Program-made: the position numbers and the translations under genes
The notes under the pieces: model-generated
Seen by the model: only the letters and a program-made list of their open reading frames with translations
Databases searched by the model: none
Told to the model about the DNA's origin: nothing
Shown: positions 1 to 48,120 of the stretch, in pieces
Position numbering within the stretch: position 1 is the first letter of the stretch
Layout: the number at the start of each line of letters is the position of its first letter
NCBI GenBank assembly: GCA_040235515.1
Contig: JBECKX010000143.1
Location: 1-48,120, forward strand
Length of the DNA stretch: 48,120 nt
Direction: 5' to 3'
Source of the DNA: Candidatus Zixiibacteriota bacterium
Lineage (GTDB): Bacteria > Zixibacteria > MSB-5A5 > CAIYYT01

Positions 1-1104
1 TTGAGGAAGTCGCTGTCGCGGCGCGGTAAGAAGATCACTGATCTGGGGCGCTATGCGATTCATGTTCCGCTGCAGGTCAGCAGCGGTGATCCGGTGCCGT
101 TGACCATCAGGGAACTCAAGGCGGCGCTGAGTGCGTTCTTGGCCGGCGAGTATGGCGCCGAGGTGCATCCGGACAAGGAGATGTTGTTGTTGCCCGGCGC
201 GCGCACGGCGCTGCTGTTGCTCGCCACCTTCTTTGCCGACGCGAGCACGACCTATCATCTTCCCGACCCCGGTTATGATGCGTACCGCAAATTTGCGATG
301 TTGTTCGACGCGAGGGTCGAGCATTATCCGCTATATCAGCGCAACGACTACATTCCGAACCTGGAACAGTTGGCGAAGGCTGTTGGAAAGAATCTCAACT
401 TAGTGTTTGTCAATTCGCCGCACAATCCGAGCGGGACGATTTGCGATCAGGAATTCCTGGCGAAGTTACACCGGCATGCGTCGGAACATAATTACCTGCT
501 GGTGGTTGACTCATCTTATGCCCTCCCCTTTGCGGGCAATTTCAGGCCGCCGCTCTACTGCGAGACGAGGCGGCATCTGCGCAACGGGTTGGAGATGATC
601 AGCTTCTCCACCGGATTCCTTAACCCTGACCTCAAGCTGACGATTCTGATGGGGAGGCGATCGCTGATCCAGCCGTTGGGAGAGGCGGCGCGGTCGCTCG
701 GGTTGAAGCCGCTGCAGCCGATGCTTGATGTTGCCAGCAGCTATTTTGCCTCGGTAGCGACGATGCAGGAGCATATTGTGCGTTGCCGCGCCGAATTGGG
801 GGAACGTATTCAGGTGGTAAGCAAGCGGCTCAAGGAATCATCGCTGGAGTATTTCCCGGTAGCGGGTACCGGATACTTCTGGGTGAAGTTGCATCGGCGC
901 CGCATAGCGTTGAACTTTGCTCGCTCCCTGCTGCGGCAGCGGGGGATTCTGGTAGCGCCGGGAACGTCGTTCGGCGAGCAGGGGGAGGGCTGGATACGAC
1001 TTTGTGCCAACGTGACGGGCGAGGAACTGGAGAAGGCGGTCGACGGATTTTGCCGTCATGTCGCGCCGATCAAGTCACGGTTGCGCAGGAGGAAGACGGA
1101 ATGA
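1..1104 (+). CDS. Class I/II aminotransferase-fold protein (probably 5'-partial; Schiff-base Lys apparently absent)
   Basis: PDPGY, NSPHNPSG, VDSSY, PGTSFG..GEGWIRL motifs; SFST where SxSK is expected. Confidence 0.8.
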   Translation: MRKSLSRRGKKITDLGRYAIHVPLQVSSGDPVPLTIRELKAALSAFLAGEYGAEVHPDKEMLLLPGARTALLLLATFFADASTTYHLPDPGYDAYRKFAMLFDARVEHYPLYQRNDYIPNLEQLAKAVGKNLNLVFVNSPHNPSGTICDQEFLAKLHRHASEHNYLLVVDSSYALPFAGNFRPPLYCETRRHLRNGLEMISFSTGFLNPDLKLTILMGRRSLIQPLGEAARSLGLKPLQPMLDVASSYFASVATMQEHIVRCRAELGERIQVVSKRLKESSLEYFPVAGTGYFWVKLHRRRIALNFARSLLRQRGILVAPGTSFGEQGEGWIRLCANVTGEELEKAVDGFCRHVAPIKSRLRRRKTE

Positions 1105-1469
1105 GTGACAGGATCAGGCTTCAGAATATGCGCTTCTATGGTTTCCATGGAGTCAGCGCTGCGGAGAAAGAGACGGGACGTCGCTACGAAGTGGATTGCG
1201 AGTTGTACCTGGATTTGAGCAAGCCGGGCAGGAGTGACAAGCTCGCTGACACAGTAAATTATGCCAGGATATATGAAAAGATAGAAGAGTTGATGGAGCG
1301 TACCCGCTATGCGCTGCTGGAGGCGATTGCTGAGGAGATCGCGCAGCAGGTTTTGACTGATGATCGAATCAGGAAGGCAGTGGTGCGCGTGCGCAAGATG
1401 ATCCCACCGATACCGGGAAATCTGGACTACATTGAGGTGGAGATCGAACGAGAAAGGAATACCCGATAA
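1101..1469 (+). CDS. folB: Dihydroneopterin aldolase
   Basis: MSDRIRLQNMRFYGFHGV, DKLADTVNY, LLEAIAE; ATG 1101 overlaps the upstream stop (ATGA), AGGAGG upstream. Confidence 0.95.
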   Translation: MSDRIRLQNMRFYGFHGVSAAEKETGRRYEVDCELYLDLSKPGRSDKLADTVNYARIYEKIEELMERTRYALLEAIAEEIAQQVLTDDRIRKAVVRVRKMIPPIPGNLDYIEVEIERERNTR

Positions 1470-1954
1470 GCATCTTTGTTTCGCTTGGTTCGAATATTGG
1501 GGACCGAATGAGGAATCTTGATCTGGCGGTAGAAATGATGGGGAAGCATGAGCGGATAAACGTATTGCAGCAATCGCAGACGTACGAGACTGCTCCTGTT
1601 GAGCTGGAGGATCAGCCAGATTTTTTGAATCGTGTGGTGGAGATAGCGTCTGATCTGATGCCGTCGGAACTCCTGGAGCTGTTTCACAGGATTGAGGCGG
1701 AGCTGGGGAGGGAGCGCGAGTTGCGGAACGGACCGCGTTCGATCGATCTTGACCTGCTGCTTTACCGGAACTGGATTCAGCACACGGAGAGCCTGAGCTT
1801 GCCGCATCCGCGGATGGATCGACGCCGGTTTGCGCTGTTGCCGCTGGTAGAGATCGCAAATGGCCTGGTGAATCCGCGCAGCGGCAGGACGTACCGCAGT
1901 GAATTGGAAGCAATCGCACCGGATGGACAAAAGGTAGAGGTCTACCGTGGATAA
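1466..1954 (+). CDS. folK: 2-amino-4-hydroxy-6-hydroxymethyldihydropteridine diphosphokinase (probable ATA start)
   Basis: SLGSNIGD in frame upstream of ATG 1508; QPDFLN, GPRSIDLDLL, LPHPR motifs. Confidence 0.92.
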   Translation: MSIFVSLGSNIGDRMRNLDLAVEMMGKHERINVLQQSQTYETAPVELEDQPDFLNRVVEIASDLMPSELLELFHRIEAELGRERELRNGPRSIDLDLLLYRNWIQHTESLSLPHPRMDRRRFALLPLVEIANGLVNPRSGRTYRSELEAIAPDGQKVEVYRG

Positions 1955-2609
1955 CAAGTTTGACCATCTTCGCTATGTAGCAGTCGACGGGCCGATTGGT
2001 GTAGGGAAGACGACATTCTGCCGGATTCTTGCCGACCGGATTGGTGGCCACCTGATTCTGGAAGAGGCCGCCAAGAATCCGTTCCTGCCGAGTTTCTACA
2101 ACGATCGGAAGCGGCACGCGTTGCAGACGCAGTTTTATTTCCTGCTCTCGCGCTATGCTCAGCAGCGGGAACTGCTGGAGTATGATCTTTTCATGAAGAA
2201 GGTTGTGGCGGACTACACGTTCGAAAAGGATTTGTTGTTTGCGACCGTAAACCTTTCGGATGAAGAGCTGGCGTTGTACAAGCAGGTATCGGCGTTGCTC
2301 GAAAAGACGCTGCCGAAGCCTGACCTGGTGGTATTCCTGACGGCTTCGCTCGATGTACTGGTTGAGCGGATCAGGCGACGCGACATTCCCTACGAGCGGG
2401 AGATAGATGCCGATTACCTGCGCGCAGTGAGTGATGCCTACAATCATCATTTCTTTCACTACAACAAGACGCCATTGCTCGTAATAAAGACCGACAGGCT
2501 GGATTTCGTGGAGAATTCCGAACACCTCGATGAAATCTTCAATCAGATCGCAGAGATGCGACAGGGCACGCGTTATTTCACGCGCGGAGATGATCTGCTC
2601 GGATTGTAA
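1947..2609 (+). CDS. Deoxynucleoside kinase
   Basis: P-loop DGPIGVGKTT, NPFLPSFY, PDLVVFL, RIRRR..YE; typical folK neighbour. Confidence 0.9.
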   Translation: MDNKFDHLRYVAVDGPIGVGKTTFCRILADRIGGHLILEEAAKNPFLPSFYNDRKRHALQTQFYFLLSRYAQQRELLEYDLFMKKVVADYTFEKDLLFATVNLSDEELALYKQVSALLEKTLPKPDLVVFLTASLDVLVERIRRRDIPYEREIDADYLRAVSDAYNHHFFHYNKTPLLVIKTDRLDFVENSEHLDEIFNQIAEMRQGTRYFTRGDDLLGL

Positions 2610-2651
2610 CTGCGCAGGAACCTGGACCCGACCCGGAGCGAAGTAAATTTG

Positions 2652-3458
2652 ATGGTAAAGAAGCAGAAGACTGCAAAGTCGTTTGGAAAGATGAAGAAGT
2701 CGGGGGAGAAGATCGTCTGGGTGACGGGCTACGACTACTACACGGCGAAGGCGATCGATGGCGCCGGCGTGGATGGTATCCTGGTTGGTGACACGCTGGC
2801 GATGGTCTTGTACGGGTACAAGAACACCCTTTCGATCGGTATGGATGCGATGGTGCGGCATACCGAAGCGGTAGCGCGGGGAGCCGCGACTGCGATGGTG
2901 GTGGGGGATATGCCATTTGGGTCGTACCAGATTTCTGATGCCGAGGCGATCAGGAACGCGATGCGCTTCCTGAGCGAGGCCAATGCCGCGGGAGTGAAGA
3001 TTGAGGGTGGTGTCGAGATGGCGCCCCGGATCAAGAAGATTGTGGAATGCGGGATCCCGGTGTTCGGTCATATCGGGCTGACCCCGCAGTCGATCAACAA
3101 ATTCGGCGGCTATCGGGTGCAGGGGAAGACGGAGGCGGCACGAAACTACCTGCTGGAGTCAGCGCACGCGCTGGAGGAGGCGGGTTGTTTCAGTATCGTG
3201 CTGGAGGCGATGAAATCTGATATCGCCGAGAGGATCTCACAGGAGTTGAAGATTCCGACGATCGGGATCGGTTCCGGGAGTAAGACCGACGGTCAGATCA
3301 TCGTGATCAATGACATCATGGGTCTCAACGACGAGTTGCTGCCGAAATTCGTGCGCCGTTATTTCGACGCGATGGGAAAGATCACTGAGGTGGCGGGCAA
3401 GTTTACGCACGATGTCAAGTCGGGGAATTATCCTCGGGAAGATGAGAGCTACGGCTAG
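2652..3458 (+). CDS. panB: 3-methyl-2-oxobutanoate hydroxymethyltransferase
   Basis: ILVGD, DMPFGSY, VKIEGG, GHIGLTPQS, PTIGIG. Confidence 0.97.
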   Translation: MVKKQKTAKSFGKMKKSGEKIVWVTGYDYYTAKAIDGAGVDGILVGDTLAMVLYGYKNTLSIGMDAMVRHTEAVARGAATAMVVGDMPFGSYQISDAEAIRNAMRFLSEANAAGVKIEGGVEMAPRIKKIVECGIPVFGHIGLTPQSINKFGGYRVQGKTEAARNYLLESAHALEEAGCFSIVLEAMKSDIAERISQELKIPTIGIGSGSKTDGQIIVINDIMGLNDELLPKFVRRYFDAMGKITEVAGKFTHDVKSGNYPREDESYG

Positions 3459-3461
3459 CTG

Positions 3462-4310
3462 ATGAAGACGATCAGCAGCGCGGCCGTGATGCAGCGCCGG
3501 ATGCTTGCGTTGAAGCGTGCCGGGAAACGGATAGCTTTGGTGCCAACGATGGGCGCTTTGCACGAGGGGCATCTTTCGCTTCTCAGCCGGGCGCGCTCAC
3601 TTGGTGATGTGCTAGTGGCATCGGTTTTTGTCAATCCGACGCAGTTCGGTCCGAAAGAGGATTTCAAGAAATATCCGCGTGACCTGAAGGGGGATAAGCG
3701 GTTGCTCGACCGCAGCGGGGTGGATTACCTCTTTGCGCCGCAGCCGGAGCAGATTTACCCGGAGGGGTTCGACACCTATGTAGTTCCGGAACGGATAGCG
3801 GGGATCCTGGAGGGAGCCGCCCGTCCGGGTCATTTTCGGGGTGTCGCGACCGTGGTGCTGAAGCTTTTCAATATCGTTCAGGCGGATGTCGCCGTGTTTG
3901 GCCGAAAGGATCTGCAGCAGTCGGTAGTGATAAAACAGATGGTGAAGGACTTGAATCTGCCGGTAAGAATTGTGATAGCACCGACCTTGCGGGATGTCGA
4001 TGGAATTGCTTTGTCGTCGCGGAATGCTTATCTTAACAGTTCGGCCCGTGAACGGGCCCGCGTGATCCCCGCTGCGCTTTTCGGGGCGAGGCAAATGATT
4101 GTCGAAGGCGAGCGATCGGCCGCAAGAATTCGGAACTATGTGAAGCGGCGGCTTGTTAAGGAAGCGCAGGCAGCGGTGGATTACGTATCAGTTGCGGACT
4201 CCGACTCGCTGGCGGAGCTGAAGAAAATAGCGGGTGATGTTGCCATCAGCCTGGCGTGCCGCATCGACGGTGTGCGGCTGATTGACAATGTCACACTGAG
4301 GGTGAGATAG
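3462..4310 (+). CDS. panC: Pantoate--beta-alanine ligase
   Basis: [36 protein letters not shown]. Confidence 0.97.
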
Positions 4311-4311
4311 C

Positions 4312-4662
4312 ATGTTGCTTGAAATGTTTAAATCAAAGATTCATCGCGCGACGGTGACCGACGCTGATCTCAACTATGAGGGGTCGTGTGAGATCGATCC
4401 TGATTTGATGGAGGCGGCGAATATCCTGGTGGGTGAGAAGGTTCAGGTGGTCAATGTCGCCAACGGCGCGCGCTTCGAGACTTATACGATTGCCGGGAAG
4501 CGTGGCAGCCGTACCGTTTGCCTGAACGGGCCGGCGGCAAGGCTGGGGCAGGTGGGGGACAAGATTATCATCATCACCTACGTTCACCTCACGCCGGAAG
4601 AGGCGCGCGATTTCAAGCCGGTCGTCCTCCACGTCGATGACAAGAACGAACCGACTTCGTAG
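4312..4662 (+). CDS. panD: Aspartate 1-decarboxylase
   Basis: [14 protein letters not shown] pyruvoyl cleavage site, [14 protein letters not shown]. Confidence 0.97.
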
Positions 4663-4728
4663 CATTGCGGACTACTTCAACTTCATATTCTCTGGAAATC
4701 CCAACTAACCTCAAGCGATAGAATTCCC

Positions 4729-5511
4729 GTGACAGCGAACAAAGATAACTTCAAGCAGAGTTTCGAAGAGACCGTAGCGATTGTCCTGGCGGCCGGAAAG
4801 GGTAAGCGGATGAAATCCGATTTACCGAAGGTGCTGCATCCGATCGCGGGCAAGCCGCTGATCGACCATATCGTGCACACCCTGACCCGGTTACGGGTCG
4901 GGAAGATCGTTCTGGTGGTGGGGCATGGACGTGAACTGGTCGAGCAAAATTTCGCGGACGCGCAGCTTCCCAATCTCTATTTTGCGGTTCAGCATACCCA
5001 GCGCGGAACGGCGGATGCGGTCAATGCGGCAGCCGAGCATTTCCGCGATCATAACGGCTCGGTGCTGGTACTGGCAGGCGACGTACCGCTTCTGAGCGAG
5101 GCGTCGTTGAAGAGGTTGTTGAATGAGCATATCGAGTCAGGCTGCGACGCTACGGTATTGACCTCGGAACCGCCGGATGCGAGCGGCTATGGTCGTATAG
5201 TGCGGGGCGCCGACGGCAGGGTAGCTAAGATCGTCGAGCACGTCGATGCAACCGAGGCGGAACGGGCGATCGGCGAGATCAATACGGGGATCTTCGTCTT
5301 TAACGCGGGGCCGCTTTATAATGGCCTGCAAAGTGTCGATACGAATAATGAGCAGGGGGAATACTATCTCACCGATGTAGTGGAGATCCTGCTCCACCGG
5401 GGTAACGGAACCAAGGCGGTCAAGCTGGAGGATTACCGGGAGGCCCTGGGAGTGAACTCGGTTGAGCAACTTCAGGAGCTTGACCAAATCTACGCCGAAA
5501 TGAATTCATAA
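4729..5511 (+). CDS. Sugar-phosphate nucleotidyltransferase, GlmU N-terminal domain only
   Basis: LAAGKGKRMKSDLPKVLH, GTADAV, GDVP, GYGRIVR, EINTG, EYYLTD, GVN; ends at 260 aa with no hexapeptide domain. Confidence 0.88.
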   Translation: MTANKDNFKQSFEETVAIVLAAGKGKRMKSDLPKVLHPIAGKPLIDHIVHTLTRLRVGKIVLVVGHGRELVEQNFADAQLPNLYFAVQHTQRGTADAVNAAAEHFRDHNGSVLVLAGDVPLLSEASLKRLLNEHIESGCDATVLTSEPPDASGYGRIVRGADGRVAKIVEHVDATEAERAIGEINTGIFVFNAGPLYNGLQSVDTNNEQGEYYLTDVVEILLHRGNGTKAVKLEDYREALGVNSVEQLQELDQIYAEMNS

Positions 5512-5549
5512 ATTCTTCGCTGGAGTTCGAGAGTTTAAGTATTAAAACG

Positions 5550-5578
5550 TTGACAAAGAATTAAGCGAAACGTACTTT
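5550..5578 (+). promoter_or_regulatory. Sigma70-type promoter
   Basis: TTGACA-17-TACTTT upstream of ORF 5621. Confidence 0.7.
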
Positions 5579-5620
5579 CGAGCGTATACAGATTGGAAGT
5601 CTGTAGGAGATCTTAAAATC

Positions 5621-6163
5621 ATGACATCGCGAAATCTGACATCAATTGTTTTGGTTTTTGGCTTAGTCGTGCTATTCGTTTCCGCGGTGGTCTCAGCCGA
5701 GACGCTTGTGGAAAAGGAGAGCAGTTACGCCAGTAAGCCTCTGAGCGAGATTGCCCAGGGCCCGCAGAGTATGCAGGGTGCTTCGAGTTCGATTTTCTCG
5801 TTATTTGATCCGTCACGGTTTTCGATGCATCAGTCTTATTCGATTGCCTTTATGTCGGGCAGTACCGGTTCGCAGTCGATTGCGATGTACCTGAATTCGA
5901 TTGACTACAAACTGGCCCAGCCGCTAACGCTTCAGGTTGATTTAGCCTTTATGCACCAGCCGCAGACACTTTTCGGCGCGGAGGGAAGTTCGGGTCTAAA
6001 TGGCAAGATCCTCCCGAGTTTCCGCCTGCTGTGGGAGCCGTCGAAAGATTTTCATATGTCGATTTCGTACGAAAGCAGAAGCGCGTACTATAATCCGTAT
6101 TATAACTCATACTATGACCCCTTCTATCGGGGTTATGGCAGTCGTTCACTGTTCGGGAGGTAG
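5621..6163 (+). CDS. Secreted hypothetical protein
   Basis: AGGAG RBS, N-terminal signal peptide, Tyr-rich C-terminus. Confidence 0.75.
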   Translation: MTSRNLTSIVLVFGLVVLFVSAVVSAETLVEKESSYASKPLSEIAQGPQSMQGASSSIFSLFDPSRFSMHQSYSIAFMSGSTGSQSIAMYLNSIDYKLAQPLTLQVDLAFMHQPQTLFGAEGSSGLNGKILPSFRLLWEPSKDFHMSISYESRSAYYNPYYNSYYDPFYRGYGSRSLFGR

Positions 6164-6275
6164 TGCCGGTAATCTTGATTCGACTCAGGCGTTCGTTGAG
6201 CGCACCGTAGCCCTCCTGTAGCAATGATCCAAGACAGCATTAAGAAATTAACTTAGCGAAAGACGCTGTAAGACT

Positions 6276-6782
6276 CTGAAGCAGACGACACGCAATAAGT
6301 CCGGGAAGTCGAAGACGGCCAGGAGACGGCCGGCGAGTAGAGTAATTGATTTCCTGCTGGTGGTGGTATCGCTTTCGATCCTCGTGTTCGTGGGGTCGTT
6401 TGCCGCCAAGTTCATGCAGGGGGAGACGGCGCCGTTGCCGGAGACAGAGAAGCGACCGATCAACGTGAAGGTTGAGATTCTCAACGGCTGTGGCCAGTCT
6501 GGTGCGGCGGCGGAGTTTGCCAAGTTTGCCAAGCTGACGGCCAGGCCCGAGTTCATAGTGGATGTCGTCAAGGAGGAAAACTTTCGCTCTTTCGATCAGG
6601 AAAAAACATTATTGATTGCTCGGAAGCCGGAATTGGAGCAGGCCCAGCAGCTTGCCAGAAAGCTGGGTATAGCCGAGGAGCGCGTGACGCATCGGGAGAT
6701 GGACGGCAATTTCCTCGATGTTGACTACACGATGATCGTCGGCTCCGACTACGAGATGGTAATGGCAGTAGCGCGTAAGTAA
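6276..6782 (+). CDS. LytR C-terminal domain membrane-anchored protein (start uncertain: CTG 6276 or GTG 6360)
   Basis: VEILNGCGQSGAA and VDYTMIVGSDY motifs; TM helix; typical position before rsfS. Confidence 0.8.
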   Translation: MKQTTRNKSGKSKTARRRPASRVIDFLLVVVSLSILVFVGSFAAKFMQGETAPLPETEKRPINVKVEILNGCGQSGAAAEFAKFAKLTARPEFIVDVVKEENFRSFDQEKTLLIARKPELEQAQQLARKLGIAEERVTHREMDGNFLDVDYTMIVGSDYEMVMAVARK

Positions 6783-6848
6783 GCAGGCGCTTAGAGGTAG
6801 TGATTGATGAATGAAAACGTGATGTGGAGGTTGTAGAAAAACTCGTTA

Positions 6849-7196
6849 ATGACCCCAGCGCAGTTGGCTCACAAGATTGCTGATCTTTCTCTCGACAAGA
6901 GAGCCTACGATGTTAAAATCCTAGATCTCCGGGGGCTATCAACGGTGTGCGATTACTTCGTAATTTGCTCGGCTGATGCCGATGTCCAGGCCAAGGCTAT
7001 CACCGACCATATTGTTGAGAAGCTGAAAGAAGACGAGGGTGTGAAACCGTGGCACACTGAAGGTTACCGCAGCCTGCGTTGGGTATTGCTTGACTATGTT
7101 GACGTGGTTGTGCACGTCTTTCTCCGCGATGTCCGCAGTTTCTATGGTCTCGAGGAGTTGTGGGGGGATGCCCCGGTCGAAGAGATCGCTGCCTGA
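6849..7196 (+). CDS. rsfS: Ribosome silencing factor
   Basis: DYFVICS, WVLLDYVDVVVHVF..R.FYGLEELW. Confidence 0.96.
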   Translation: MTPAQLAHKIADLSLDKRAYDVKILDLRGLSTVCDYFVICSADADVQAKAITDHIVEKLKEDEGVKPWHTEGYRSLRWVLLDYVDVVVHVFLRDVRSFYGLEELWGDAPVEEIAA

Positions 7197-7433
7197 GGCT
7201 TCGGTCGCTGAGCCGACTCTGCGTGCTTGATCGTCGAAAAGTCCGAAATCAGATAGCCGTCACCAATCAACCCTACTATAAGCAACGCTTAGTTTGTTGC
7301 GAGATCTATGCAGCGTTTTTAAGCAACGTTCAGGCGATTTTGATATAACCGGCCCACGGGCTGGAATAAACACGAATACAGACAACATTGAATTTACTCT
7401 TAGCAGTGGAAAAATAATTTCTCCAGGAGATCG

Positions 7434-8750
7434 TTGGAGGTCACTATAATGGAATCATCTCCCAAGACAAAGGCGCGCGAAACCAAGCGCGGAAAGAACG
7501 ATATGGATATCGTTGAACTGAAAAGCAAGACAATCGCCGAGTTGCTGAAGACGGCCGAGGACCTGGAGATACCGGGTGTTTCGGGTCTGCGCAAATCGGA
7601 GCTTATCTTCAAAATCCTCGAGACGAAGACCGAGAAGGATGGCCTGATCTTCGGTGAGGGTGTGCTCGAAATCCTTGATGAGGGTTACGGCTTCCTGCGC
7701 TCGGCGGATTACAACTACCTGCCGGGTCCGGATGACATCTACGTGTCGCCGTCGCAGATCAAACGTTTTGACCTGCGCACCGGTGATATCATTTCAGGAC
7801 AGGTGCGTCCACCGAAGGAATCAGAGCGCTACTTTGCGCTGCTTAAGATCGAAGCGGTTAATTTCGAGAGCCCCGAAGTTGCCAAGCATAAGATTCTCTT
7901 TGATAACCTGACGCCGCTCTATCCCGATGTTCGTTTCCAGCTCGAGACGCAGCCGGAAGAGCAGACCACCCGCGTGATGGACCTGATGTGTCCGTTGGGT
8001 AAGGGACAGCGTGCGTTGATCGTATCGCCGCCGAAGGCCGGTAAGACGATCATCCTACAGAAGATCGCGAATGCGATCACGACCAATCATCCTGAGTGTA
8101 AGTTGATCGTGTTGCTGATCGATGAACGCCCGGAAGAAGTTACCGATATGAAGCGTTCGGTGCAGGGTGAGGTTGTATCATCAACCTTCGATGAGCCGGC
8201 AGAGCGTCACGTGCAGGTTGCCGAGATGGTGCTGCAGAAGGCGAAGCGCCTGGTGGAGCACCAGCATGATGTGGTAATCCTGCTCGACTCGATTACCCGC
8301 CTGGCGCGTGCGCATAACGCAGTGGTGCCGCACTCCGGTAAGATTCTTTCGGGTGGTGTGGACTCGAATGCATTGCAGCGTCCGAAGCGATTCTTTGGCG
8401 CGGCGCGAAATATCGAAGAGGGAGGGTCGCTCACGATCGTCGGTACCGCGCTGATCGAGACCGGTTCGCGTATGGATGAGGTTATTTTCGAAGAGTTCAA
8501 GGGCACGGGTAACTCAGAAATCGTGCTTGATCGCAGACTGGCAGACCGCAGGATTTTCCCGGCGATGGATATCAATCGTTCATCGACTCGTAAGGAAGAG
8601 CTGCTTCTGGGTCAGGCCGAGCTGGCACGTATCTGGATTCTGCGCAAGTTCCTTGCGGATATGAATGCGATTGAAGCGATGGAATTCCTGCTTGATCGTT
8701 TGAAAAAGAGCAAGACCAACAAGAAGTTCCTTGATTCGATGAAGGACTAG
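7434..8750 (+). CDS. rho: Transcription termination factor Rho
   Basis: [48 protein letters not shown]. Confidence 0.98.
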
Positions 8751-8755
8751 GGGGG

Positions 8756-8839
8756 CGACCAACACACCCCGGCTTGCGGTCGCTGGTGCGACCTCAGCCT
8801 GCCCCTCTCAAGAGGGGCGAGCGTTTGTTGCGCTGGCTC
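8756..8839. repeat. Dispersed palindromic repeat family A, copy 1 (short)
   Basis: AACACACCCC...CCCCTCTCAAGAGGGG shared with copies at 9981, 11972, 22718 and 23097. Confidence 0.9.
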
Positions 8840-9055
8840 GTTCGGGCCTTTGGAGAGTGTGGGACAAAGCGGTGGAGAGGGTTCATCGTGAGGCGGTGCG
8901 TGGCAGGGGGGCTGGACTGTTGGTGGCAATGTTTGCTATACCTGGATCAATCCTGTACGTCGTGGTCGATCGGACAGCGGCACGTAGGATCGCGTGGAGC
9001 ACGAGGCATAGACGCCGCCATCCGTGCAACTGAATAACTGAGACATGGACAAAAG

Positions 9056-9901
9056 GTGTATCTACAAGTAGCCAGTGCGGTAGTTGAGTTTGCCATCGCC
9101 ATTCTCATCCTAGTCAAGAGTGACATTTTTCACGACAGAAGGACTAACAGATTTCGGAGGCTATCAAGGGCAGGGATTCTGCTGATGGTGGCTGCTTTGG
9201 GAGCGAACATATGGCTCAGTTATGATTCGCATTCGGAACAGGAGCGCCTTCGCGAGAATGTCAACATGACAAACTCAAAGCTGGATACTCTTGGCGACTT
9301 AGCTGATGCCCAAAGGAAACAGATTGACTCATTGAGCTTCCTGATGGTCAGAGTAGACTCTGTTGCGCGAGAAATGTTTCCACAACTCCCGCCTCCTGCG
9401 GCGATAGATTCGCTCGGAAGCTTGCTGAGCAGAATTATGGCATCTCAGGTACGAGCCGCTGAAGACAGGATTGTAGATGTCATAAATCGGCCACGGTTCA
9501 GACCCCTGTCACAGGAGAGGCATTTGGCGCTATCCTTGAGATGCAGGCAGTTTCTGCAGGCTTACGGTTCCCAGTTGAAGGGAATTGAGTTGAAATGCGA
9601 AGAAGGGAATCGCGAGCGTGAAAATTTCGTCGCCTATTTGTTCGGTATCCTAGACTCGGTCGGGCTTCCAGTGCGTTTGAGTAGACAGTCGACATGGGGA
9701 AGACCTACTAATGGCCCGCTGTTAATAGAATTTCACTCTGGGGAGACTGATCTGATGCTAGCGCTTGCCAACGCATTAAACGTCGTCTTTGTTGCTCAAT
9801 GTGATACCATTGCGAGACGCAGTATTGGTAAGGGTGAAATAGCTCTGACCTTTTTGGGAGATCCCCTTTTTGGACAAGATGGGCTAGTACACTTTCGGTG
9901 A
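9056..9901 (+). CDS. Hypothetical membrane protein (2 TM + coiled coil)
   Basis: 281-aa ORF with two N-terminal hydrophobic segments; lies between repeat copies. Confidence 0.7.
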   Translation: MYLQVASAVVEFAIAILILVKSDIFHDRRTNRFRRLSRAGILLMVAALGANIWLSYDSHSEQERLRENVNMTNSKLDTLGDLADAQRKQIDSLSFLMVRVDSVAREMFPQLPPPAAIDSLGSLLSRIMASQVRAAEDRIVDVINRPRFRPLSQERHLALSLRCRQFLQAYGSQLKGIELKCEEGNRERENFVAYLFGILDSVGLPVRLSRQSTWGRPTNGPLLIEFHSGETDLMLALANALNVVFVAQCDTIARRSIGKGEIALTFLGDPLFGQDGLVHFR

Positions 9902-9980
9902 TTGCAGGTTCGCCCGTGCGGCGGTACGCCCTCGATCACCGTAGGATGAATCTCGAAAGAGACGGATCTCGCGTTGGCGA

Positions 9981-10191
9981 CGACCAACACACCCCGGCTT
10001 GCGGTCGCTGAAGCGACCTTAAGCCTGCCCCTCTCAAGAGGGGCGAGCGTTTGTTGGGCTGGCTCCATTTGGGCTGCCGAGAGAGTGGCACAGGTTGAGA
10101 TGGGTGCGTGTTAAGATGCTCTTGTGAGGCGGGATGAATGAGGATCGCTGCAAGTAAGCTCACGCCGTGCACGAGGACGTACACGGCGCAC
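9981..10191. repeat. ~200-bp direct repeat, left copy (family A + REP-like hairpin)
   Basis: Near-identical to 11972-12175. Confidence 0.93.
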
Positions 10192-10201
10192 TGTAGAGTC
10201 T

Positions 10202-11047
10202 TTACGGGCGCTGCCAATGAAACAGATTGTTTGGCCCATCAATGTTGGAAATCTCGTGGCGCGCCTCGTCGACCCACTCCGGCCTATTGGCGTAGGCACT
10301 ATCCTCCCAATTCTCGAGAAATGCCAAATAGTCATTACCGGGGTAGTTTTCGAAGAGCCATTCCAGGTCACCTGACCAACACTCATCATAAGTTCCGCGA
10401 AAGATCGCTGTATCCCCGATCACGTTGAAGTAGGCATACCTGAAACTTGTCGCCAGGCACAAGATATGCCGAAAATAGTACTTCACGGTATCTCCAGCAA
10501 CTTTGCGAGCGAGCCCGTCAAACCAAGCCCGCCCGACTTCAGCGGTCTGCACGTACTGGACGCCGGGGAAACCTACGAAGTATTGGGCTACTCTTACCGG
10601 ATGTAAGTTCTCATCAGATTCCGTGTACAGCAGTCGTGGATAGAAAGAATAGGCGCGGTCCATAACGCGAATCTTCAGCTGACTTGTGATATCATTCCAC
10701 TCGGAATTCGATCCTGCGATTACTTGAATATATAGAGCGGTATCGACTCGAATGTCTACTTCACTTGCGATCCAAGCAGTCTCGAAATCCTGCATAGCAG
10801 TCGGAATCGAGTCACCCCATGTATCACGGATCAGCACTAATTCATCGTTGATTTGTTTGGTGAGCCACTCTGAGGGTCGCAAAGTGCCCTGGATCACAAG
10901 AGCCATCTGCTCGGCTTCGTTTCGGTAGCGGAGTGATTCGGGTTGCTCAGGTGGTTGTATGATCTTGGCGTCGCCGCAGGAGAGGAGGAGGACAAACGTT
11001 GTTACAGCAACAGTTACAGCCAGCAGGATCTTGTGGAGTCGTTTCAT
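10202..11047 (-). CDS. Hypothetical lipoprotein (paralog 1)
   Basis: Lipobox LLSC; shares NEAEQMALV.QGTLRPSEWLTKQINDELVLIRDTWGDSIP with its neighbour. Confidence 0.85.
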   Translation of the reverse strand: MKRLHKILLAVTVAVTTFVLLLSCGDAKIIQPPEQPESLRYRNEAEQMALVIQGTLRPSEWLTKQINDELVLIRDTWGDSIPTAMQDFETAWIASEVDIRVDTALYIQVIAGSNSEWNDITSQLKIRVMDRAYSFYPRLLYTESDENLHPVRVAQYFVGFPGVQYVQTAEVGRAWFDGLARKVAGDTVKYYFRHILCLATSFRYAYFNVIGDTAIFRGTYDECWSGDLEWLFENYPGNDYLAFLENWEDSAYANRPEWVDEARHEISNIDGPNNLFHWQRP

Positions 11048-11053
11048 GTTAGA

Positions 11054-11899
11054 TTACTCCCTTTGCCAGTTGAATTGCTTGTAATGAAGTACGTTGCCAA
11101 TCTCCGTGCGGGCTTCATCAACCCAATAGGGGCGGTTGGCCTCCGCGCTATCGACCCAGGCATCAAATAGCTCAATTGCTTCTCGAAACGGCAGGTCGGG
11201 CCAATTGTCGGGCCCCCAACACTCTGCGAAACGATCGCGGAGGTTCGCGGAATCGCCGGCAATCTCTATGTAGAAGTACTCATCATACAGATCGGGACAC
11301 AACGACGTGCTGAAGTAGTACCTTATCGTGTCTCCAACGACTTTGCGCGCATATGCGTGAAAGACAGGGAACCAGATTCCGCGCGTTTGGACATAGATAA
11401 TGCCTGGAAATCCAGCAAAATACTCAGCCATTCGAACCGGATGCAGATTTTGGTCCGAGACAAGTATTAGCGAGCGGGGTGAAAATGTATAGTGGGGATC
11501 ACGAATGTAGACACTGGTTTCCTCTAACAGCTGATTGAATTCAGCGTTAGCTCCGTTTGTTATCTCGATATACAACGAAGTGTCGACTTTAATGCCGGCC
11601 AGACTCACAATCCAGGGTGGTTGGAACGCTTCATTCACAGCCGGAATCGAATCACCCCATGTGTCGCGAATAAGCACCAACTCGTCGTTGATCTGCTTGG
11701 TGAGCCATTCGGATGGCCGAAGGGTGCCCTGAACAACAAGAGCCATCTGCTCGGCTTCATTCTGGTAACGAAGGGTTCGCGACTCATTGGTTGGGTTGGT
11801 CGCGGATGAGTCGCCGCAGGAGAGGAAGAAGCTTGCTGCAGCTGCAAGGAGCGGTAAAGTCCTGAAAAGGTGCTTGAGTAGGGAGTTCGGTCGGGTCAT
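11054..11899 (-). CDS. Hypothetical lipoprotein (paralog 2)
   Basis: Lipobox FLSC; 281 aa, paralog of 10202-11047. Confidence 0.85.
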   Translation of the reverse strand: MTRPNSLLKHLFRTLPLLAAAASFFLSCGDSSATNPTNESRTLRYQNEAEQMALVVQGTLRPSEWLTKQINDELVLIRDTWGDSIPAVNEAFQPPWIVSLAGIKVDTSLYIEITNGANAEFNQLLEETSVYIRDPHYTFSPRSLILVSDQNLHPVRMAEYFAGFPGIIYVQTRGIWFPVFHAYARKVVGDTIRYYFSTSLCPDLYDEYFYIEIAGDSANLRDRFAECWGPDNWPDLPFREAIELFDAWVDSAEANRPYWVDEARTEIGNVLHYKQFNWQRE

Positions 11900-11971
11900 T
11901 GATCCCCCGATGTAATGAGGTTTTCCTTTTCTATGTTCAATATAGTGCCGATTGTCGGTTGGTCAATGGGA

Positions 11972-12175
11972 AACACACCCCGGCTTGCGGTCGCTGAAGC
12001 GACCTCAGCCTGCCCCTCTCAAGAGGGGCGAGCGTTTGTTGGGCTGGCTCCATTTGGGCTGCCGAGAGAGTGGCACAGGTTGAGATGGGTGCGTGTTAAG
12101 ATGCTCTTGTGAGGCGGGATCAATGAGGATCGCTGTAAGTAAGACCAAGCCGTGCACGAGGACGTACACGACACA
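11972..12175. repeat. ~200-bp direct repeat, right copy
   Basis: Near-identical to 9981-10191. Confidence 0.93.
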
Positions 12176-12419
12176 CGGGAAGGGAGACGCCGTGCACGGG
12201 GACGTACACGACGCACTGGAAGGAAGACGCCGCGCACGAGGACGTACACGACGCACGGGAAGGGAGACGCCGTGCACGAGGACGTACACGACGCGCGGGA
12301 AGGAAGACGCCGCGCACGGGGACGTACACGACGCAAGGGAAGGGAGACGCCGCGCACGGGGAGGTACGCGACGCACTGGAAGGAAGACGTCGTGCACGAG
12401 GACGTACACGACGCACGGA
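12149..12419. repeat. Tandem array of a 40-bp REP-like unit (~6.75 copies)
   Basis: Unit GCCGTGCACGAGGACGTACACGACGCACGGGAAGGGAGAC starting at 12149, 12189, 12229, 12269, 12309, 12349 and 12389; each holds an imperfect hairpin. Confidence 0.95.
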
Positions 12420-12494
12420 CCGAAACCTGGGTTTTCCCGAGCGTGAGCGGCGTACGTCCTCGTGCGCCGCGGGTTGAACGACGCGGTCACACCC

Positions 12495-12519
12495 GGGCGC
12501 AGCATGCTGCGCCCCTACG
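12495..12519 (-). repeat. GTAG-type REP palindrome
   Basis: Minus strand reads GTAGGGGCGCAGCATGCTGCGCCC. Confidence 0.75.
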
Positions 12520-12663
12520 GATTGGCCTCTACGCCGTGATTGCCCCCAGGAACATATCCAAAATTCTCCTGTTATAGCTTCTGAAGCCGAGATATACTCG
12601 AAATGGCTTCGATTTGCGGCGATTTTTCCCTGAATCGGGGGCGAAAAGCTGGGCGCTTTTCGC

Positions 12664-12692
12664 TTGATTTTCCAAGAGCCGCGGCGTATAAT
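12664..12692 (+). promoter_or_regulatory. Sigma70-type promoter of rpmE
   Basis: TTGATT-17-TATAAT. Confidence 0.7.
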
Positions 12693-12735
12693 AAACGACT
12701 AAGTTGTGAGCGAAAACAGGAGTGATCTGAAAGAT

Positions 12736-13008
12736 ATGAAGACAGACATTCATCCCAAATACGAAACAGTTACTATCAAATGCGCCTGCGGCAACGAGTT
12801 TGAGACTCGTTCGACGCTCAAGGGCCCGATCTCGGTAGAAATCTGTTCGGAATGCCATCCGTTTTACACCGGCAAGCAGAAACTGGTTGATACCGCCGGT
12901 CGTGTGGATCGCTTCCGCCGCAAATACGCCAATGTTGGTGTCAATAAGGGCGCCAAGGCGAAGCAGGCCGAAACGCCTGAGTCTGCCGACGAAAAGACCG
13001 AAAAGTAG
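12736..13008 (+). CDS. rpmE: 50S ribosomal protein L31 (Zn-binding type)
   Basis: [29 protein letters not shown]. Confidence 0.97.
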
Positions 13009-13028
13009 CTAAATCGTCACGAAATACC

Positions 13029-13060
13029 AGGCAGGAGTGGTACATCTACTCCTGCCTTTT
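13029..13060 (+). terminator. Intrinsic terminator after rpmE
   Basis: AGGCAGGAGT/ACTCCTGCCT stem followed by Ts. Confidence 0.8.
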
Positions 13061-13294
13061 GTATACTGGTTAAATAGACTGGTTAAGCCGTTCTTGTTCG
13101 AAGGTGTCAGGTTAGACTTCGAGGCTGCCGTGCGGTATCTTCTCAAGCTCTGACACAACCAGTGAAATACTGGTTTAACCGGTATATTATGAAGGTGACA
13201 GGTCATCCCCCGATTCAGCTGACAGCAGCTTCGTGAGACCTGCCACGAAACCAATTTCATACTCAATTCGCGTTCGAGCACAACGAGGTAGACA

Positions 13295-14245
13295 ATGGCT
13301 GAGTTTCAAGTTGGCGGACAAGCCGTAATTGAGGGCGTGATGATTCGCTCCGAGACGCATATCGCAACAGCGGTGCGGCGGGCGGACAAGTCGATCCTCG
13401 TGAAGACATATCCCTATACCCCCCTTTCAAAGAAGATCAAGCTTTTTGCGCTCCCGATCATCCGTGGTTTTATCGCCATGTTTGAGATGCTGAAGATCGG
13501 TATCGGCTCGCTTAATTTCTCGGCTGAGATGATGGCGCAGGATATCGATATCGCCGAAGGCAAGGACCCGGTGGAGGCGAAGAAGCAAAGCGGTTTGATG
13601 ATTTTCTTCAGCATCCTGTTCGCTGTCGGCGTTGGTGTGTTATTCTTTTTCTTCCTGCCGCTCTGGATCGCATCGTTGCTGGGATTCGGGAAGGATGCGC
13701 TGGTGTTCAACCTGATCGCCGGGGGTGTGCGGGTTTTGCTGTTTGTCGGGTATGTTTTTTTCCTGTCGATGATGAAGGATTTCCGCCGCATCTTCCAGTA
13801 CCACGGCGCGGAGCATAAGTCGATCTGGGCGTGGGAGCAGAAGGAAGAGATCACGGCGGAGAACGCGAAGAAGTACACGACGCTGCATCCACGTTGCGGG
13901 ACTTCCTTCATTCTGATCGTAGCGCTTTTTGCGATCCTGATGTTCGCGATCGCGGATACGCTCTTCCAGGTGATTACCGGCAACCCGCCGCAATTGCTGG
14001 TGCGTTTTGGTGTGCATATTCTCCTGCTGCCGCTGGTGGCGGGAACTTCTTATGAGTTGCTGAAGATCTCGGGCAAGACGCGCGATAACAAGCTGACCAA
14101 GGTGTTAATCAAGCCGGGGCTGTGGCTACAGTTGATCACTACCAAGGAGCCGAGTATCGACCAGCTTGAAGTAGCCGTGGTCGCGGTGCGGGCTTCGCTC
14201 GGTTTACCCCAACAGGTGCAGGTGAATGAGCTCGCAGATGCTTGA
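13295..14245 (+). CDS. DUF1385 family membrane protein
   Basis: [39 protein letters not shown]. Confidence 0.92.
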
Positions 14246-15320
14246 GCTGATCGAGGGCGCCGAGGAAAAGCTCGACAAGCTCTCGCAGCAACTTTCTGAT
14301 CCCAAGACAATTTCCGACCAGCGCCGGTTCCGTGACCTGTCGCGCGAGCACAAGGATTTGACCGAGATCGTTGAGGTCGGTAAACGTTATCGCAACCTCA
14401 GTCAATCGATCGAAGAAGCTGAAAAGATTATCCGTGCCGGCGAGGATGATGATCTGGTTGAGCTGGCCGAAGCGGAACTTGAAGAAGCGAGCGGAAAATT
14501 CGAGGAGGTGGAGCGCCAGCTGAAGCTGTTGCTCTCCCCGCGTGACCCAAATGATGCCAAGGATGCGATTCTTGAGATACGGGCAGGCACCGGCGGCGAT
14601 GAGGCGGCTTTGTTTGCAGCGGACTTGTTCCGGATGTATCAGCGCTTTGCCGACATCAAGGGATTCAAGATCGATGTGCTGGGTTCGAATCCGACCGGCG
14701 TGGGTGGATTCAAGGAAATTTTCATGTCGGTCTCGGGGGAGAATGTCTACTCGTTGCTGAAGTTCGAATCGGGTGTACACCGGGTGCAACGCGTGCCGGA
14801 GACGGAGGCTTCCGGGAGAATTCATACCTCGGCTGCTTCGGTAGCGGTATTGCCGGAGGCGGATGAGGTAGATATCGAGATCAATCCAAACGACTTGCGG
14901 ATAGATGTCTACCGCTCATCGGGACCGGGTGGGCAGTCGGTGAATACGACCGATTCGGCGGTCCGGATTACGCATCTCCCGACAGGCACGGTGGTAAGCT
15001 GCCAGGATGAGAAATCGCAGCACAAGAACAAGGCGAAGGCGATGAAGGTGTTGCGTGCCCGACTGCTCGACAAGGCTCAGATGGAGCAGGAACAGAAACT
15101 GGCGGATACGCGCCGTTCGATGGTTGGCTCGGGTGACCGCTCGGCGAAGATTCGGACATATAATTTTCCGCAGAGTCGAGTGACCGACCATCGCATCAAT
15201 CTGACGCTTCACAAACTCAATGATATTCTGGCCGGTGATCTCGATGAACTGATCGGTGCGTTGCAGGAGCGGGACCAGGAGGAGCGTCTCAAGAAAGCCG
15301 GGGAATTTGTTGAAGCGTGA
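14238..15320 (+). CDS. prfA: Peptide chain release factor 1
   Basis: [21 protein letters not shown] (PxT), GGQSVN, RTYNFPQ. Confidence 0.97.
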
Positions 15321-15387
15321 GAGGAGACGTGGGTCGGGGAGATCCACGCCGCAACCTGCCAGCAGTTATAAGTGACGGTAACATCGG

Positions 15388-16257
15388 GTGAATCAGCTTC
15401 GTGCCTTCTCAGCGTTTCTATTGACGCTTGCCCTTTTTGCACTCGCCCCCAAGTTCGGATCATCGACTAAGTCAGACAATTATTACGACGCCAAGGGTCC
15501 CGGATTGTCGATTGACCACATGGCGCCCAACCTCTACCGCGGGACCGGAAATCCCAAGATCGAGCTGTGGATGGTGGCGGGGTACGACTCATCCGAGTTT
15601 GTTCCGATCCTTTACTACAAGCAGCCATTGCTGGTTCAGTTTGACACGACGATGCTGCGGGCTGAGGCAGGCCGCGTGGATCAATACTCGGCCGTGCTGC
15701 CCAGGCTGCCCCAGGGTGATTCTTACTACTACTATTTCCAGGTACTCTCCACAGATGGTGATACGCTGGTGCGCCTGCCGGCGGACCAGTCGGAGCATAT
15801 AACCCTCATGTTCGAAGGGGAGCCGGACCTGCTGGTGTGGTCGCTGCACATTGCGTTGATGTTCCTGGGAGCGATGTACGCATTCTCGGCGCTCTTCAAC
15901 GCATTCGCCAGCGGCAGCAGCGACAGGCACTTAAAGAAGCTATCGCGCAAAGTATTGGTTTCAGGTTTGTTGATGGCGGTGGGGAGTTTGTTTGCCGGTT
16001 CGCTGGTCTCGCTGAGTCGTTTCGGTTACCTGTGGGGCGGTTGGCCATTCGGAGGGAACGAGAGTCAAACGCTGATGGAGGTGTTGATTCTCTACTGGCT
16101 GGGGCTGACGGTGTTGTTCAGGGGAACGATTTTCCGATTCCGACCGGAGAAGAACCTGGTTTCCCCGCGTGTCGCGTTAATCTTGACTCTGCTCGGCGTC
16201 TTGTTTATGATTGGCGTATATCTGGCAGGTGATCATTTCGTCGAGATTCCTCTGTAA
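15388..16257 (+). CDS. Hypothetical membrane protein (soluble beta domain + ~4 TM)
   Basis: N-terminal hydrophobic segment, soluble domain, C-terminal TM helices. Confidence 0.75.
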   Translation: MNQLRAFSAFLLTLALFALAPKFGSSTKSDNYYDAKGPGLSIDHMAPNLYRGTGNPKIELWMVAGYDSSEFVPILYYKQPLLVQFDTTMLRAEAGRVDQYSAVLPRLPQGDSYYYYFQVLSTDGDTLVRLPADQSEHITLMFEGEPDLLVWSLHIALMFLGAMYAFSALFNAFASGSSDRHLKKLSRKVLVSGLLMAVGSLFAGSLVSLSRFGYLWGGWPFGGNESQTLMEVLILYWLGLTVLFRGTIFRFRPEKNLVSPRVALILTLLGVLFMIGVYLAGDHFVEIPL

Positions 16258-16268
16258 GGGAGCGTTTT

Positions 16269-17714
16269 GTGATAGATAAAATCGAGAAACATTCGGAGAG
16301 TATTCTTACCTACCTGGCCGGCAAGTGCGAGTATGCCGATTTGCGTGCTGAAGAGATCAGCAGCGAGCGGTTGTCGACATCGTCGCGGACCACGAATCCG
16401 CCCGAGAAGTCGGACTCGACCGGTATTGCGATCAGGGTATTGCGCAACGGCTCCTGGGGTTTCGCAGCGACTTCACAGGTAAGTGAAAAGAACCTGAAAC
16501 GGATGGCCGATCTGGCGCTGGAGATCGCTGCGGCATCAGCCAGCGTGAACTCAGAAAAGCTGGAGTTGTCGGAGTTGCCCGCCGTGACCGACGAATACTC
16601 GACGCCGTTCGAGCAGGACCCATTCGCGCTGAGTTTGTCGGAGAAAAACGACCTGTTGCTCGGCTGGGAGGATTTGATCTACAAGACTGAGGGGATTAGC
16701 TCGAGTTCGACGTTCCTCGATTTCAGAAGAATTCAGAAATATTTTCAGGCGACCAACGGCAGCAAGTTGCGGCAGACGTTGATGCAGTGTGGCGCGGGAG
16801 TCAGCTGCGGTATGGTGATGGGGCACCGCGAGCGGTACGAGCGATCATTTCCGACAGCTTCGGGACAGTTTGTTACCGGAGGGTTCGAGCAGATTGCGAC
16901 GTTCAAGATTGAGGAGAATATCGAGCGGATTGCGAGTGAGGCACTGGCTCTCAAGGATGCGCAGGAGTGTCCTTCGGGTGAGATGACGGTTATCCTTTCG
17001 CCGGACCTGGCATCGTTGCAGATTCATGAGTCGATCGGGCATCCGCTGGAGTTAGACCGTGTCTTCGGTTCGGAGCGGAATTTCTCAGGGACAAGTTTTG
17101 CGACCCCCGACAAGCTGGGTAAGCTGCAGTATGGTTCGGAGATAATCAACCTCTTCAGCGATCCTGCGTTCCCCGGTGGACTGGCTACCTACGGTTATGA
17201 TGATGAGGGTGTCAAGGCGGATCGCGTGCCGTTGCTGCAGAAGGGTGTGTTGGTCGGCTACTTGAGTTCGCGCGAGACGGCGCAGCGGGTGGGGATGGCG
17301 TCCTCTGCGGCGGCGCGGGCTGATGGCTGGGGAAACGTGCCGCTGGTACGGATGACGAACCTGATCCTGGAGCCGGGAGAGCAAAAGTTTGCGGATATGC
17401 TCTCGGAGGTTGATGAAGGGATATATATCGAGGGGACCTCGACCTGGTCGATCGATGACAACCGCGAGGATTTCAACCTGGGCGGTGAAGTGGGCTGGGA
17501 GATCAAGGGTGGCAAGCTGGGTGCGATGATCAAGTCGCCTACATATTCGGGGAGTACCGTGGATTTTTGGAATAAGTGTGATTCGGTGGGGCATAGAGAT
17601 GAATGGGTGTTGTGGGGGACACCGAACTGCGGCAAGGGTGAGCCGGGACAGAATGCTCGCACCGCGCAGGGAGCCGCGTATTTGCGGTTCCGGAATGTGA
17701 AGGTGGGCGCATGA
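16269..17714 (+). CDS. tldD: TldD metalloprotease
   Basis: HESIGH (HExxxH), YDDEGV, RMTNL, CGKG. Confidence 0.93.
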   Translation: MIDKIEKHSESILTYLAGKCEYADLRAEEISSERLSTSSRTTNPPEKSDSTGIAIRVLRNGSWGFAATSQVSEKNLKRMADLALEIAAASASVNSEKLELSELPAVTDEYSTPFEQDPFALSLSEKNDLLLGWEDLIYKTEGISSSSTFLDFRRIQKYFQATNGSKLRQTLMQCGAGVSCGMVMGHRERYERSFPTASGQFVTGGFEQIATFKIEENIERIASEALALKDAQECPSGEMTVILSPDLASLQIHESIGHPLELDRVFGSERNFSGTSFATPDKLGKLQYGSEIINLFSDPAFPGGLATYGYDDEGVKADRVPLLQKGVLVGYLSSRETAQRVGMASSAAARADGWGNVPLVRMTNLILEPGEQKFADMLSEVDEGIYIEGTSTWSIDDNREDFNLGGEVGWEIKGGKLGAMIKSPTYSGSTVDFWNKCDSVGHRDEWVLWGTPNCGKGEPGQNARTAQGAAYLRFRNVKVGA

Positions 17715-19048
17715 TCTCGAGAGAAGATACCAGGAGATTGCTGCAGGCGGGGTTGGATGCCTCGAAGGCAGATCAGACCGAAGTAGTATTGATCGGAGAA
17801 GACTTGAGCCTGACGCGATTTGCCGAGTCGCAGATCCATCAGAACCTGTATCGCTCCGATACGATGATTCACGTACGGGCGATCAAGGAGAAGCGGATAG
17901 GGATTGCATCCACCGGCAGGTTGAATACGGAAGCTGTGGCTGCAGCCGCCCGGGAGGCGCTGGCGATTGCCGAGCTGGTTCCTGCGGATGAGGATTTTGC
18001 ATCGCTGCCGGGCAAGGCGGATTTCAGGGAACTGAAGACCTTTTATCAGAGCACGGCGGAGTTCTCACCCACGCAACGGGCAGAGGTAGTGGGCAAGCTG
18101 GTGAAGGCGTGCGCCGAGCACAAGTTGAAGACAGCGGGAGCCTACCGCAACTATGTCGAGACTGTCGGAGTGATGAACTCGCTCGGAGTCGACAGTTTCA
18201 ATCAGTCGACGCGGGCCGAATTGTCGGCAACGGTCGTCGGTGATAGCGGCAATTCCGGCTGGGGGATCGCCTACAGCCGCGATACGAATGCTATTGATGT
18301 CGGTGAGCTTACGGAAGTCGCGATCGACAAGGCATTGCGATCCGTCAATCCGGTGAAGCTTGAATCGGGGCAGTACACGGTAATTCTTGAGCCGGCAGCA
18401 GTGGGACAGTTGTTGTTATTCCTGGCGTTCATGGGCTTTGGCGGCAAGACATTCTATCAGCACCGTTCCTTCATGGCTGGGAAGATCGGCGAGCAGATTA
18501 CGGGTGAGAAGATTACGATAGTTGAAGACCCGCTCAATCCGGAGATTGCGGGTACTCCGTTCGACTATGAGGGGGTGCCGCGTCAGCAGGTGCCGCTGGT
18601 TGAGAGGGGTGTCGCGAAGGGTGTCGTTTACAACAGCTACTATGCGAATCTTGCGGGGGTGAAGTCGACCGGTCATGCGCTGCCGCCGGACAACAGCTAC
18701 GGCCCTTACCCGAAGCATATGACGATGGCGGGCGGTGAGCACACACTCAAGGAGATGGTGGCTGCAACCGAGCGCGGTGTCTATATCACGCATTTCTGGT
18801 ACGTCAATTTCCTCAACCCGATGCAGACGATGGTTACCGGCACGACGCGTGATGGTACGTTTCTGATCGAGAATGGCGAGATTACCAGCGCGGTGGAGAA
18901 CATGAGGATGAGCCAGTCGATTCTGGAGGCATTCAGCAACGCGACAATGCTCTCGAAGCAACGTAAGCTTTATCCGCAGTATTCGGTTGTGATGCTGGTA
19001 CCGGCAATGAAGGTGGACAACTTCAATCTTGAAGCTCTGGAGGGTTAG
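17711..19048 (+). CDS. pmbA: TldE/PmbA family protein
   Basis: TRFAESQIHQ, VILEP.AV, FDYEG, STGHA, TGTTRDG; no HExxxH; coupled to tldD. Confidence 0.88.
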   Translation: MISREDTRRLLQAGLDASKADQTEVVLIGEDLSLTRFAESQIHQNLYRSDTMIHVRAIKEKRIGIASTGRLNTEAVAAAAREALAIAELVPADEDFASLPGKADFRELKTFYQSTAEFSPTQRAEVVGKLVKACAEHKLKTAGAYRNYVETVGVMNSLGVDSFNQSTRAELSATVVGDSGNSGWGIAYSRDTNAIDVGELTEVAIDKALRSVNPVKLESGQYTVILEPAAVGQLLLFLAFMGFGGKTFYQHRSFMAGKIGEQITGEKITIVEDPLNPEIAGTPFDYEGVPRQQVPLVERGVAKGVVYNSYYANLAGVKSTGHALPPDNSYGPYPKHMTMAGGEHTLKEMVAATERGVYITHFWYVNFLNPMQTMVTGTTRDGTFLIENGEITSAVENMRMSQSILEAFSNATMLSKQRKLYPQYSVVMLVPAMKVDNFNLEALEG

Positions 19049-19053
19049 GTTAG

Positions 19054-19263
19054 ATGGAACGTCGTGAATTCCTGCAACATTCGGCCCTGATAGCGGGGGC
19101 GACATTCGTGGGCTTGCCGCTGTTCAAGTTTGATCCTCCTGCTCATGCGGAGCGGCTACCGAGGGGCGTGAGTAGCAACCGCGAGAGGTTGCACGGGTCA
19201 GCCCGTGGGGGGTGCGCGCGCTATGGCACGCCGGCGGAGCTGCCTGCTGTCCTGATCAGGTGA
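19054..19263 (+). CDS. Small Tat-signal peptide (69 aa)
   Basis: MERREFLQ twin-arginine motif, hydrophobic stretch, AHA cleavage site; starts 5 nt after pmbA. Confidence 0.65.
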   Translation: MERREFLQHSALIAGATFVGLPLFKFDPPAHAERLPRGVSSNRERLHGSARGGCARYGTPAELPAVLIR

Positions 19264-19301
19264 TGGCCGGCCAGATCGTAGCGTAAGCTGAACGAGCGGT
19301 T

Positions 19302-20159
19302 ATGTCGATCTCAATTCAAAATGCGATTATAAGGGGGGAAGCACGGCTGAGCGCCGCCGGAATCGAGAATCCGCGGCTGGCGGTAGAGTTGATGCTGCGG
19401 AAGATCCTCGGCATGAACAAGGTTGAGTTGCATCTGCAGGGCGCAGCGGTGCTTGATCGGAATGACCAGGTGCAATTGGAGCAGTTGATAGAGCGCAAGC
19501 TGAAGCGTGTGCCATTGCAGCATATTCTGGGAGAGACCGAGTGGTTCGGTTTGGTGCTGAAGAGTGATCGGCGGGCGCTGGTGCCGCGTCCGGAGACGGA
19601 GATCGTTGTCGAAACGGCGCTGCAGAGGATTGCGGGGATAGAGAAGCCGCGTGTGGCTGACCTCGGCACGGGGAGCGGGTGTATCGCAATTGCGGTTGCC
19701 CGGGAGCGGGGTGACGCGAGAGTGGAGGCTTGTGATCGCTCTCCTGAGGCGCTTGAACTTGCCGCAGAGAATGTGACCCTGATCGGTGTGGAGCGACAGG
19801 TGGAGATCGTTGAAGCTGATCTGCGGGACTTCCTGGCGAAGCGGGGGGAATTCGATTTGATCATCTCGAATCCACCTTACATCAGGGAGTCGGAGTATCC
19901 CGGCTTGATGCCTGAAGTGCGCGATTATGAACCTCAAGAGGCGCTGGTGTCGGGTGCGGATGGGCTTGATGCAATCCGGGAGATTGTTGCGCTTGCACCT
20001 GCAGCGCTTAAGTCAGGGGGGTGGTTGGCGATTGAATTCGGAGTTGATCATGCGGAACCGGTTACTGAACTGCTGGCAGAGAGCGGAAAGTACCGGCAAC
20101 CAGAGATCATCATTGACTACAATCAGCGCGAGCGGGGGGTGATCGCTCAGACGAAGTGA
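19302..20159 (+). CDS. prmC: Release factor glutamine methyltransferase
   Basis: PLQHILG, PRPETE, DLGTGSG, SNPPY, EP..AL..G.DGL. Confidence 0.96.
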   Translation: MSISIQNAIIRGEARLSAAGIENPRLAVELMLRKILGMNKVELHLQGAAVLDRNDQVQLEQLIERKLKRVPLQHILGETEWFGLVLKSDRRALVPRPETEIVVETALQRIAGIEKPRVADLGTGSGCIAIAVARERGDARVEACDRSPEALELAAENVTLIGVERQVEIVEADLRDFLAKRGEFDLIISNPPYIRESEYPGLMPEVRDYEPQEALVSGADGLDAIREIVALAPAALKSGGWLAIEFGVDHAEPVTELLAESGKYRQPEIIIDYNQRERGVIAQTK

Positions 20160-20529
20160 CGGCATTCAGAGAAATGCATTTGACGAATCGCCCGGCTCTG
20201 CGTCTTTAAGGGCAGAGCACCTCAGTTATCTTATCAGCCTCATACATACCCCAACCCACCCAAAGGATGAGCCGCGCTGAAGTTCGAAATGGACTAATCT
20301 CAGCACGGGGAGAGTAATGCGCTCGGTATTTATTACCGTGATTTTCCGCCTGCAATTGAGATCAAGCCTGTTTGCTGCCACTGATTCGGCACCGGGGGGC
20401 TGGGGCGATAGATTCCGAGAATAGGGTCCCGGCTCGAAAAATCTTCACCGCCAGCGGGAATAAAGAATCCCGCCAGAATGTAATGAGAGCAAAGACGAGA
20501 GAACTAACCTCAAAAACGAGGAGGAGAAA

Positions 20530-22500
20530 ATGAAGCGCTCATTACTGTATGTCATGGTGGCGGCAATGAGCTTGCTGGCGCTACTAACGGTGGAGCTGCT
20601 GCCGGGGGAGCTGGGCAAAATCACAGGCAAGATTACGAACGCAAAGACGGGTGATCCGATTCCGTTTGCTGTGGTGACGATTGATGGCACGACCATGGGG
20701 GCGAAGGCAGATGGCGATGGCAAGTACGTGATCATTAACGTGCCGCCGGGTGAGTATTCAGTGACTGCAACGATCCAAGGTTACCAGAGCGTACGGGCAG
20801 AGAAGATTGTTGTAGCGGCCAACACGACGATCAAGTGTGATTTTCAACTTGAAGAGGCGGTACTGGAGTATGAACAACAATGTGTGACCGCTGAGCGAGA
20901 CCTGCTAAAGGCTAATAGTGCGACGGATGTCCGTCAGCAGAGCAGCGATAACATCAAGAAGATGCTTCTGTCCAAATCCGCGCTGGGCGAAGTGCATATT
21001 CGTGGCGGTCGTGCAAATGAAGTGCCGTATGTCGTTGGTGGAGTGCCAATCTCACCGGCTCACGGTGGCAACAGCCCGCCCAATGGGCAGCCGGTGGATG
21101 CGATGTTTTTTGAGCACTACGGGACTAACCCGTTTGTCTCCACGGAGGATGATCATCTCTCGACCTTTGCGATCGATGTGGACAATGGCTCCTACACGCT
21201 GGCGCGCAGTTATCTGAATGGTGGGAATCTGCCGCCGAAGGATGCGGTGCGGGTAGAGGAGTTCATTAACAATTTCAAGTATCACTACAAGCACCCCAGC
21301 GACGAAGCATTCACGATCGCGATCGAAGGGGCGCCGTCGAAGTTCGGTAAGGAACACTACAAGTTGATCAAGATCGGTATTGCGGGGAAGAAGATTGATG
21401 CGAGTAAGCGACTCGATGCCAATCTCGTCTTTGTAGTGGATGTCTCCGGATCGATGGGCCGGGACGAGCGTCTCGGCGCGGTGCGCAAGTCGCTGCGACT
21501 CCTGCTCGATCAGTTGAACCCGCGCGACCGGGTGGGCATCGTAGTGTATGGGAGTTCCGCCTACACTGTGCTCGAACCCACCTCCGTAAACGAGCGTGAA
21601 CGGATCATCAACGCGATCGAGCAGCTTTATCCGAGTGGTGCCACCAACGCGGAAGCGGGTATCAGATTGGGTTACCAGAAGATGGACCGCATCTTCGATT
21701 CGAGTAAGATTAACCGCATTATCCTGTGCTCCGATGGTGTCGCTAACGTCGGTCAGACCGGCGCTGAGGGTATTTTCGCCGAGATCAAGCGCTACGCGGA
21801 CAAGGGGATTACCCTGTCGGCGATCGGTTTTGGGATGGGCAACTACAATGATGTGTTGATGGAGAAGCTGGGTGATAAGGGTAATGGGCACTACGCATAC
21901 GTTGACAACTGGACGGAGGCAAAGCGGGTGTTCGAGGAGAATCTGACCGGGATGTTGCAGGTGATTGCGCGCGATGTCAAAATCCAGGTTGATTTCAATC
22001 CTGACGTCGTTGAGCGCTACCGACTGCTTGGCTATGAGAACCGTGATGTTGCCGATGATAAGTTTCGCGATGATAAAGAAGATGGTGGCGAGATCGGGTC
22101 GGGGCATATGGTGACCGCACTGTACGAGGTGCGCCTCAAGGATGGTGCGAAGGGCGATATCGGTAAGGTGTATGTGCGCTACAAGGATCCGATGAGTTTC
22201 GAAGTTTCGGAGACTTCACGTGCAATCAGCCAATCGACGCTGGCAAGCGCGTTTCATCGGACATCGACAGATTTCAGATTGGCTGCTGCGGCTGCAGAGT
22301 TTGCAGAGATCCTGCGCGAGAGCTACTGGGCGAAAGGGAGCGACCTGAGCGACGTGCTTGCGGTGCTGCGCACGATCGAGAATGAAGATTCGAATGAGCA
22401 GATCATCGAGCTGATGAACCTGGTGGCGCAGGCGGACAAGTTGATGGATGATAAGCAGAGGCTCGATGCAAATGAGCCGATCGGGTTGATTGAGAAATAG
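20530..22500 (+). CDS. Secreted vWA (YfbK/DUF3520-like) protein with N-terminal carboxypeptidase-regulatory-like domain
   Basis: GKITGKITNAKTGDPIPFA; STFAIDVD.GSY; VRVEEFIN; MIDAS DVSGS; SDGVAN; YRLLGYENR; GGAGGAG RBS. Confidence 0.9.
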   Translation: MKRSLLYVMVAAMSLLALLTVELLPGELGKITGKITNAKTGDPIPFAVVTIDGTTMGAKADGDGKYVIINVPPGEYSVTATIQGYQSVRAEKIVVAANTTIKCDFQLEEAVLEYEQQCVTAERDLLKANSATDVRQQSSDNIKKMLLSKSALGEVHIRGGRANEVPYVVGGVPISPAHGGNSPPNGQPVDAMFFEHYGTNPFVSTEDDHLSTFAIDVDNGSYTLARSYLNGGNLPPKDAVRVEEFINNFKYHYKHPSDEAFTIAIEGAPSKFGKEHYKLIKIGIAGKKIDASKRLDANLVFVVDVSGSMGRDERLGAVRKSLRLLLDQLNPRDRVGIVVYGSSAYTVLEPTSVNERERIINAIEQLYPSGATNAEAGIRLGYQKMDRIFDSSKINRIILCSDGVANVGQTGAEGIFAEIKRYADKGITLSAIGFGMGNYNDVLMEKLGDKGNGHYAYVDNWTEAKRVFEENLTGMLQVIARDVKIQVDFNPDVVERYRLLGYENRDVADDKFRDDKEDGGEIGSGHMVTALYEVRLKDGAKGDIGKVYVRYKDPMSFEVSETSRAISQSTLASAFHRTSTDFRLAAAAAEFAEILRESYWAKGSDLSDVLAVLRTIENEDSNEQIIELMNLVAQADKLMDDKQRLDANEPIGLIEK

Positions 22501-22713
22501 TTGAGTGCATCCTGGCGCGGTGCACGGGGACGTACACCGCGCACCCCTGCAATCGACTAGTGAGCTGGTGCTGACACGGGATATCTGAGAAAGGGGCAAC
22601 TGCGAGGGCAGGTTGAGGGAGCCTGCCCTTCTGGATTTTACTGCACCCTCCCGGTGATCAAGGGGGATTTTGAGGCGTGACAGAGGATTCGAGGGGTAGT
22701 AAGAAGGGCCACT

Positions 22714-22897
22714 GCTGCAACACACCCCTGCCTCCGAGCGCGTCACTTCGTGACGGTTTCGGAGTCGACCCCTCTCAAGAGGGGTTGGGCTACGACTCAC
22801 CGATCCTTGCAGTGAGATTTGGGCGGTTCGCAGGGCCGAGCTTTCGTGGTTCAGGCTCCTGAGTAGGAGAGATCGCCACGTCCCGGCTCCGCTGCGC
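22714..22897. repeat. ~184-bp direct repeat, copy 1 (family A variant)
   Basis: Near-identical to 23093-23276. Confidence 0.9.
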
Positions 22898-23000
22898 GGA
22901 GCCGATCCTCGCGATGACAATTCTTCGATCCACTGGATTAGAACAAGGCAGATACTTTTCCCGCTTCTACCTTCCGGCAATTGTGTGTAAGTGATGGATC

Positions 23001-23080
23001 TGTAGGTCACGCCTTCTTGAGGCGTGACAGAGGAATCTGGAGGCAGTAAAATGTCAAGCCCCGAGAGGGCTTGACCTACA
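23001..23080. repeat. REPIN-like inverted pair of GTAG-type REPs
   Basis: TGTAGGTCACGCCT..AGGCGTGACA (23001-23029) and inverted TGTCAAGCCC..GGGCTTGACCTACA (23052-23080). Confidence 0.8.
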
Positions 23081-23092
23081 TCTAGGTACACC

Positions 23093-23276
23093 GCTGCAAC
23101 ACACCCCCGCCCCCGAACACGTCACTTCGTGACGGTTTCGGAGTCGACCCCTCTCAAGAGGGGTTGGGCTACGACTCACCGATCCTTGCCGTGAGATTTG
23201 GGCGGTTCGCAAGTCCGAGCTTTCGTGGTTCAGGCTCCTGAGTAGGAGAGATCGCCACGTCCCGCGTCCGCTGCGC
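23093..23276. repeat. ~184-bp direct repeat, copy 2
   Basis: Near-identical to 22714-22897. Confidence 0.9.
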
Positions 23277-23331
23277 CGTGTCGGGTTTATTTTGTTGACG
23301 GTTCAGTCCGCCAAAGGCATCTTTGATCAGA

Positions 23332-25611
23332 ATGACTACCGAGACACCGGAATCAACGATACCGCAGTATCCGATCCTGCATTCCGATATCAGGATGCAG
23401 ACCGAGACTGTGGAGGGCGAAACCTTCTACAATCTCAAATCACCTCAGATCGCCAAGTATATCCGGCTGAGAGAACCTGAGTATTTCCTGCTGCAGCAGT
23501 TCGATGGTACACGCACGGTTGAGGATGCTGCGGAGGAGTTTATCCGCACGTTCAAGAAGACGATCACGCCGGAGGCTGTTGCGGGATTCGTGAGTCAGCT
23601 CTCAAAGCTGGGATTTTTCGAGGGGATCTCAGCGGCCAAGGTTCGCAAAAACAAGTCGGTGCTGGCGATTCGACTGCGGACGATTAACCCCGACAGGTTC
23701 CTTGACTGGTTCCACCCGAAGATCAAGCTGTTCCTGACTCCGGGCATGATATTCGTCGAGAGTCTCTTCATTCTCGCGGGCGCGCTGGTTTTCTTCGCGA
23801 ACATAGAACATTTCAGCTTCAATCTTCTGCAGTTGTATGGCGCAGCGGATATTGCGACGATCATCCTCTCGCTCTTTGCGATTTTCATCGTGCATGAGTT
23901 TGCTCACGCGGTTGTATGCAAGCATTTCGGCGGATCGGTCACCGAGATTGGAGTGCTTCTGCTTTACTTCCAGCCGTGCGTATTCTGCAACCTGTCTGAC
24001 GCTTATCTTTTTCCTGAGAAGCGTCAACGTCTGCTGGTGATGTTTGCGGGGGTGTTTTTCCAGCTGATCCTCTGGTCGGCGTTCACGATTTTGTGGCGGA
24101 TAACAAATGAAGGGTATCTGCTGAATCGGGTTTTTTATCTGACGTCGGCGGTGTCATTTGCGACGCTGGTATTCAACTTCAATCCGGCCATCAAGCTCGA
24201 CGGCTACTATATCCTGGCTGATTGGCTGCAAATCCCGAATCTTCGCCAGAAGGCGTTTGCATTTTTGTGGAGCAGGACGAAATCCGGCGTCTTCGGTTGT
24301 ACTCCCGATTTTGAGGCGCCCAGTAAGCGTGAGGCGAAGATCTACTGGCGCTACGGGGTGGTGTCGGTGCTCTACTCCGGGTTTCTGATCGGGTTCGTGG
24401 TTTACCGAGCCGGTGAGCTATTCGTCAAGGAATGGGGTGGAACCGGATTTGTATTGTTCACGATTCTTTCTTTGGTTATCTTCAATGGATTGCTTCGCTC
24501 GTTCGGAAGCAAGATAGCGGAAGTTTGGAGAGAGAGGAAGCGGGTCTGGATGAAGCCTAAGCGTCTGATCGCTTACAGCATCGTTATCGCCGTAATCGTA
24601 CTGCTGGCGGTATTCGTACAGATCAACCAAACTGCGGGGGGACCGGCGCGTCTGATTGCGGCGGAATCATTCGTGATTTCGAGGATCGCTCCAAGTTTGC
24701 TGGAGACATCTTATTACAAGGGGGGAGTGCTCGAACGAAATTCCTCACAGATATTCAATATTGCAGCATACGACTACTCGGTGACCAAGGTGATCCCTGA
24801 GGTTGCGGTCGGGGATACGGTGGAGGCGGGAGATACGCTGCTCGTCATCAATTCGTTGCTGAGCCAGGGATTGCTGGCCGAGGCGCGCTCTGATTTGCAG
24901 AAGGCTGAAGCGGAACGACGCTTGTTGCTCTCCGATCCGAAGAACGAGGAGATTGCTCAGAAGAAGTCGATGGTGAAGGAGGCGGAGGCTGTTTACGAGA
25001 AGGCGCGCAAGGAGTTTAACCGCACCAAGGAGTTGTACGAGAAGCAGTTCGTATCGGAGGATGAGTACGAGAAGGCTGCGGCTTCATTCAATGTCGCCTA
25101 TTCTGCCTGGGACACCCGCAAGCATGAGCTTGAATTGCTGATGGCCGGTCCGCGCGCGGAGGAGATCAATAAAATCGATGCTGAGATATCAAAGCTGGAA
25201 TCACGCGTGGAGTATCTTGAGGAGCAGTATGAGGCATCGGTTATCACGTGTCCTTTCAGTGGTGTGCTGGTTGGGTCGTCGCGAGAACGAGATCTACTCC
25301 ATCTGGCGCGGATTGACACATTGATCGTCGAAGTAAAACTTGAGGAGGGGGATCTGGATATCCTCAACCCCGGCAATGATCTCGAGCTGCGGGTGAATGC
25401 ATTTCCGACCGAGCCGGAGCATGGAAAGGTGATCAAGCTCAAGCTTTCGCCAGATCTGACCGCCGTTGCGGCGGTTGCGAACCGGAGCAACCGGCTGCTG
25501 CCAGACATGAACGGTTATGCAAAAGTGGACTGTGGAAGTACGTCAATTGCGAGTTTGTCGATCAGAAAGGTGATGAGATTCTTCCGTTTAGAGTTTTGGT
25601 CCTGGTTTTAG
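23332..25611 (+). CDS. PqqD/RRE-like + M50 intramembrane Zn protease + HlyD adaptor fusion
   Basis: N-terminal EYFLLQQFDGTRTVEDA..FVSQLSKLGF (PqqD-like); HEFAH and NFNPAIKLDG (M50); VAVGDTV..GD, coiled coil, ITCPFSG (HlyD). Start 23323 or 23332. Confidence 0.85.
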   Translation: MTTETPESTIPQYPILHSDIRMQTETVEGETFYNLKSPQIAKYIRLREPEYFLLQQFDGTRTVEDAAEEFIRTFKKTITPEAVAGFVSQLSKLGFFEGISAAKVRKNKSVLAIRLRTINPDRFLDWFHPKIKLFLTPGMIFVESLFILAGALVFFANIEHFSFNLLQLYGAADIATIILSLFAIFIVHEFAHAVVCKHFGGSVTEIGVLLLYFQPCVFCNLSDAYLFPEKRQRLLVMFAGVFFQLILWSAFTILWRITNEGYLLNRVFYLTSAVSFATLVFNFNPAIKLDGYYILADWLQIPNLRQKAFAFLWSRTKSGVFGCTPDFEAPSKREAKIYWRYGVVSVLYSGFLIGFVVYRAGELFVKEWGGTGFVLFTILSLVIFNGLLRSFGSKIAEVWRERKRVWMKPKRLIAYSIVIAVIVLLAVFVQINQTAGGPARLIAAESFVISRIAPSLLETSYYKGGVLERNSSQIFNIAAYDYSVTKVIPEVAVGDTVEAGDTLLVINSLLSQGLLAEARSDLQKAEAERRLLLSDPKNEEIAQKKSMVKEAEAVYEKARKEFNRTKELYEKQFVSEDEYEKAAASFNVAYSAWDTRKHELELLMAGPRAEEINKIDAEISKLESRVEYLEEQYEASVITCPFSGVLVGSSRERDLLHLARIDTLIVEVKLEEGDLDILNPGNDLELRVNAFPTEPEHGKVIKLKLSPDLTAVAAVANRSNRLLPDMNGYAKVDCGSTSIASLSIRKVMRFFRLEFWSWF

Positions 25612-25615
25612 GCGG

Positions 25616-25663
25616 CTACTATATATAGTGGACAAGGGGATGGTCGTTGCCACTATCTTGTGT
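25616..25663. promoter_or_regulatory. Tandem NrdR-box-like sites
   Basis: ctaCTATATATAGtgg (25616-25631) and tgcCACTATCTTGtgt (25648-25663), 32 bp apart. Confidence 0.5.
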
Positions 25664-25683
25664 TTTGTCAAGGAGTTACGCTA

Positions 25684-25741
25684 CAAACTGTGACGCAGGA
25701 CTCAAAATAAGTTTGACAGAGTCACAGTTTGGTCGTATACT
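25684..25741 (+). promoter_or_regulatory. Sigma70 promoter with overlapping 11-bp inverted repeat
   Basis: TTGACA(25713)-17-TATACT(25736); CAAACTGTGAC (25684-25694) / GTCACAGTTTG (25721-25731). Confidence 0.8.
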
Positions 25742-25905
25742 TAAAGAGTAATATTTTGACTTGGGGGTGTGTCCGAAGCACAGGTCCGGATGCCGGCTCA
25801 ATCATCGAGTCAAAACATGGGACGTAAAAACACGTCACATCATCGCGATACCGATGTGACGTCGTGGTAACCGGTTCACTCAACTCATAGGAGGAGGTGA
25901 AGGCT

Positions 25906-25986
25906 TTGGAGAACTATAATCTTCGCATCGAGGAGTTAGAGGACAAGGTCGCACCCTCGCCGTACAGCGTGGGAGGACAAGTCTAA
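25906..25986 (+). CDS. 26-aa putative RiPP/signal precursor peptide MENYNLRIEELEDKVAPSPYSVGGQV
   Basis: AGGAGGTGA RBS just before TTG; own promoter and terminator; ELExxxAP leader-like motif; next to RRE-M50 fusion. Confidence 0.8.
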   Translation: MENYNLRIEELEDKVAPSPYSVGGQV

Positions 25987-26008
25987 CTTGCACCTCAACC
26001 GGTTTAGT

Positions 26009-26043
26009 AAAAGGACCGCCCGCAACGCGGTCCTTTTCTTTTT
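26009..26043. terminator. Bidirectional intrinsic terminator
   Basis: AAAAGGACCGC/GCGGTCCTTTT stem with A and T tails, between convergent genes. Confidence 0.85.
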
Positions 26044-26091
26044 GGCTACTTCTGCCTGTTGCTAACTTCGTCCGGGGAATTCGTTCCCGTG

Positions 26092-29000
26092 TTAGCTGAC
26101 CAACTCACGCATCTCGCGCAGACGGTCGGCGACGATCAATTTGTTGTCATCCTCAACGAAAAGCTCCCGCAGGTGCTCATCGCTGATGCTTCTTGCGAGC
26201 ATCTGGATTGTCTCAAACGCGCCGATGTAGGCGCTCATAGCTTTTTCATATTTCCGCAATTCGCGGAACGCTTCACCTGCAATCAGCAATGCCTGCCATT
26301 CGATTTCTTTGATGCCGAGAGCTCTGGCAGACTCGGCCGATTCGATCGCGTATTCGGCTGCGAGGTTGATATCGCCGTTGGAAAATGCCAGCCAAGCTTT
26401 TGAGTAGAGGCATTCGGGTTCAAAGGGTTTGAATATCTCCATCGAGCGTGATTGTTCAAGCTCCGCAATGATGAGAGCGGCGTCCTGCAATTGATCCTGC
26501 TCGAGGTGCCATTGCAGTTGTGCCAGGCGGATCATCATCAATTCGCGCCGCGCCGGGAGGTCAGCGATCAGGCGAGCAGCTTTGGTCAACTCAGACTCAA
26601 CCGTGCCGCCTGAATCACCCTCGGCGAGAGCAATCCGAGCAGACTTGATATGCACCTGCGCCATAGCTTTGGAATCACCCAGTTTTTTGGCATCCTCCAT
26701 CGCCTTGTCGATCCAGGCTCTTGCGGTCGCGAAATCGCGCACCACTCGAGCGAAATCGCAGAAGGCTGCTGAGAGTCGTGCGCTCAGGATATGATCGGTG
26801 ACCTGCTGTTCCAGAGGAGCGACGGTGTTCAGATACTTCGCGGCCTTCCCGTAGTTTCCGGTCGCCAGCATCAGCTCCGCCAGGTAGCACACGAAAGTTG
26901 CGCGAGAACTGACATCATTCTTGTTGCTGCGTCTCAGTCCGGTAGTGAGCCAGTTGAGCGCGCGTTTGTAGTGACCTCCGCGGTATTCCAGTTCGTAGAG
27001 GTTATCGTAATTGTAGGGCAGTTCGTTCTCGGCGCCGAGGTCGAGGTTGATTTCGAGCGCTTCTTTCAGGTATTCACGCGCTTTGGCGATCCGGTCAGCG
27101 TCAAGGCTGGCGCGGGCAAGATTGTTGAGCGAGCGCGCGAGTTCGAGTCTGTCGTTGAGTTCGCGTTTGATTGCAATCGACTCCTCATAGAGTTCGATCG
27201 CAGGCTCGAGGTCTTGTTGAACTGCCATCACCGTACCGAGGTTAGAGAGCGTAGAGGCGATGTCCCGGCGCACATTGAGTCGGCGCTGAATCTCGAGCGC
27301 GCGATGATAATCCTGCGCAGCGCCTTTGAGATCTCCGGCAATCCAGTGCAGGTTACCGATGTTGTTGAAGCAGTGCGAGAGTTCCAGTTCGTTGCCGGCC
27401 TTCTCGTAATATTCTGTCGCTTTGGCCAGCGCACGCAATCCGCGGGCGAACTGGCGTTTGTCTTTGTAGCTATCCCCGACGCGCTTGTATGCTTCCGCCA
27501 GTATTGCGGTATCGTTGAGCCTGTTCGCGTTGCGGATCACGAAGGAGAAGATGCGTAATGCTTCGTCCACCTTGCCGAGTTTCTTGGCGGCAGCGGCGAG
27601 ATGGATGAAGTACCAGAGCACCGGTTCGGTTGGCGATGATTCGGTCGCCAGGCGGCGCACACGCGATAAGACCTCATACGCTTCTTCAAAATCCTGGTTC
27701 GCCGAATGGAGCTGGGCGAACTTGATTGAGGCGGCGATTGCCTCCTCGGGGAGCATCGCAGCGACATAATGCTCGTAGAGGTAGCGAATTTTGCTGTCGT
27801 CATCGCCCTGGTCTGATGCCTGCAGATGGGCGATCCACTCGGCATGGAATTGGCGGCGTTCGTTCAGATCGAGCGCATGGTGGAAGTAGAGGCGCATGTA
27901 GGAACGAACAAAGCGCTGCTGTTTGTCGCTGAGAATGCCTGCTTGCGTTAGCGCCGCCAGATCAGCCTGGCTGACGAGTCGAGAGCTGACGAGGTTTTCC
28001 ACGGGATACCCGGAGTTGTCGCAGGCGAGGAATGCCGCGACAGGAACGATATTGTGATCGACTTCGGGCATCAGGGTAGCGAGCTTGTCCCAGTATTCAT
28101 CGTCGGGCGTGAAGCGGTCGATTTCATCGGGGGGGAGTCCGAGACGAAGTTTACGGATATCGAGGTAACCCTGGTGCTGAAGCGATACCAGCAAGAGGGA
28201 GAGCAGGGCAAGGTTGCCGGCCGTGTAGTCCTGGATGAGCGACTGATAGCGGGGCAGCAGGTCGCGGCGCAGTATTTTGCTTGAGAGTCTCATCAGGCTG
28301 TCGTGCGTGATCTCGGGATACTCGATCAGCTTCGCGGATGCCGCTGACTGGTTCAGCCGTTGCTGCAGTTGAATCGAGCCACCGGTGTCGGATTCGGTGG
28401 AGAATCGTATCAGGCGATTCTGGTGGTCGATCTCGACATGGCAGAATGATGTTTTCAGGTAGTCGGTGATACATTCGAAGAGTCCCGATTCCGGGTCTTG
28501 CAGGTTGTCCGCGATGAACAGGTCGCCTTCCATCTCCTTGAACTCCTGCATACAGAAGCTGAAATTGAAGGAGCGGAAGTGGTGATGGACATAGTTACGG
28601 ATATCGGGGCTTTCGATCACTTGCGGATCGACAAGACGCTCGCCGAGCAGGTGATCGATGAACGAGCGAGCCGTTGAGATGCGCTCCTCGACGTTGGGAT
28701 GGAGGGCTTTTCTGAGGAATTCAACGGTGCGAGCGCTGATGAGAGATTCGATATCGTCCCAGTCGATACTTTCGAGATCCTGCTTTGCCGCCACGACTTT
28801 GAGCGGATCGGTTCCGGCAAACGGCAGCTTGCCGGTTACGAGCCGGTAGAGGGTGACGCCGAGGGAGTAGATGTCTGAGGCGATCGTTGCGCCTTCATTT
28901 CGCATGATCTCAGGGGCCATATATTCGAGGGTGCCGCTGCGGTCGCGGTCGGCAGAGCCTGATGAGATGGCGAGTCCGAGATCGCTGATGCGCGGTGTGC

Positions 29001-29418
29001 CATCCTGGGCGATCAGGACATTCTCACCCTTGATATCGCGGTGGATCAGGCCGACGTTGTGGAGGTATTCGAACCCGGTGAGGGTTTGCGCGAACAGCCG
29101 CAGGCGATGCTCCAGGGGCAGCTTATCGGATGCCTGGTAGAGGTCTCCGCCCTGACAGAGTTCCATGACGATGAATGGCCTGCCATCCTCCATACAGCCG
29201 AAGTCGAAGAGGGAGACTACAGCGGTATGCTTGAGACTCCTGAGCAGAGTGTACTCGGTCGTGAATGAGTGACGAGCTGCGGGAGTGTTCTCGTGGGCAA
29301 TCTTGACTGCAACGGTCCCCAGTTCAGGGTGGTTGGCAGACCAGACTTCACCCCCACCGCCCGTGCCAACCCTTTCGACTGCCGCAAGCTCTGCGGATGC
29401 TGGAAACCGCATCGCCAT
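26092..29418 (-). CDS. Ser/Thr protein kinase with C-terminal TPR array
   Basis: GTGGGGEV, VAVK, HRDIKGEN, DLG, GTLEYMAPE; repeats such as ASTLSNLG..A...YEESIAI. Confidence 0.92.
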   Translation of the reverse strand: MAMRFPASAELAAVERVGTGGGGEVWSANHPELGTVAVKIAHENTPAARHSFTTEYTLLRSLKHTAVVSLFDFGCMEDGRPFIVMELCQGGDLYQASDKLPLEHRLRLFAQTLTGFEYLHNVGLIHRDIKGENVLIAQDGTPRISDLGLAISSGSADRDRSGTLEYMAPEIMRNEGATIASDIYSLGVTLYRLVTGKLPFAGTDPLKVVAAKQDLESIDWDDIESLISARTVEFLRKALHPNVEERISTARSFIDHLLGERLVDPQVIESPDIRNYVHHHFRSFNFSFCMQEFKEMEGDLFIADNLQDPESGLFECITDYLKTSFCHVEIDHQNRLIRFSTESDTGGSIQLQQRLNQSAASAKLIEYPEITHDSLMRLSSKILRRDLLPRYQSLIQDYTAGNLALLSLLLVSLQHQGYLDIRKLRLGLPPDEIDRFTPDDEYWDKLATLMPEVDHNIVPVAAFLACDNSGYPVENLVSSRLVSQADLAALTQAGILSDKQQRFVRSYMRLYFHHALDLNERRQFHAEWIAHLQASDQGDDDSKIRYLYEHYVAAMLPEEAIAASIKFAQLHSANQDFEEAYEVLSRVRRLATESSPTEPVLWYFIHLAAAAKKLGKVDEALRIFSFVIRNANRLNDTAILAEAYKRVGDSYKDKRQFARGLRALAKATEYYEKAGNELELSHCFNNIGNLHWIAGDLKGAAQDYHRALEIQRRLNVRRDIASTLSNLGTVMAVQQDLEPAIELYEESIAIKRELNDRLELARSLNNLARASLDADRIAKAREYLKEALEINLDLGAENELPYNYDNLYELEYRGGHYKRALNWLTTGLRRSNKNDVSSRATFVCYLAELMLATGNYGKAAKYLNTVAPLEQQVTDHILSARLSAAFCDFARVVRDFATARAWIDKAMEDAKKLGDSKAMAQVHIKSARIALAEGDSGGTVESELTKAARLIADLPARRELMMIRLAQLQWHLEQDQLQDAALIIAELEQSRSMEIFKPFEPECLYSKAWLAFSNGDINLAAEYAIESAESARALGIKEIEWQALLIAGEAFRELRKYEKAMSAYIGAFETIQMLARSISDEHLRELFVEDDNKLIVADRLREMRELVS

Positions 29419-29427
29419 AAGGAATCT

Positions 29428-31167
29428 TTATTTCTTCTTGGGTAGTGCTACTCTGAACTCAGTAAACTTACCCGGTTCGCTGGTTACAGAAATATCGCCG
29501 CCGTGACTTTCGATGATCCGCTTACAATTGGAGAGTCCGAGGCCGTGTCCATGCTTCTTGGTGGAGAAGTGGGGCTCGAAGACTTTCTGCAGGTTGGCGG
29601 CATCGATTCCACAACCGGAATCACGAACGGTTGCTACGACCATGTTGTTCTCGGTCCGGGTCGTGATGCGAATCTCCAGTTTGCCGTCGGAACCATCGAG
29701 GGCGTCGGCAGCGTTGTAGAGCAGGTTAAGAAACACCTGCTGGATCTGGCCGACATCGAGGTCGCAATCGGGGAGATCGGGGCTCATTCTGACTACAAAA
29801 CCGACATTTTTGAAGCGTGGCTGTGATTTGATCGTGAAGAGCAAATCGTCAATCAGGTGATTGATGTTGTATGCCACCAGCTCCTGATCGAGTTTGGAAA
29901 GATCCATCAGGTTGTCGGTAAAGCGCTTGATCTTGTCGATGTTCTCAAGAATCGCGTGCAGCGACTTGCTCAGTTTTTCCGGTTCGTTCTTTTCGAGACG
30001 CACCTGCATCAACTCAGCATTGTTGGAGATGATCGCCAGGAAGTTGTTGAGTTCATGACCGATCGAAGCGGCCATCTCACCTTTGGCGATCAGTTTTTCC
30101 GAGACGGTTACGTAGTTTTCGAGAATCGTTTTCTCGGTGATATCTTCGATCACGATGATCAGGCCTCTGCCGTTGGCATCGGCGCTCTCGAGCGGTGAGA
30201 ACTTGGCAGAGATAACTTTCTCTTCCTCGCCGATCGCGATGTAACAGCGGGGGAGGTCCTCGGAGATACTCTGGTTGAGAACATGCTGCATCGCCTGTTC
30301 CCAGCGCATGGTGTTGTTTTCGTCGAGGAAGCCGAGGAAGTCGGCGCCGCGTTCGCATGGTTTTCCGAAGATGCGCTCCGCGGAGGAGTTCATCGTAATG
30401 ATTTCGAGCTTGTTGTTCAGCACCACCAACCCGACCGGCGTGTTGGTGACGATGTTTTCGTTAAAGCGTTTGAGCCGCAGGATATGTTCGTAGAGGCGCG
30501 AGTTGTTGATCGCGATTGCGGCCTGGGTCGCGAAGAGCTCGAAGAGCACGAGGTCGCTCTCGAGGAAGAGGCGGCCTTCGCTGGAACTGTCGAGGTAGAT
30601 TACCCCAATGACCTTGTTCTCGATTTTTAGCGGAACGCAGACGATCGAGCGCAGGTTGAGGCTCTGGATCGACTCCTGGTTCGCAAAACGGCTATCGTTT
30701 TGCGCATCGGAGGTATGGTCTGACTTACCGGTTTTCGCCACGCGGTTGGCCACGGATTGCGAATACTTGAAGTCCTCCTGCATCAACTCTTCTTTGCAGA
30801 GGTTGTAGACAGTCCGGAACTGCAGCTTGTTATCCTCATCGAGCAGCATGAGGAAGCCACGTTCGGCCTGCAGCAGCTCGATCGCTCGTTTCATAACGAT
30901 CTGGAGGATTTCGTCCGTGACGAGTGAACTGTTCACCAGAGCGGCGATCTCAAGCAGGGCCCGGTAATTGTTGTTCGCCTCTCCACCGCCTTTGTCGGTG
31001 CGCAGGGAGGGTCGATTTTTCATGAGATCGTCAACCGCGTTTTGTCCTTCGCTGAGAAAATCACGCGACTTGGCGGACCCTTTTTTGCGGTCAGGAGCTT
31101 CGTCGACCGGAATGATAAACTTGTCAGTCCGCTCCAAACCTTTCGAGTCTCTTGGCTTAAATGGCAT
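29428..31167 (-). CDS. GAF-PAS sensor histidine kinase
   Basis: GAF (RSIVCVPL..IGVIYLD), PAS, HELNN, N/G1/F/G2 boxes; ATG 31167 fits GAGG RBS. Confidence 0.93.
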   Translation of the reverse strand: MPFKPRDSKGLERTDKFIIPVDEAPDRKKGSAKSRDFLSEGQNAVDDLMKNRPSLRTDKGGGEANNNYRALLEIAALVNSSLVTDEILQIVMKRAIELLQAERGFLMLLDEDNKLQFRTVYNLCKEELMQEDFKYSQSVANRVAKTGKSDHTSDAQNDSRFANQESIQSLNLRSIVCVPLKIENKVIGVIYLDSSSEGRLFLESDLVLFELFATQAAIAINNSRLYEHILRLKRFNENIVTNTPVGLVVLNNKLEIITMNSSAERIFGKPCERGADFLGFLDENNTMRWEQAMQHVLNQSISEDLPRCYIAIGEEEKVISAKFSPLESADANGRGLIIVIEDITEKTILENYVTVSEKLIAKGEMAASIGHELNNFLAIISNNAELMQVRLEKNEPEKLSKSLHAILENIDKIKRFTDNLMDLSKLDQELVAYNINHLIDDLLFTIKSQPRFKNVGFVVRMSPDLPDCDLDVGQIQQVFLNLLYNAADALDGSDGKLEIRITTRTENNMVVATVRDSGCGIDAANLQKVFEPHFSTKKHGHGLGLSNCKRIIESHGGDISVTSEPGKFTEFRVALPKKK

Positions 31168-31456
31168 GGTCAATTCCTCATACGCCAGGTCTATTGAATA
31201 AAACTGTTATGTACTCTGCGTCTATCTTTGCGTCCTGCTGACAGGTACAGTAATACCAGTGCTGACTTGTCATCTAGGGTATCGGCTTTTTGCTACTTAA
31301 GTTAAGTCGTTATTGCCATTCGAGTCACATCGAAGCGGAGGCGAAAATTGTCAGTGGGAAGTGAGCGGGGGCTGATAGCAGCGTGGGTGGGGAGTTTTCA
31401 GCCTGGCGGCGGATACCGCAATGGCTTTAACACGCTGTGGGATAGATGGTTATGTA

Positions 31457-33169
31457 TCAGAAAGAATGTTGGCCGAGGATGCTGATGCGGAAATCATCAC
31501 TCGATCCGCCAAACGGTTTGGTTGCCTCCAGGCGGAGAGCCTTGAAGAACCAGATGCCGGCTCCGTAGTCGCCCTGCCAGCGATTATCAGTCAGGAAATC
31601 GGAGGAGTCGCCGGTGACACCCAAATCGAGGATGGCGGCAAAGGCGAAAATCGATTCGTCGGGCTGGAGGATCAGTTCCGTGTTCAGCAGGGCCGCTCGC
31701 GTGCCGTAGAATTCCTTGATTTTGTGGCCACGCAGAGTACGAATGCCGCCGAGGTAGAAGAGGCGATGGAGCGGGGGTGATCCGGTCACGGCGCCATACA
31801 GCGCTCGCGTATTGAGCGAGAGCTTGTGGATCAGCGGCTGGTAACGGCGCAGCTCCAGTCGGTAGCGGTCGTAGTTGAATTTAGAATCGATTCCCTCGGA
31901 AGAGTGCTGATAGAGGATCTGAGCATACCAGCCGTGTGGTTGCGGCTGGAGGAGATCGAAGGTGGAATTGAAGGTATAGCTGATCTCGAAGAGGGCTTCG
32001 TCGAGGGTGAAGCTATTCTGGCCGGCGGCACGTAACTGCTCCGGCAGGGAGGAGAAGTTGGAGCGGAAGCCGTGATCCCCCCCGAAGAGCGACCAGAGCC
32101 GTCGGTGCGCCGCGAGGGAGTCGCGTTCTTCGAACGAGAATTGCGCGCGCAGGTGGTGAACATACTTGTAGCTTTGTTCGACGTAGATCTTACCGCCTTC
32201 GCCATCCCAGTAGTCGCGGTAGTCTTCGGCATTGAGGAGGGCATAGAGCGTGTTTTCGTCACGACCGGCGCGCCAGTCGTCGTCGGTTCTCGATTGTCGG
32301 TAGGCTGATCCGCCGAAGATCAACTGGTTGTAGTCACCGATAGTCTCTTTGAAACCGAGTTCATACTTGCCACGTTCTGACTCGAGTCCGTAGCCGAAGT
32401 TGAAGAAGAAGGAGGGAACGTAGTTGTCGGGGGGATAGAATGCGATTCCTGCGCCGACCTCCAGTCCATCGACTCGATTGTAGCTGATATGGGGAGCCCA
32501 CTCAATCGGGTCGTTGCCATACTTGATGCGACGCCGTTTCACGATATCGGAGCGTTTCCATTTCTCGGTTGATTGGACGGCGCCATAGATGCGTGATTCG
32601 TGGCTGGTTTCGATTGCGCCTCCGACGGCGTAGACATCACGGTGGCAGATTCCCTTATCCTCCAACTTAACGTCACCGAACAGCGAGACGATATGCCCAT
32701 TAACTTCGCCGCGAATGGTGACATCCCCGGCGATCGAAATGAGGCTGCCGCGAACGAAGTCGCGCTCTACGATTTCGATCGGATGGAAGAGATTCACGAT
32801 ATCCGCACCGCCGCGCCTGATCTGTCGCGCGGAGAGTTCTTTCCGGACGAGTGTAAGATCATAGAAGCCTTCGCGATCACTAACCCCGCCTACGGAGAGG
32901 GTTGCGAGATTTTCGGAGAGTTTCCCGATCGTCAGAATCGAATCCGCGATGACTATTTCGCCTCGGAAGTTAACCCGGTTGTTGGTGACGTTGATCTCTT
33001 CGTAGCGGCAACTGGTAGCAGCGGACTTCTCCCCCTGAGTGATCCGGAGTTCACACGACTCCTTATTGAAGGAGATCGTGACTATTGTTCCCTCATCCGC
33101 CGTCGCGGTCGACCAGAGGAACAGGAGGGATAACGAGAGTGAGAGAAGTGTCCGTTTGATCATGTCCAT
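31457..33169 (-). CDS. Outer-membrane protein, BamA/TamA-like C-terminal barrel
   Basis: Signal peptide, short G-D-V repeats, YNRVDG, FYLGG..TLRG, terminal Phe; start uncertain. Confidence 0.7.
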   Translation of the reverse strand: MDMIKRTLLSLSLSLLFLWSTATADEGTIVTISFNKESCELRITQGEKSAATSCRYEEINVTNNRVNFRGEIVIADSILTIGKLSENLATLSVGGVSDREGFYDLTLVRKELSARQIRRGGADIVNLFHPIEIVERDFVRGSLISIAGDVTIRGEVNGHIVSLFGDVKLEDKGICHRDVYAVGGAIETSHESRIYGAVQSTEKWKRSDIVKRRRIKYGNDPIEWAPHISYNRVDGLEVGAGIAFYPPDNYVPSFFFNFGYGLESERGKYELGFKETIGDYNQLIFGGSAYRQSRTDDDWRAGRDENTLYALLNAEDYRDYWDGEGGKIYVEQSYKYVHHLRAQFSFEERDSLAAHRRLWSLFGGDHGFRSNFSSLPEQLRAAGQNSFTLDEALFEISYTFNSTFDLLQPQPHGWYAQILYQHSSEGIDSKFNYDRYRLELRRYQPLIHKLSLNTRALYGAVTGSPPLHRLFYLGGIRTLRGHKIKEFYGTRAALLNTELILQPDESIFAFAAILDLGVTGDSSDFLTDNRWQGDYGAGIWFFKALRLEATKPFGGSSDDFRISILGQHSF

Positions 33170-33298
33170 AAGTTGAGAATCGGCTGAACCAGATATCCTT
33201 TCCAGTTCATATTCTTTAGACGGCAATAAGTTGGTTCCTGTAAGAAGCGCAACGTAGAAATCACGCCGCCACCGTGGCTAAACCGCCAATGAGTTGTT

Positions 33299-33844
33299 TC
33301 ACCTGAGGAGATCGGGGAAGCGTTGTTTAAAATCGGCAATTGCCTGGAGATGAGCAGCGAATGCGATATTCTGAGGAATCTCAGCTTTCGAAAAGAAACA
33401 CGCGGCAGCGGCATCATCCCCGGCCTTGAGCGTGCCACCGGTAACTTCGCAGAGGAAGAGAACCAGAATCGCGTTCGTACGCGGATCATCGGTACCGGAG
33501 TAGACCTCAAAGAGTTCACCGGCCTTGATCAGCAACCCGGTTTCTTCTTCGATTTCGCGCTCGGCGCAGCGGCGGGGAGATTCGTTCCACTCCATAAAGC
33601 CGGCGGGGATGCACCAATCGTCTTTGTAGGGGTCTTGCGCGCGTTTGACCAGCAGGAGCCTGCCATCCTGAACGATCATTGCACCGGCGGCGGGTGCGGG
33701 GTTGTGAAAATCGACGAAGCCGCACTCGGGACAGACCTTGCGTTGTCGATGGTCATAGCCGGTGACCTGCAATTCGCTTCGGCAAAGCGGGCAATAGATG
33801 AAACTAGAGATTGGGTGTTTAGTCTGCTTGTAATGCTTGGTCAT
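33299..33844 (-). CDS. NUDIX hydrolase with N-terminal Zn ribbon
   Basis: CPLC..CPEC; Nudix box GFMEWNESPRRCAEREIEEETG. Confidence 0.92.
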   Translation of the reverse strand: MTKHYKQTKHPISSFIYCPLCRSELQVTGYDHRQRKVCPECGFVDFHNPAPAAGAMIVQDGRLLLVKRAQDPYKDDWCIPAGFMEWNESPRRCAEREIEEETGLLIKAGELFEVYSGTDDPRTNAILVLFLCEVTGGTLKAGDDAAAACFFSKAEIPQNIAFAAHLQAIADFKQRFPDLLR

Positions 33845-36080
33845 GGTCCGAGCCGATACTTCCAATTTTCAGGACAACGAGGGTCATGTCATCCTGCAGT
33901 TCTGATTTGACGGCGAATCGGCGCACGTCGTCGAGAATATGTTTCTGAATCTCGGCTGCGCTCAGATGCTTGTGCCGGTGCAACATCTCTAGTACACGCG
34001 CTTCGCCATATTGTTCGTCTCGTTCGTCGACTGCTTCGTTGAGCCCGTCGGTGTAGAGGAGCAGGACATCATTTTCCTCCAACCTGACTTCCCCCTGCTC
34101 GTAGCTGACTCCACCAAATGCGCCGAGGAGAAGTCCGCCCTCTTCGAGGTATTTCACCCCGTTCTTCTCAGAGACGAGGATCGGGTAATTGTGCCCGGCG
34201 TTGGCGTAACGCAGCGTGAGGTTGTTGGGGTCGAAGTCGGCGAAGAAAAGGGTCGCGAATTTGTCGGACATCTCCTCCTGCTGCACCAATTCGTTGACGT
34301 TACTGAGCATTTGGGCGAGGGGTACATCGTGGCGCACTTCGGTCCTCACAGCGGCCTGGATCTGGCTGATCAGCAGGGCTGCCGGCATGCCCTTACCGGA
34401 GGCATCCGCGATGACGAAAGCGCAGGTGCCCCGAGGGGTATCGATGAAATCGAAGTAATCCCCTCCCACCTGAAGTGACGGATCGGAGTAGGCGGAGAAC
34501 TGGTATCTCGGACCCACCGGAAACTGCTTCGGCAGGAGTTGCTGCTGGATAGCGCGTGCAAAGTTCATTTCCTCATCGAGGCGTTGCTTTTCGAGCGATT
34601 CCTGATAGAGTCGCGAGGTGGTAATCGCCAGCGATAGTTGGTCGGCGATGGTGGAGATGGTAGTGACATCCTCGAAATTGAGGCGATAGCCGGAAATTTT
34701 GTCGGAGACCGCCAGGCAGCCGAGGAATTCCTCTGCCGAGACGAGGGGCGTTATGAATCGCACGCGACGTCGGGCGAGGGAAATCAGGAACTCAGAATTG
34801 GGAAACTGGCCCAGTAGTTCATCGATGTTATTCACGCCGCCACGACGCGCGATTTCTTTCATCAGGTTTTCATCCACAGCGACGATGGGGAGTTCTTCAT
34901 TGCCCTCCTTCTGAGAGATGCAGCGGAGGTTGCCGTCGCCGCGTTCGCAGACGAAGATCATGACGGTTTCGAGCAACAACTGGACCTTGAGCACATCGTA
35001 GGCGAGGGCGAAGATCTCCTCCAGTTCGAACACCGATGCGACTTTGCGGGAGAAGGTTTGCGAGACGTTGCGGAAGTCGCCTTTGTCGCGGATGAAGAAG
35101 CGTCGGATCAAATCGTCGATCTGGCTCATCACCGGCTGGAAGAGGATCAATGCGACGATGATCAGCACGATATCGAGGCCGGGGACATTGTATCCGAAGA
35201 GGTACTCGACGATTTTTTCGAACTGCCGGATGATCAGAACGTAGGCGCCGACGACGAGGGCGGAGGTAATCGTATAGACCAGCGATTGCCGCACGATCAG
35301 GCGGACATCCATGAAGCGGTAGCGAATGATGGCCCAGATGATCGAACCGGCGCCGATGATGAGTGCGAGGATCGTGAAGGTGTTTTGCCAGGTGATATTG
35401 AGTTCCCAGATCCCGAGTGCCGGCAGGATAAAGGCTATGACATAGAAGACCAGAGCCGTGATGATACCATAGATGACGACGATTACCTGTTTGCGCAATT
35501 GTTGCGCCATCACCCGATTGGTGGCCTGGTAGAGGATGATCGCGGCCAGGATGACGTAGGCGAGGTTTACGGTCGAGAAGAGCTGGATATGGCGATCGAG
35601 CAGTGCCGAGAATACGGTGCCGAGGATGATCGCCACCGGCTCGAGCGGTTCGAGGATTGCTTTGCCGACAGTCCCCATCTGCTGCGGATCGAAGAGTTCG
35701 ATCAGGCGGTCGGGGTCGGCGAAAACGGTCGTCAGCAGCAGGTGAAAAACGTGCGGGACGAAGATGATATATTTGAGCCGTTTGAAGCGGTTGTAGAACC
35801 GTGATTCTTTCGGGAATACGAGAGCGAAGAAGACGAGCTGAGGAAAGAAGAGTTCCCAGATATAGACGATGTTATAGATCCCGCTCCGCGCGGGGATGAC
35901 TTCGCCGGAGAAGATTCCGAGGCCGTAGAAGAGGGGTCCGCAGGCAGCGAAGCCGAACATCAGGGCCGTGATGCGATTGATACGTTTCCGGGGGTCTTCC
36001 CGGAAGATCAGGAAGGCAATAATGAACAGCAGCGTGGCGCAGGCCAGGTAGATTACGGCTATAGCCAACTGGAGATTCAC
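33819..36080 (-). CDS. Multi-TM sensor + GAF + SpoIIE/PP2C phosphatase (RsbU-like)
   Basis: IQQQLLP, VGGDYFD, DASGKG, NAGH, YTDG, DDMT; many N-terminal TM helices. Confidence 0.92.
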   Translation of the reverse strand: MNLQLAIAVIYLACATLLFIIAFLIFREDPRKRINRITALMFGFAACGPLFYGLGIFSGEVIPARSGIYNIVYIWELFFPQLVFFALVFPKESRFYNRFKRLKYIIFVPHVFHLLLTTVFADPDRLIELFDPQQMGTVGKAILEPLEPVAIILGTVFSALLDRHIQLFSTVNLAYVILAAIILYQATNRVMAQQLRKQVIVVIYGIITALVFYVIAFILPALGIWELNITWQNTFTILALIIGAGSIIWAIIRYRFMDVRLIVRQSLVYTITSALVVGAYVLIIRQFEKIVEYLFGYNVPGLDIVLIIVALILFQPVMSQIDDLIRRFFIRDKGDFRNVSQTFSRKVASVFELEEIFALAYDVLKVQLLLETVMIFVCERGDGNLRCISQKEGNEELPIVAVDENLMKEIARRGGVNNIDELLGQFPNSEFLISLARRRVRFITPLVSAEEFLGCLAVSDKISGYRLNFEDVTTISTIADQLSLAITTSRLYQESLEKQRLDEEMNFARAIQQQLLPKQFPVGPRYQFSAYSDPSLQVGGDYFDFIDTPRGTCAFVIADASGKGMPAALLISQIQAAVRTEVRHDVPLAQMLSNVNELVQQEEMSDKFATLFFADFDPNNLTLRYANAGHNYPILVSEKNGVKYLEEGGLLLGAFGGVSYEQGEVRLEENDVLLLYTDGLNEAVDERDEQYGEARVLEMLHRHKHLSAAEIQKHILDDVRRFAVKSELQDDMTLVVLKIGSIGSDHDQALQAD

Positions 36081-36100
36081 GTCTCCTCCTGCTGACGCTG

Positions 36101-36526
36101 TTATTTCAGTTTCTTGATCAGGATAACCCGGGTGCCGCCACCGTTGGCCTGCTCGATATCAACCTGATCCATCAGATTCTTAACGATAAAGATACCCCGA
36201 CCAACTTCGCGCATGAGATTGGCATCGTCCACCGGGTTGGCGACTTCCTCGGGGTTGAAGTATTTGCCCTGATCGGTGACGGTGATGGTCACTTCATCAG
36301 AGGCAAACGCCATCTCGAGAGTTACGGTCTTGCTACGGTCATCCTTATTTCCATGGATGATCCCGTTATTTACGACCTCGGTGGCGCAGATAGCGATGTC
36401 GGCAATAATCGAGTCATCGACATTGCGGTCGCGTAAACGTGATTCGACGAATTCGTCGACCTTTGCGATCAAGTTTTGATCGGAAGGTATGACAATCTTG
36501 TTGTCGTGGATCTCCGGTTCTTTCAT
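36101..36526 (-). CDS. Anti-sigma factor Ser kinase (RsbW-like)
   Basis: EVVNNGIIHGN, DQG, GRGIFIV. Confidence 0.92.
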   Translation of the reverse strand: MKEPEIHDNKIVIPSDQNLIAKVDEFVESRLRDRNVDDSIIADIAICATEVVNNGIIHGNKDDRSKTVTLEMAFASDEVTITVTDQGKYFNPEEVANPVDDANLMREVGRGIFIVKNLMDQVDIEQANGGGTRVILIKKLK

Positions 36527-36547
36527 CCAGATAGCCTGCCGCTTCTT

Positions 36548-36886
36548 CTACTTAACGGCAGCTATAGCCTCGTCGGTCGAATCGTAAGCATCGAAGACGG
36601 TGACCAGCTTGGTGATTGTCAGGAGAGATTTGATTTTTTCGGTAACGTTGGAGAGTTTCAGTTCTCCGCCCGATTCTTTGACGGTCTTGAGGCAGGAGAT
36701 CATGATACCGAGGCCCGTGGAGTTCATCCAGTCAACTTCGGCGAGGTCGATGACGACGCGCTTCTTATCCTCATTGACGTAGTCGCGGATCGATTCTTTG
36801 AGAGCGGTGGCATCCGGCCCGCCCATGATTTTGCCCTTAGGCTCCAGAATGACGACTCCGTCCTGTTCACGGCTAGAAAGTTTCAT
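36548..36886 (-). CDS. STAS anti-sigma antagonist (RsbV-like)
   Basis: VVIDLAEVDWMNSTGLG, LLTITKL. Confidence 0.94.
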   Translation of the reverse strand: MKLSSREQDGVVILEPKGKIMGGPDATALKESIRDYVNEDKKRVVIDLAEVDWMNSTGLGIMISCLKTVKESGGELKLSNVTEKIKSLLTITKLVTVFDAYDSTDEAIAAVK

Positions 36887-36995
36887 AGCATCCTTCCCTA
36901 AGCGAGGGTCTATAACGAATTAGAGTTTGCGGCTTTTCGGCATGAGCCAACGATCTATAGATAGACGTGGTTCAGCGCCAAGACTTTAGCTGTTT

Positions 36996-37024
36996 AGATT
37001 ACGAAAATTGCCTGATTGTGTCAA
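36996..37024 (-). promoter_or_regulatory. Sigma70 promoter of the partner-switching operon
   Basis: Minus strand TTGACA-17-TAATCT. Confidence 0.7.
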
Positions 37025-37065
37025 TTAAATAAGGGGGAGAGGGGTAGTGTCCTAATTTGACGCTT

Positions 37066-37743
37066 TTACATCCAAACTGACGGACGAGAAATCGTAAATT
37101 CATCAGAAGCTCTAATGATGTCATTAGGAAGCTGACACTGGCGAAACTGTTTTTCTTCAACGAGTAGATACTTAAATGACGAATCTGCCAATTCCTTACT
37201 CCAGCGCCCAGGCGGCATTGCTACTATCACCCTCTTGTCAGTAAAGAGTTCCTTAACCTTCTGAATTGGGCTTCGCAGATCGCTATCACCAGAGACAACA
37301 ATTGCCGTACCAAATTTGTCAAAGAACGCATCTACTAGAAGGTCTGTAGCCAGATTCACGTCTGTCATTTTTTCGATTGGATGGTTGCTGATTTTCCCGC
37401 AGTGTCTACACTCATATGGTTTGAATTGATATTGACCAAAAGAGATAGTAAGGTTTGTCTTGTATTGGTTACTGTTTTCGGCTAACGCCTCAAGATAGGC
37501 GTTTTGGCGAGCTGCTTTGGCTTTCTGCCTTCCTGTATCGCCAATTCTACTTGTGAAGTATCGAACAGCATCTATCATGCCGTCAGCTTGTATAAACTGT
37601 TGGGATTTAGCCTTTTGTAACAATTTGATTGAGAATCGCCATACATCAAGCCAGTAATATTTTCGCCATCCACTTTCCTTCATCGAAAAATAGACGTTGA
37701 ATCCGTCTATATAAACCCTGATCCGATTATTGTCTGGAAACAT
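37066..37743 (-). CDS. NYN domain (PIN-fold) protein
   Basis: YIDGFN, EKMTDVNLA, VSGDSD, CxxC. Confidence 0.92.
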   Translation of the reverse strand: MFPDNNRIRVYIDGFNVYFSMKESGWRKYYWLDVWRFSIKLLQKAKSQQFIQADGMIDAVRYFTSRIGDTGRQKAKAARQNAYLEALAENSNQYKTNLTISFGQYQFKPYECRHCGKISNHPIEKMTDVNLATDLLVDAFFDKFGTAIVVSGDSDLRSPIQKVKELFTDKRVIVAMPPGRWSKELADSSFKYLLVEEKQFRQCQLPNDIIRASDEFTISRPSVWM

Positions 37744-37819
37744 TTACTTATGTCCTTTGTTATACAATTGGTTGTAAAAAACTTATTGACAAGCTAAAGA
37801 ATAGGATATTAATTGACGA

Positions 37820-37903
37820 TGTAGGACATAGGATACATCCCCGAAGATCGCATCTTCGGGCTTAACGCCTAGTATCTTCACTGATTCTAGGCGTTTTTCT
37901 TTT
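37820..37903 (+). ncRNA. Candidate sRNA divergent from the NYN gene
   Basis: TTGACA at 37786 (weak -10); hairpin 37840-37860; terminator 37864-37903 with T-tract on + strand only. Confidence 0.4.
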
Positions 37904-38723
37904 ATATGTTGTCTAATAGCAATTCCTCCAGTCCCCATATCCTGTTAGAAATTCCAGCCGCCATAGCGGGCGTTATTCTGAGTGTGTTATGAATTCGACA
38001 GAAGTTGTAGTATGCAAAGTGCAGAGCGATAGCTGATCTGAGATTCTCCAGCTTCTTACTGAAGGCGTTTGTTAGCCTTGTCATACGGCGTATTGACATC
38101 CGCCTGGTCAGATTGTTGCGCTCAATGTAGCTCGTGGTAACATGATCTGGGTTTGGCTTGCCCCAACGAATTTGCTTACTCACGGAAGTAACCTTTGGCG
38201 GGCCATACCTACCCGGGTCGATCGGCTCCGCTTCGTACGATTTTACAATTTGAGCAGAATCGACATTTGCGCCAAATGCTATGTCAATGGCGTCCACGTA
38301 GGCCTTTAGCTTGTCGGTTGAAATCTGGACGCGATTATTCAGCCGCTCGGATAGATCACCAACAAAGTCAACAGCGGTTTCAACCGTTCGTTTCCCAACC
38401 CTGTAAGTCGGGATTACCTTGGTGTCAGCATCCAGAGCGACAAAAGTCCAGAAATCGCTCTTCTCGGCTGGATCATCGTCCTTTCTTAGATGGCGTTGCT
38501 TTTTACCAACGTAGCACCAAATCTCATCAAGCTGGAGCCGTTGACAGGTGAGATTAGTCATTTCGGCATCCATAATCTGCTCGCAGTTAGAGCCAACGCG
38601 ATTGAGTAAGCGCATAACTGTGTCTCTGTGGACGCTTGTGATTCGCTCAGTAGCCCTGATTGAATTGCCGTCAACGAGACAGCGAATAACCGCTTCCTGC
38701 TTGGCTAATTTCAACTTATTCAT
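37902..38723 (-). CDS. IS1 family DDE transposase
   Basis: HTH (SIRATERIT.VHRDTV), LDEIW, ISTD, IERNN..R; single ORF. Confidence 0.92.
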   Translation of the reverse strand: MNKLKLAKQEAVIRCLVDGNSIRATERITSVHRDTVMRLLNRVGSNCEQIMDAEMTNLTCQRLQLDEIWCYVGKKQRHLRKDDDPAEKSDFWTFVALDADTKVIPTYRVGKRTVETAVDFVGDLSERLNNRVQISTDKLKAYVDAIDIAFGANVDSAQIVKSYEAEPIDPGRYGPPKVTSVSKQIRWGKPNPDHVTTSYIERNNLTRRMSIRRMTRLTNAFSKKLENLRSAIALHFAYYNFCRIHNTLRITPAMAAGISNRIWGLEELLLDNI

Positions 38724-38757
38724 TGACACCAATCCTCCGATAAGGTATTATAAACAC

Positions 38758-38861
38758 TGGACGGCAGGGGTATCGAGCCCCTCAGGATCGAATGTAAACT
38801 CCGCTCTGGCAACCATTGCGCCGCCCAAGCTTGGCCCTCGTCTAGTCACGAGGGCTTTTTT
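38758..38861 (+). ncRNA. Candidate antisense sRNA over the transposase leader
   Basis: TTGACA(38723)-17-TATTAT(38746); terminator GCCCTCGT/ACGAGGGC-T6 (38834-38861); no ORF inside. Confidence 0.6.
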
Positions 38862-38871
38862 CTTCTGACCT

Positions 38872-38982
38872 TATATATACTACTCAACCCCCCTTGTCAA
38901 TAAAAAAAGGAATAGACGGCGCCATAAAAATATCGTTTTATGGCAGTTTGTTATTGACACTCTGTTGTGGTGCGCATATCTT
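38872..38982. promoter_or_regulatory. Divergent promoters with central palindrome
   Basis: Minus TTGACA(38900)-17-TATATA; plus TTGACA(38954)-17-TATCTT; GCCATAAAA/TTTTATGGC at 38921-38944. Confidence 0.65.
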
Positions 38983-39006
38983 CATGCTAAGCTTAAGGAG
39001 TTTACG

Positions 39007-39840
39007 ATGAATCAAGAAGTTGAGAAATCACAGAAGAAACGCAGGATCAAACAAAGAAGCCCGAACTATCCTTCGATCGACTTAGAGAAAGCGCTTGAAT
39101 ACGCCAAATTGCAGTACGATTCTGACGGTATGCAGGGTATTCCAGTTAACATCGCCCATGGTCGATGGGGATTCAAGCCCGGCGGGAGCCACGGTGATCT
39201 AATGTTGGCTGCCATCAAGGCATTTGGTCTAGTTGAGGTCGAAGGATCCGGGAGCAAACGCCAAGTGAGAATTACCGAGCTTGCCCGCAAAATTATATTG
39301 GATCATGAAGACAAGCAGTCCCTCCTGCAGGACGCTGCACTAATGCCTAAGATTCACAAGGTAATCTGGGAACACTACGGCGGAGATATACCAAGAGATG
39401 ACGTTTTGCGACATTTTCTTATATTCGATTTGAACTTTAACGATAAGGCTGTGGACGGGTTTATTTCTCAATTTCGCGACACTATTTCATTTGCGAATGT
39501 TGAATCTCTCAGTATCTTGAATAAGAAGAGGAGCATTTTTGGCCAGCCAGTATTTCCCAAGCCGAAAAATGAGGAAGGGACTGGTGGACTAGAAAGTGAA
39601 GACAGAGTTAAGTCAGGTAAGGAGCCAAATTTTGGCTCGGAGATCGAGAAGAAAATGCAGGAGTTGAAAGAGAAGCCGGGCCTAAGCGATGTTAAGTTTA
39701 ATCTCCCCAGCGGCAAAGCCACTTTGTTTCATCCTGAGACTATGACCGCAGAGGACTTTGAAGTCTTTGACATCTACTGGCAGGGATTTAAGAAATCGTA
39801 CCAATTATCGAAGGGGAAGCCAAAAGAGAATGAAGAATGA
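39007..39840 (+). CDS. Hypothetical passenger protein, possible winged-helix N-terminus
   Basis: AAGGAG RBS before ATG 39007; AAIKAFGLV..ITELA wHTH-like segment. Confidence 0.75.
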   Translation: MNQEVEKSQKKRRIKQRSPNYPSIDLEKALEYAKLQYDSDGMQGIPVNIAHGRWGFKPGGSHGDLMLAAIKAFGLVEVEGSGSKRQVRITELARKIILDHEDKQSLLQDAALMPKIHKVIWEHYGGDIPRDDVLRHFLIFDLNFNDKAVDGFISQFRDTISFANVESLSILNKKRSIFGQPVFPKPKNEEGTGGLESEDRVKSGKEPNFGSEIEKKMQELKEKPGLSDVKFNLPSGKATLFHPETMTAEDFEVFDIYWQGFKKSYQLSKGKPKENEE

Positions 39841-40123
39841 CTTAGCGTCGTTTATTGAACATCTCCATAGATGCAAAGCAATTCACTTCGAGGATGTTGA
39901 AGTCAATGAGGAGTTTGACGGTCAAACCGTTTGGAGTGGCGTAGTCTCAGTATTCAAAATCAATGGGCACCCGAAAGCTGACACCTGCTACGGGTGGTCG
40001 TCTCCAATTGAAGGCTCCGACAAACGCAAGTTTTACGCGATCCTCAAGCTTCCCCCAGTTCAATCCCCCAGCGATGCAGTCAAGGCAGCAATAGCAAGCG
40101 AGTATAAATCCAAAAACAAGTAA
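39830..40123 (+). CDS. Hypothetical passenger protein (97 aa)
   Basis: ATG overlaps the upstream gene end; globular composition. Confidence 0.7.
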   Translation: MKNDLASFIEHLHRCKAIHFEDVEVNEEFDGQTVWSGVVSVFKINGHPKADTCYGWSSPIEGSDKRKFYAILKLPPVQSPSDAVKAAIASEYKSKNK

Positions 40124-40136
40124 AGGTGGTAAGGTA

Positions 40137-40361
40137 GTGGGTAGGTTTGGAAAGACTCTAGCAGTATTCGCCATTGGCCTGATTCTGATTGCTATGGTGC
40201 TGCTTTGGTTTCAGAAGGACAGGTATGAGGTCGTTGTATCCAGCGAATCTGACTACACCTATGTAATCAAGATTGATAAGAATACAGGGCGTGTCTGGTC
40301 TTGGGCTCGAGGATCATACGTCGATAATCCTGGCTGGTCTCTCATTAAGGAGCGAAATTAG
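40137..40361 (+). CDS. Small membrane-anchored passenger protein
   Basis: AAGG RBS, one N-terminal TM; stop codon lies inside the right TIR. Confidence 0.65.
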   Translation: MGRFGKTLAVFAIGLILIAMVLLWFQKDRYEVVVSSESDYTYVIKIDKNTGRVWSWARGSYVDNPGWSLIKERN

Positions 40362-40442
40362 GACACTACCAGGGGGAGAGGGGGGTAACCGGGCGGGTTT
40401 GAAGCGGGGAGTGTCTCCTCGACGCCCCGCTTGAGCCTGTCC

Positions 40443-40880
40443 CTACCGGAGTTCCTCGGCGAGTCCGATCAGAATTCCTTCGGGGCCCCGGATGTAGCAG
40501 AGTCTATATGCGTCTTTGTACTGCGAGATCTCACCAACGAGTTCCGCGCCACGTTTGCTGAGCCGGGCAACCAGCTTGTCGATCTCCTCCACGGCAAACA
40601 TTACGCGCAGGTACCCGAGAGCGTTCACCGGGGCGTTCCGGTGATCAGCGACCACGGGCGGTGCGAGGAATCGAGACAATTCGAGGCGGCCGTGGCCGTC
40701 CGGCGTACGCATCATGGCAATCTCGACTCTCATGTCACGTAGTCCGGTAACGCCATCTGCCCACTCCCCTTCGACTTGAGCCCGCCCTTCGAGATTGAGG
40801 CCAAGTTCCGTGAAGAAATCGATAGCGGCATCAAGGTCCGCTACCACGATGCCAACATTGTCCATGCGCTTGATCGTCAC
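40443..40880 (-). CDS. VOC/glyoxalase family protein
   Basis: DNVGIVV.DLDAAIDFF, LEL, LCYIRGPEGILI.L.E. Confidence 0.93.
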   Translation of the reverse strand: MTIKRMDNVGIVVADLDAAIDFFTELGLNLEGRAQVEGEWADGVTGLRDMRVEIAMMRTPDGHGRLELSRFLAPPVVADHRNAPVNALGYLRVMFAVEEIDKLVARLSKRGAELVGEISQYKDAYRLCYIRGPEGILIGLAEELR

Positions 40881-40976
40881 AATACCTACCCGGTGTCGAT
40901 TGGTTGTCAGATGTGTAATTCATACATTGAAAGCCGAGCTAACGCAAGCCTAAACGGACGCGATGACACTTGCGAA

Positions 40977-41042
40977 CAGGTCCGAACTCCTGCGCCACGG
41001 ACTCCGGGGAGTGGTTAGAAGCGCGCGCGGGGCCGGACAGCG
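40977..41042. repeat. 66-bp direct repeat, copy 1
   Basis: 54/66 identical to 43464-43529 by manual ungapped alignment. Confidence 0.85.
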
Positions 41043-41044
41043 AA

Positions 41045-43237
41045 CTACTTCAGCTTTTCCTCCGGGTTGTTGATCGCTTCGGAGGCTGGGAGGTTGTAGG
41101 CCTCCGGATTCAGGTATTTACCGCGATCATTGGAATCCTTTTCGATTTCAGAAGAAAAGCCGAGTTGTTGTGCCAGGGGATCAGACCTTACTCCAGTGAC
41201 CTGCCAGGAGACTTCTACTCTTGGCTCACTTGTTCGGATCAAGAATCGACCAGCGGAGATTCTCTCAGCTATGATAGCCTGGGCAAATTCCCCGATAACC
41301 GTGAGTTGATAGCGAAAGTCCGTGTCGAGGGCTTCGGCATACTCCGGTAGAGCGACAGAGGCATATCCGGAGCCATCCGTAACGACATTGCCTGAGTAGA
41401 TGTTCACCATCTCGTTGCTTTCAACGAGCGCTTGTTGCAGGTACTTGTTGGCAGGGTCAAGAGGATGATCCGATTTCGTGAATGAGGCGGACTTTGTGAC
41501 GCTGCCGGTGACGTCGACGTCGCCGTTGAAGAAGCCAGCCAGGCCGCTGCCAGCCAGAGCGCTGATGGCGGGGCTGCTTCCGGAGTTGATGGCATACAAT
41601 GCACCCCAATTGTTGCCCTGTGAGACGTTTCCGATCGCCCGCATGCCATCACCATTGCCGTTATTGCGAAAGTTTGCGCCATATTGGGGACTGTTTGCTT
41701 CAGCGCGCAGACCTCTTTCGGCGCGTACGGCGAATTCGTTTTGATACAGGGAGTAAAATTCCCCGGAACCTGAGTCGGCCCAAACGAATGAACCTGTATG
41801 GAATGCTCTTGCACCACGCCCTGCGGCGAGACTGAAGTTTCCGAGAGCCTCACAGCGGCTACCGCCGACGACGACAGAACTGGTTCCGAGCGCGAAATTC
41901 GAGTCAGAACCGGTGGGGCCACCTCCACCGCAAACTACCGAATAGGCTCCGGCTGCGATGTTGCCTTCACCTCCAGCAACGACGGCAGCGTAGCCGCTGG
42001 CTTTGTTGGCAATGCCGCCACCGACAGTAGCCAACGGAGCGAGGGCCTGGTTTACCTGTCCACCTGTGACTGAGCTTCCTCCGCCTTGAGCGATATTGTT
42101 CGAGCCACCGCCGACAAAGCTGCCGAAAGTTGCGGTATTGCTGAGCCCTCCCGCCACGGCACTGTAGTCGAGGTCTGCCGTATTGCCCGCGCCGCCACCG
42201 ACAAAGCAATCTTCTCCGCTGGTATTCGATTGGCCGCCGGAGATGGTGGCATGAAGACCTGTTGCAGAATTTGCGAAGCCGCCAGCGATCACGGCTGCCG
42301 CTGCATTCGAACTGACCGTGTTGTCGCTACCACCCCCAATGAATGAATTGGCTCCATCGGCCAGGTTTATTGATCCTCCGGCCACTACCGAGTAAGTCCC
42401 ATGGGCTGAATTGGAGTAGCCTCCACCCAAAAACGCGCCGGTTTGCGCGGAGTTGAACTGGCCTCCTACCAGGGCGGCATGAGCTCCCGAGGTAGCGTTG
42501 TTCTCACCGCCGCCAATGAATTCGTATGGTTGAAAAGTCTGATTGCTGAAACCTCCGCCGATCGTGCCAAACGTGGATGATGACAGGATTGAGTTTGACT
42601 CGCCTCCCATCACCACTCCGTGCGGAGATGCCACGAGGTTGTTTTCTCCTCCGCCAATTCGTCCGAAGCTTGCGCTGGCGTTGTTGAGCAAACCGCCCCC
42701 CACTGAGGAGAAGTCGCCGGCGGCGGAGCAATTGTTGCCGAAGGCAAACGACTGCATCCCCGATACCTGGCTGCCGAGGCCCGCGCGGAGGGTGCCGTCG
42801 ATCTCTACGTCGCGCGTGATCAAGCCGCCTGAAGCTTGATCAACGGTGCCGACGCGCTGGGCAAAGGCGACCGAGACGATTCTCTGACGCGGAGTCAACT
42901 CAGGCTCACCGTTCAGAGCGACCGCGAGATAGAGATCACTGCCGACAAAGAGGCTCTCGGGAAATGGGTTTGAACTTCCGAGTAGTGCGGTGAATAGTCC
43001 GCTGGTCACCTGCAACGATGGATAAGTCTCTGACCAAAGCGGGACTCCTCCGCCGGCGGCAGAATAGATCAGAAATTCAGCTGAAACCACCCCATCAACG
43101 GGAACGCCGCCGCTGTCGGTCAGTCTGCCCTGGTAGTTGAGGAGTGCCGGCACTGAGGATTGCGCGAACGCGACTCCAAGAGAGAGACTCAGGAGCACGG
43201 CAACGGTCGTCACGAAACGAGGAATTGAAGGGAGCAT
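41045..43237 (-). CDS. Secreted Gly-rich repeat protein (adhesin/fibre-like)
   Basis: Signal peptide; NYQGRLTD domain; ~15-aa GGG..N.A repeats; DHPLDPANKYL C-terminal domain. Confidence 0.8.
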   Translation of the reverse strand: MLPSIPRFVTTVAVLLSLSLGVAFAQSSVPALLNYQGRLTDSGGVPVDGVVSAEFLIYSAAGGGVPLWSETYPSLQVTSGLFTALLGSSNPFPESLFVGSDLYLAVALNGEPELTPRQRIVSVAFAQRVGTVDQASGGLITRDVEIDGTLRAGLGSQVSGMQSFAFGNNCSAAGDFSSVGGGLLNNASASFGRIGGGENNLVASPHGVVMGGESNSILSSSTFGTIGGGFSNQTFQPYEFIGGGENNATSGAHAALVGGQFNSAQTGAFLGGGYSNSAHGTYSVVAGGSINLADGANSFIGGGSDNTVSSNAAAAVIAGGFANSATGLHATISGGQSNTSGEDCFVGGGAGNTADLDYSAVAGGLSNTATFGSFVGGGSNNIAQGGGSSVTGGQVNQALAPLATVGGGIANKASGYAAVVAGGEGNIAAGAYSVVCGGGGPTGSDSNFALGTSSVVVGGSRCEALGNFSLAAGRGARAFHTGSFVWADSGSGEFYSLYQNEFAVRAERGLRAEANSPQYGANFRNNGNGDGMRAIGNVSQGNNWGALYAINSGSSPAISALAGSGLAGFFNGDVDVTGSVTKSASFTKSDHPLDPANKYLQQALVESNEMVNIYSGNVVTDGSGYASVALPEYAEALDTDFRYQLTVIGEFAQAIIAERISAGRFLIRTSEPRVEVSWQVTGVRSDPLAQQLGFSSEIEKDSNDRGKYLNPEAYNLPASEAINNPEEKLK

Positions 43238-43463
43238 GAATTGTATCGTCCTTTCTTGCGGTCGCAGATGAGCAGTGAAGAAAGTGGAGTATCGGTAGCG
43301 GCGAAGATCTCAGGAGCCCCACGCCTTCTGGTATCTATCTGATCTTAGAATCTTATTCTTACGAGTAGTTTTGTTTCACCCGGACGATGCTGGGTGAACA
43401 GGTACTTCTATGGTACAGCATATCCTCATTTTGGCAAGCCAATAATGACAACCCTTTGAGGAG

Positions 43464-43529
43464 CAGGATCGAACCCCTGCGTCACGAATTCCGGGGAGTG
43501 GTTAAAAGCGCGCGGAGAGCCGGGCGGCG
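43464..43529. repeat. 66-bp direct repeat, copy 2
   Basis: See 40977-41042. Confidence 0.85.
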
Positions 43530-43545
43530 GACCGCTTAAACCCAG

Positions 43546-44343
43546 CTAATCGACTTTCGCTGCAACGACAATCATACTCAGCGGCAACTTGATGCGGTCG
43601 TTTTCCAGACCGGCGTGGACGTTGGAGATGTCATGCGGGTATTCTGTGAAGTCTTGAATCTGGAATCTGTTGCGCAGCAGTCCCATGAAAATATCGGAGA
43701 GTTTGTGGACGAACCAATAGTTGAGGGGACCTTTGTATTCAACATTGCCCCAGTAGTCGAGGCCTTCCTCATCAGCGTAAGGCTCAGTTTTGAAGTAGCT
43801 CTGTTCAATCTGCAACTGGGGATTCGGTTTGCCCCCATCGAACATCTCGACGAATGGATGCTGTTCGTAGATCAGGATCTGACCATGAGGTTTGATGAGT
43901 CTCGATACTTTACCGAAGAATTCGTCGAGATCGGGCATCCAGCCGAAGCAGCCGATGGTGATGAAGCAAAGATCGGCGGGCTCAAGGGTGGCGGGATTGA
44001 GTTCATAGATGTCTGAGCAGATGAACTCACCGGGAACGCCGGAGTCAGAGGAGAGCTTGCGGGCTTCGTCGATCGCTGCGGAGGAGATATCGATGCCGAC
44101 CACCGATGCGGCGCCGAGGTTTTTCAGGGAGAGTGTTTCGCGACCATCGTTGCAGGCGATCTGGACAACGCGCTTGCCTGCCAGACCGACCTCCCGAAGC
44201 TTGGCTGTCACGTGCTGATCGAGTGAGGAATAGCCGGGAGTCCGGAACGCCTGGAAGAATTTGCCGGCTTTGGCGCGCTGGTGGTATGGGGTGACTTCAT
44301 CCCAGGCCCGGCGGTTGGCGTCGGTATATTTCTTGTGGTTCAT
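43546..44343 (-). CDS. Class I SAM-dependent methyltransferase
   Basis: NRRAWDE, QIACNDG, GIDIS, WMPDL, YEQHPF. Confidence 0.88.
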   Translation of the reverse strand: MNHKKYTDANRRAWDEVTPYHQRAKAGKFFQAFRTPGYSSLDQHVTAKLREVGLAGKRVVQIACNDGRETLSLKNLGAASVVGIDISSAAIDEARKLSSDSGVPGEFICSDIYELNPATLEPADLCFITIGCFGWMPDLDEFFGKVSRLIKPHGQILIYEQHPFVEMFDGGKPNPQLQIEQSYFKTEPYADEEGLDYWGNVEYKGPLNYWFVHKLSDIFMGLLRNRFQIQDFTEYPHDISNVHAGLENDRIKLPLSMIVVAAKVD

Positions 44344-44490
44344 CTATCTTCTCCGGGTTGGGTGGTACGGGGTTTGACGCATTCGACAGCGTGATTGTAC
44401 GTCGAAGTCATGTTGGAGTCAAGCGCTACGGGTGCAGGAGGACAGGCGCAGAAATTTCGTGAAAAAAATCACAAATTCGGTGAGCTATAC

Positions 44491-44519
44491 TTGACATTTG
44501 ACTCTTATTCGTCTAATTT
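44491..44519 (+). promoter_or_regulatory. Candidate sigma70 promoter of gdh
   Basis: TTGACA-17-TAATTT. Confidence 0.55.
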
Positions 44520-44772
44520 CACGGCGTTGCGCGGCTGCCGAAATGAATTGCTGCGCTTGTTGTTTTTGGCTGATTTTTCGGCTGTTTGATTGGCTTAACG
44601 AAGCGAGCCCTGCAATGGCAACGTTGTCGAATGTTGCAGAGGAAATTGGCGGATTCCGGCAACGTGCCAGACGCATTGCAGAAAGCCTCCGTTAGAAATC
44701 GCGTTGGAGCGTTTTCCAGCGATTGGTCGCCGTGGTTTTTCGCCTCATATTGATGAGGAAGGAGAGTTTCTC

Positions 44773-46059
44773 GTGAGCGTCGAATCATTTAACCCGTTTA
44801 CAATGGCCCAACAGCAGTTTGACAAAGCTGCTGAATATCTGCAGTTGGACGAGGGTGCCCGCAGCCTGCTGCGCTGGCCCTTGCGTGAATATCAGTTCAG
44901 CATTCCGGTAAGGATGGATGACGGCACCGTCAAAGTCTTCCGGGGTTTCCGCTGCCAGCACAATGATGCCCGCGGGCCCGCGAAGGGCGGTATCCGTTTT
45001 CACCCACAGGAGACAATCGACACGGTTCGTGCGCTTTCGATGTGGATGACCTGGAAGACTGCGGTTGTCAATATCCCGTTGGGTGGTGGCAAGGGTGGTG
45101 TGATCTGTGATCCGCACAATCTGAGCATGCGTGAGCAGGAGCAGATTTGCCGCGGTTGGATTCGCCAGTTGGCAAGAAACATCGGACCGCTTGCGGACGT
45201 ACCGGCTCCCGACGTAATGACCAACGCCCAGCATATGTTGTGGATGCTCGATGAGTATGAGCATATCATGGGCGCCAAGATGCCGGGGTTGATTACCGGC
45301 AAGCCGGTCGGCATGGGTGGCTCCCTGGGTCGCACCGAGGCGACGGGATATGGGGTGATGTACACCGTGCGCGAAGCGCTGAAGGACATGAATATCAAGC
45401 CGGAGAACACGACGGCCAGTTTCCAGGGGTTCGGCAATGTGTCGCAGTACGCGTTACGCCTTTATCAGATGATGGGTGGCACGCCGGTTTGCGTTTCGTG
45501 CTGGGACCAGGAGGACAGCAAGTCGTACACTTACACGCGCAAAGATGGTATCGATGTCGATCAGCTGGTGGGTATTACGGATCGTTTCGGCGGTATCGAC
45601 AAGAACAAGGCGAGGGATCTTGGTTATGAGCTGTTACCGGGTGATGCCTGGATCGAGCAGGATGTAGATATCCTCGTGCCGGCGGCGATCGAGAACCAGA
45701 TTACTTCTGCGACGGTCAGCAAGATCAAGGGTAATGTGAAGATCGTGGCTGAGGGCGCCAACGGACCGACCACGCCGGAAGCCGACAAGGTACTGCACGA
45801 GCGTGGGATTTTCATGATACCCGATTTCCTGGCCAACGCCGGTGGAGTCACCTGCAGCTACTTCGAGCAGGTCCAGAGCAACATGAATTACTTCTGGGAG
45901 AAGGATGAAGTGCTCGGCAAGCTTGATATCAAGATGACCGCTGCTTTCTGCGATGTCGCGGAGCTGGCGCGGAAGAAGAACCTTTACATGCGTGACGCTG
46001 CTTACCTGATTTCGGTGAGTCGGGTTGCGCAGGCCTGTCAGGATCGTGGCTGGGTATAG
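44773..46059 (+). CDS. gdhA: Glu/Leu/Phe/Val (glutamate) dehydrogenase
   Basis: GPAKGGIRFHP, GGGKGG, VPAPD, ATGYG, QGFGNV, EGANGP, NAGGV; GTG after AAGGAG. Confidence 0.93.
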   Translation: MSVESFNPFTMAQQQFDKAAEYLQLDEGARSLLRWPLREYQFSIPVRMDDGTVKVFRGFRCQHNDARGPAKGGIRFHPQETIDTVRALSMWMTWKTAVVNIPLGGGKGGVICDPHNLSMREQEQICRGWIRQLARNIGPLADVPAPDVMTNAQHMLWMLDEYEHIMGAKMPGLITGKPVGMGGSLGRTEATGYGVMYTVREALKDMNIKPENTTASFQGFGNVSQYALRLYQMMGGTPVCVSCWDQEDSKSYTYTRKDGIDVDQLVGITDRFGGIDKNKARDLGYELLPGDAWIEQDVDILVPAAIENQITSATVSKIKGNVKIVAEGANGPTTPEADKVLHERGIFMIPDFLANAGGVTCSYFEQVQSNMNYFWEKDEVLGKLDIKMTAAFCDVAELARKKNLYMRDAAYLISVSRVAQACQDRGWV

Positions 46060-46099
46060 TCGCGATACCGATTCCGCGATGTTAGTTAGATAATCATCG

Positions 46100-46155
46100 A
46101 CGGGGAGTGACGACTCGAGCACTGGTTGAGAGACGAGTCTCCTCCCCGTTTTTTT
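46100..46155 (+). terminator. Intrinsic terminator after gdh
   Basis: ACGGGGAG/CTCCCCGT stem with T run. Confidence 0.75.
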
Positions 46156-46183
46156 GTTTGAATCCACACGATCCGGGAATGCG

Positions 46184-47938
46184 ATGCCAGACGGATTACG
46201 AGACCAGCCGGAGCGCAAGCTCGACGTATTCGATCGCGATAAATTCCAGACTTCAGGACTAATCTCGGTAATAGGTAAGGGGTCGATCGGCGGCAAGGCG
46301 AACGGGCTGGCTTTCATCAAGGACTCGCTGCTGCCGCGCGTTGAGGAGAGTCTTTTTCCCACCATCAGCATGAACATTCCGCGTATGACGGTGCTGGCGA
46401 CCTCCGTTTTCGACAGTTTCATGGAGCGCAACCAGCTGCGGGAGGTTGTTGAGAAGGGATTGCGTGACGACCAGCTTGCAGATGCCTTCATCGAAGCTTC
46501 GTTGCCGGAGGAGATCGTCGGGGACCTGCGTACGCTCACCGACAAGATCAGCTTGCCGCTGGCGATCAGGTCATCGAGCCTGTTCGAGGATACGATGCGC
46601 GAGCCGTTTGCCGGTGTCTATGCTACCAAGATGATTCCAAATAACCAGAAGGATCCTGACAGGCGGTTCAAGACGCTGACTGACTCGATCAAGTTCGTCT
46701 ATGCGTCGACCTTCTTTCGTGAGGCACGCGAGTATATCAAGACGACTGAATTGGATGCGGACCAGGAGAAGATGGCGATCATCATTCAGGAGGTCGTGGG
46801 AGAGAAGCGGGAGAATCGGTTTTACCCGGCGATTTCGGGGGTGGTGCGGTCATACAATTTCTATCCATCGGGACACGCGAAGGCGGAGGACGGGGTGGTT
46901 AACCTGGCGCTCGGTCTGGGTAAAACGATCGTGGATGGAGAGACGTCGTGGAGTTACTCGCCGGCGTATCCGAAGGCGAATCCGCCTTACAAGTCGATCG
47001 ATTCGATGTTGAAGCAGACGCAGAACAAGTTCTGGGCGGTCAATCTGGCGAAGCCTTCCAGCTACAACCCGCTTAAGGAGAATGAGTTTCTTACCCGATT
47101 GCCGCTGAGCGCGGCAGAGGAGGACGGCACGCTCAAGTTCGTGGCATCGACCTACAATCCCGACAATGACCGGATCACTACGGGCATCGTCGGTGAAGGC
47201 CCGCGCATCGTAAACTTCGCGCCGATCCTGAAACTGAACGATATTCCGCTCAACTCGATGTTGCGCTACCTGCTTAAGCTTTGCGAGGAGGCGATCGGAC
47301 ACGAGGTTGAGATCGAGTTTGCAGTGACTGTTGATCCTGAGCATCAGCGCCGCGCGACTTTCTTCCTGTTACAGGTACGTCCGATGTTCGTGTCGCATAC
47401 GCGGGTGGAGGTTATCGACGAGGATATGGAGCGAGAGGGATTGCTGGCGGCATCGACTCGCGTGCTGGGCAATGGGGTTATCAATACGATTCGGGATGTG
47501 ATTTATGTCAAGCCGCAGCGGTTTGACGAGAAGCAGGCCTACCTGATTGCGACCGAGCTGGAGAAGCTCAATCAGCACCTGGCGGTGGAGGGGCATCCTT
47601 ACCTGCTGATTGCATTCGGGCGATTGGGGACGACCGATCCCCCGGCGGGAATTCCGGTGGCGTGGTGGCAGATTTCGGGGGCGAAGGTGATTATCGAGAC
47701 GACGTTGCCGGGGATGAATGTCGAACCCTCGCAGGGGTCCCACTTCTTCCACAATGTTATCAGTTCTCAGGTGGGCTATTTCTCGATCCCGGAGAACTCG
47801 GCGCACCCGATCGACTGGGGTTGGCTGAGCGCACAGGAAATAGTTGCAGAAACCGAGTTCGTCCGGTACGCTAAACTGTCGGCGCCGCTGCGTATAAAGA
47901 TTGATGGCCGCAGGGGACGCGGCATTATATTGACCTGA
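46184..47938 (+). CDS. PEP/pyruvate-binding (PPDK_N) domain protein
   Basis: IGGKANGL, AIRSSSLFED, FAGVY, EKMAIIIQ.VVG, LGLG, QVRP, SQGSHFF. Confidence 0.88.
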   Translation: MPDGLRDQPERKLDVFDRDKFQTSGLISVIGKGSIGGKANGLAFIKDSLLPRVEESLFPTISMNIPRMTVLATSVFDSFMERNQLREVVEKGLRDDQLADAFIEASLPEEIVGDLRTLTDKISLPLAIRSSSLFEDTMREPFAGVYATKMIPNNQKDPDRRFKTLTDSIKFVYASTFFREAREYIKTTELDADQEKMAIIIQEVVGEKRENRFYPAISGVVRSYNFYPSGHAKAEDGVVNLALGLGKTIVDGETSWSYSPAYPKANPPYKSIDSMLKQTQNKFWAVNLAKPSSYNPLKENEFLTRLPLSAAEEDGTLKFVASTYNPDNDRITTGIVGEGPRIVNFAPILKLNDIPLNSMLRYLLKLCEEAIGHEVEIEFAVTVDPEHQRRATFFLLQVRPMFVSHTRVEVIDEDMEREGLLAASTRVLGNGVINTIRDVIYVKPQRFDEKQAYLIATELEKLNQHLAVEGHPYLLIAFGRLGTTDPPAGIPVAWWQISGAKVIIETTLPGMNVEPSQGSHFFHNVISSQVGYFSIPENSAHPIDWGWLSAQEIVAETEFVRYAKLSAPLRIKIDGRRGRGIILT

Positions 47939-47971
47939 CTTAGATAGCTATAATTTTCCGATAAGAGAAGT

Positions 47972-48120
47972 ATGGACGCACGTCGACAATCGACAGATAA
48001 GATCCTCTGGTTCCTGCAGGAGCGGCAGAAGGAGCTTAACTGCCTCTACAAGATCGAAGAGGCATTGAACAAGCCTAATACCACAGTGGGACAGGCCTGT
48101 GAGGCAATCGTGAAGGCGAT
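47972..48120 (+). CDS. 3'-truncated ORF, likely a second PEP/pyruvate-binding family or GAF-linked protein
   Basis: MDARRQSTDKILWFLQERQKELNCLY; open to the window end. Confidence 0.6.
   Translation, partial: MDARRQSTDKILWFLQERQKELNCLYKIEEALNKPNTTVGQACEAIVKA

Follow-up and report, generated by a model that had tools for sequence, protein, structure and literature searches.

Genes and features of the locus

The window, which is the whole 48,120-nucleotide stretch of Candidatus Zixiibacteriota DNA analysed here, contains a gene for a protein that joins an RRE/PqqD-fold head, an M50 protease and a periplasmic adaptor, followed by a small peptide gene and, on the opposite strand, genes for a kinase-STAND-TPR protein (hereafter kinase-TPR) and a histidine kinase (Table 1). 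The preliminary description of this DNA had paired the precursor peptide with the fusion; this pairing stood, but a third part, the convergent kinase-TPR gene adjoining the peptide gene, had been missed. A 200-base repeat 5' of the fusion gene was considered as a part of the system and rejected, being a genome-wide interspersed repeat.

Table 1. Features of the locus, with positions in the window.
Feature	Position	Strand	Basis or remark
RRE-M50-adaptor fusion, 759 aa; proposed leader peptidase and exporter	23332..25611	+	175/201 phylum genomes, one locus each
RRE/PqqD-fold head, residues 12-98, three strands and three helices	23365..23625	+	Model against solved RREs
M50 zinc site, HEFAH 188-192 and N284-x-x-x-x-LDG291 (NFNPAIKLDG)	23893..24204	+	Conserved residues and fold
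Periplasmic adaptor domain (HlyD/MacA/EmrA-like), residues ~430-738	24619..25545	+	Past last transmembrane helix (413-431); fold
Putative sigma-70-type promoter of the peptide gene	25713..25741	+	TTGACA-17-TATACT, 11/12 consensus match
Shine-Dalgarno site GGAGGAGGTGA	25890..25900	+	Five bases 5' of ORF start
Precursor leader, 17 codons (TTG start)	25906..25956	+	Ends E-L-E-x-K-V-A-P
Predicted core SPYSVGGQV and stop codon	25957..25986	+	Monoisotopic 892.43 Da
Intrinsic terminator	26009..26045	+	Hairpin 26009-26037, between the convergent genes
Cytoplasmic Ser/Thr kinase-degenerate STAND-TPR protein, 1108 aa; proposed peptide receptor	26092..29418	-	Convergent with peptide gene
TPR asparagine ladder N685, N686, N726, N765, N766, N806; proposed peptide groove	27001..27366	-	Ortholog comparison
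Cytoplasmic GAF-PAS-histidine kinase, just upstream of kinase-TPR gene	29428..31173	-	Domain scan, neighbour conservation

The fusion protein

Folding the fusion from its sequence alone gave a poor result (pLDDT 46), and an alignment-based model (85.7) was used instead. Residues 12-98 of this model superposed on solved RREs (6jx3_B, Z 10.3, rmsd 2.7 over 83; 5v1u_A, Z 10.2, rmsd 2.7 over 82), which bears out the RRE proposed earlier. The M50 zinc motifs, HExxH and NxxPxxxxDG, lie in transmembrane helices, placing the fusion among the site-2 proteases; H188, E189, H192, N284, P285 and D290 were invariant in 80 homologues, and the M50 part of the model matched RseP (9j83, Z 9.1) and SpoIVFB (8vjl, Z 8.8). 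A Pfam scan placed M50 above and HlyD_D23 below the cut-off. The HEFAH and NxxPxxxLDG motifs of the preliminary description were thus confirmed, and its HlyD part was recovered as an adaptor fold by structural comparison. The fusion also matched NF041824 (daptide leader peptidase) over residues 35-390 with an E value of 2.5e-63 and a score of 214.5, below the cut-off of 300, shared 26% identity over 353 residues with an annotated MpaP, and scored 48.9 bits against the EpeP/YydH-type profile NF058609, below the cut-off of 225. The fusion family comprises 7,446 clusters at 50% identity (E up to 1e-30), a count that includes partial matches.

The precursor peptide gene

The open reading frame at 25906-25986 of the forward strand has 26 codons, and its translation agrees with the 26 residues quoted in the preliminary description. 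It begins 294 bases past the fusion stop codon, has a promoter of its own and starts with TTG, not ATG. Two consensus promoters were found in the area against 2.9 expected, so that single matches are no more than chance; across the family, 28 of the 40 upstream regions compared carried the pattern TTGAC[AT]-16..18-TAnnnT (shuffled mean 0.55) and 38 a GGAGG[TA] ribosome site. The small gene with promoter, ribosome-binding site and terminator that had been noticed in the DNA is real and conserved. The terminator perhaps serves both convergent genes. Of 41 related genomes, 35 were found to encode this peptide, exactly the 35 that carry the fusion, and none of the six without the fusion did so. 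Pairing of the 3' UTR with the anti-Shine-Dalgarno was rejected as a family feature, as it rose above its own shuffles in only 22 of 63 regions (mean 0.15 versus 0.12).

The distribution of extra alleles over codon positions 1, 2 and 3 (21/13/43; 23 codons, 14 peptide copies) and conservation at the protein level in 17 families suggest that the small gene is translated. That the ORF is instead an untranslated conserved RNA or a chance ORF, with the fusion acting on another substrate, would accord with the TTG start; it is highly improbable given this codon pattern, the protein conservation and the conserved ribosome site. Moreover, no Rfam match at gathering score was obtained in the whole window, with no known RNA or riboswitch in the 5' leader, and a search with one leader profile found no other protein with such a leader in the source genome.

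Precursors are 23-34 residues long, and E9, L11, E12, A16 and P17 were invariant in 22 that were aligned. The leader is acidic (net charge -3; best 11-residue hydropathy -0.02), with no hydrophobic stretch and no Sec signal. It reads L-x3-E-L-E-x3-A-P in the same register as MpaA/DapA leaders, with E-8, L-7, E-6, A-2 and P-1 present and Lys, not Met, at -4. A cut after A-P is therefore well supported by homology and, by analogy with daptides, the leader is very probably bound and cut there by the fusion. The daptide link had been suggested earlier, and both the register and the match to NF041824 uphold it.

The aligned precursors share the core x-G-x-S-x-G-G-Q. Predicted cores are polar and glycine-rich and have 7-11 residues; S-x-G-G occurs in 26 of 41 distinct cores, across families, and Ser in 39, while Cys and terminal Thr occur in none of the 41. 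The preliminary description had left two options, an unmodified signal or a peptide modified in trans. The former is now favoured because the fusion is the only PqqD/RRE match in the source genome (fusion-derived RRE profile and PF05402) and the cores have no Cys or terminal Thr.

The kinase-TPR protein and the adjacent histidine kinase

The kinase-TPR protein measures 1008-1251 aa in 11 orthologues, of which two have AAA_16 above cut-off; the STAND part is shortened and goes undetected in the window protein, and the catalytic kinase motifs are intact. No hydrophobic helix was found in this protein or in the histidine kinase. At least five of the six ladder asparagines were present in all 22 orthologues from peptide-bearing genomes, as against 0-1 of six in all three from the peptide-less genus g61. 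Complex prediction with TPR residues and precursor gave a median score of 0.30 against a mark of 0.32, with no control runs, and was not counted as evidence. We consider the TPR likely to bind the peptide, in one form or another.

The GAF-PAS-histidine kinase is likely a partner or output that is not exclusive to the system; it is retained in many genomes without the system. The idea that the GAF domain is lost with the kinase-TPR gene was rejected: it holds in three of four genomes of genus g76 and in two others (G058 and G120), and most kinase-less genomes keep GAF.

Co-occurrence and natural experiments

A survey of 201 phylum genomes recovered the peptide from 168 and the fusion from 175; cross-tabulation gave 166 with both, 24 with neither, nine with the fusion only and two with the peptide only. 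The most constant neighbour of the peptide gene was the kinase-TPR gene, within 1.5 kb in 101 of 112 genomes, compared with 66 for the fusion; the peptide lay near the kinase gene only in 39 genomes and near the fusion only in four. The kinase-TPR gene thus keeps closer to the peptide gene than the fusion gene does. In family f8 the fusion locus is separate from the peptide-kinase locus, and its genus g51 is without all three genes. Among 26 fusion-less genomes, the kinase-TPR gene was intact in G192, decayed in its groove in the three genomes of g61, cut by a contig end in G174 and not found in 21. Most losses in families f7 and f15 go back to a single deletion that took out a block of neighbouring genes, and they therefore say little; of 17 fusion-less genomes with an inspected histidine-kinase locus, 10 have a CLC channel gene directly beside the histidine kinase.

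Two genera provide natural experiments. In g61 (three genomes), no fusion and no peptide were found; the kinase-TPR gene is retained with 28-29 of 30 kinase columns, 12 of 25 TPR columns and 0-1 of six ladder asparagines, whereas held-out G192, of the same family and peptide-bearing, has 24 of 25 TPR columns and all six asparagines. At equal kinase identity, groove identity was 26-31% in g61 versus 48%. In g76 (four genomes), the kinase-TPR gene is absent, and the fusion and leader are kept with 4-7 tandem peptide copies carrying a different core, S[KR][YWF]G. Since g76 keeps the fusion and multiplied peptides without the kinase, exported cores would be worth keeping without the proposed receptor. 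Groove decay in g61 and core change in g76 tie the kinase-TPR protein to the peptide, each natural experiment representing one lineage.

These data bear on two readings that assign the kinase a different role. Were the peptide an exported product acting outside the cell, as a surface-receptor signal or a metal or matrix peptide, the kinase-TPR protein would never bind it and would instead be a neighbour or act upstream as a regulator. This could explain how g76 and loci of other lineages function without the kinase and how g61 has the kinase without the peptide, and the shared terminator may hold the convergent genes together. We regard it as unlikely, as the groove asparagines are selectively lost where the peptide is lost, the core motif differs where the kinase is lost, and the peptide stays with the kinase gene, not the processing gene, on rearrangement (39 versus 4). 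A further reading, which seems more doubtful still, makes the kinase a tailoring enzyme: the TPR would hold the precursor, a core Ser would be phosphorylated and a phosphopeptide RiPP exported, for which linear polyphosphorylated peptides are a precedent (PMC13381572). The prevalence of Ser in the cores and the intact catalytic motifs agree with it, and it accounts for the neighbourhood and the ladder decay. Against it, two distinct cores have no Ser, one of them no Ser, Thr or Tyr, and their kinases are still intact; the kinase domain of g61 is equally well conserved without the peptide and therefore has other substrates; and both the STAND domain and the partner histidine kinase suggest a signalling role.

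Proposed export, return and signalling circuit

In agreement with the preliminary description, no ABC transporter, TolC or RiPP tailoring family adjoins the peptide gene among the 38 window proteins, nor was an ABC transporter a conserved neighbour in the loci examined. Eleven OEP matches (TolC-family genes) elsewhere in the source genome are candidate channels. An Omp85 gene was rejected as a dedicated channel, as it persists in five of five system-less genomes. OPT and CstA transporters are encoded in the source genome, in which no Opp/Dpp binding protein (found in 3 of 41 relatives) and no POT transporter were detected; the usual return route is therefore missing. The core is probably exported.

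We propose, at a probability of roughly 45%, a peptide signalling circuit in which a peptide of 7-11 residues, left unmodified, is cut from its leader, leaves the cell with no ABC pump and, after its return, is read by the cytoplasmic TPR kinase. Judging from its sequence signals, the small gene would be expressed alone from a strong promoter and ribosome site. The cytoplasmic RRE head would bind the leader and the M50 domain would cut after A-P, as the fold and homology to daptides suggest. The unmodified core may then leave via the fused periplasmic adaptor, which probably docks on a TolC-family channel encoded elsewhere, re-enter the same or a neighbouring cell and bind the asparagine-lined TPR groove, a coupling to which co-evolution points. 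The bound core would switch the kinase and probably the adjacent GAF-PAS-histidine kinase. Several observations speak against the circuit: the core is conserved across families, unlike strain-specific pheromones; both the histidine kinase and the Omp85 gene are retained where the system is absent; Opp is rare; in 11 of 112 genomes over 1.5 kb separates the peptide and kinase-TPR genes; and the metagenome fusion loci examined in other lineages have no such kinase-TPR gene nearby.

Some of these observations would suit an export checkpoint, in which the TPR groove senses cores still attached to precursors in the cytoplasm, the fusion drains this precursor pool by cutting and exporting, and the kinase reports whether the membrane, the zinc protease or the TolC route functions. 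The FlgM checkpoint has a similar logic. This arrangement requires no return route, in keeping with the cytoplasmic receptor and rare Opp; the single copy, consensus promoter and phylum-wide core conservation accord with it, and groove decay in g61 fits equally. It appears less probable, though worth serious consideration, as a system that only reports would be expected to degenerate along with its sensor, and g76 has kept the fusion and multiplied its peptides without the kinase gene.

Comparison with known systems

Searches of the main text of open-licence PMC and bioRxiv papers found no description of the module, nor of the fusion family together with its precursors; that family could be listed in the daptide preprint's RRE-family data. 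As far as that preprint's accessible text goes (bioRxiv 10.1101/2023.03.08.531785), MpaP/DapP shares the N-terminal RRE fused to an intramembrane site-2 protease, while the present system differs in its periplasmic adaptor, kinase-TPR partner, diderm host and short, polar cores that never end in Thr. No DapB, DapC, DapD or DapM was found among the window proteins or conserved neighbours in the loci examined.

Intracellular TPR-receptor peptide signalling is described for Bacillota (RRNPP; PMC10075063). In the available parts of that account, the likeness lies in a small propeptide gene beside that of a cytoplasmic TPR protein and in a predicted short unmodified mature peptide. The differences are a propeptide without a Sec signal (Sec or SHP/PptAB type in RRNPP), a far longer receptor with kinase and STAND parts (250-500 aa in RRNPP), a dedicated RRE-protease-adaptor, rare Opp and two membranes. 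The proposed circuit would work like RRNPP signalling and is not an RRNPP member.

Loci with M50, HlyD and a secondary SecA_DEAD protein, also without an ABC transporter, have been described, with M50 helices proposed as a pore (Kamneva 2015; PMC4452313). Their secondary SecA, GAF-HlyD and extra adaptor are absent from the window and conserved neighbours here, and the RRE, precursor and kinase present here are unnamed in the accessible portion of that paper. EpeP/YydH (PMC10885120) and TmcP (PMC13712780) are likewise site-2-type membrane proteases that remove a RiPP leader, and EpeP is thought to perform both cleavage and export (PMC10885120); the present system has no radical SAM epimerase, and the sections of those papers that we could access name an adaptor fusion for neither. 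Type I secretion systems and ABC bacteriocin exporters combine a periplasmic adaptor and a TolC-family channel with an ABC transporter; the fusion has the adaptor fold and the OEP matches are candidate channels, whereas no ABC transporter was found in the window or among conserved neighbours, and one encoded elsewhere may yet take part.

In HstK-type cyanobacterial dual kinases (cbSTKIII), a single unit holds Ser/Thr kinase, GAF and histidine kinase domains, according to the part of the source available (PMC2176072); here the domains are split over two genes in reverse order and tied to a peptide gene. The STAND-TPR layout of the kinase-TPR protein is common to AfsR and PH0952. HstK-type kinases, AfsR and PH0952 are not known to have a peptide ligand.

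We tentatively suggest that the locus might represent a third design by which bacteria communicate through peptides, one that is native to a diderm phylum. It would combine a leader-recognising protease-exporter without an ATP-driven pump and, as the intracellular receptor, a Ser/Thr kinase of the STAND-TPR type with coupling to a histidine kinase. If so, TPR peptide signalling would extend beyond Bacillota to a circuit that is inherited vertically, mostly in single copy, by about four-fifths of the genomes in a candidate phylum of diderms, and a STAND-TPR kinase would gain a defined small ligand. The locus also offers a minimal test of pump-free peptide export by an intramembrane protease and adaptor, with built-in natural controls in the decayed g61 receptors and changed g76 cores. 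The 80 metagenome loci examined in other lineages pair the fusion with long low-complexity cargo and have no kinase-TPR gene of this type nearby. Since the same leader heads cores of 13-124 residues in relatives, the protease-exporter would, if the proposal is true, be a general leader-addressed secretion machine.

The peptide gene, its leader and core

A small ORF with its own promoter, ribosome site and terminator near the gene of the RRE-M50-HlyD fusion protein had been reported in the preliminary description, and its presence was confirmed at the position listed in the table. It is separated by 294 bases from the end of the fusion gene upstream, which runs from 23332 to 25611 (+) and encodes 759 aa. 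Variation at codon positions 1, 2 and 3 of the ORF was 21, 13 and 43, respectively, and among 40 upstream regions compared the promoter recurred in 28 and the ribosome site in 38. Judged from these sequence patterns and from its conservation with the fusion (see below), the peptide is very probably real. In family f1, a palindromic AACCGGTT occurs before the ribosome site and again after the stop codon; the copies could pair the 5' and 3' UTRs of the peptide gene, an arrangement that is not general across the phylum, which is probably Zixibacteria.

Features of the contig, in window coordinates
Feature	Position	Strand	Remarks
Small ORF, peptide precursor	25906-25986	+	TTG start; 26 residues encoded
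Ribosome site	ends five bases 5' of small ORF		strong
Sigma-70 promoter of small ORF	25713-25741		11/12 matches
Terminator after small ORF	26009-26037
AACCGGTT copies	25864-25874; 25996-26005		palindromic
281-aa ORF	9056-9901	+	no Pfam or NCBIfam match
281-aa ORF	10202-11047	-	no Pfam or NCBIfam match
281-aa ORF	11054-11899	-	no Pfam or NCBIfam match
Tandem array	12109-12468		40-base units, inverted copy at its end
Scattered single copies of the unit	10163-10191; 22516-22544
TldD/TldE pair	16269-19048	+	four kb upstream of fusion
200-base repeat copies	22705-22904; 23084-23283		93% identical, upstream of fusion
Omp85-family, NUDIX, GAF-SpoIIE phosphatase, anti-sigma kinase, STAS	31457-36886	-	upstream of histidine kinase gene
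730-aa ORF	41045-43237	-

The leader ends in E-x-L-E-x-[KR]-x-A-P with five residues invariant. Its register equals that of four daptide precursors with annotation, which bears out the earlier proposal of a daptide-like leader ending in A-P; the daptide paper (bioRxiv 10.1101/2023.03.08.531785) gives the leader Pro the number -1. Distinct cores outside genus g76 (n=41) were 7-11 residues long in 39 cases and contained GG in 32 and Ser in 39; none had Cys or a terminal Thr. At two loci (L070:9732-10356 and L122:8655-8885) the usual core of the precursors is extended by a sequence of WGGxGGG type, and one genome (G035) has two tandem precursor copies. In the diverged precursor of G092 (L119:8717-9226) the leader no longer ends in A-P and the core is another one, although fusion and kinase ladder are intact; this precursor is a test case for cleavage-site tolerance.

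The fusion protein and its wider family

Pfam searches placed Peptidase_M50 above and HlyD_D23 below cut-off. In NCBIfam the daptide peptidase model NF041824 scored best, with 214.5 bits against a cut-off of 300 (E 2.5e-63), and the first 110 residues matched PqqD at E 0.03. In a structure model built from 80 homologues (pLDDT 85.7) the head forms three strands and three helices, and residues 12-98 align structurally with RREs from lasso-peptide systems (6jx3_B, Z 10.3; 5v1u_A, Z 10.2), so that the model supports the RRE fold that had been suggested. The predicted membrane part resembles RseP (Z 9.1) and SpoIVFB (Z 8.8), middling values for helical domains, and the zinc ligands are invariant in 80/80 homologues; the modelled tail resembles EmrA (Z 13.7) and MacA (Z 13.4).

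With the fusion profile, 7,446 clusters matched at E values of 1e-30 or lower. In the next-closest subfamily 551 metagenome loci were listed and the 80 best, many of them short, were read; the same leader was found on precursors in 54/80 (0/80 shuffled), with low-complexity cores of 13-124 residues; the kinase TPR profile gave no match at 1e-8 and two weak ones at 1e-3 in these 80. The fusion therefore resembles a protease-exporter of general use that is addressed by a leader; pairing it with a short conserved core and a kinase receptor would be the use made of it in this phylum. These loci (L126-L205, other lineages) have up to five tandem precursors upstream of the fusion, with Gly/Asn/Pro/Ser/His-rich repeat cores, and in 23/80 a ~330-aa protein family without Pfam match follows the fusion.

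Co-occurrence and the kinase-TPR gene

A profile from 14 peptide copies identified the peptide in 35/41 relatives, the same 35 that carry the fusion. Searches of 201 genomes from the phylum detected the fusion in 175, the kinase-TPR region in 169 and the peptide in 168; peptide and fusion occurred together in 166, neither in 24, fusion only in nine and peptide only in two. The genomes are kin, so these counts are not independent observations. Two fusion-only genomes were inspected: G092 has the diverged peptide, missed by the profile, and in G130 the locus stops at a contig edge. One peptide-only case is a weak match (E 0.001). Apart from the two lineages described below, losses were mostly single block deletions, family f8 being the only case with loss of unlinked loci.

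The first interpretation was right as to processing and incomplete as to the system, having missed the kinase-TPR gene, which lies convergently downstream of the peptide in 30/30 peptide loci inspected. Where all three positions were listed (112/201 genomes), the peptide had both genes within 1.5 kb in 62, the kinase only in 39, the fusion only in four and neither in seven, the last three classes possibly swollen by contig breaks. The kinase-TPR protein is cytoplasmic, with a Ser/Thr kinase, a STAND-type middle (AAA_16 in 2/11 orthologues; shortened in the window protein) and a TPR tail whose profile best matched, among natural proteins of solved structure, LGN/Pins and kinesin light chain. 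The ligands of these proteins are peptides held in extended form along a ladder of asparagines.

The gene is preceded by that of a cytoplasmic GAF-PAS histidine kinase, which, like the Omp85 gene, persists in genomes lacking the system. The Omp85-to-STAS run is conserved in many families, and this partner-switching module could lie downstream of the peptide circuit. The TldD/TldE pair was a neighbour in at most two loci and, not being conserved, was left out of the system.

Two lineages are informative. In genus g61 (G096, G102, G169) neither fusion nor peptide was found, although a peptide might be concealed in G102 by a run of N behind the kinase gene; for G096 and G169, the gene that follows begins within 40 bases. 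The kinase gene is retained behind the histidine kinase gene. Against columns conserved in 21 peptide-bearing orthologues, g61 kept 28-29/30 in the kinase domain and 12/25 in the TPR tail, and its six ladder positions read SMDMGD, SMDIGE and KLKIGN. G192, which has the peptide, belongs to the family of g61 and was held out of training, kept all six asparagines. Groove identity of g61 to family members was 26-31%, compared with 48% between two peptide-bearing members, at equal kinase identity (41-44%). Conversely, genus g76 (G121, G150, G186, G196) has no kinase gene orthologue at the locus or genome-wide; fusion and leader are kept, with 4-7 tandem peptides of core S[KR][YWF]G. The leader goes with the fusion and the core with the TPR, each case being one lineage.

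Readings and comparison with known systems

The best reading is an export-and-sense peptide circuit, at slightly below even odds (about 0.45); direct peptide-TPR coupling in some form is probable. No Opp binding protein was found in the window genome or in 38/41 genomes searched, and no POT transporter in the window genome, where OPT and CstA transporters are present. The return step that RRNPP-type signalling would need is therefore putative, and the export-and-sense circuit has a strong rival in a checkpoint whose TPR would sense precursor pooled in the cytoplasm.

Processing is taken from daptides, but the locus lacks terminal Thr and modifying enzymes and is not a daptide cluster; nor, with no ABC pump at the locus, is it a type I exporter. 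The proposed circuit works like RRNPP systems, but the peptide here has no Sec signal and the receptor differs in size and build, so the locus is not a member. It shares the M50-HlyD pairing with the SecA_DEAD module (PMC4452313) but is not that module. No description of the peptide/fusion/kinase module was found in open-licence PMC and bioRxiv literature.

Other features of the window

The core of the 200-base repeat occurs at ~25 places in the genome and has no Rfam match; the repeat resembles interspersed elements of the REP or MITE type. The 40-base unit also occurs as scattered single copies; two more are on contig C113. Among the three 281-aa ORFs (9056-11899), which are flanked by repeats, two are 72% identical over one stretch; the ORFs may form a paralogue family or belong to a mobile element. 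The 730-aa ORF weakly matches the Bdellovibrio mosaic adhesive trimer N-terminal domain (NF053851, 25 bits, cut-off 60).

Follow-up and report, generated by a model that had tools for sequence, protein, structure and literature searches.

The IS1-family element and its genes

The window analysed here, a stretch of 48,120 nucleotides from a Candidatus Zixiibacteriota bacterium, contains a low-G+C element of 3328 bp with 16-bp inverted ends on both sides. Its DDE transposase (PF03400, over the cut-off), inverted repeats and target duplication place it in the IS1 family. The features that delimit the element and its genes are listed below.

37032..37042: left target-site duplication, 11 bp, identical to 40371-40381
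37043..37058: terminal inverted repeat, 16 bp, IS1-type, begins GGTAGTG, 100% complementary to 40355-40370
37066..37743, minus strand: passenger NYN-domain RNase, HEC-09-like (Pfam PF01936, E 4e-11; PADLOC HEC-09, E 1.5e-65)
37902..38723, minus strand: single-ORF IS1-family transposase, ATG at 38723 (PF03400, 35 bits, cut-off 24.1)
38954..38982, plus strand: divergent promoter of the passenger genes, 10/12
39007..39840, plus strand: passenger ORF of 277 aa (ORF277), matching no family, common in related elements (homologue searches)
39830..40123, plus strand: passenger ORF of 97 aa, matching no family, common in related elements (homologue searches)
40137..40361, plus strand: passenger ORF of 74 aa with a hydrophobic N-terminus, matching no family (ORF list, profile search)
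40355..40370: other terminal inverted repeat, 16-bp perfect partner of 37043-37058
40371..40381: right target-site duplication, 11 bp, identical to the left copy

The best match of the transposase was NF033558, at 65 bits and under its cut-off of 100, and the gene is present in one copy in the genome. In a genome of the same genus the match to the flanking DNA ended at 37037, where the contig of that genome ends. A hairpin of 13 bp lies at 37864-37895, directly past the transposase stop and ahead of the NYN gene, and tandem TTGAC sites of the latter are found at 37785-37835. Inverted repeats of 13 bp at 38895-38959 hold both divergent -35 boxes and enclose a hairpin (38921-38944), an arrangement that is a possible operator.

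IS1 elements of this type belong to what we take to be the ISMhu11 subgroup. Other IS1-family elements with passengers share with this one the DDE_Tnp_IS1 domain, 16-bp inverted ends starting with GG and duplications of 8-11 bp, and the passenger genes vary between elements. Among 76 ORFs carried by related elements, toxin-antitoxin-like passengers were represented by Panacea (4) and NYN (3) proteins, and ORF277 fell into unnamed clusters of the protein atlas, matching no family. NYN RNases that match the candidate defence protein HEC-09 were also present in L084, L086 and L247; the accessible text of the source paper (10.1101/2024.01.29.577857) records no protection by the HEC-09 candidate.

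A compact tRNA-like gene in the transposase leader

Between the transposase and its passengers on the opposite strand lies a tRNA-like gene flanked by signals of two convergent transcription units, whose features are as follows.

38723..38751, plus strand: antisense promoter TTGACA-17-TATTAT, 11/12, predicted start at about 38758, at the tRNA discriminator
38734..38738, minus strand: Shine-Dalgarno GGAGG of the transposase, located by sequence in the antisense promoter spacer, outside the antisense RNA
38758..38826, minus strand: tRNA-like gene, 69 nt, in the transposase leader (covariation in 18 + 20 copies)
38758..38865, plus strand: predicted antisense RNA of about 105 nt, complementary to the whole tRNA, deduced from promoter and terminator
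38793..38799, minus strand: anticodon loop GU-UUA-CA, 7 nt, with anticodon UUA at 38797-38795 in the stem register and UAC one base on
38833..38861, plus strand: intrinsic terminator of the antisense RNA, hairpin 38833-38856 with 9 pairs, then a T run
38872..38900, minus strand: sense promoter TTGACA-17-TATATA for tRNA and transposase, perfect -35 (38900-38895), weaker -10 (38877-38872)

The acceptor stem of the tRNA-like gene has 7 bp, including G1-C72, G2-C71 and G3:U70, and the discriminator A73 is at 38758; these acceptor elements of tRNA-Ala are present, and the NGC anticodon is absent. The core is formed by a 3-bp D hairpin with GG, joined to the acceptor stem without a linker, and by a bulged anticodon helix of about 9 bp, with no variable loop. 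The T arm has 5 bp and a 7-nt loop, which begins with C, not T, in this copy, and CCA is unencoded. The gene thus departs from canonical tRNAs in the U8-R9 linker, the 4-bp D stem with its 7-10-nt loop, the 5-bp anticodon stem, the variable loop and the purine at position 37. As predicted from the sequence, this fold is a new compact tRNA architecture with neither linker nor variable loop.

ARAGORN made no tRNA call and Rfam gave no match at gathering score over the whole window, and the four weak Rfam matches obtained at E<=10 over 38400-39100 were all of terminator type. The first-pass annotation had likened the structure to known antisense regulators including phage P4 CI; in this search no family matched, C4-type RNAs included. 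It had also described a cloverleaf-like RNA on the plus strand. The stems that it named exist, but the cloverleaf was not confirmed as a plus-strand feature: the folding of 38757-38865 gave z -1.80 on the plus strand (12/200 shuffles as good) versus -3.01 on the minus strand (1/200 shuffles as good).

Conservation of the tRNA class across loci

We gathered 198 transposase loci and searched 700 nt upstream of the transposases with a tRNA finder that demanded acceptor and T-arm pairing only. This gave 33 rows, of which 18 are sense-strand copies of the same build and 15 are second tRNAs or chance matches. In the alignment of the 18 copies, 92.9% of the cells were paired and 17 of the 22 pairs showed two-sided changes, extending to the D and anticodon helices, for which the finder had not selected. 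No shuffled alignment out of 500 reached this level of covariation, a type of control that kinship inflates. RNAalifold recovered the same fold unaided, except for part of the lower anticodon stem. Relaxed ARAGORN searches of the 198 loci were too noisy for counting.

A covariance model was built and then run on 151 genomes of the phylum of the window and on 151 in each of two others. In the first phylum, 20 matches of at least 46.9 bits were found in 19 of the 151 genomes, and ordinary tRNAs scored at most 45.1 bits. Among the matches inspected in the other two phyla (2 and 4 weak ones were left out), copies occurred in 3/151 genomes, one of which is the seed, and in 4/151; these were sorted by eye because ordinary tRNA-Val and tRNA-Lys scored 47-50 bits there. 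The 20 copies from outside the model had 95.4% of their cells paired and two-sided changes in 18 of 22 pairs, in an alignment fitted to the model. In viral contigs a strict tRNA motif pattern gave no matches, nor did the model in eight viral transposase loci.

Over all 38 copies, G3:U70 was kept in 35 and A73 in every one, with covariation in the neighbouring pairs, and the core measured 35-39 nt. The sense (minus) strand fold was the more stable in 37/38 copies, with a mean gain of 6.5 kcal/mol, and the conserved G.U pairs would become A.C mismatches if read on the plus strand. The homologue alignment therefore sustained the conserved structure expected by the first-pass annotation, although on the sense strand and as a tRNA, of which the cloverleaf is the mirror image. 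The same acceptor elements are present in tRNA-Ala and tmRNA of the host, most of whose tRNAs do not encode CCA, so that charging with alanine is plausible; several copies of the class do encode CCA. The conservation of these elements shows the alanine identity of the class, from which charging itself would follow.

The transposases of loci with this tRNA class are 38-90% identical. On the transposase tree the class occupied 21 of 192 tips and required 12 changes versus 20 when shuffled (midpoint root), which also means that the loci are kin and that locus counts overstate their independence. This distribution, clustered yet scattered, is as would be expected for a swappable cassette. Of 32 loci, 15 have the tRNA enclosed by a pair of inverted repeats; no such pair was found in the other 17, among which short loci are frequent. 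A second odd tRNA was seen in tandem at L172, L177, L178, L180, L184, L215, L221, L225 and L226; these have glycine-like bodies with U73 and C37 loops, or leucine-like bodies with UGC or UUA anticodons.

Anticodons and reading register

In the register set by the stem, the 38 copies carry UUA (15), UUG (14), CUA (3) and six single anticodons, and no alanine anticodon. One base on, the triplets include UAC (15), UGC (10) and UGG (4), so that in the shifted register 10/38 copies would read with UGC, as plain alanine tRNAs. Four closing pairs form in 24/38 copies in the stem register versus 0/38 one base on, and a purine at position 37 is found in 10/38 versus 38/38, so that the common rules for anticodon loops suit the shifted register better. 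The stem register is tentatively favoured because of copies with an ordinary loop (L270, CU-CUA-AA) and of the stop-reading tRNAs of other scaffolds in related elements. Either register is non-alanine in the copy of the window, which would result in stop read-through or in alanine for valine. An 8-nt frameshift-suppressor loop was rejected, as all four pairs form in only 1/38 copies.

Position 37 is C in 28/38 copies, and this pyrimidine, together with the odd core, may block decoding. In the host, UAA ends 410 and UAG 691 of 1654 long ORFs. A host tRNA-Leu (G000:C209:3733-3819), called with the anticodon AAG, lies beside a tRNA-Leu(TAG); A34 is unusual in a bacterium.

The antisense unit follows the tRNA

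The promoter TTGACA-17-TATTAT reported by the first-pass annotation at 38723-38751 is present (11/12) and recurs at the same place in homologues, as does the terminator that it placed at 38861. The promoter is the best of six promoter-like matches within 37000-40000, a number that is unremarkable because shuffling expects 5.2. Its overlap with the transposase start and ribosome-binding site, also claimed there, applies to the DNA and not to the RNA, whose predicted start near 38758 lies 35 nt ahead of the ATG and would leave the Shine-Dalgarno uncovered. The opposing promoter at 38900-38872 exists as well, but its -10 box is without the last T and it is absent from the list of promoter-like matches; consensus-like sense promoters were recognized by eye at the equivalent place in L001, L083, L170 and L195. 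The predicted sense/antisense duplex reaches -161 kcal/mol, whereas the separate folds come to -40 and -27. A second sense promoter-like site (38776-38747, minus strand, 10/12) covers the tRNA T loop, with a -10 box that overlaps the antisense -10; it could yield a short transposase mRNA and may simply result from the palindromic TATA.

When the best antisense promoter was sought in the 45 nt that follow the last tRNA, its -10 box sat 4-6 nt past the tRNA in 20 of 32 loci, a position from which the RNA would start at the tRNA 3' end. By a bracket rule with score and distance cut-offs chosen after seeing the data, the promoter was 3-9 nt past the last tRNA in 22/32 loci, the terminator preceded the tRNA in 24/32, both signals were found in 19/32 and one or both were missing in 13/32. 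The same rule applied to host tRNAs gave 5/46, 0/46 and 0/46 for promoter, terminator and both, respectively. The three copies with G3:C70 include none with both antisense signals by this rule, a hint that these signals may be lost along with G3:U70.

The layout of the window, with tRNA and transposase in one leader, is found in nine loci, the window included. In seven others a strong promoter of the transposase itself lies 81-122 nt further on, and the antisense unit is still with the tRNA. Seven tRNA loci have no transposase match and in four the transposase is truncated. In tandem cassettes the antisense promoter is shifted behind the second tRNA, and in L003 the tRNA and the antisense promoter precede another gene, a homologue of ORF277.

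Other tRNA scaffolds and tRNA-free leaders

Acidobacteria IS1-family elements carry leucine-type CUA tRNAs (L013, L025, L039, L070 and L155) that have an ordinary loop and an encoded CCA and are labelled tRNA-Pyl by ARAGORN. These are, from their sequences, probable natural amber suppressors, and they have the terminator in 5/5 and the promoter in 4/5 cases. For UAU allo-type tRNAs the figures were 6/13 and 4/13, and for ordinary tRNAs outside the element ends antisense signals were found in 0/5. Allo-tRNAs and polycistronic irregular tRNAs of the Mukai type were seen inside or beside IS1-family elements at L157, L074 and, as UAU types, L010, L043, L051, L062, L066, L067 and L072, among others. 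At L157 a pair of the Mukai tRNA1 and tRNA2-UUA types adjoins such a transposase. IS1-family elements may be the vehicle of these irregular tRNAs.

An antisense promoter and terminator also precede 60 of 155 related transposases that are without this tRNA class, versus 2 of 250 random places, and some of these 60 leaders carry other odd tRNAs. The unit may thus be an older chassis for transposase control that receives tRNA insertions. Leaders with three arms and no tRNA occur in L009, L012, L029, L035, L046, L108, L150 and about 40 more loci. Their arms lie under the antisense RNA, in the promoter spacer and on the Shine-Dalgarno; the antisense signals enclose the first arm, the spacer arm pairs with it or with the Shine-Dalgarno, and the arms covary. 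In its modelled folding, this leader type looks like an antisense-driven translational attenuator.

Blocking the covered part made the start region less accessible, by prediction, in 8 of 47 tRNA-free leaders and more accessible in none, and it changed the predicted access to the ribosome-binding site in none of 8 tRNA-type leaders. The antisense control of an IS1 group proposed by the first-pass annotation has thus been upheld as to a conserved antisense unit, and the idea of transposase control probably holds for the tRNA-free sister layout. Occlusion of the start site in the manner of RNA-OUT is not the mechanism in tRNA-type leaders, because access is unchanged in all eight and, at loci with a separate transposase promoter, the unit is found with the tRNA. 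In the layout of the window, the shared antisense chassis appears to be aimed at the tRNA instead.

Comparison with known systems

Several known RNAs resemble parts of this locus. tRNA-Pyl combines a compact core with a stop-reading anticodon, as does the tRNA class described here (37-nt core), but PylRS (TIGR02367) was not found in the host genome (100% complete), the anticodon is UUA rather than CUA and the identity elements are those of alanine. The tRNA-like domain of tmRNA has G3:U70, A73 and a long helix by the T arm, like the class described here, which differs by having no mRNA-like part. The P4 CI and P1 C4 RNAs are processed from a sense transcript and act via short complementary boxes; they were rejected as relatives, there being no Rfam match at gathering score and the antisense RNA here having its own promoter.

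Short cis-antisense RNAs complementary to the leader, from a promoter that faces the transposase promoter, are shared with IS10 RNA-OUT and IS200 art200 (PMC4513863, as far as accessible), and the sequence signals of a convergent promoter and a short terminated leader-antisense RNA are present here. In the accessible text, however, RNA-OUT and art200 block ribosome binding, art200 reaching into the first three codons (PMC4513863), whereas the RNA of the window would start 35 nt before the ATG and bracket the tRNA. Its pairing would not cover or close the ribosome-binding region (0/8 leaders with changed access), and an effect on a standby site is possible.

Among RNA-RNA pairs, the type VIII system SdsR/RyeA (PMC8610362, accessible part) has a toxin and an antitoxin that are both RNA and are made from the two strands of a single locus, an arrangement that the conserved signals predict here as well. 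SdsR, however, acts as a base-pairing sRNA, whereas the candidate toxin here would be a translation-acting tRNA on a transposon. Both partners are also RNA in CreTA, but there CreT acts by sequestering a tRNA, and its repression is by Cascade (PMC12737573, accessible part).

The allo-tRNAs and irregular tRNAs of Mukai et al. share with this class the uncoupling of identity from anticodon, UUA included, and some have G3:U70 (PMC5389517). According to the accessible part of that paper, irregular tRNAs adjoin toxin-antitoxin genes and a transposon protein, are seen in metatranscriptomes and in some cases are lethal when expressed; six UAU allo-tRNAs were assayed without suppression and two killed cells (PMC5389517). 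This account of irregular tRNAs is repeated in the accessible text of a review (PMC7609411), and in our set irregular tRNAs of this type are located within or next to related IS1-family elements (L002-L004, UAU types, L157). Membership of the class in the allo-tRNAs was rejected: it has no 8/4 or 9/3 acceptor branch but a 7/5 one with covariation, and no long variable arm or G73/U73 but A73 in 38/38 copies, a core of 35-39 nt and a 3-bp D hairpin. In the accessible list of Mukai et al. (PMC5389517) the loop strings TTTGCAC and TTTGGAC of the class are absent and TTTACA occurs twice, in other scaffolds, and the accessible supplement text contains neither 'antisense' nor 'promoter'.

tRNAProX tRNAs (PMC10404621, accessible part) are also natural tRNAs with the identity of one amino acid and the anticodon of another, and are toxic in E. 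coli; they differ by a canonical-type body and a neighbouring synthetase, and the accessible text makes no mention of 'transpos', 'mobile' or 'antisense'. Our literature searches, which covered a minority of the subscription papers, returned no description of a tRNA-antisense cassette as a passenger of an IS1 element.

Proposed mechanism and alternatives

The reading that we prefer, and to which we give about an even chance, is that of a stop-reading or mistranslating tRNA that acts as a toxin and is kept in check by an antisense antitoxin encoded in cis, a type VIII-like RNA pair on an IS1-family transposon. Each of its steps, from the transcription of the two strands through tRNA processing, charging and decoding to toxicity and its rescue, is one that we infer from the sequence. 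The sense promoter at 38900 would produce a leader RNA holding the compact tRNA, which would be freed by RNase P, a 3' nuclease and the CCA-adding enzyme of the host and charged by the host alanyl-tRNA synthetase via G3:U70 and A73. The charged tRNA would insert alanine where the codon does not specify it, most probably by read-through of UAA/UAG with UUA; in the register one base on, valine codons would be affected instead. From the convergent promoter would come a short RNA, ended by the terminator, that anneals to the entire tRNA and blocks its maturation; the sense/antisense duplex would undergo decay of the RNase III type, and the two promoters would interfere. If the antisense supply failed, through loss of or damage to the element or through phage shut-off of host transcription, the more stable tRNA would corrupt translation, with addiction or abortive defence as the outcome. 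Any drop in transposase mRNA, which in the layout of the window is transcribed together with the tRNA, would be incidental. Natural mistranslating tRNAs are toxic in E. coli according to the accessible parts of two reports (PMC5389517; PMC10404621).

A wider proposal, that in several phyla the toxins of IS1-family transposons are tRNAs from a swappable stop-reading or miscoding set, each silenced by a cis-antisense RNA from the tRNA 3' end, is one that we advance tentatively. Equally tentative is the composition of that set, namely the compact alanine-accepting fold, leucine-type amber readers and allo-tRNAs.

Alternatively, the antisense RNA could mainly repress the transposase, through duplex decay, a lost ribosome standby site or promoter collision, with the tRNA as a passenger or as a tag for processing the mRNA 5' end. 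The antisense unit before 60/155 transposases without this tRNA class, the lowered access in 8/47 tRNA-free leaders (raised in none) and the leader shared by tRNA and transposase in nine loci, window included, agree with it. In the accessible text on IS200, moreover, the stretch of tnpA with which art200 pairs runs from -23 to -62 and thus lies ahead of the Shine-Dalgarno (PMC4513863), so that an uncovered Shine-Dalgarno is compatible with control. We nevertheless regard repression of the transposase as an unlikely main role, as access was unchanged in 8/8 tRNA-type leaders, the unit stays by the tRNA where the transposase is absent or self-promoted, and in L003 the tRNA and antisense promoter precede the ORF277 homologue. 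A processing tag would need neither an alanine identity nor a conserved anticodon loop.

That the tRNA is a charged, non-decoding mimic, with the antisense RNA as its off switch, seems to us quite improbable. Such a mimic could serve as bait or substrate for phage enzymes and for toxins that cut or modify tRNAs, could tie up alanyl-tRNA synthetase or EF-Tu, or could trigger the NYN RNase carried by the same element. The non-canonical core with C37 in 28/38 copies, the ambiguous anticodon register and the NYN and Panacea passengers speak for it, and irregular tRNAs that are charged yet unused in translation appear in the accessible part of Mukai et al. (PMC5389517). Against it, the anticodons cluster on UUA/CUA over three scaffolds, including ordinary CU-NNN-AA loops with an encoded CCA, and a mimic would have no fixed protein partner because the passengers vary among elements.

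There is little likelihood that the tRNA serves a regulated, useful recoding, with read-through of stops in genes of the element or mistranslation at times of stress, timed by the antisense RNA. The stop-reading anticodons would suit this, and the mistranslating tRNAProX raised carbenicillin tolerance in the accessible text (PMC10404621). The transposase stops of 26 tRNA loci (TGA 12, TAA 9, TAG 5), however, do not track the tRNA anticodon and no conserved extension follows them; no locus with in-frame transposase stops carries this tRNA class, and no in-frame stops were found in the passenger-gene matches. Avoidance of CAA/CAG or valine codons in transposases beside UUG or UUA tRNAs showed no difference, over few codons.

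A decayed tRNA acquired by chance, with coincidental promoter and terminator, would fit the scores under the ARAGORN and Rfam thresholds and the T loop that begins with C, but is hardly credible and largely refuted by covariation, given the compensatory changes in all helices, the invariant identity elements, the transposases as little as 38% (up to 90%) identical and the flanking signals absent from host tRNAs.

Biological significance

The locus probably represents, as far as its sequence can tell, a conserved new tRNA architecture within an RNA-RNA toxin-antitoxin cassette. If the toxin reading is true, the tRNA would be the poison of a selfish module, and the transposon could force its host into stop read-through or miscoding if production of the antidote did not continue. 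This would add a class of toxin-antitoxin systems in which the toxin is a tRNA, and would provide both a vehicle and a control for the orphan irregular tRNAs of Mukai et al. The question raised in 2017 about the role of irregular tRNAs near mobile elements and the survival of their hosts would become directly testable. A minimal tRNA that lacks both linker and variable loop would still be functional on the ribosome, and the 69-nt fold would be a natural alanine-accepting suppressor scaffold, useful for code expansion. Standard tRNA finders would be blind to this fold, and annotation would accordingly overlook a class of mobile tRNA genes.
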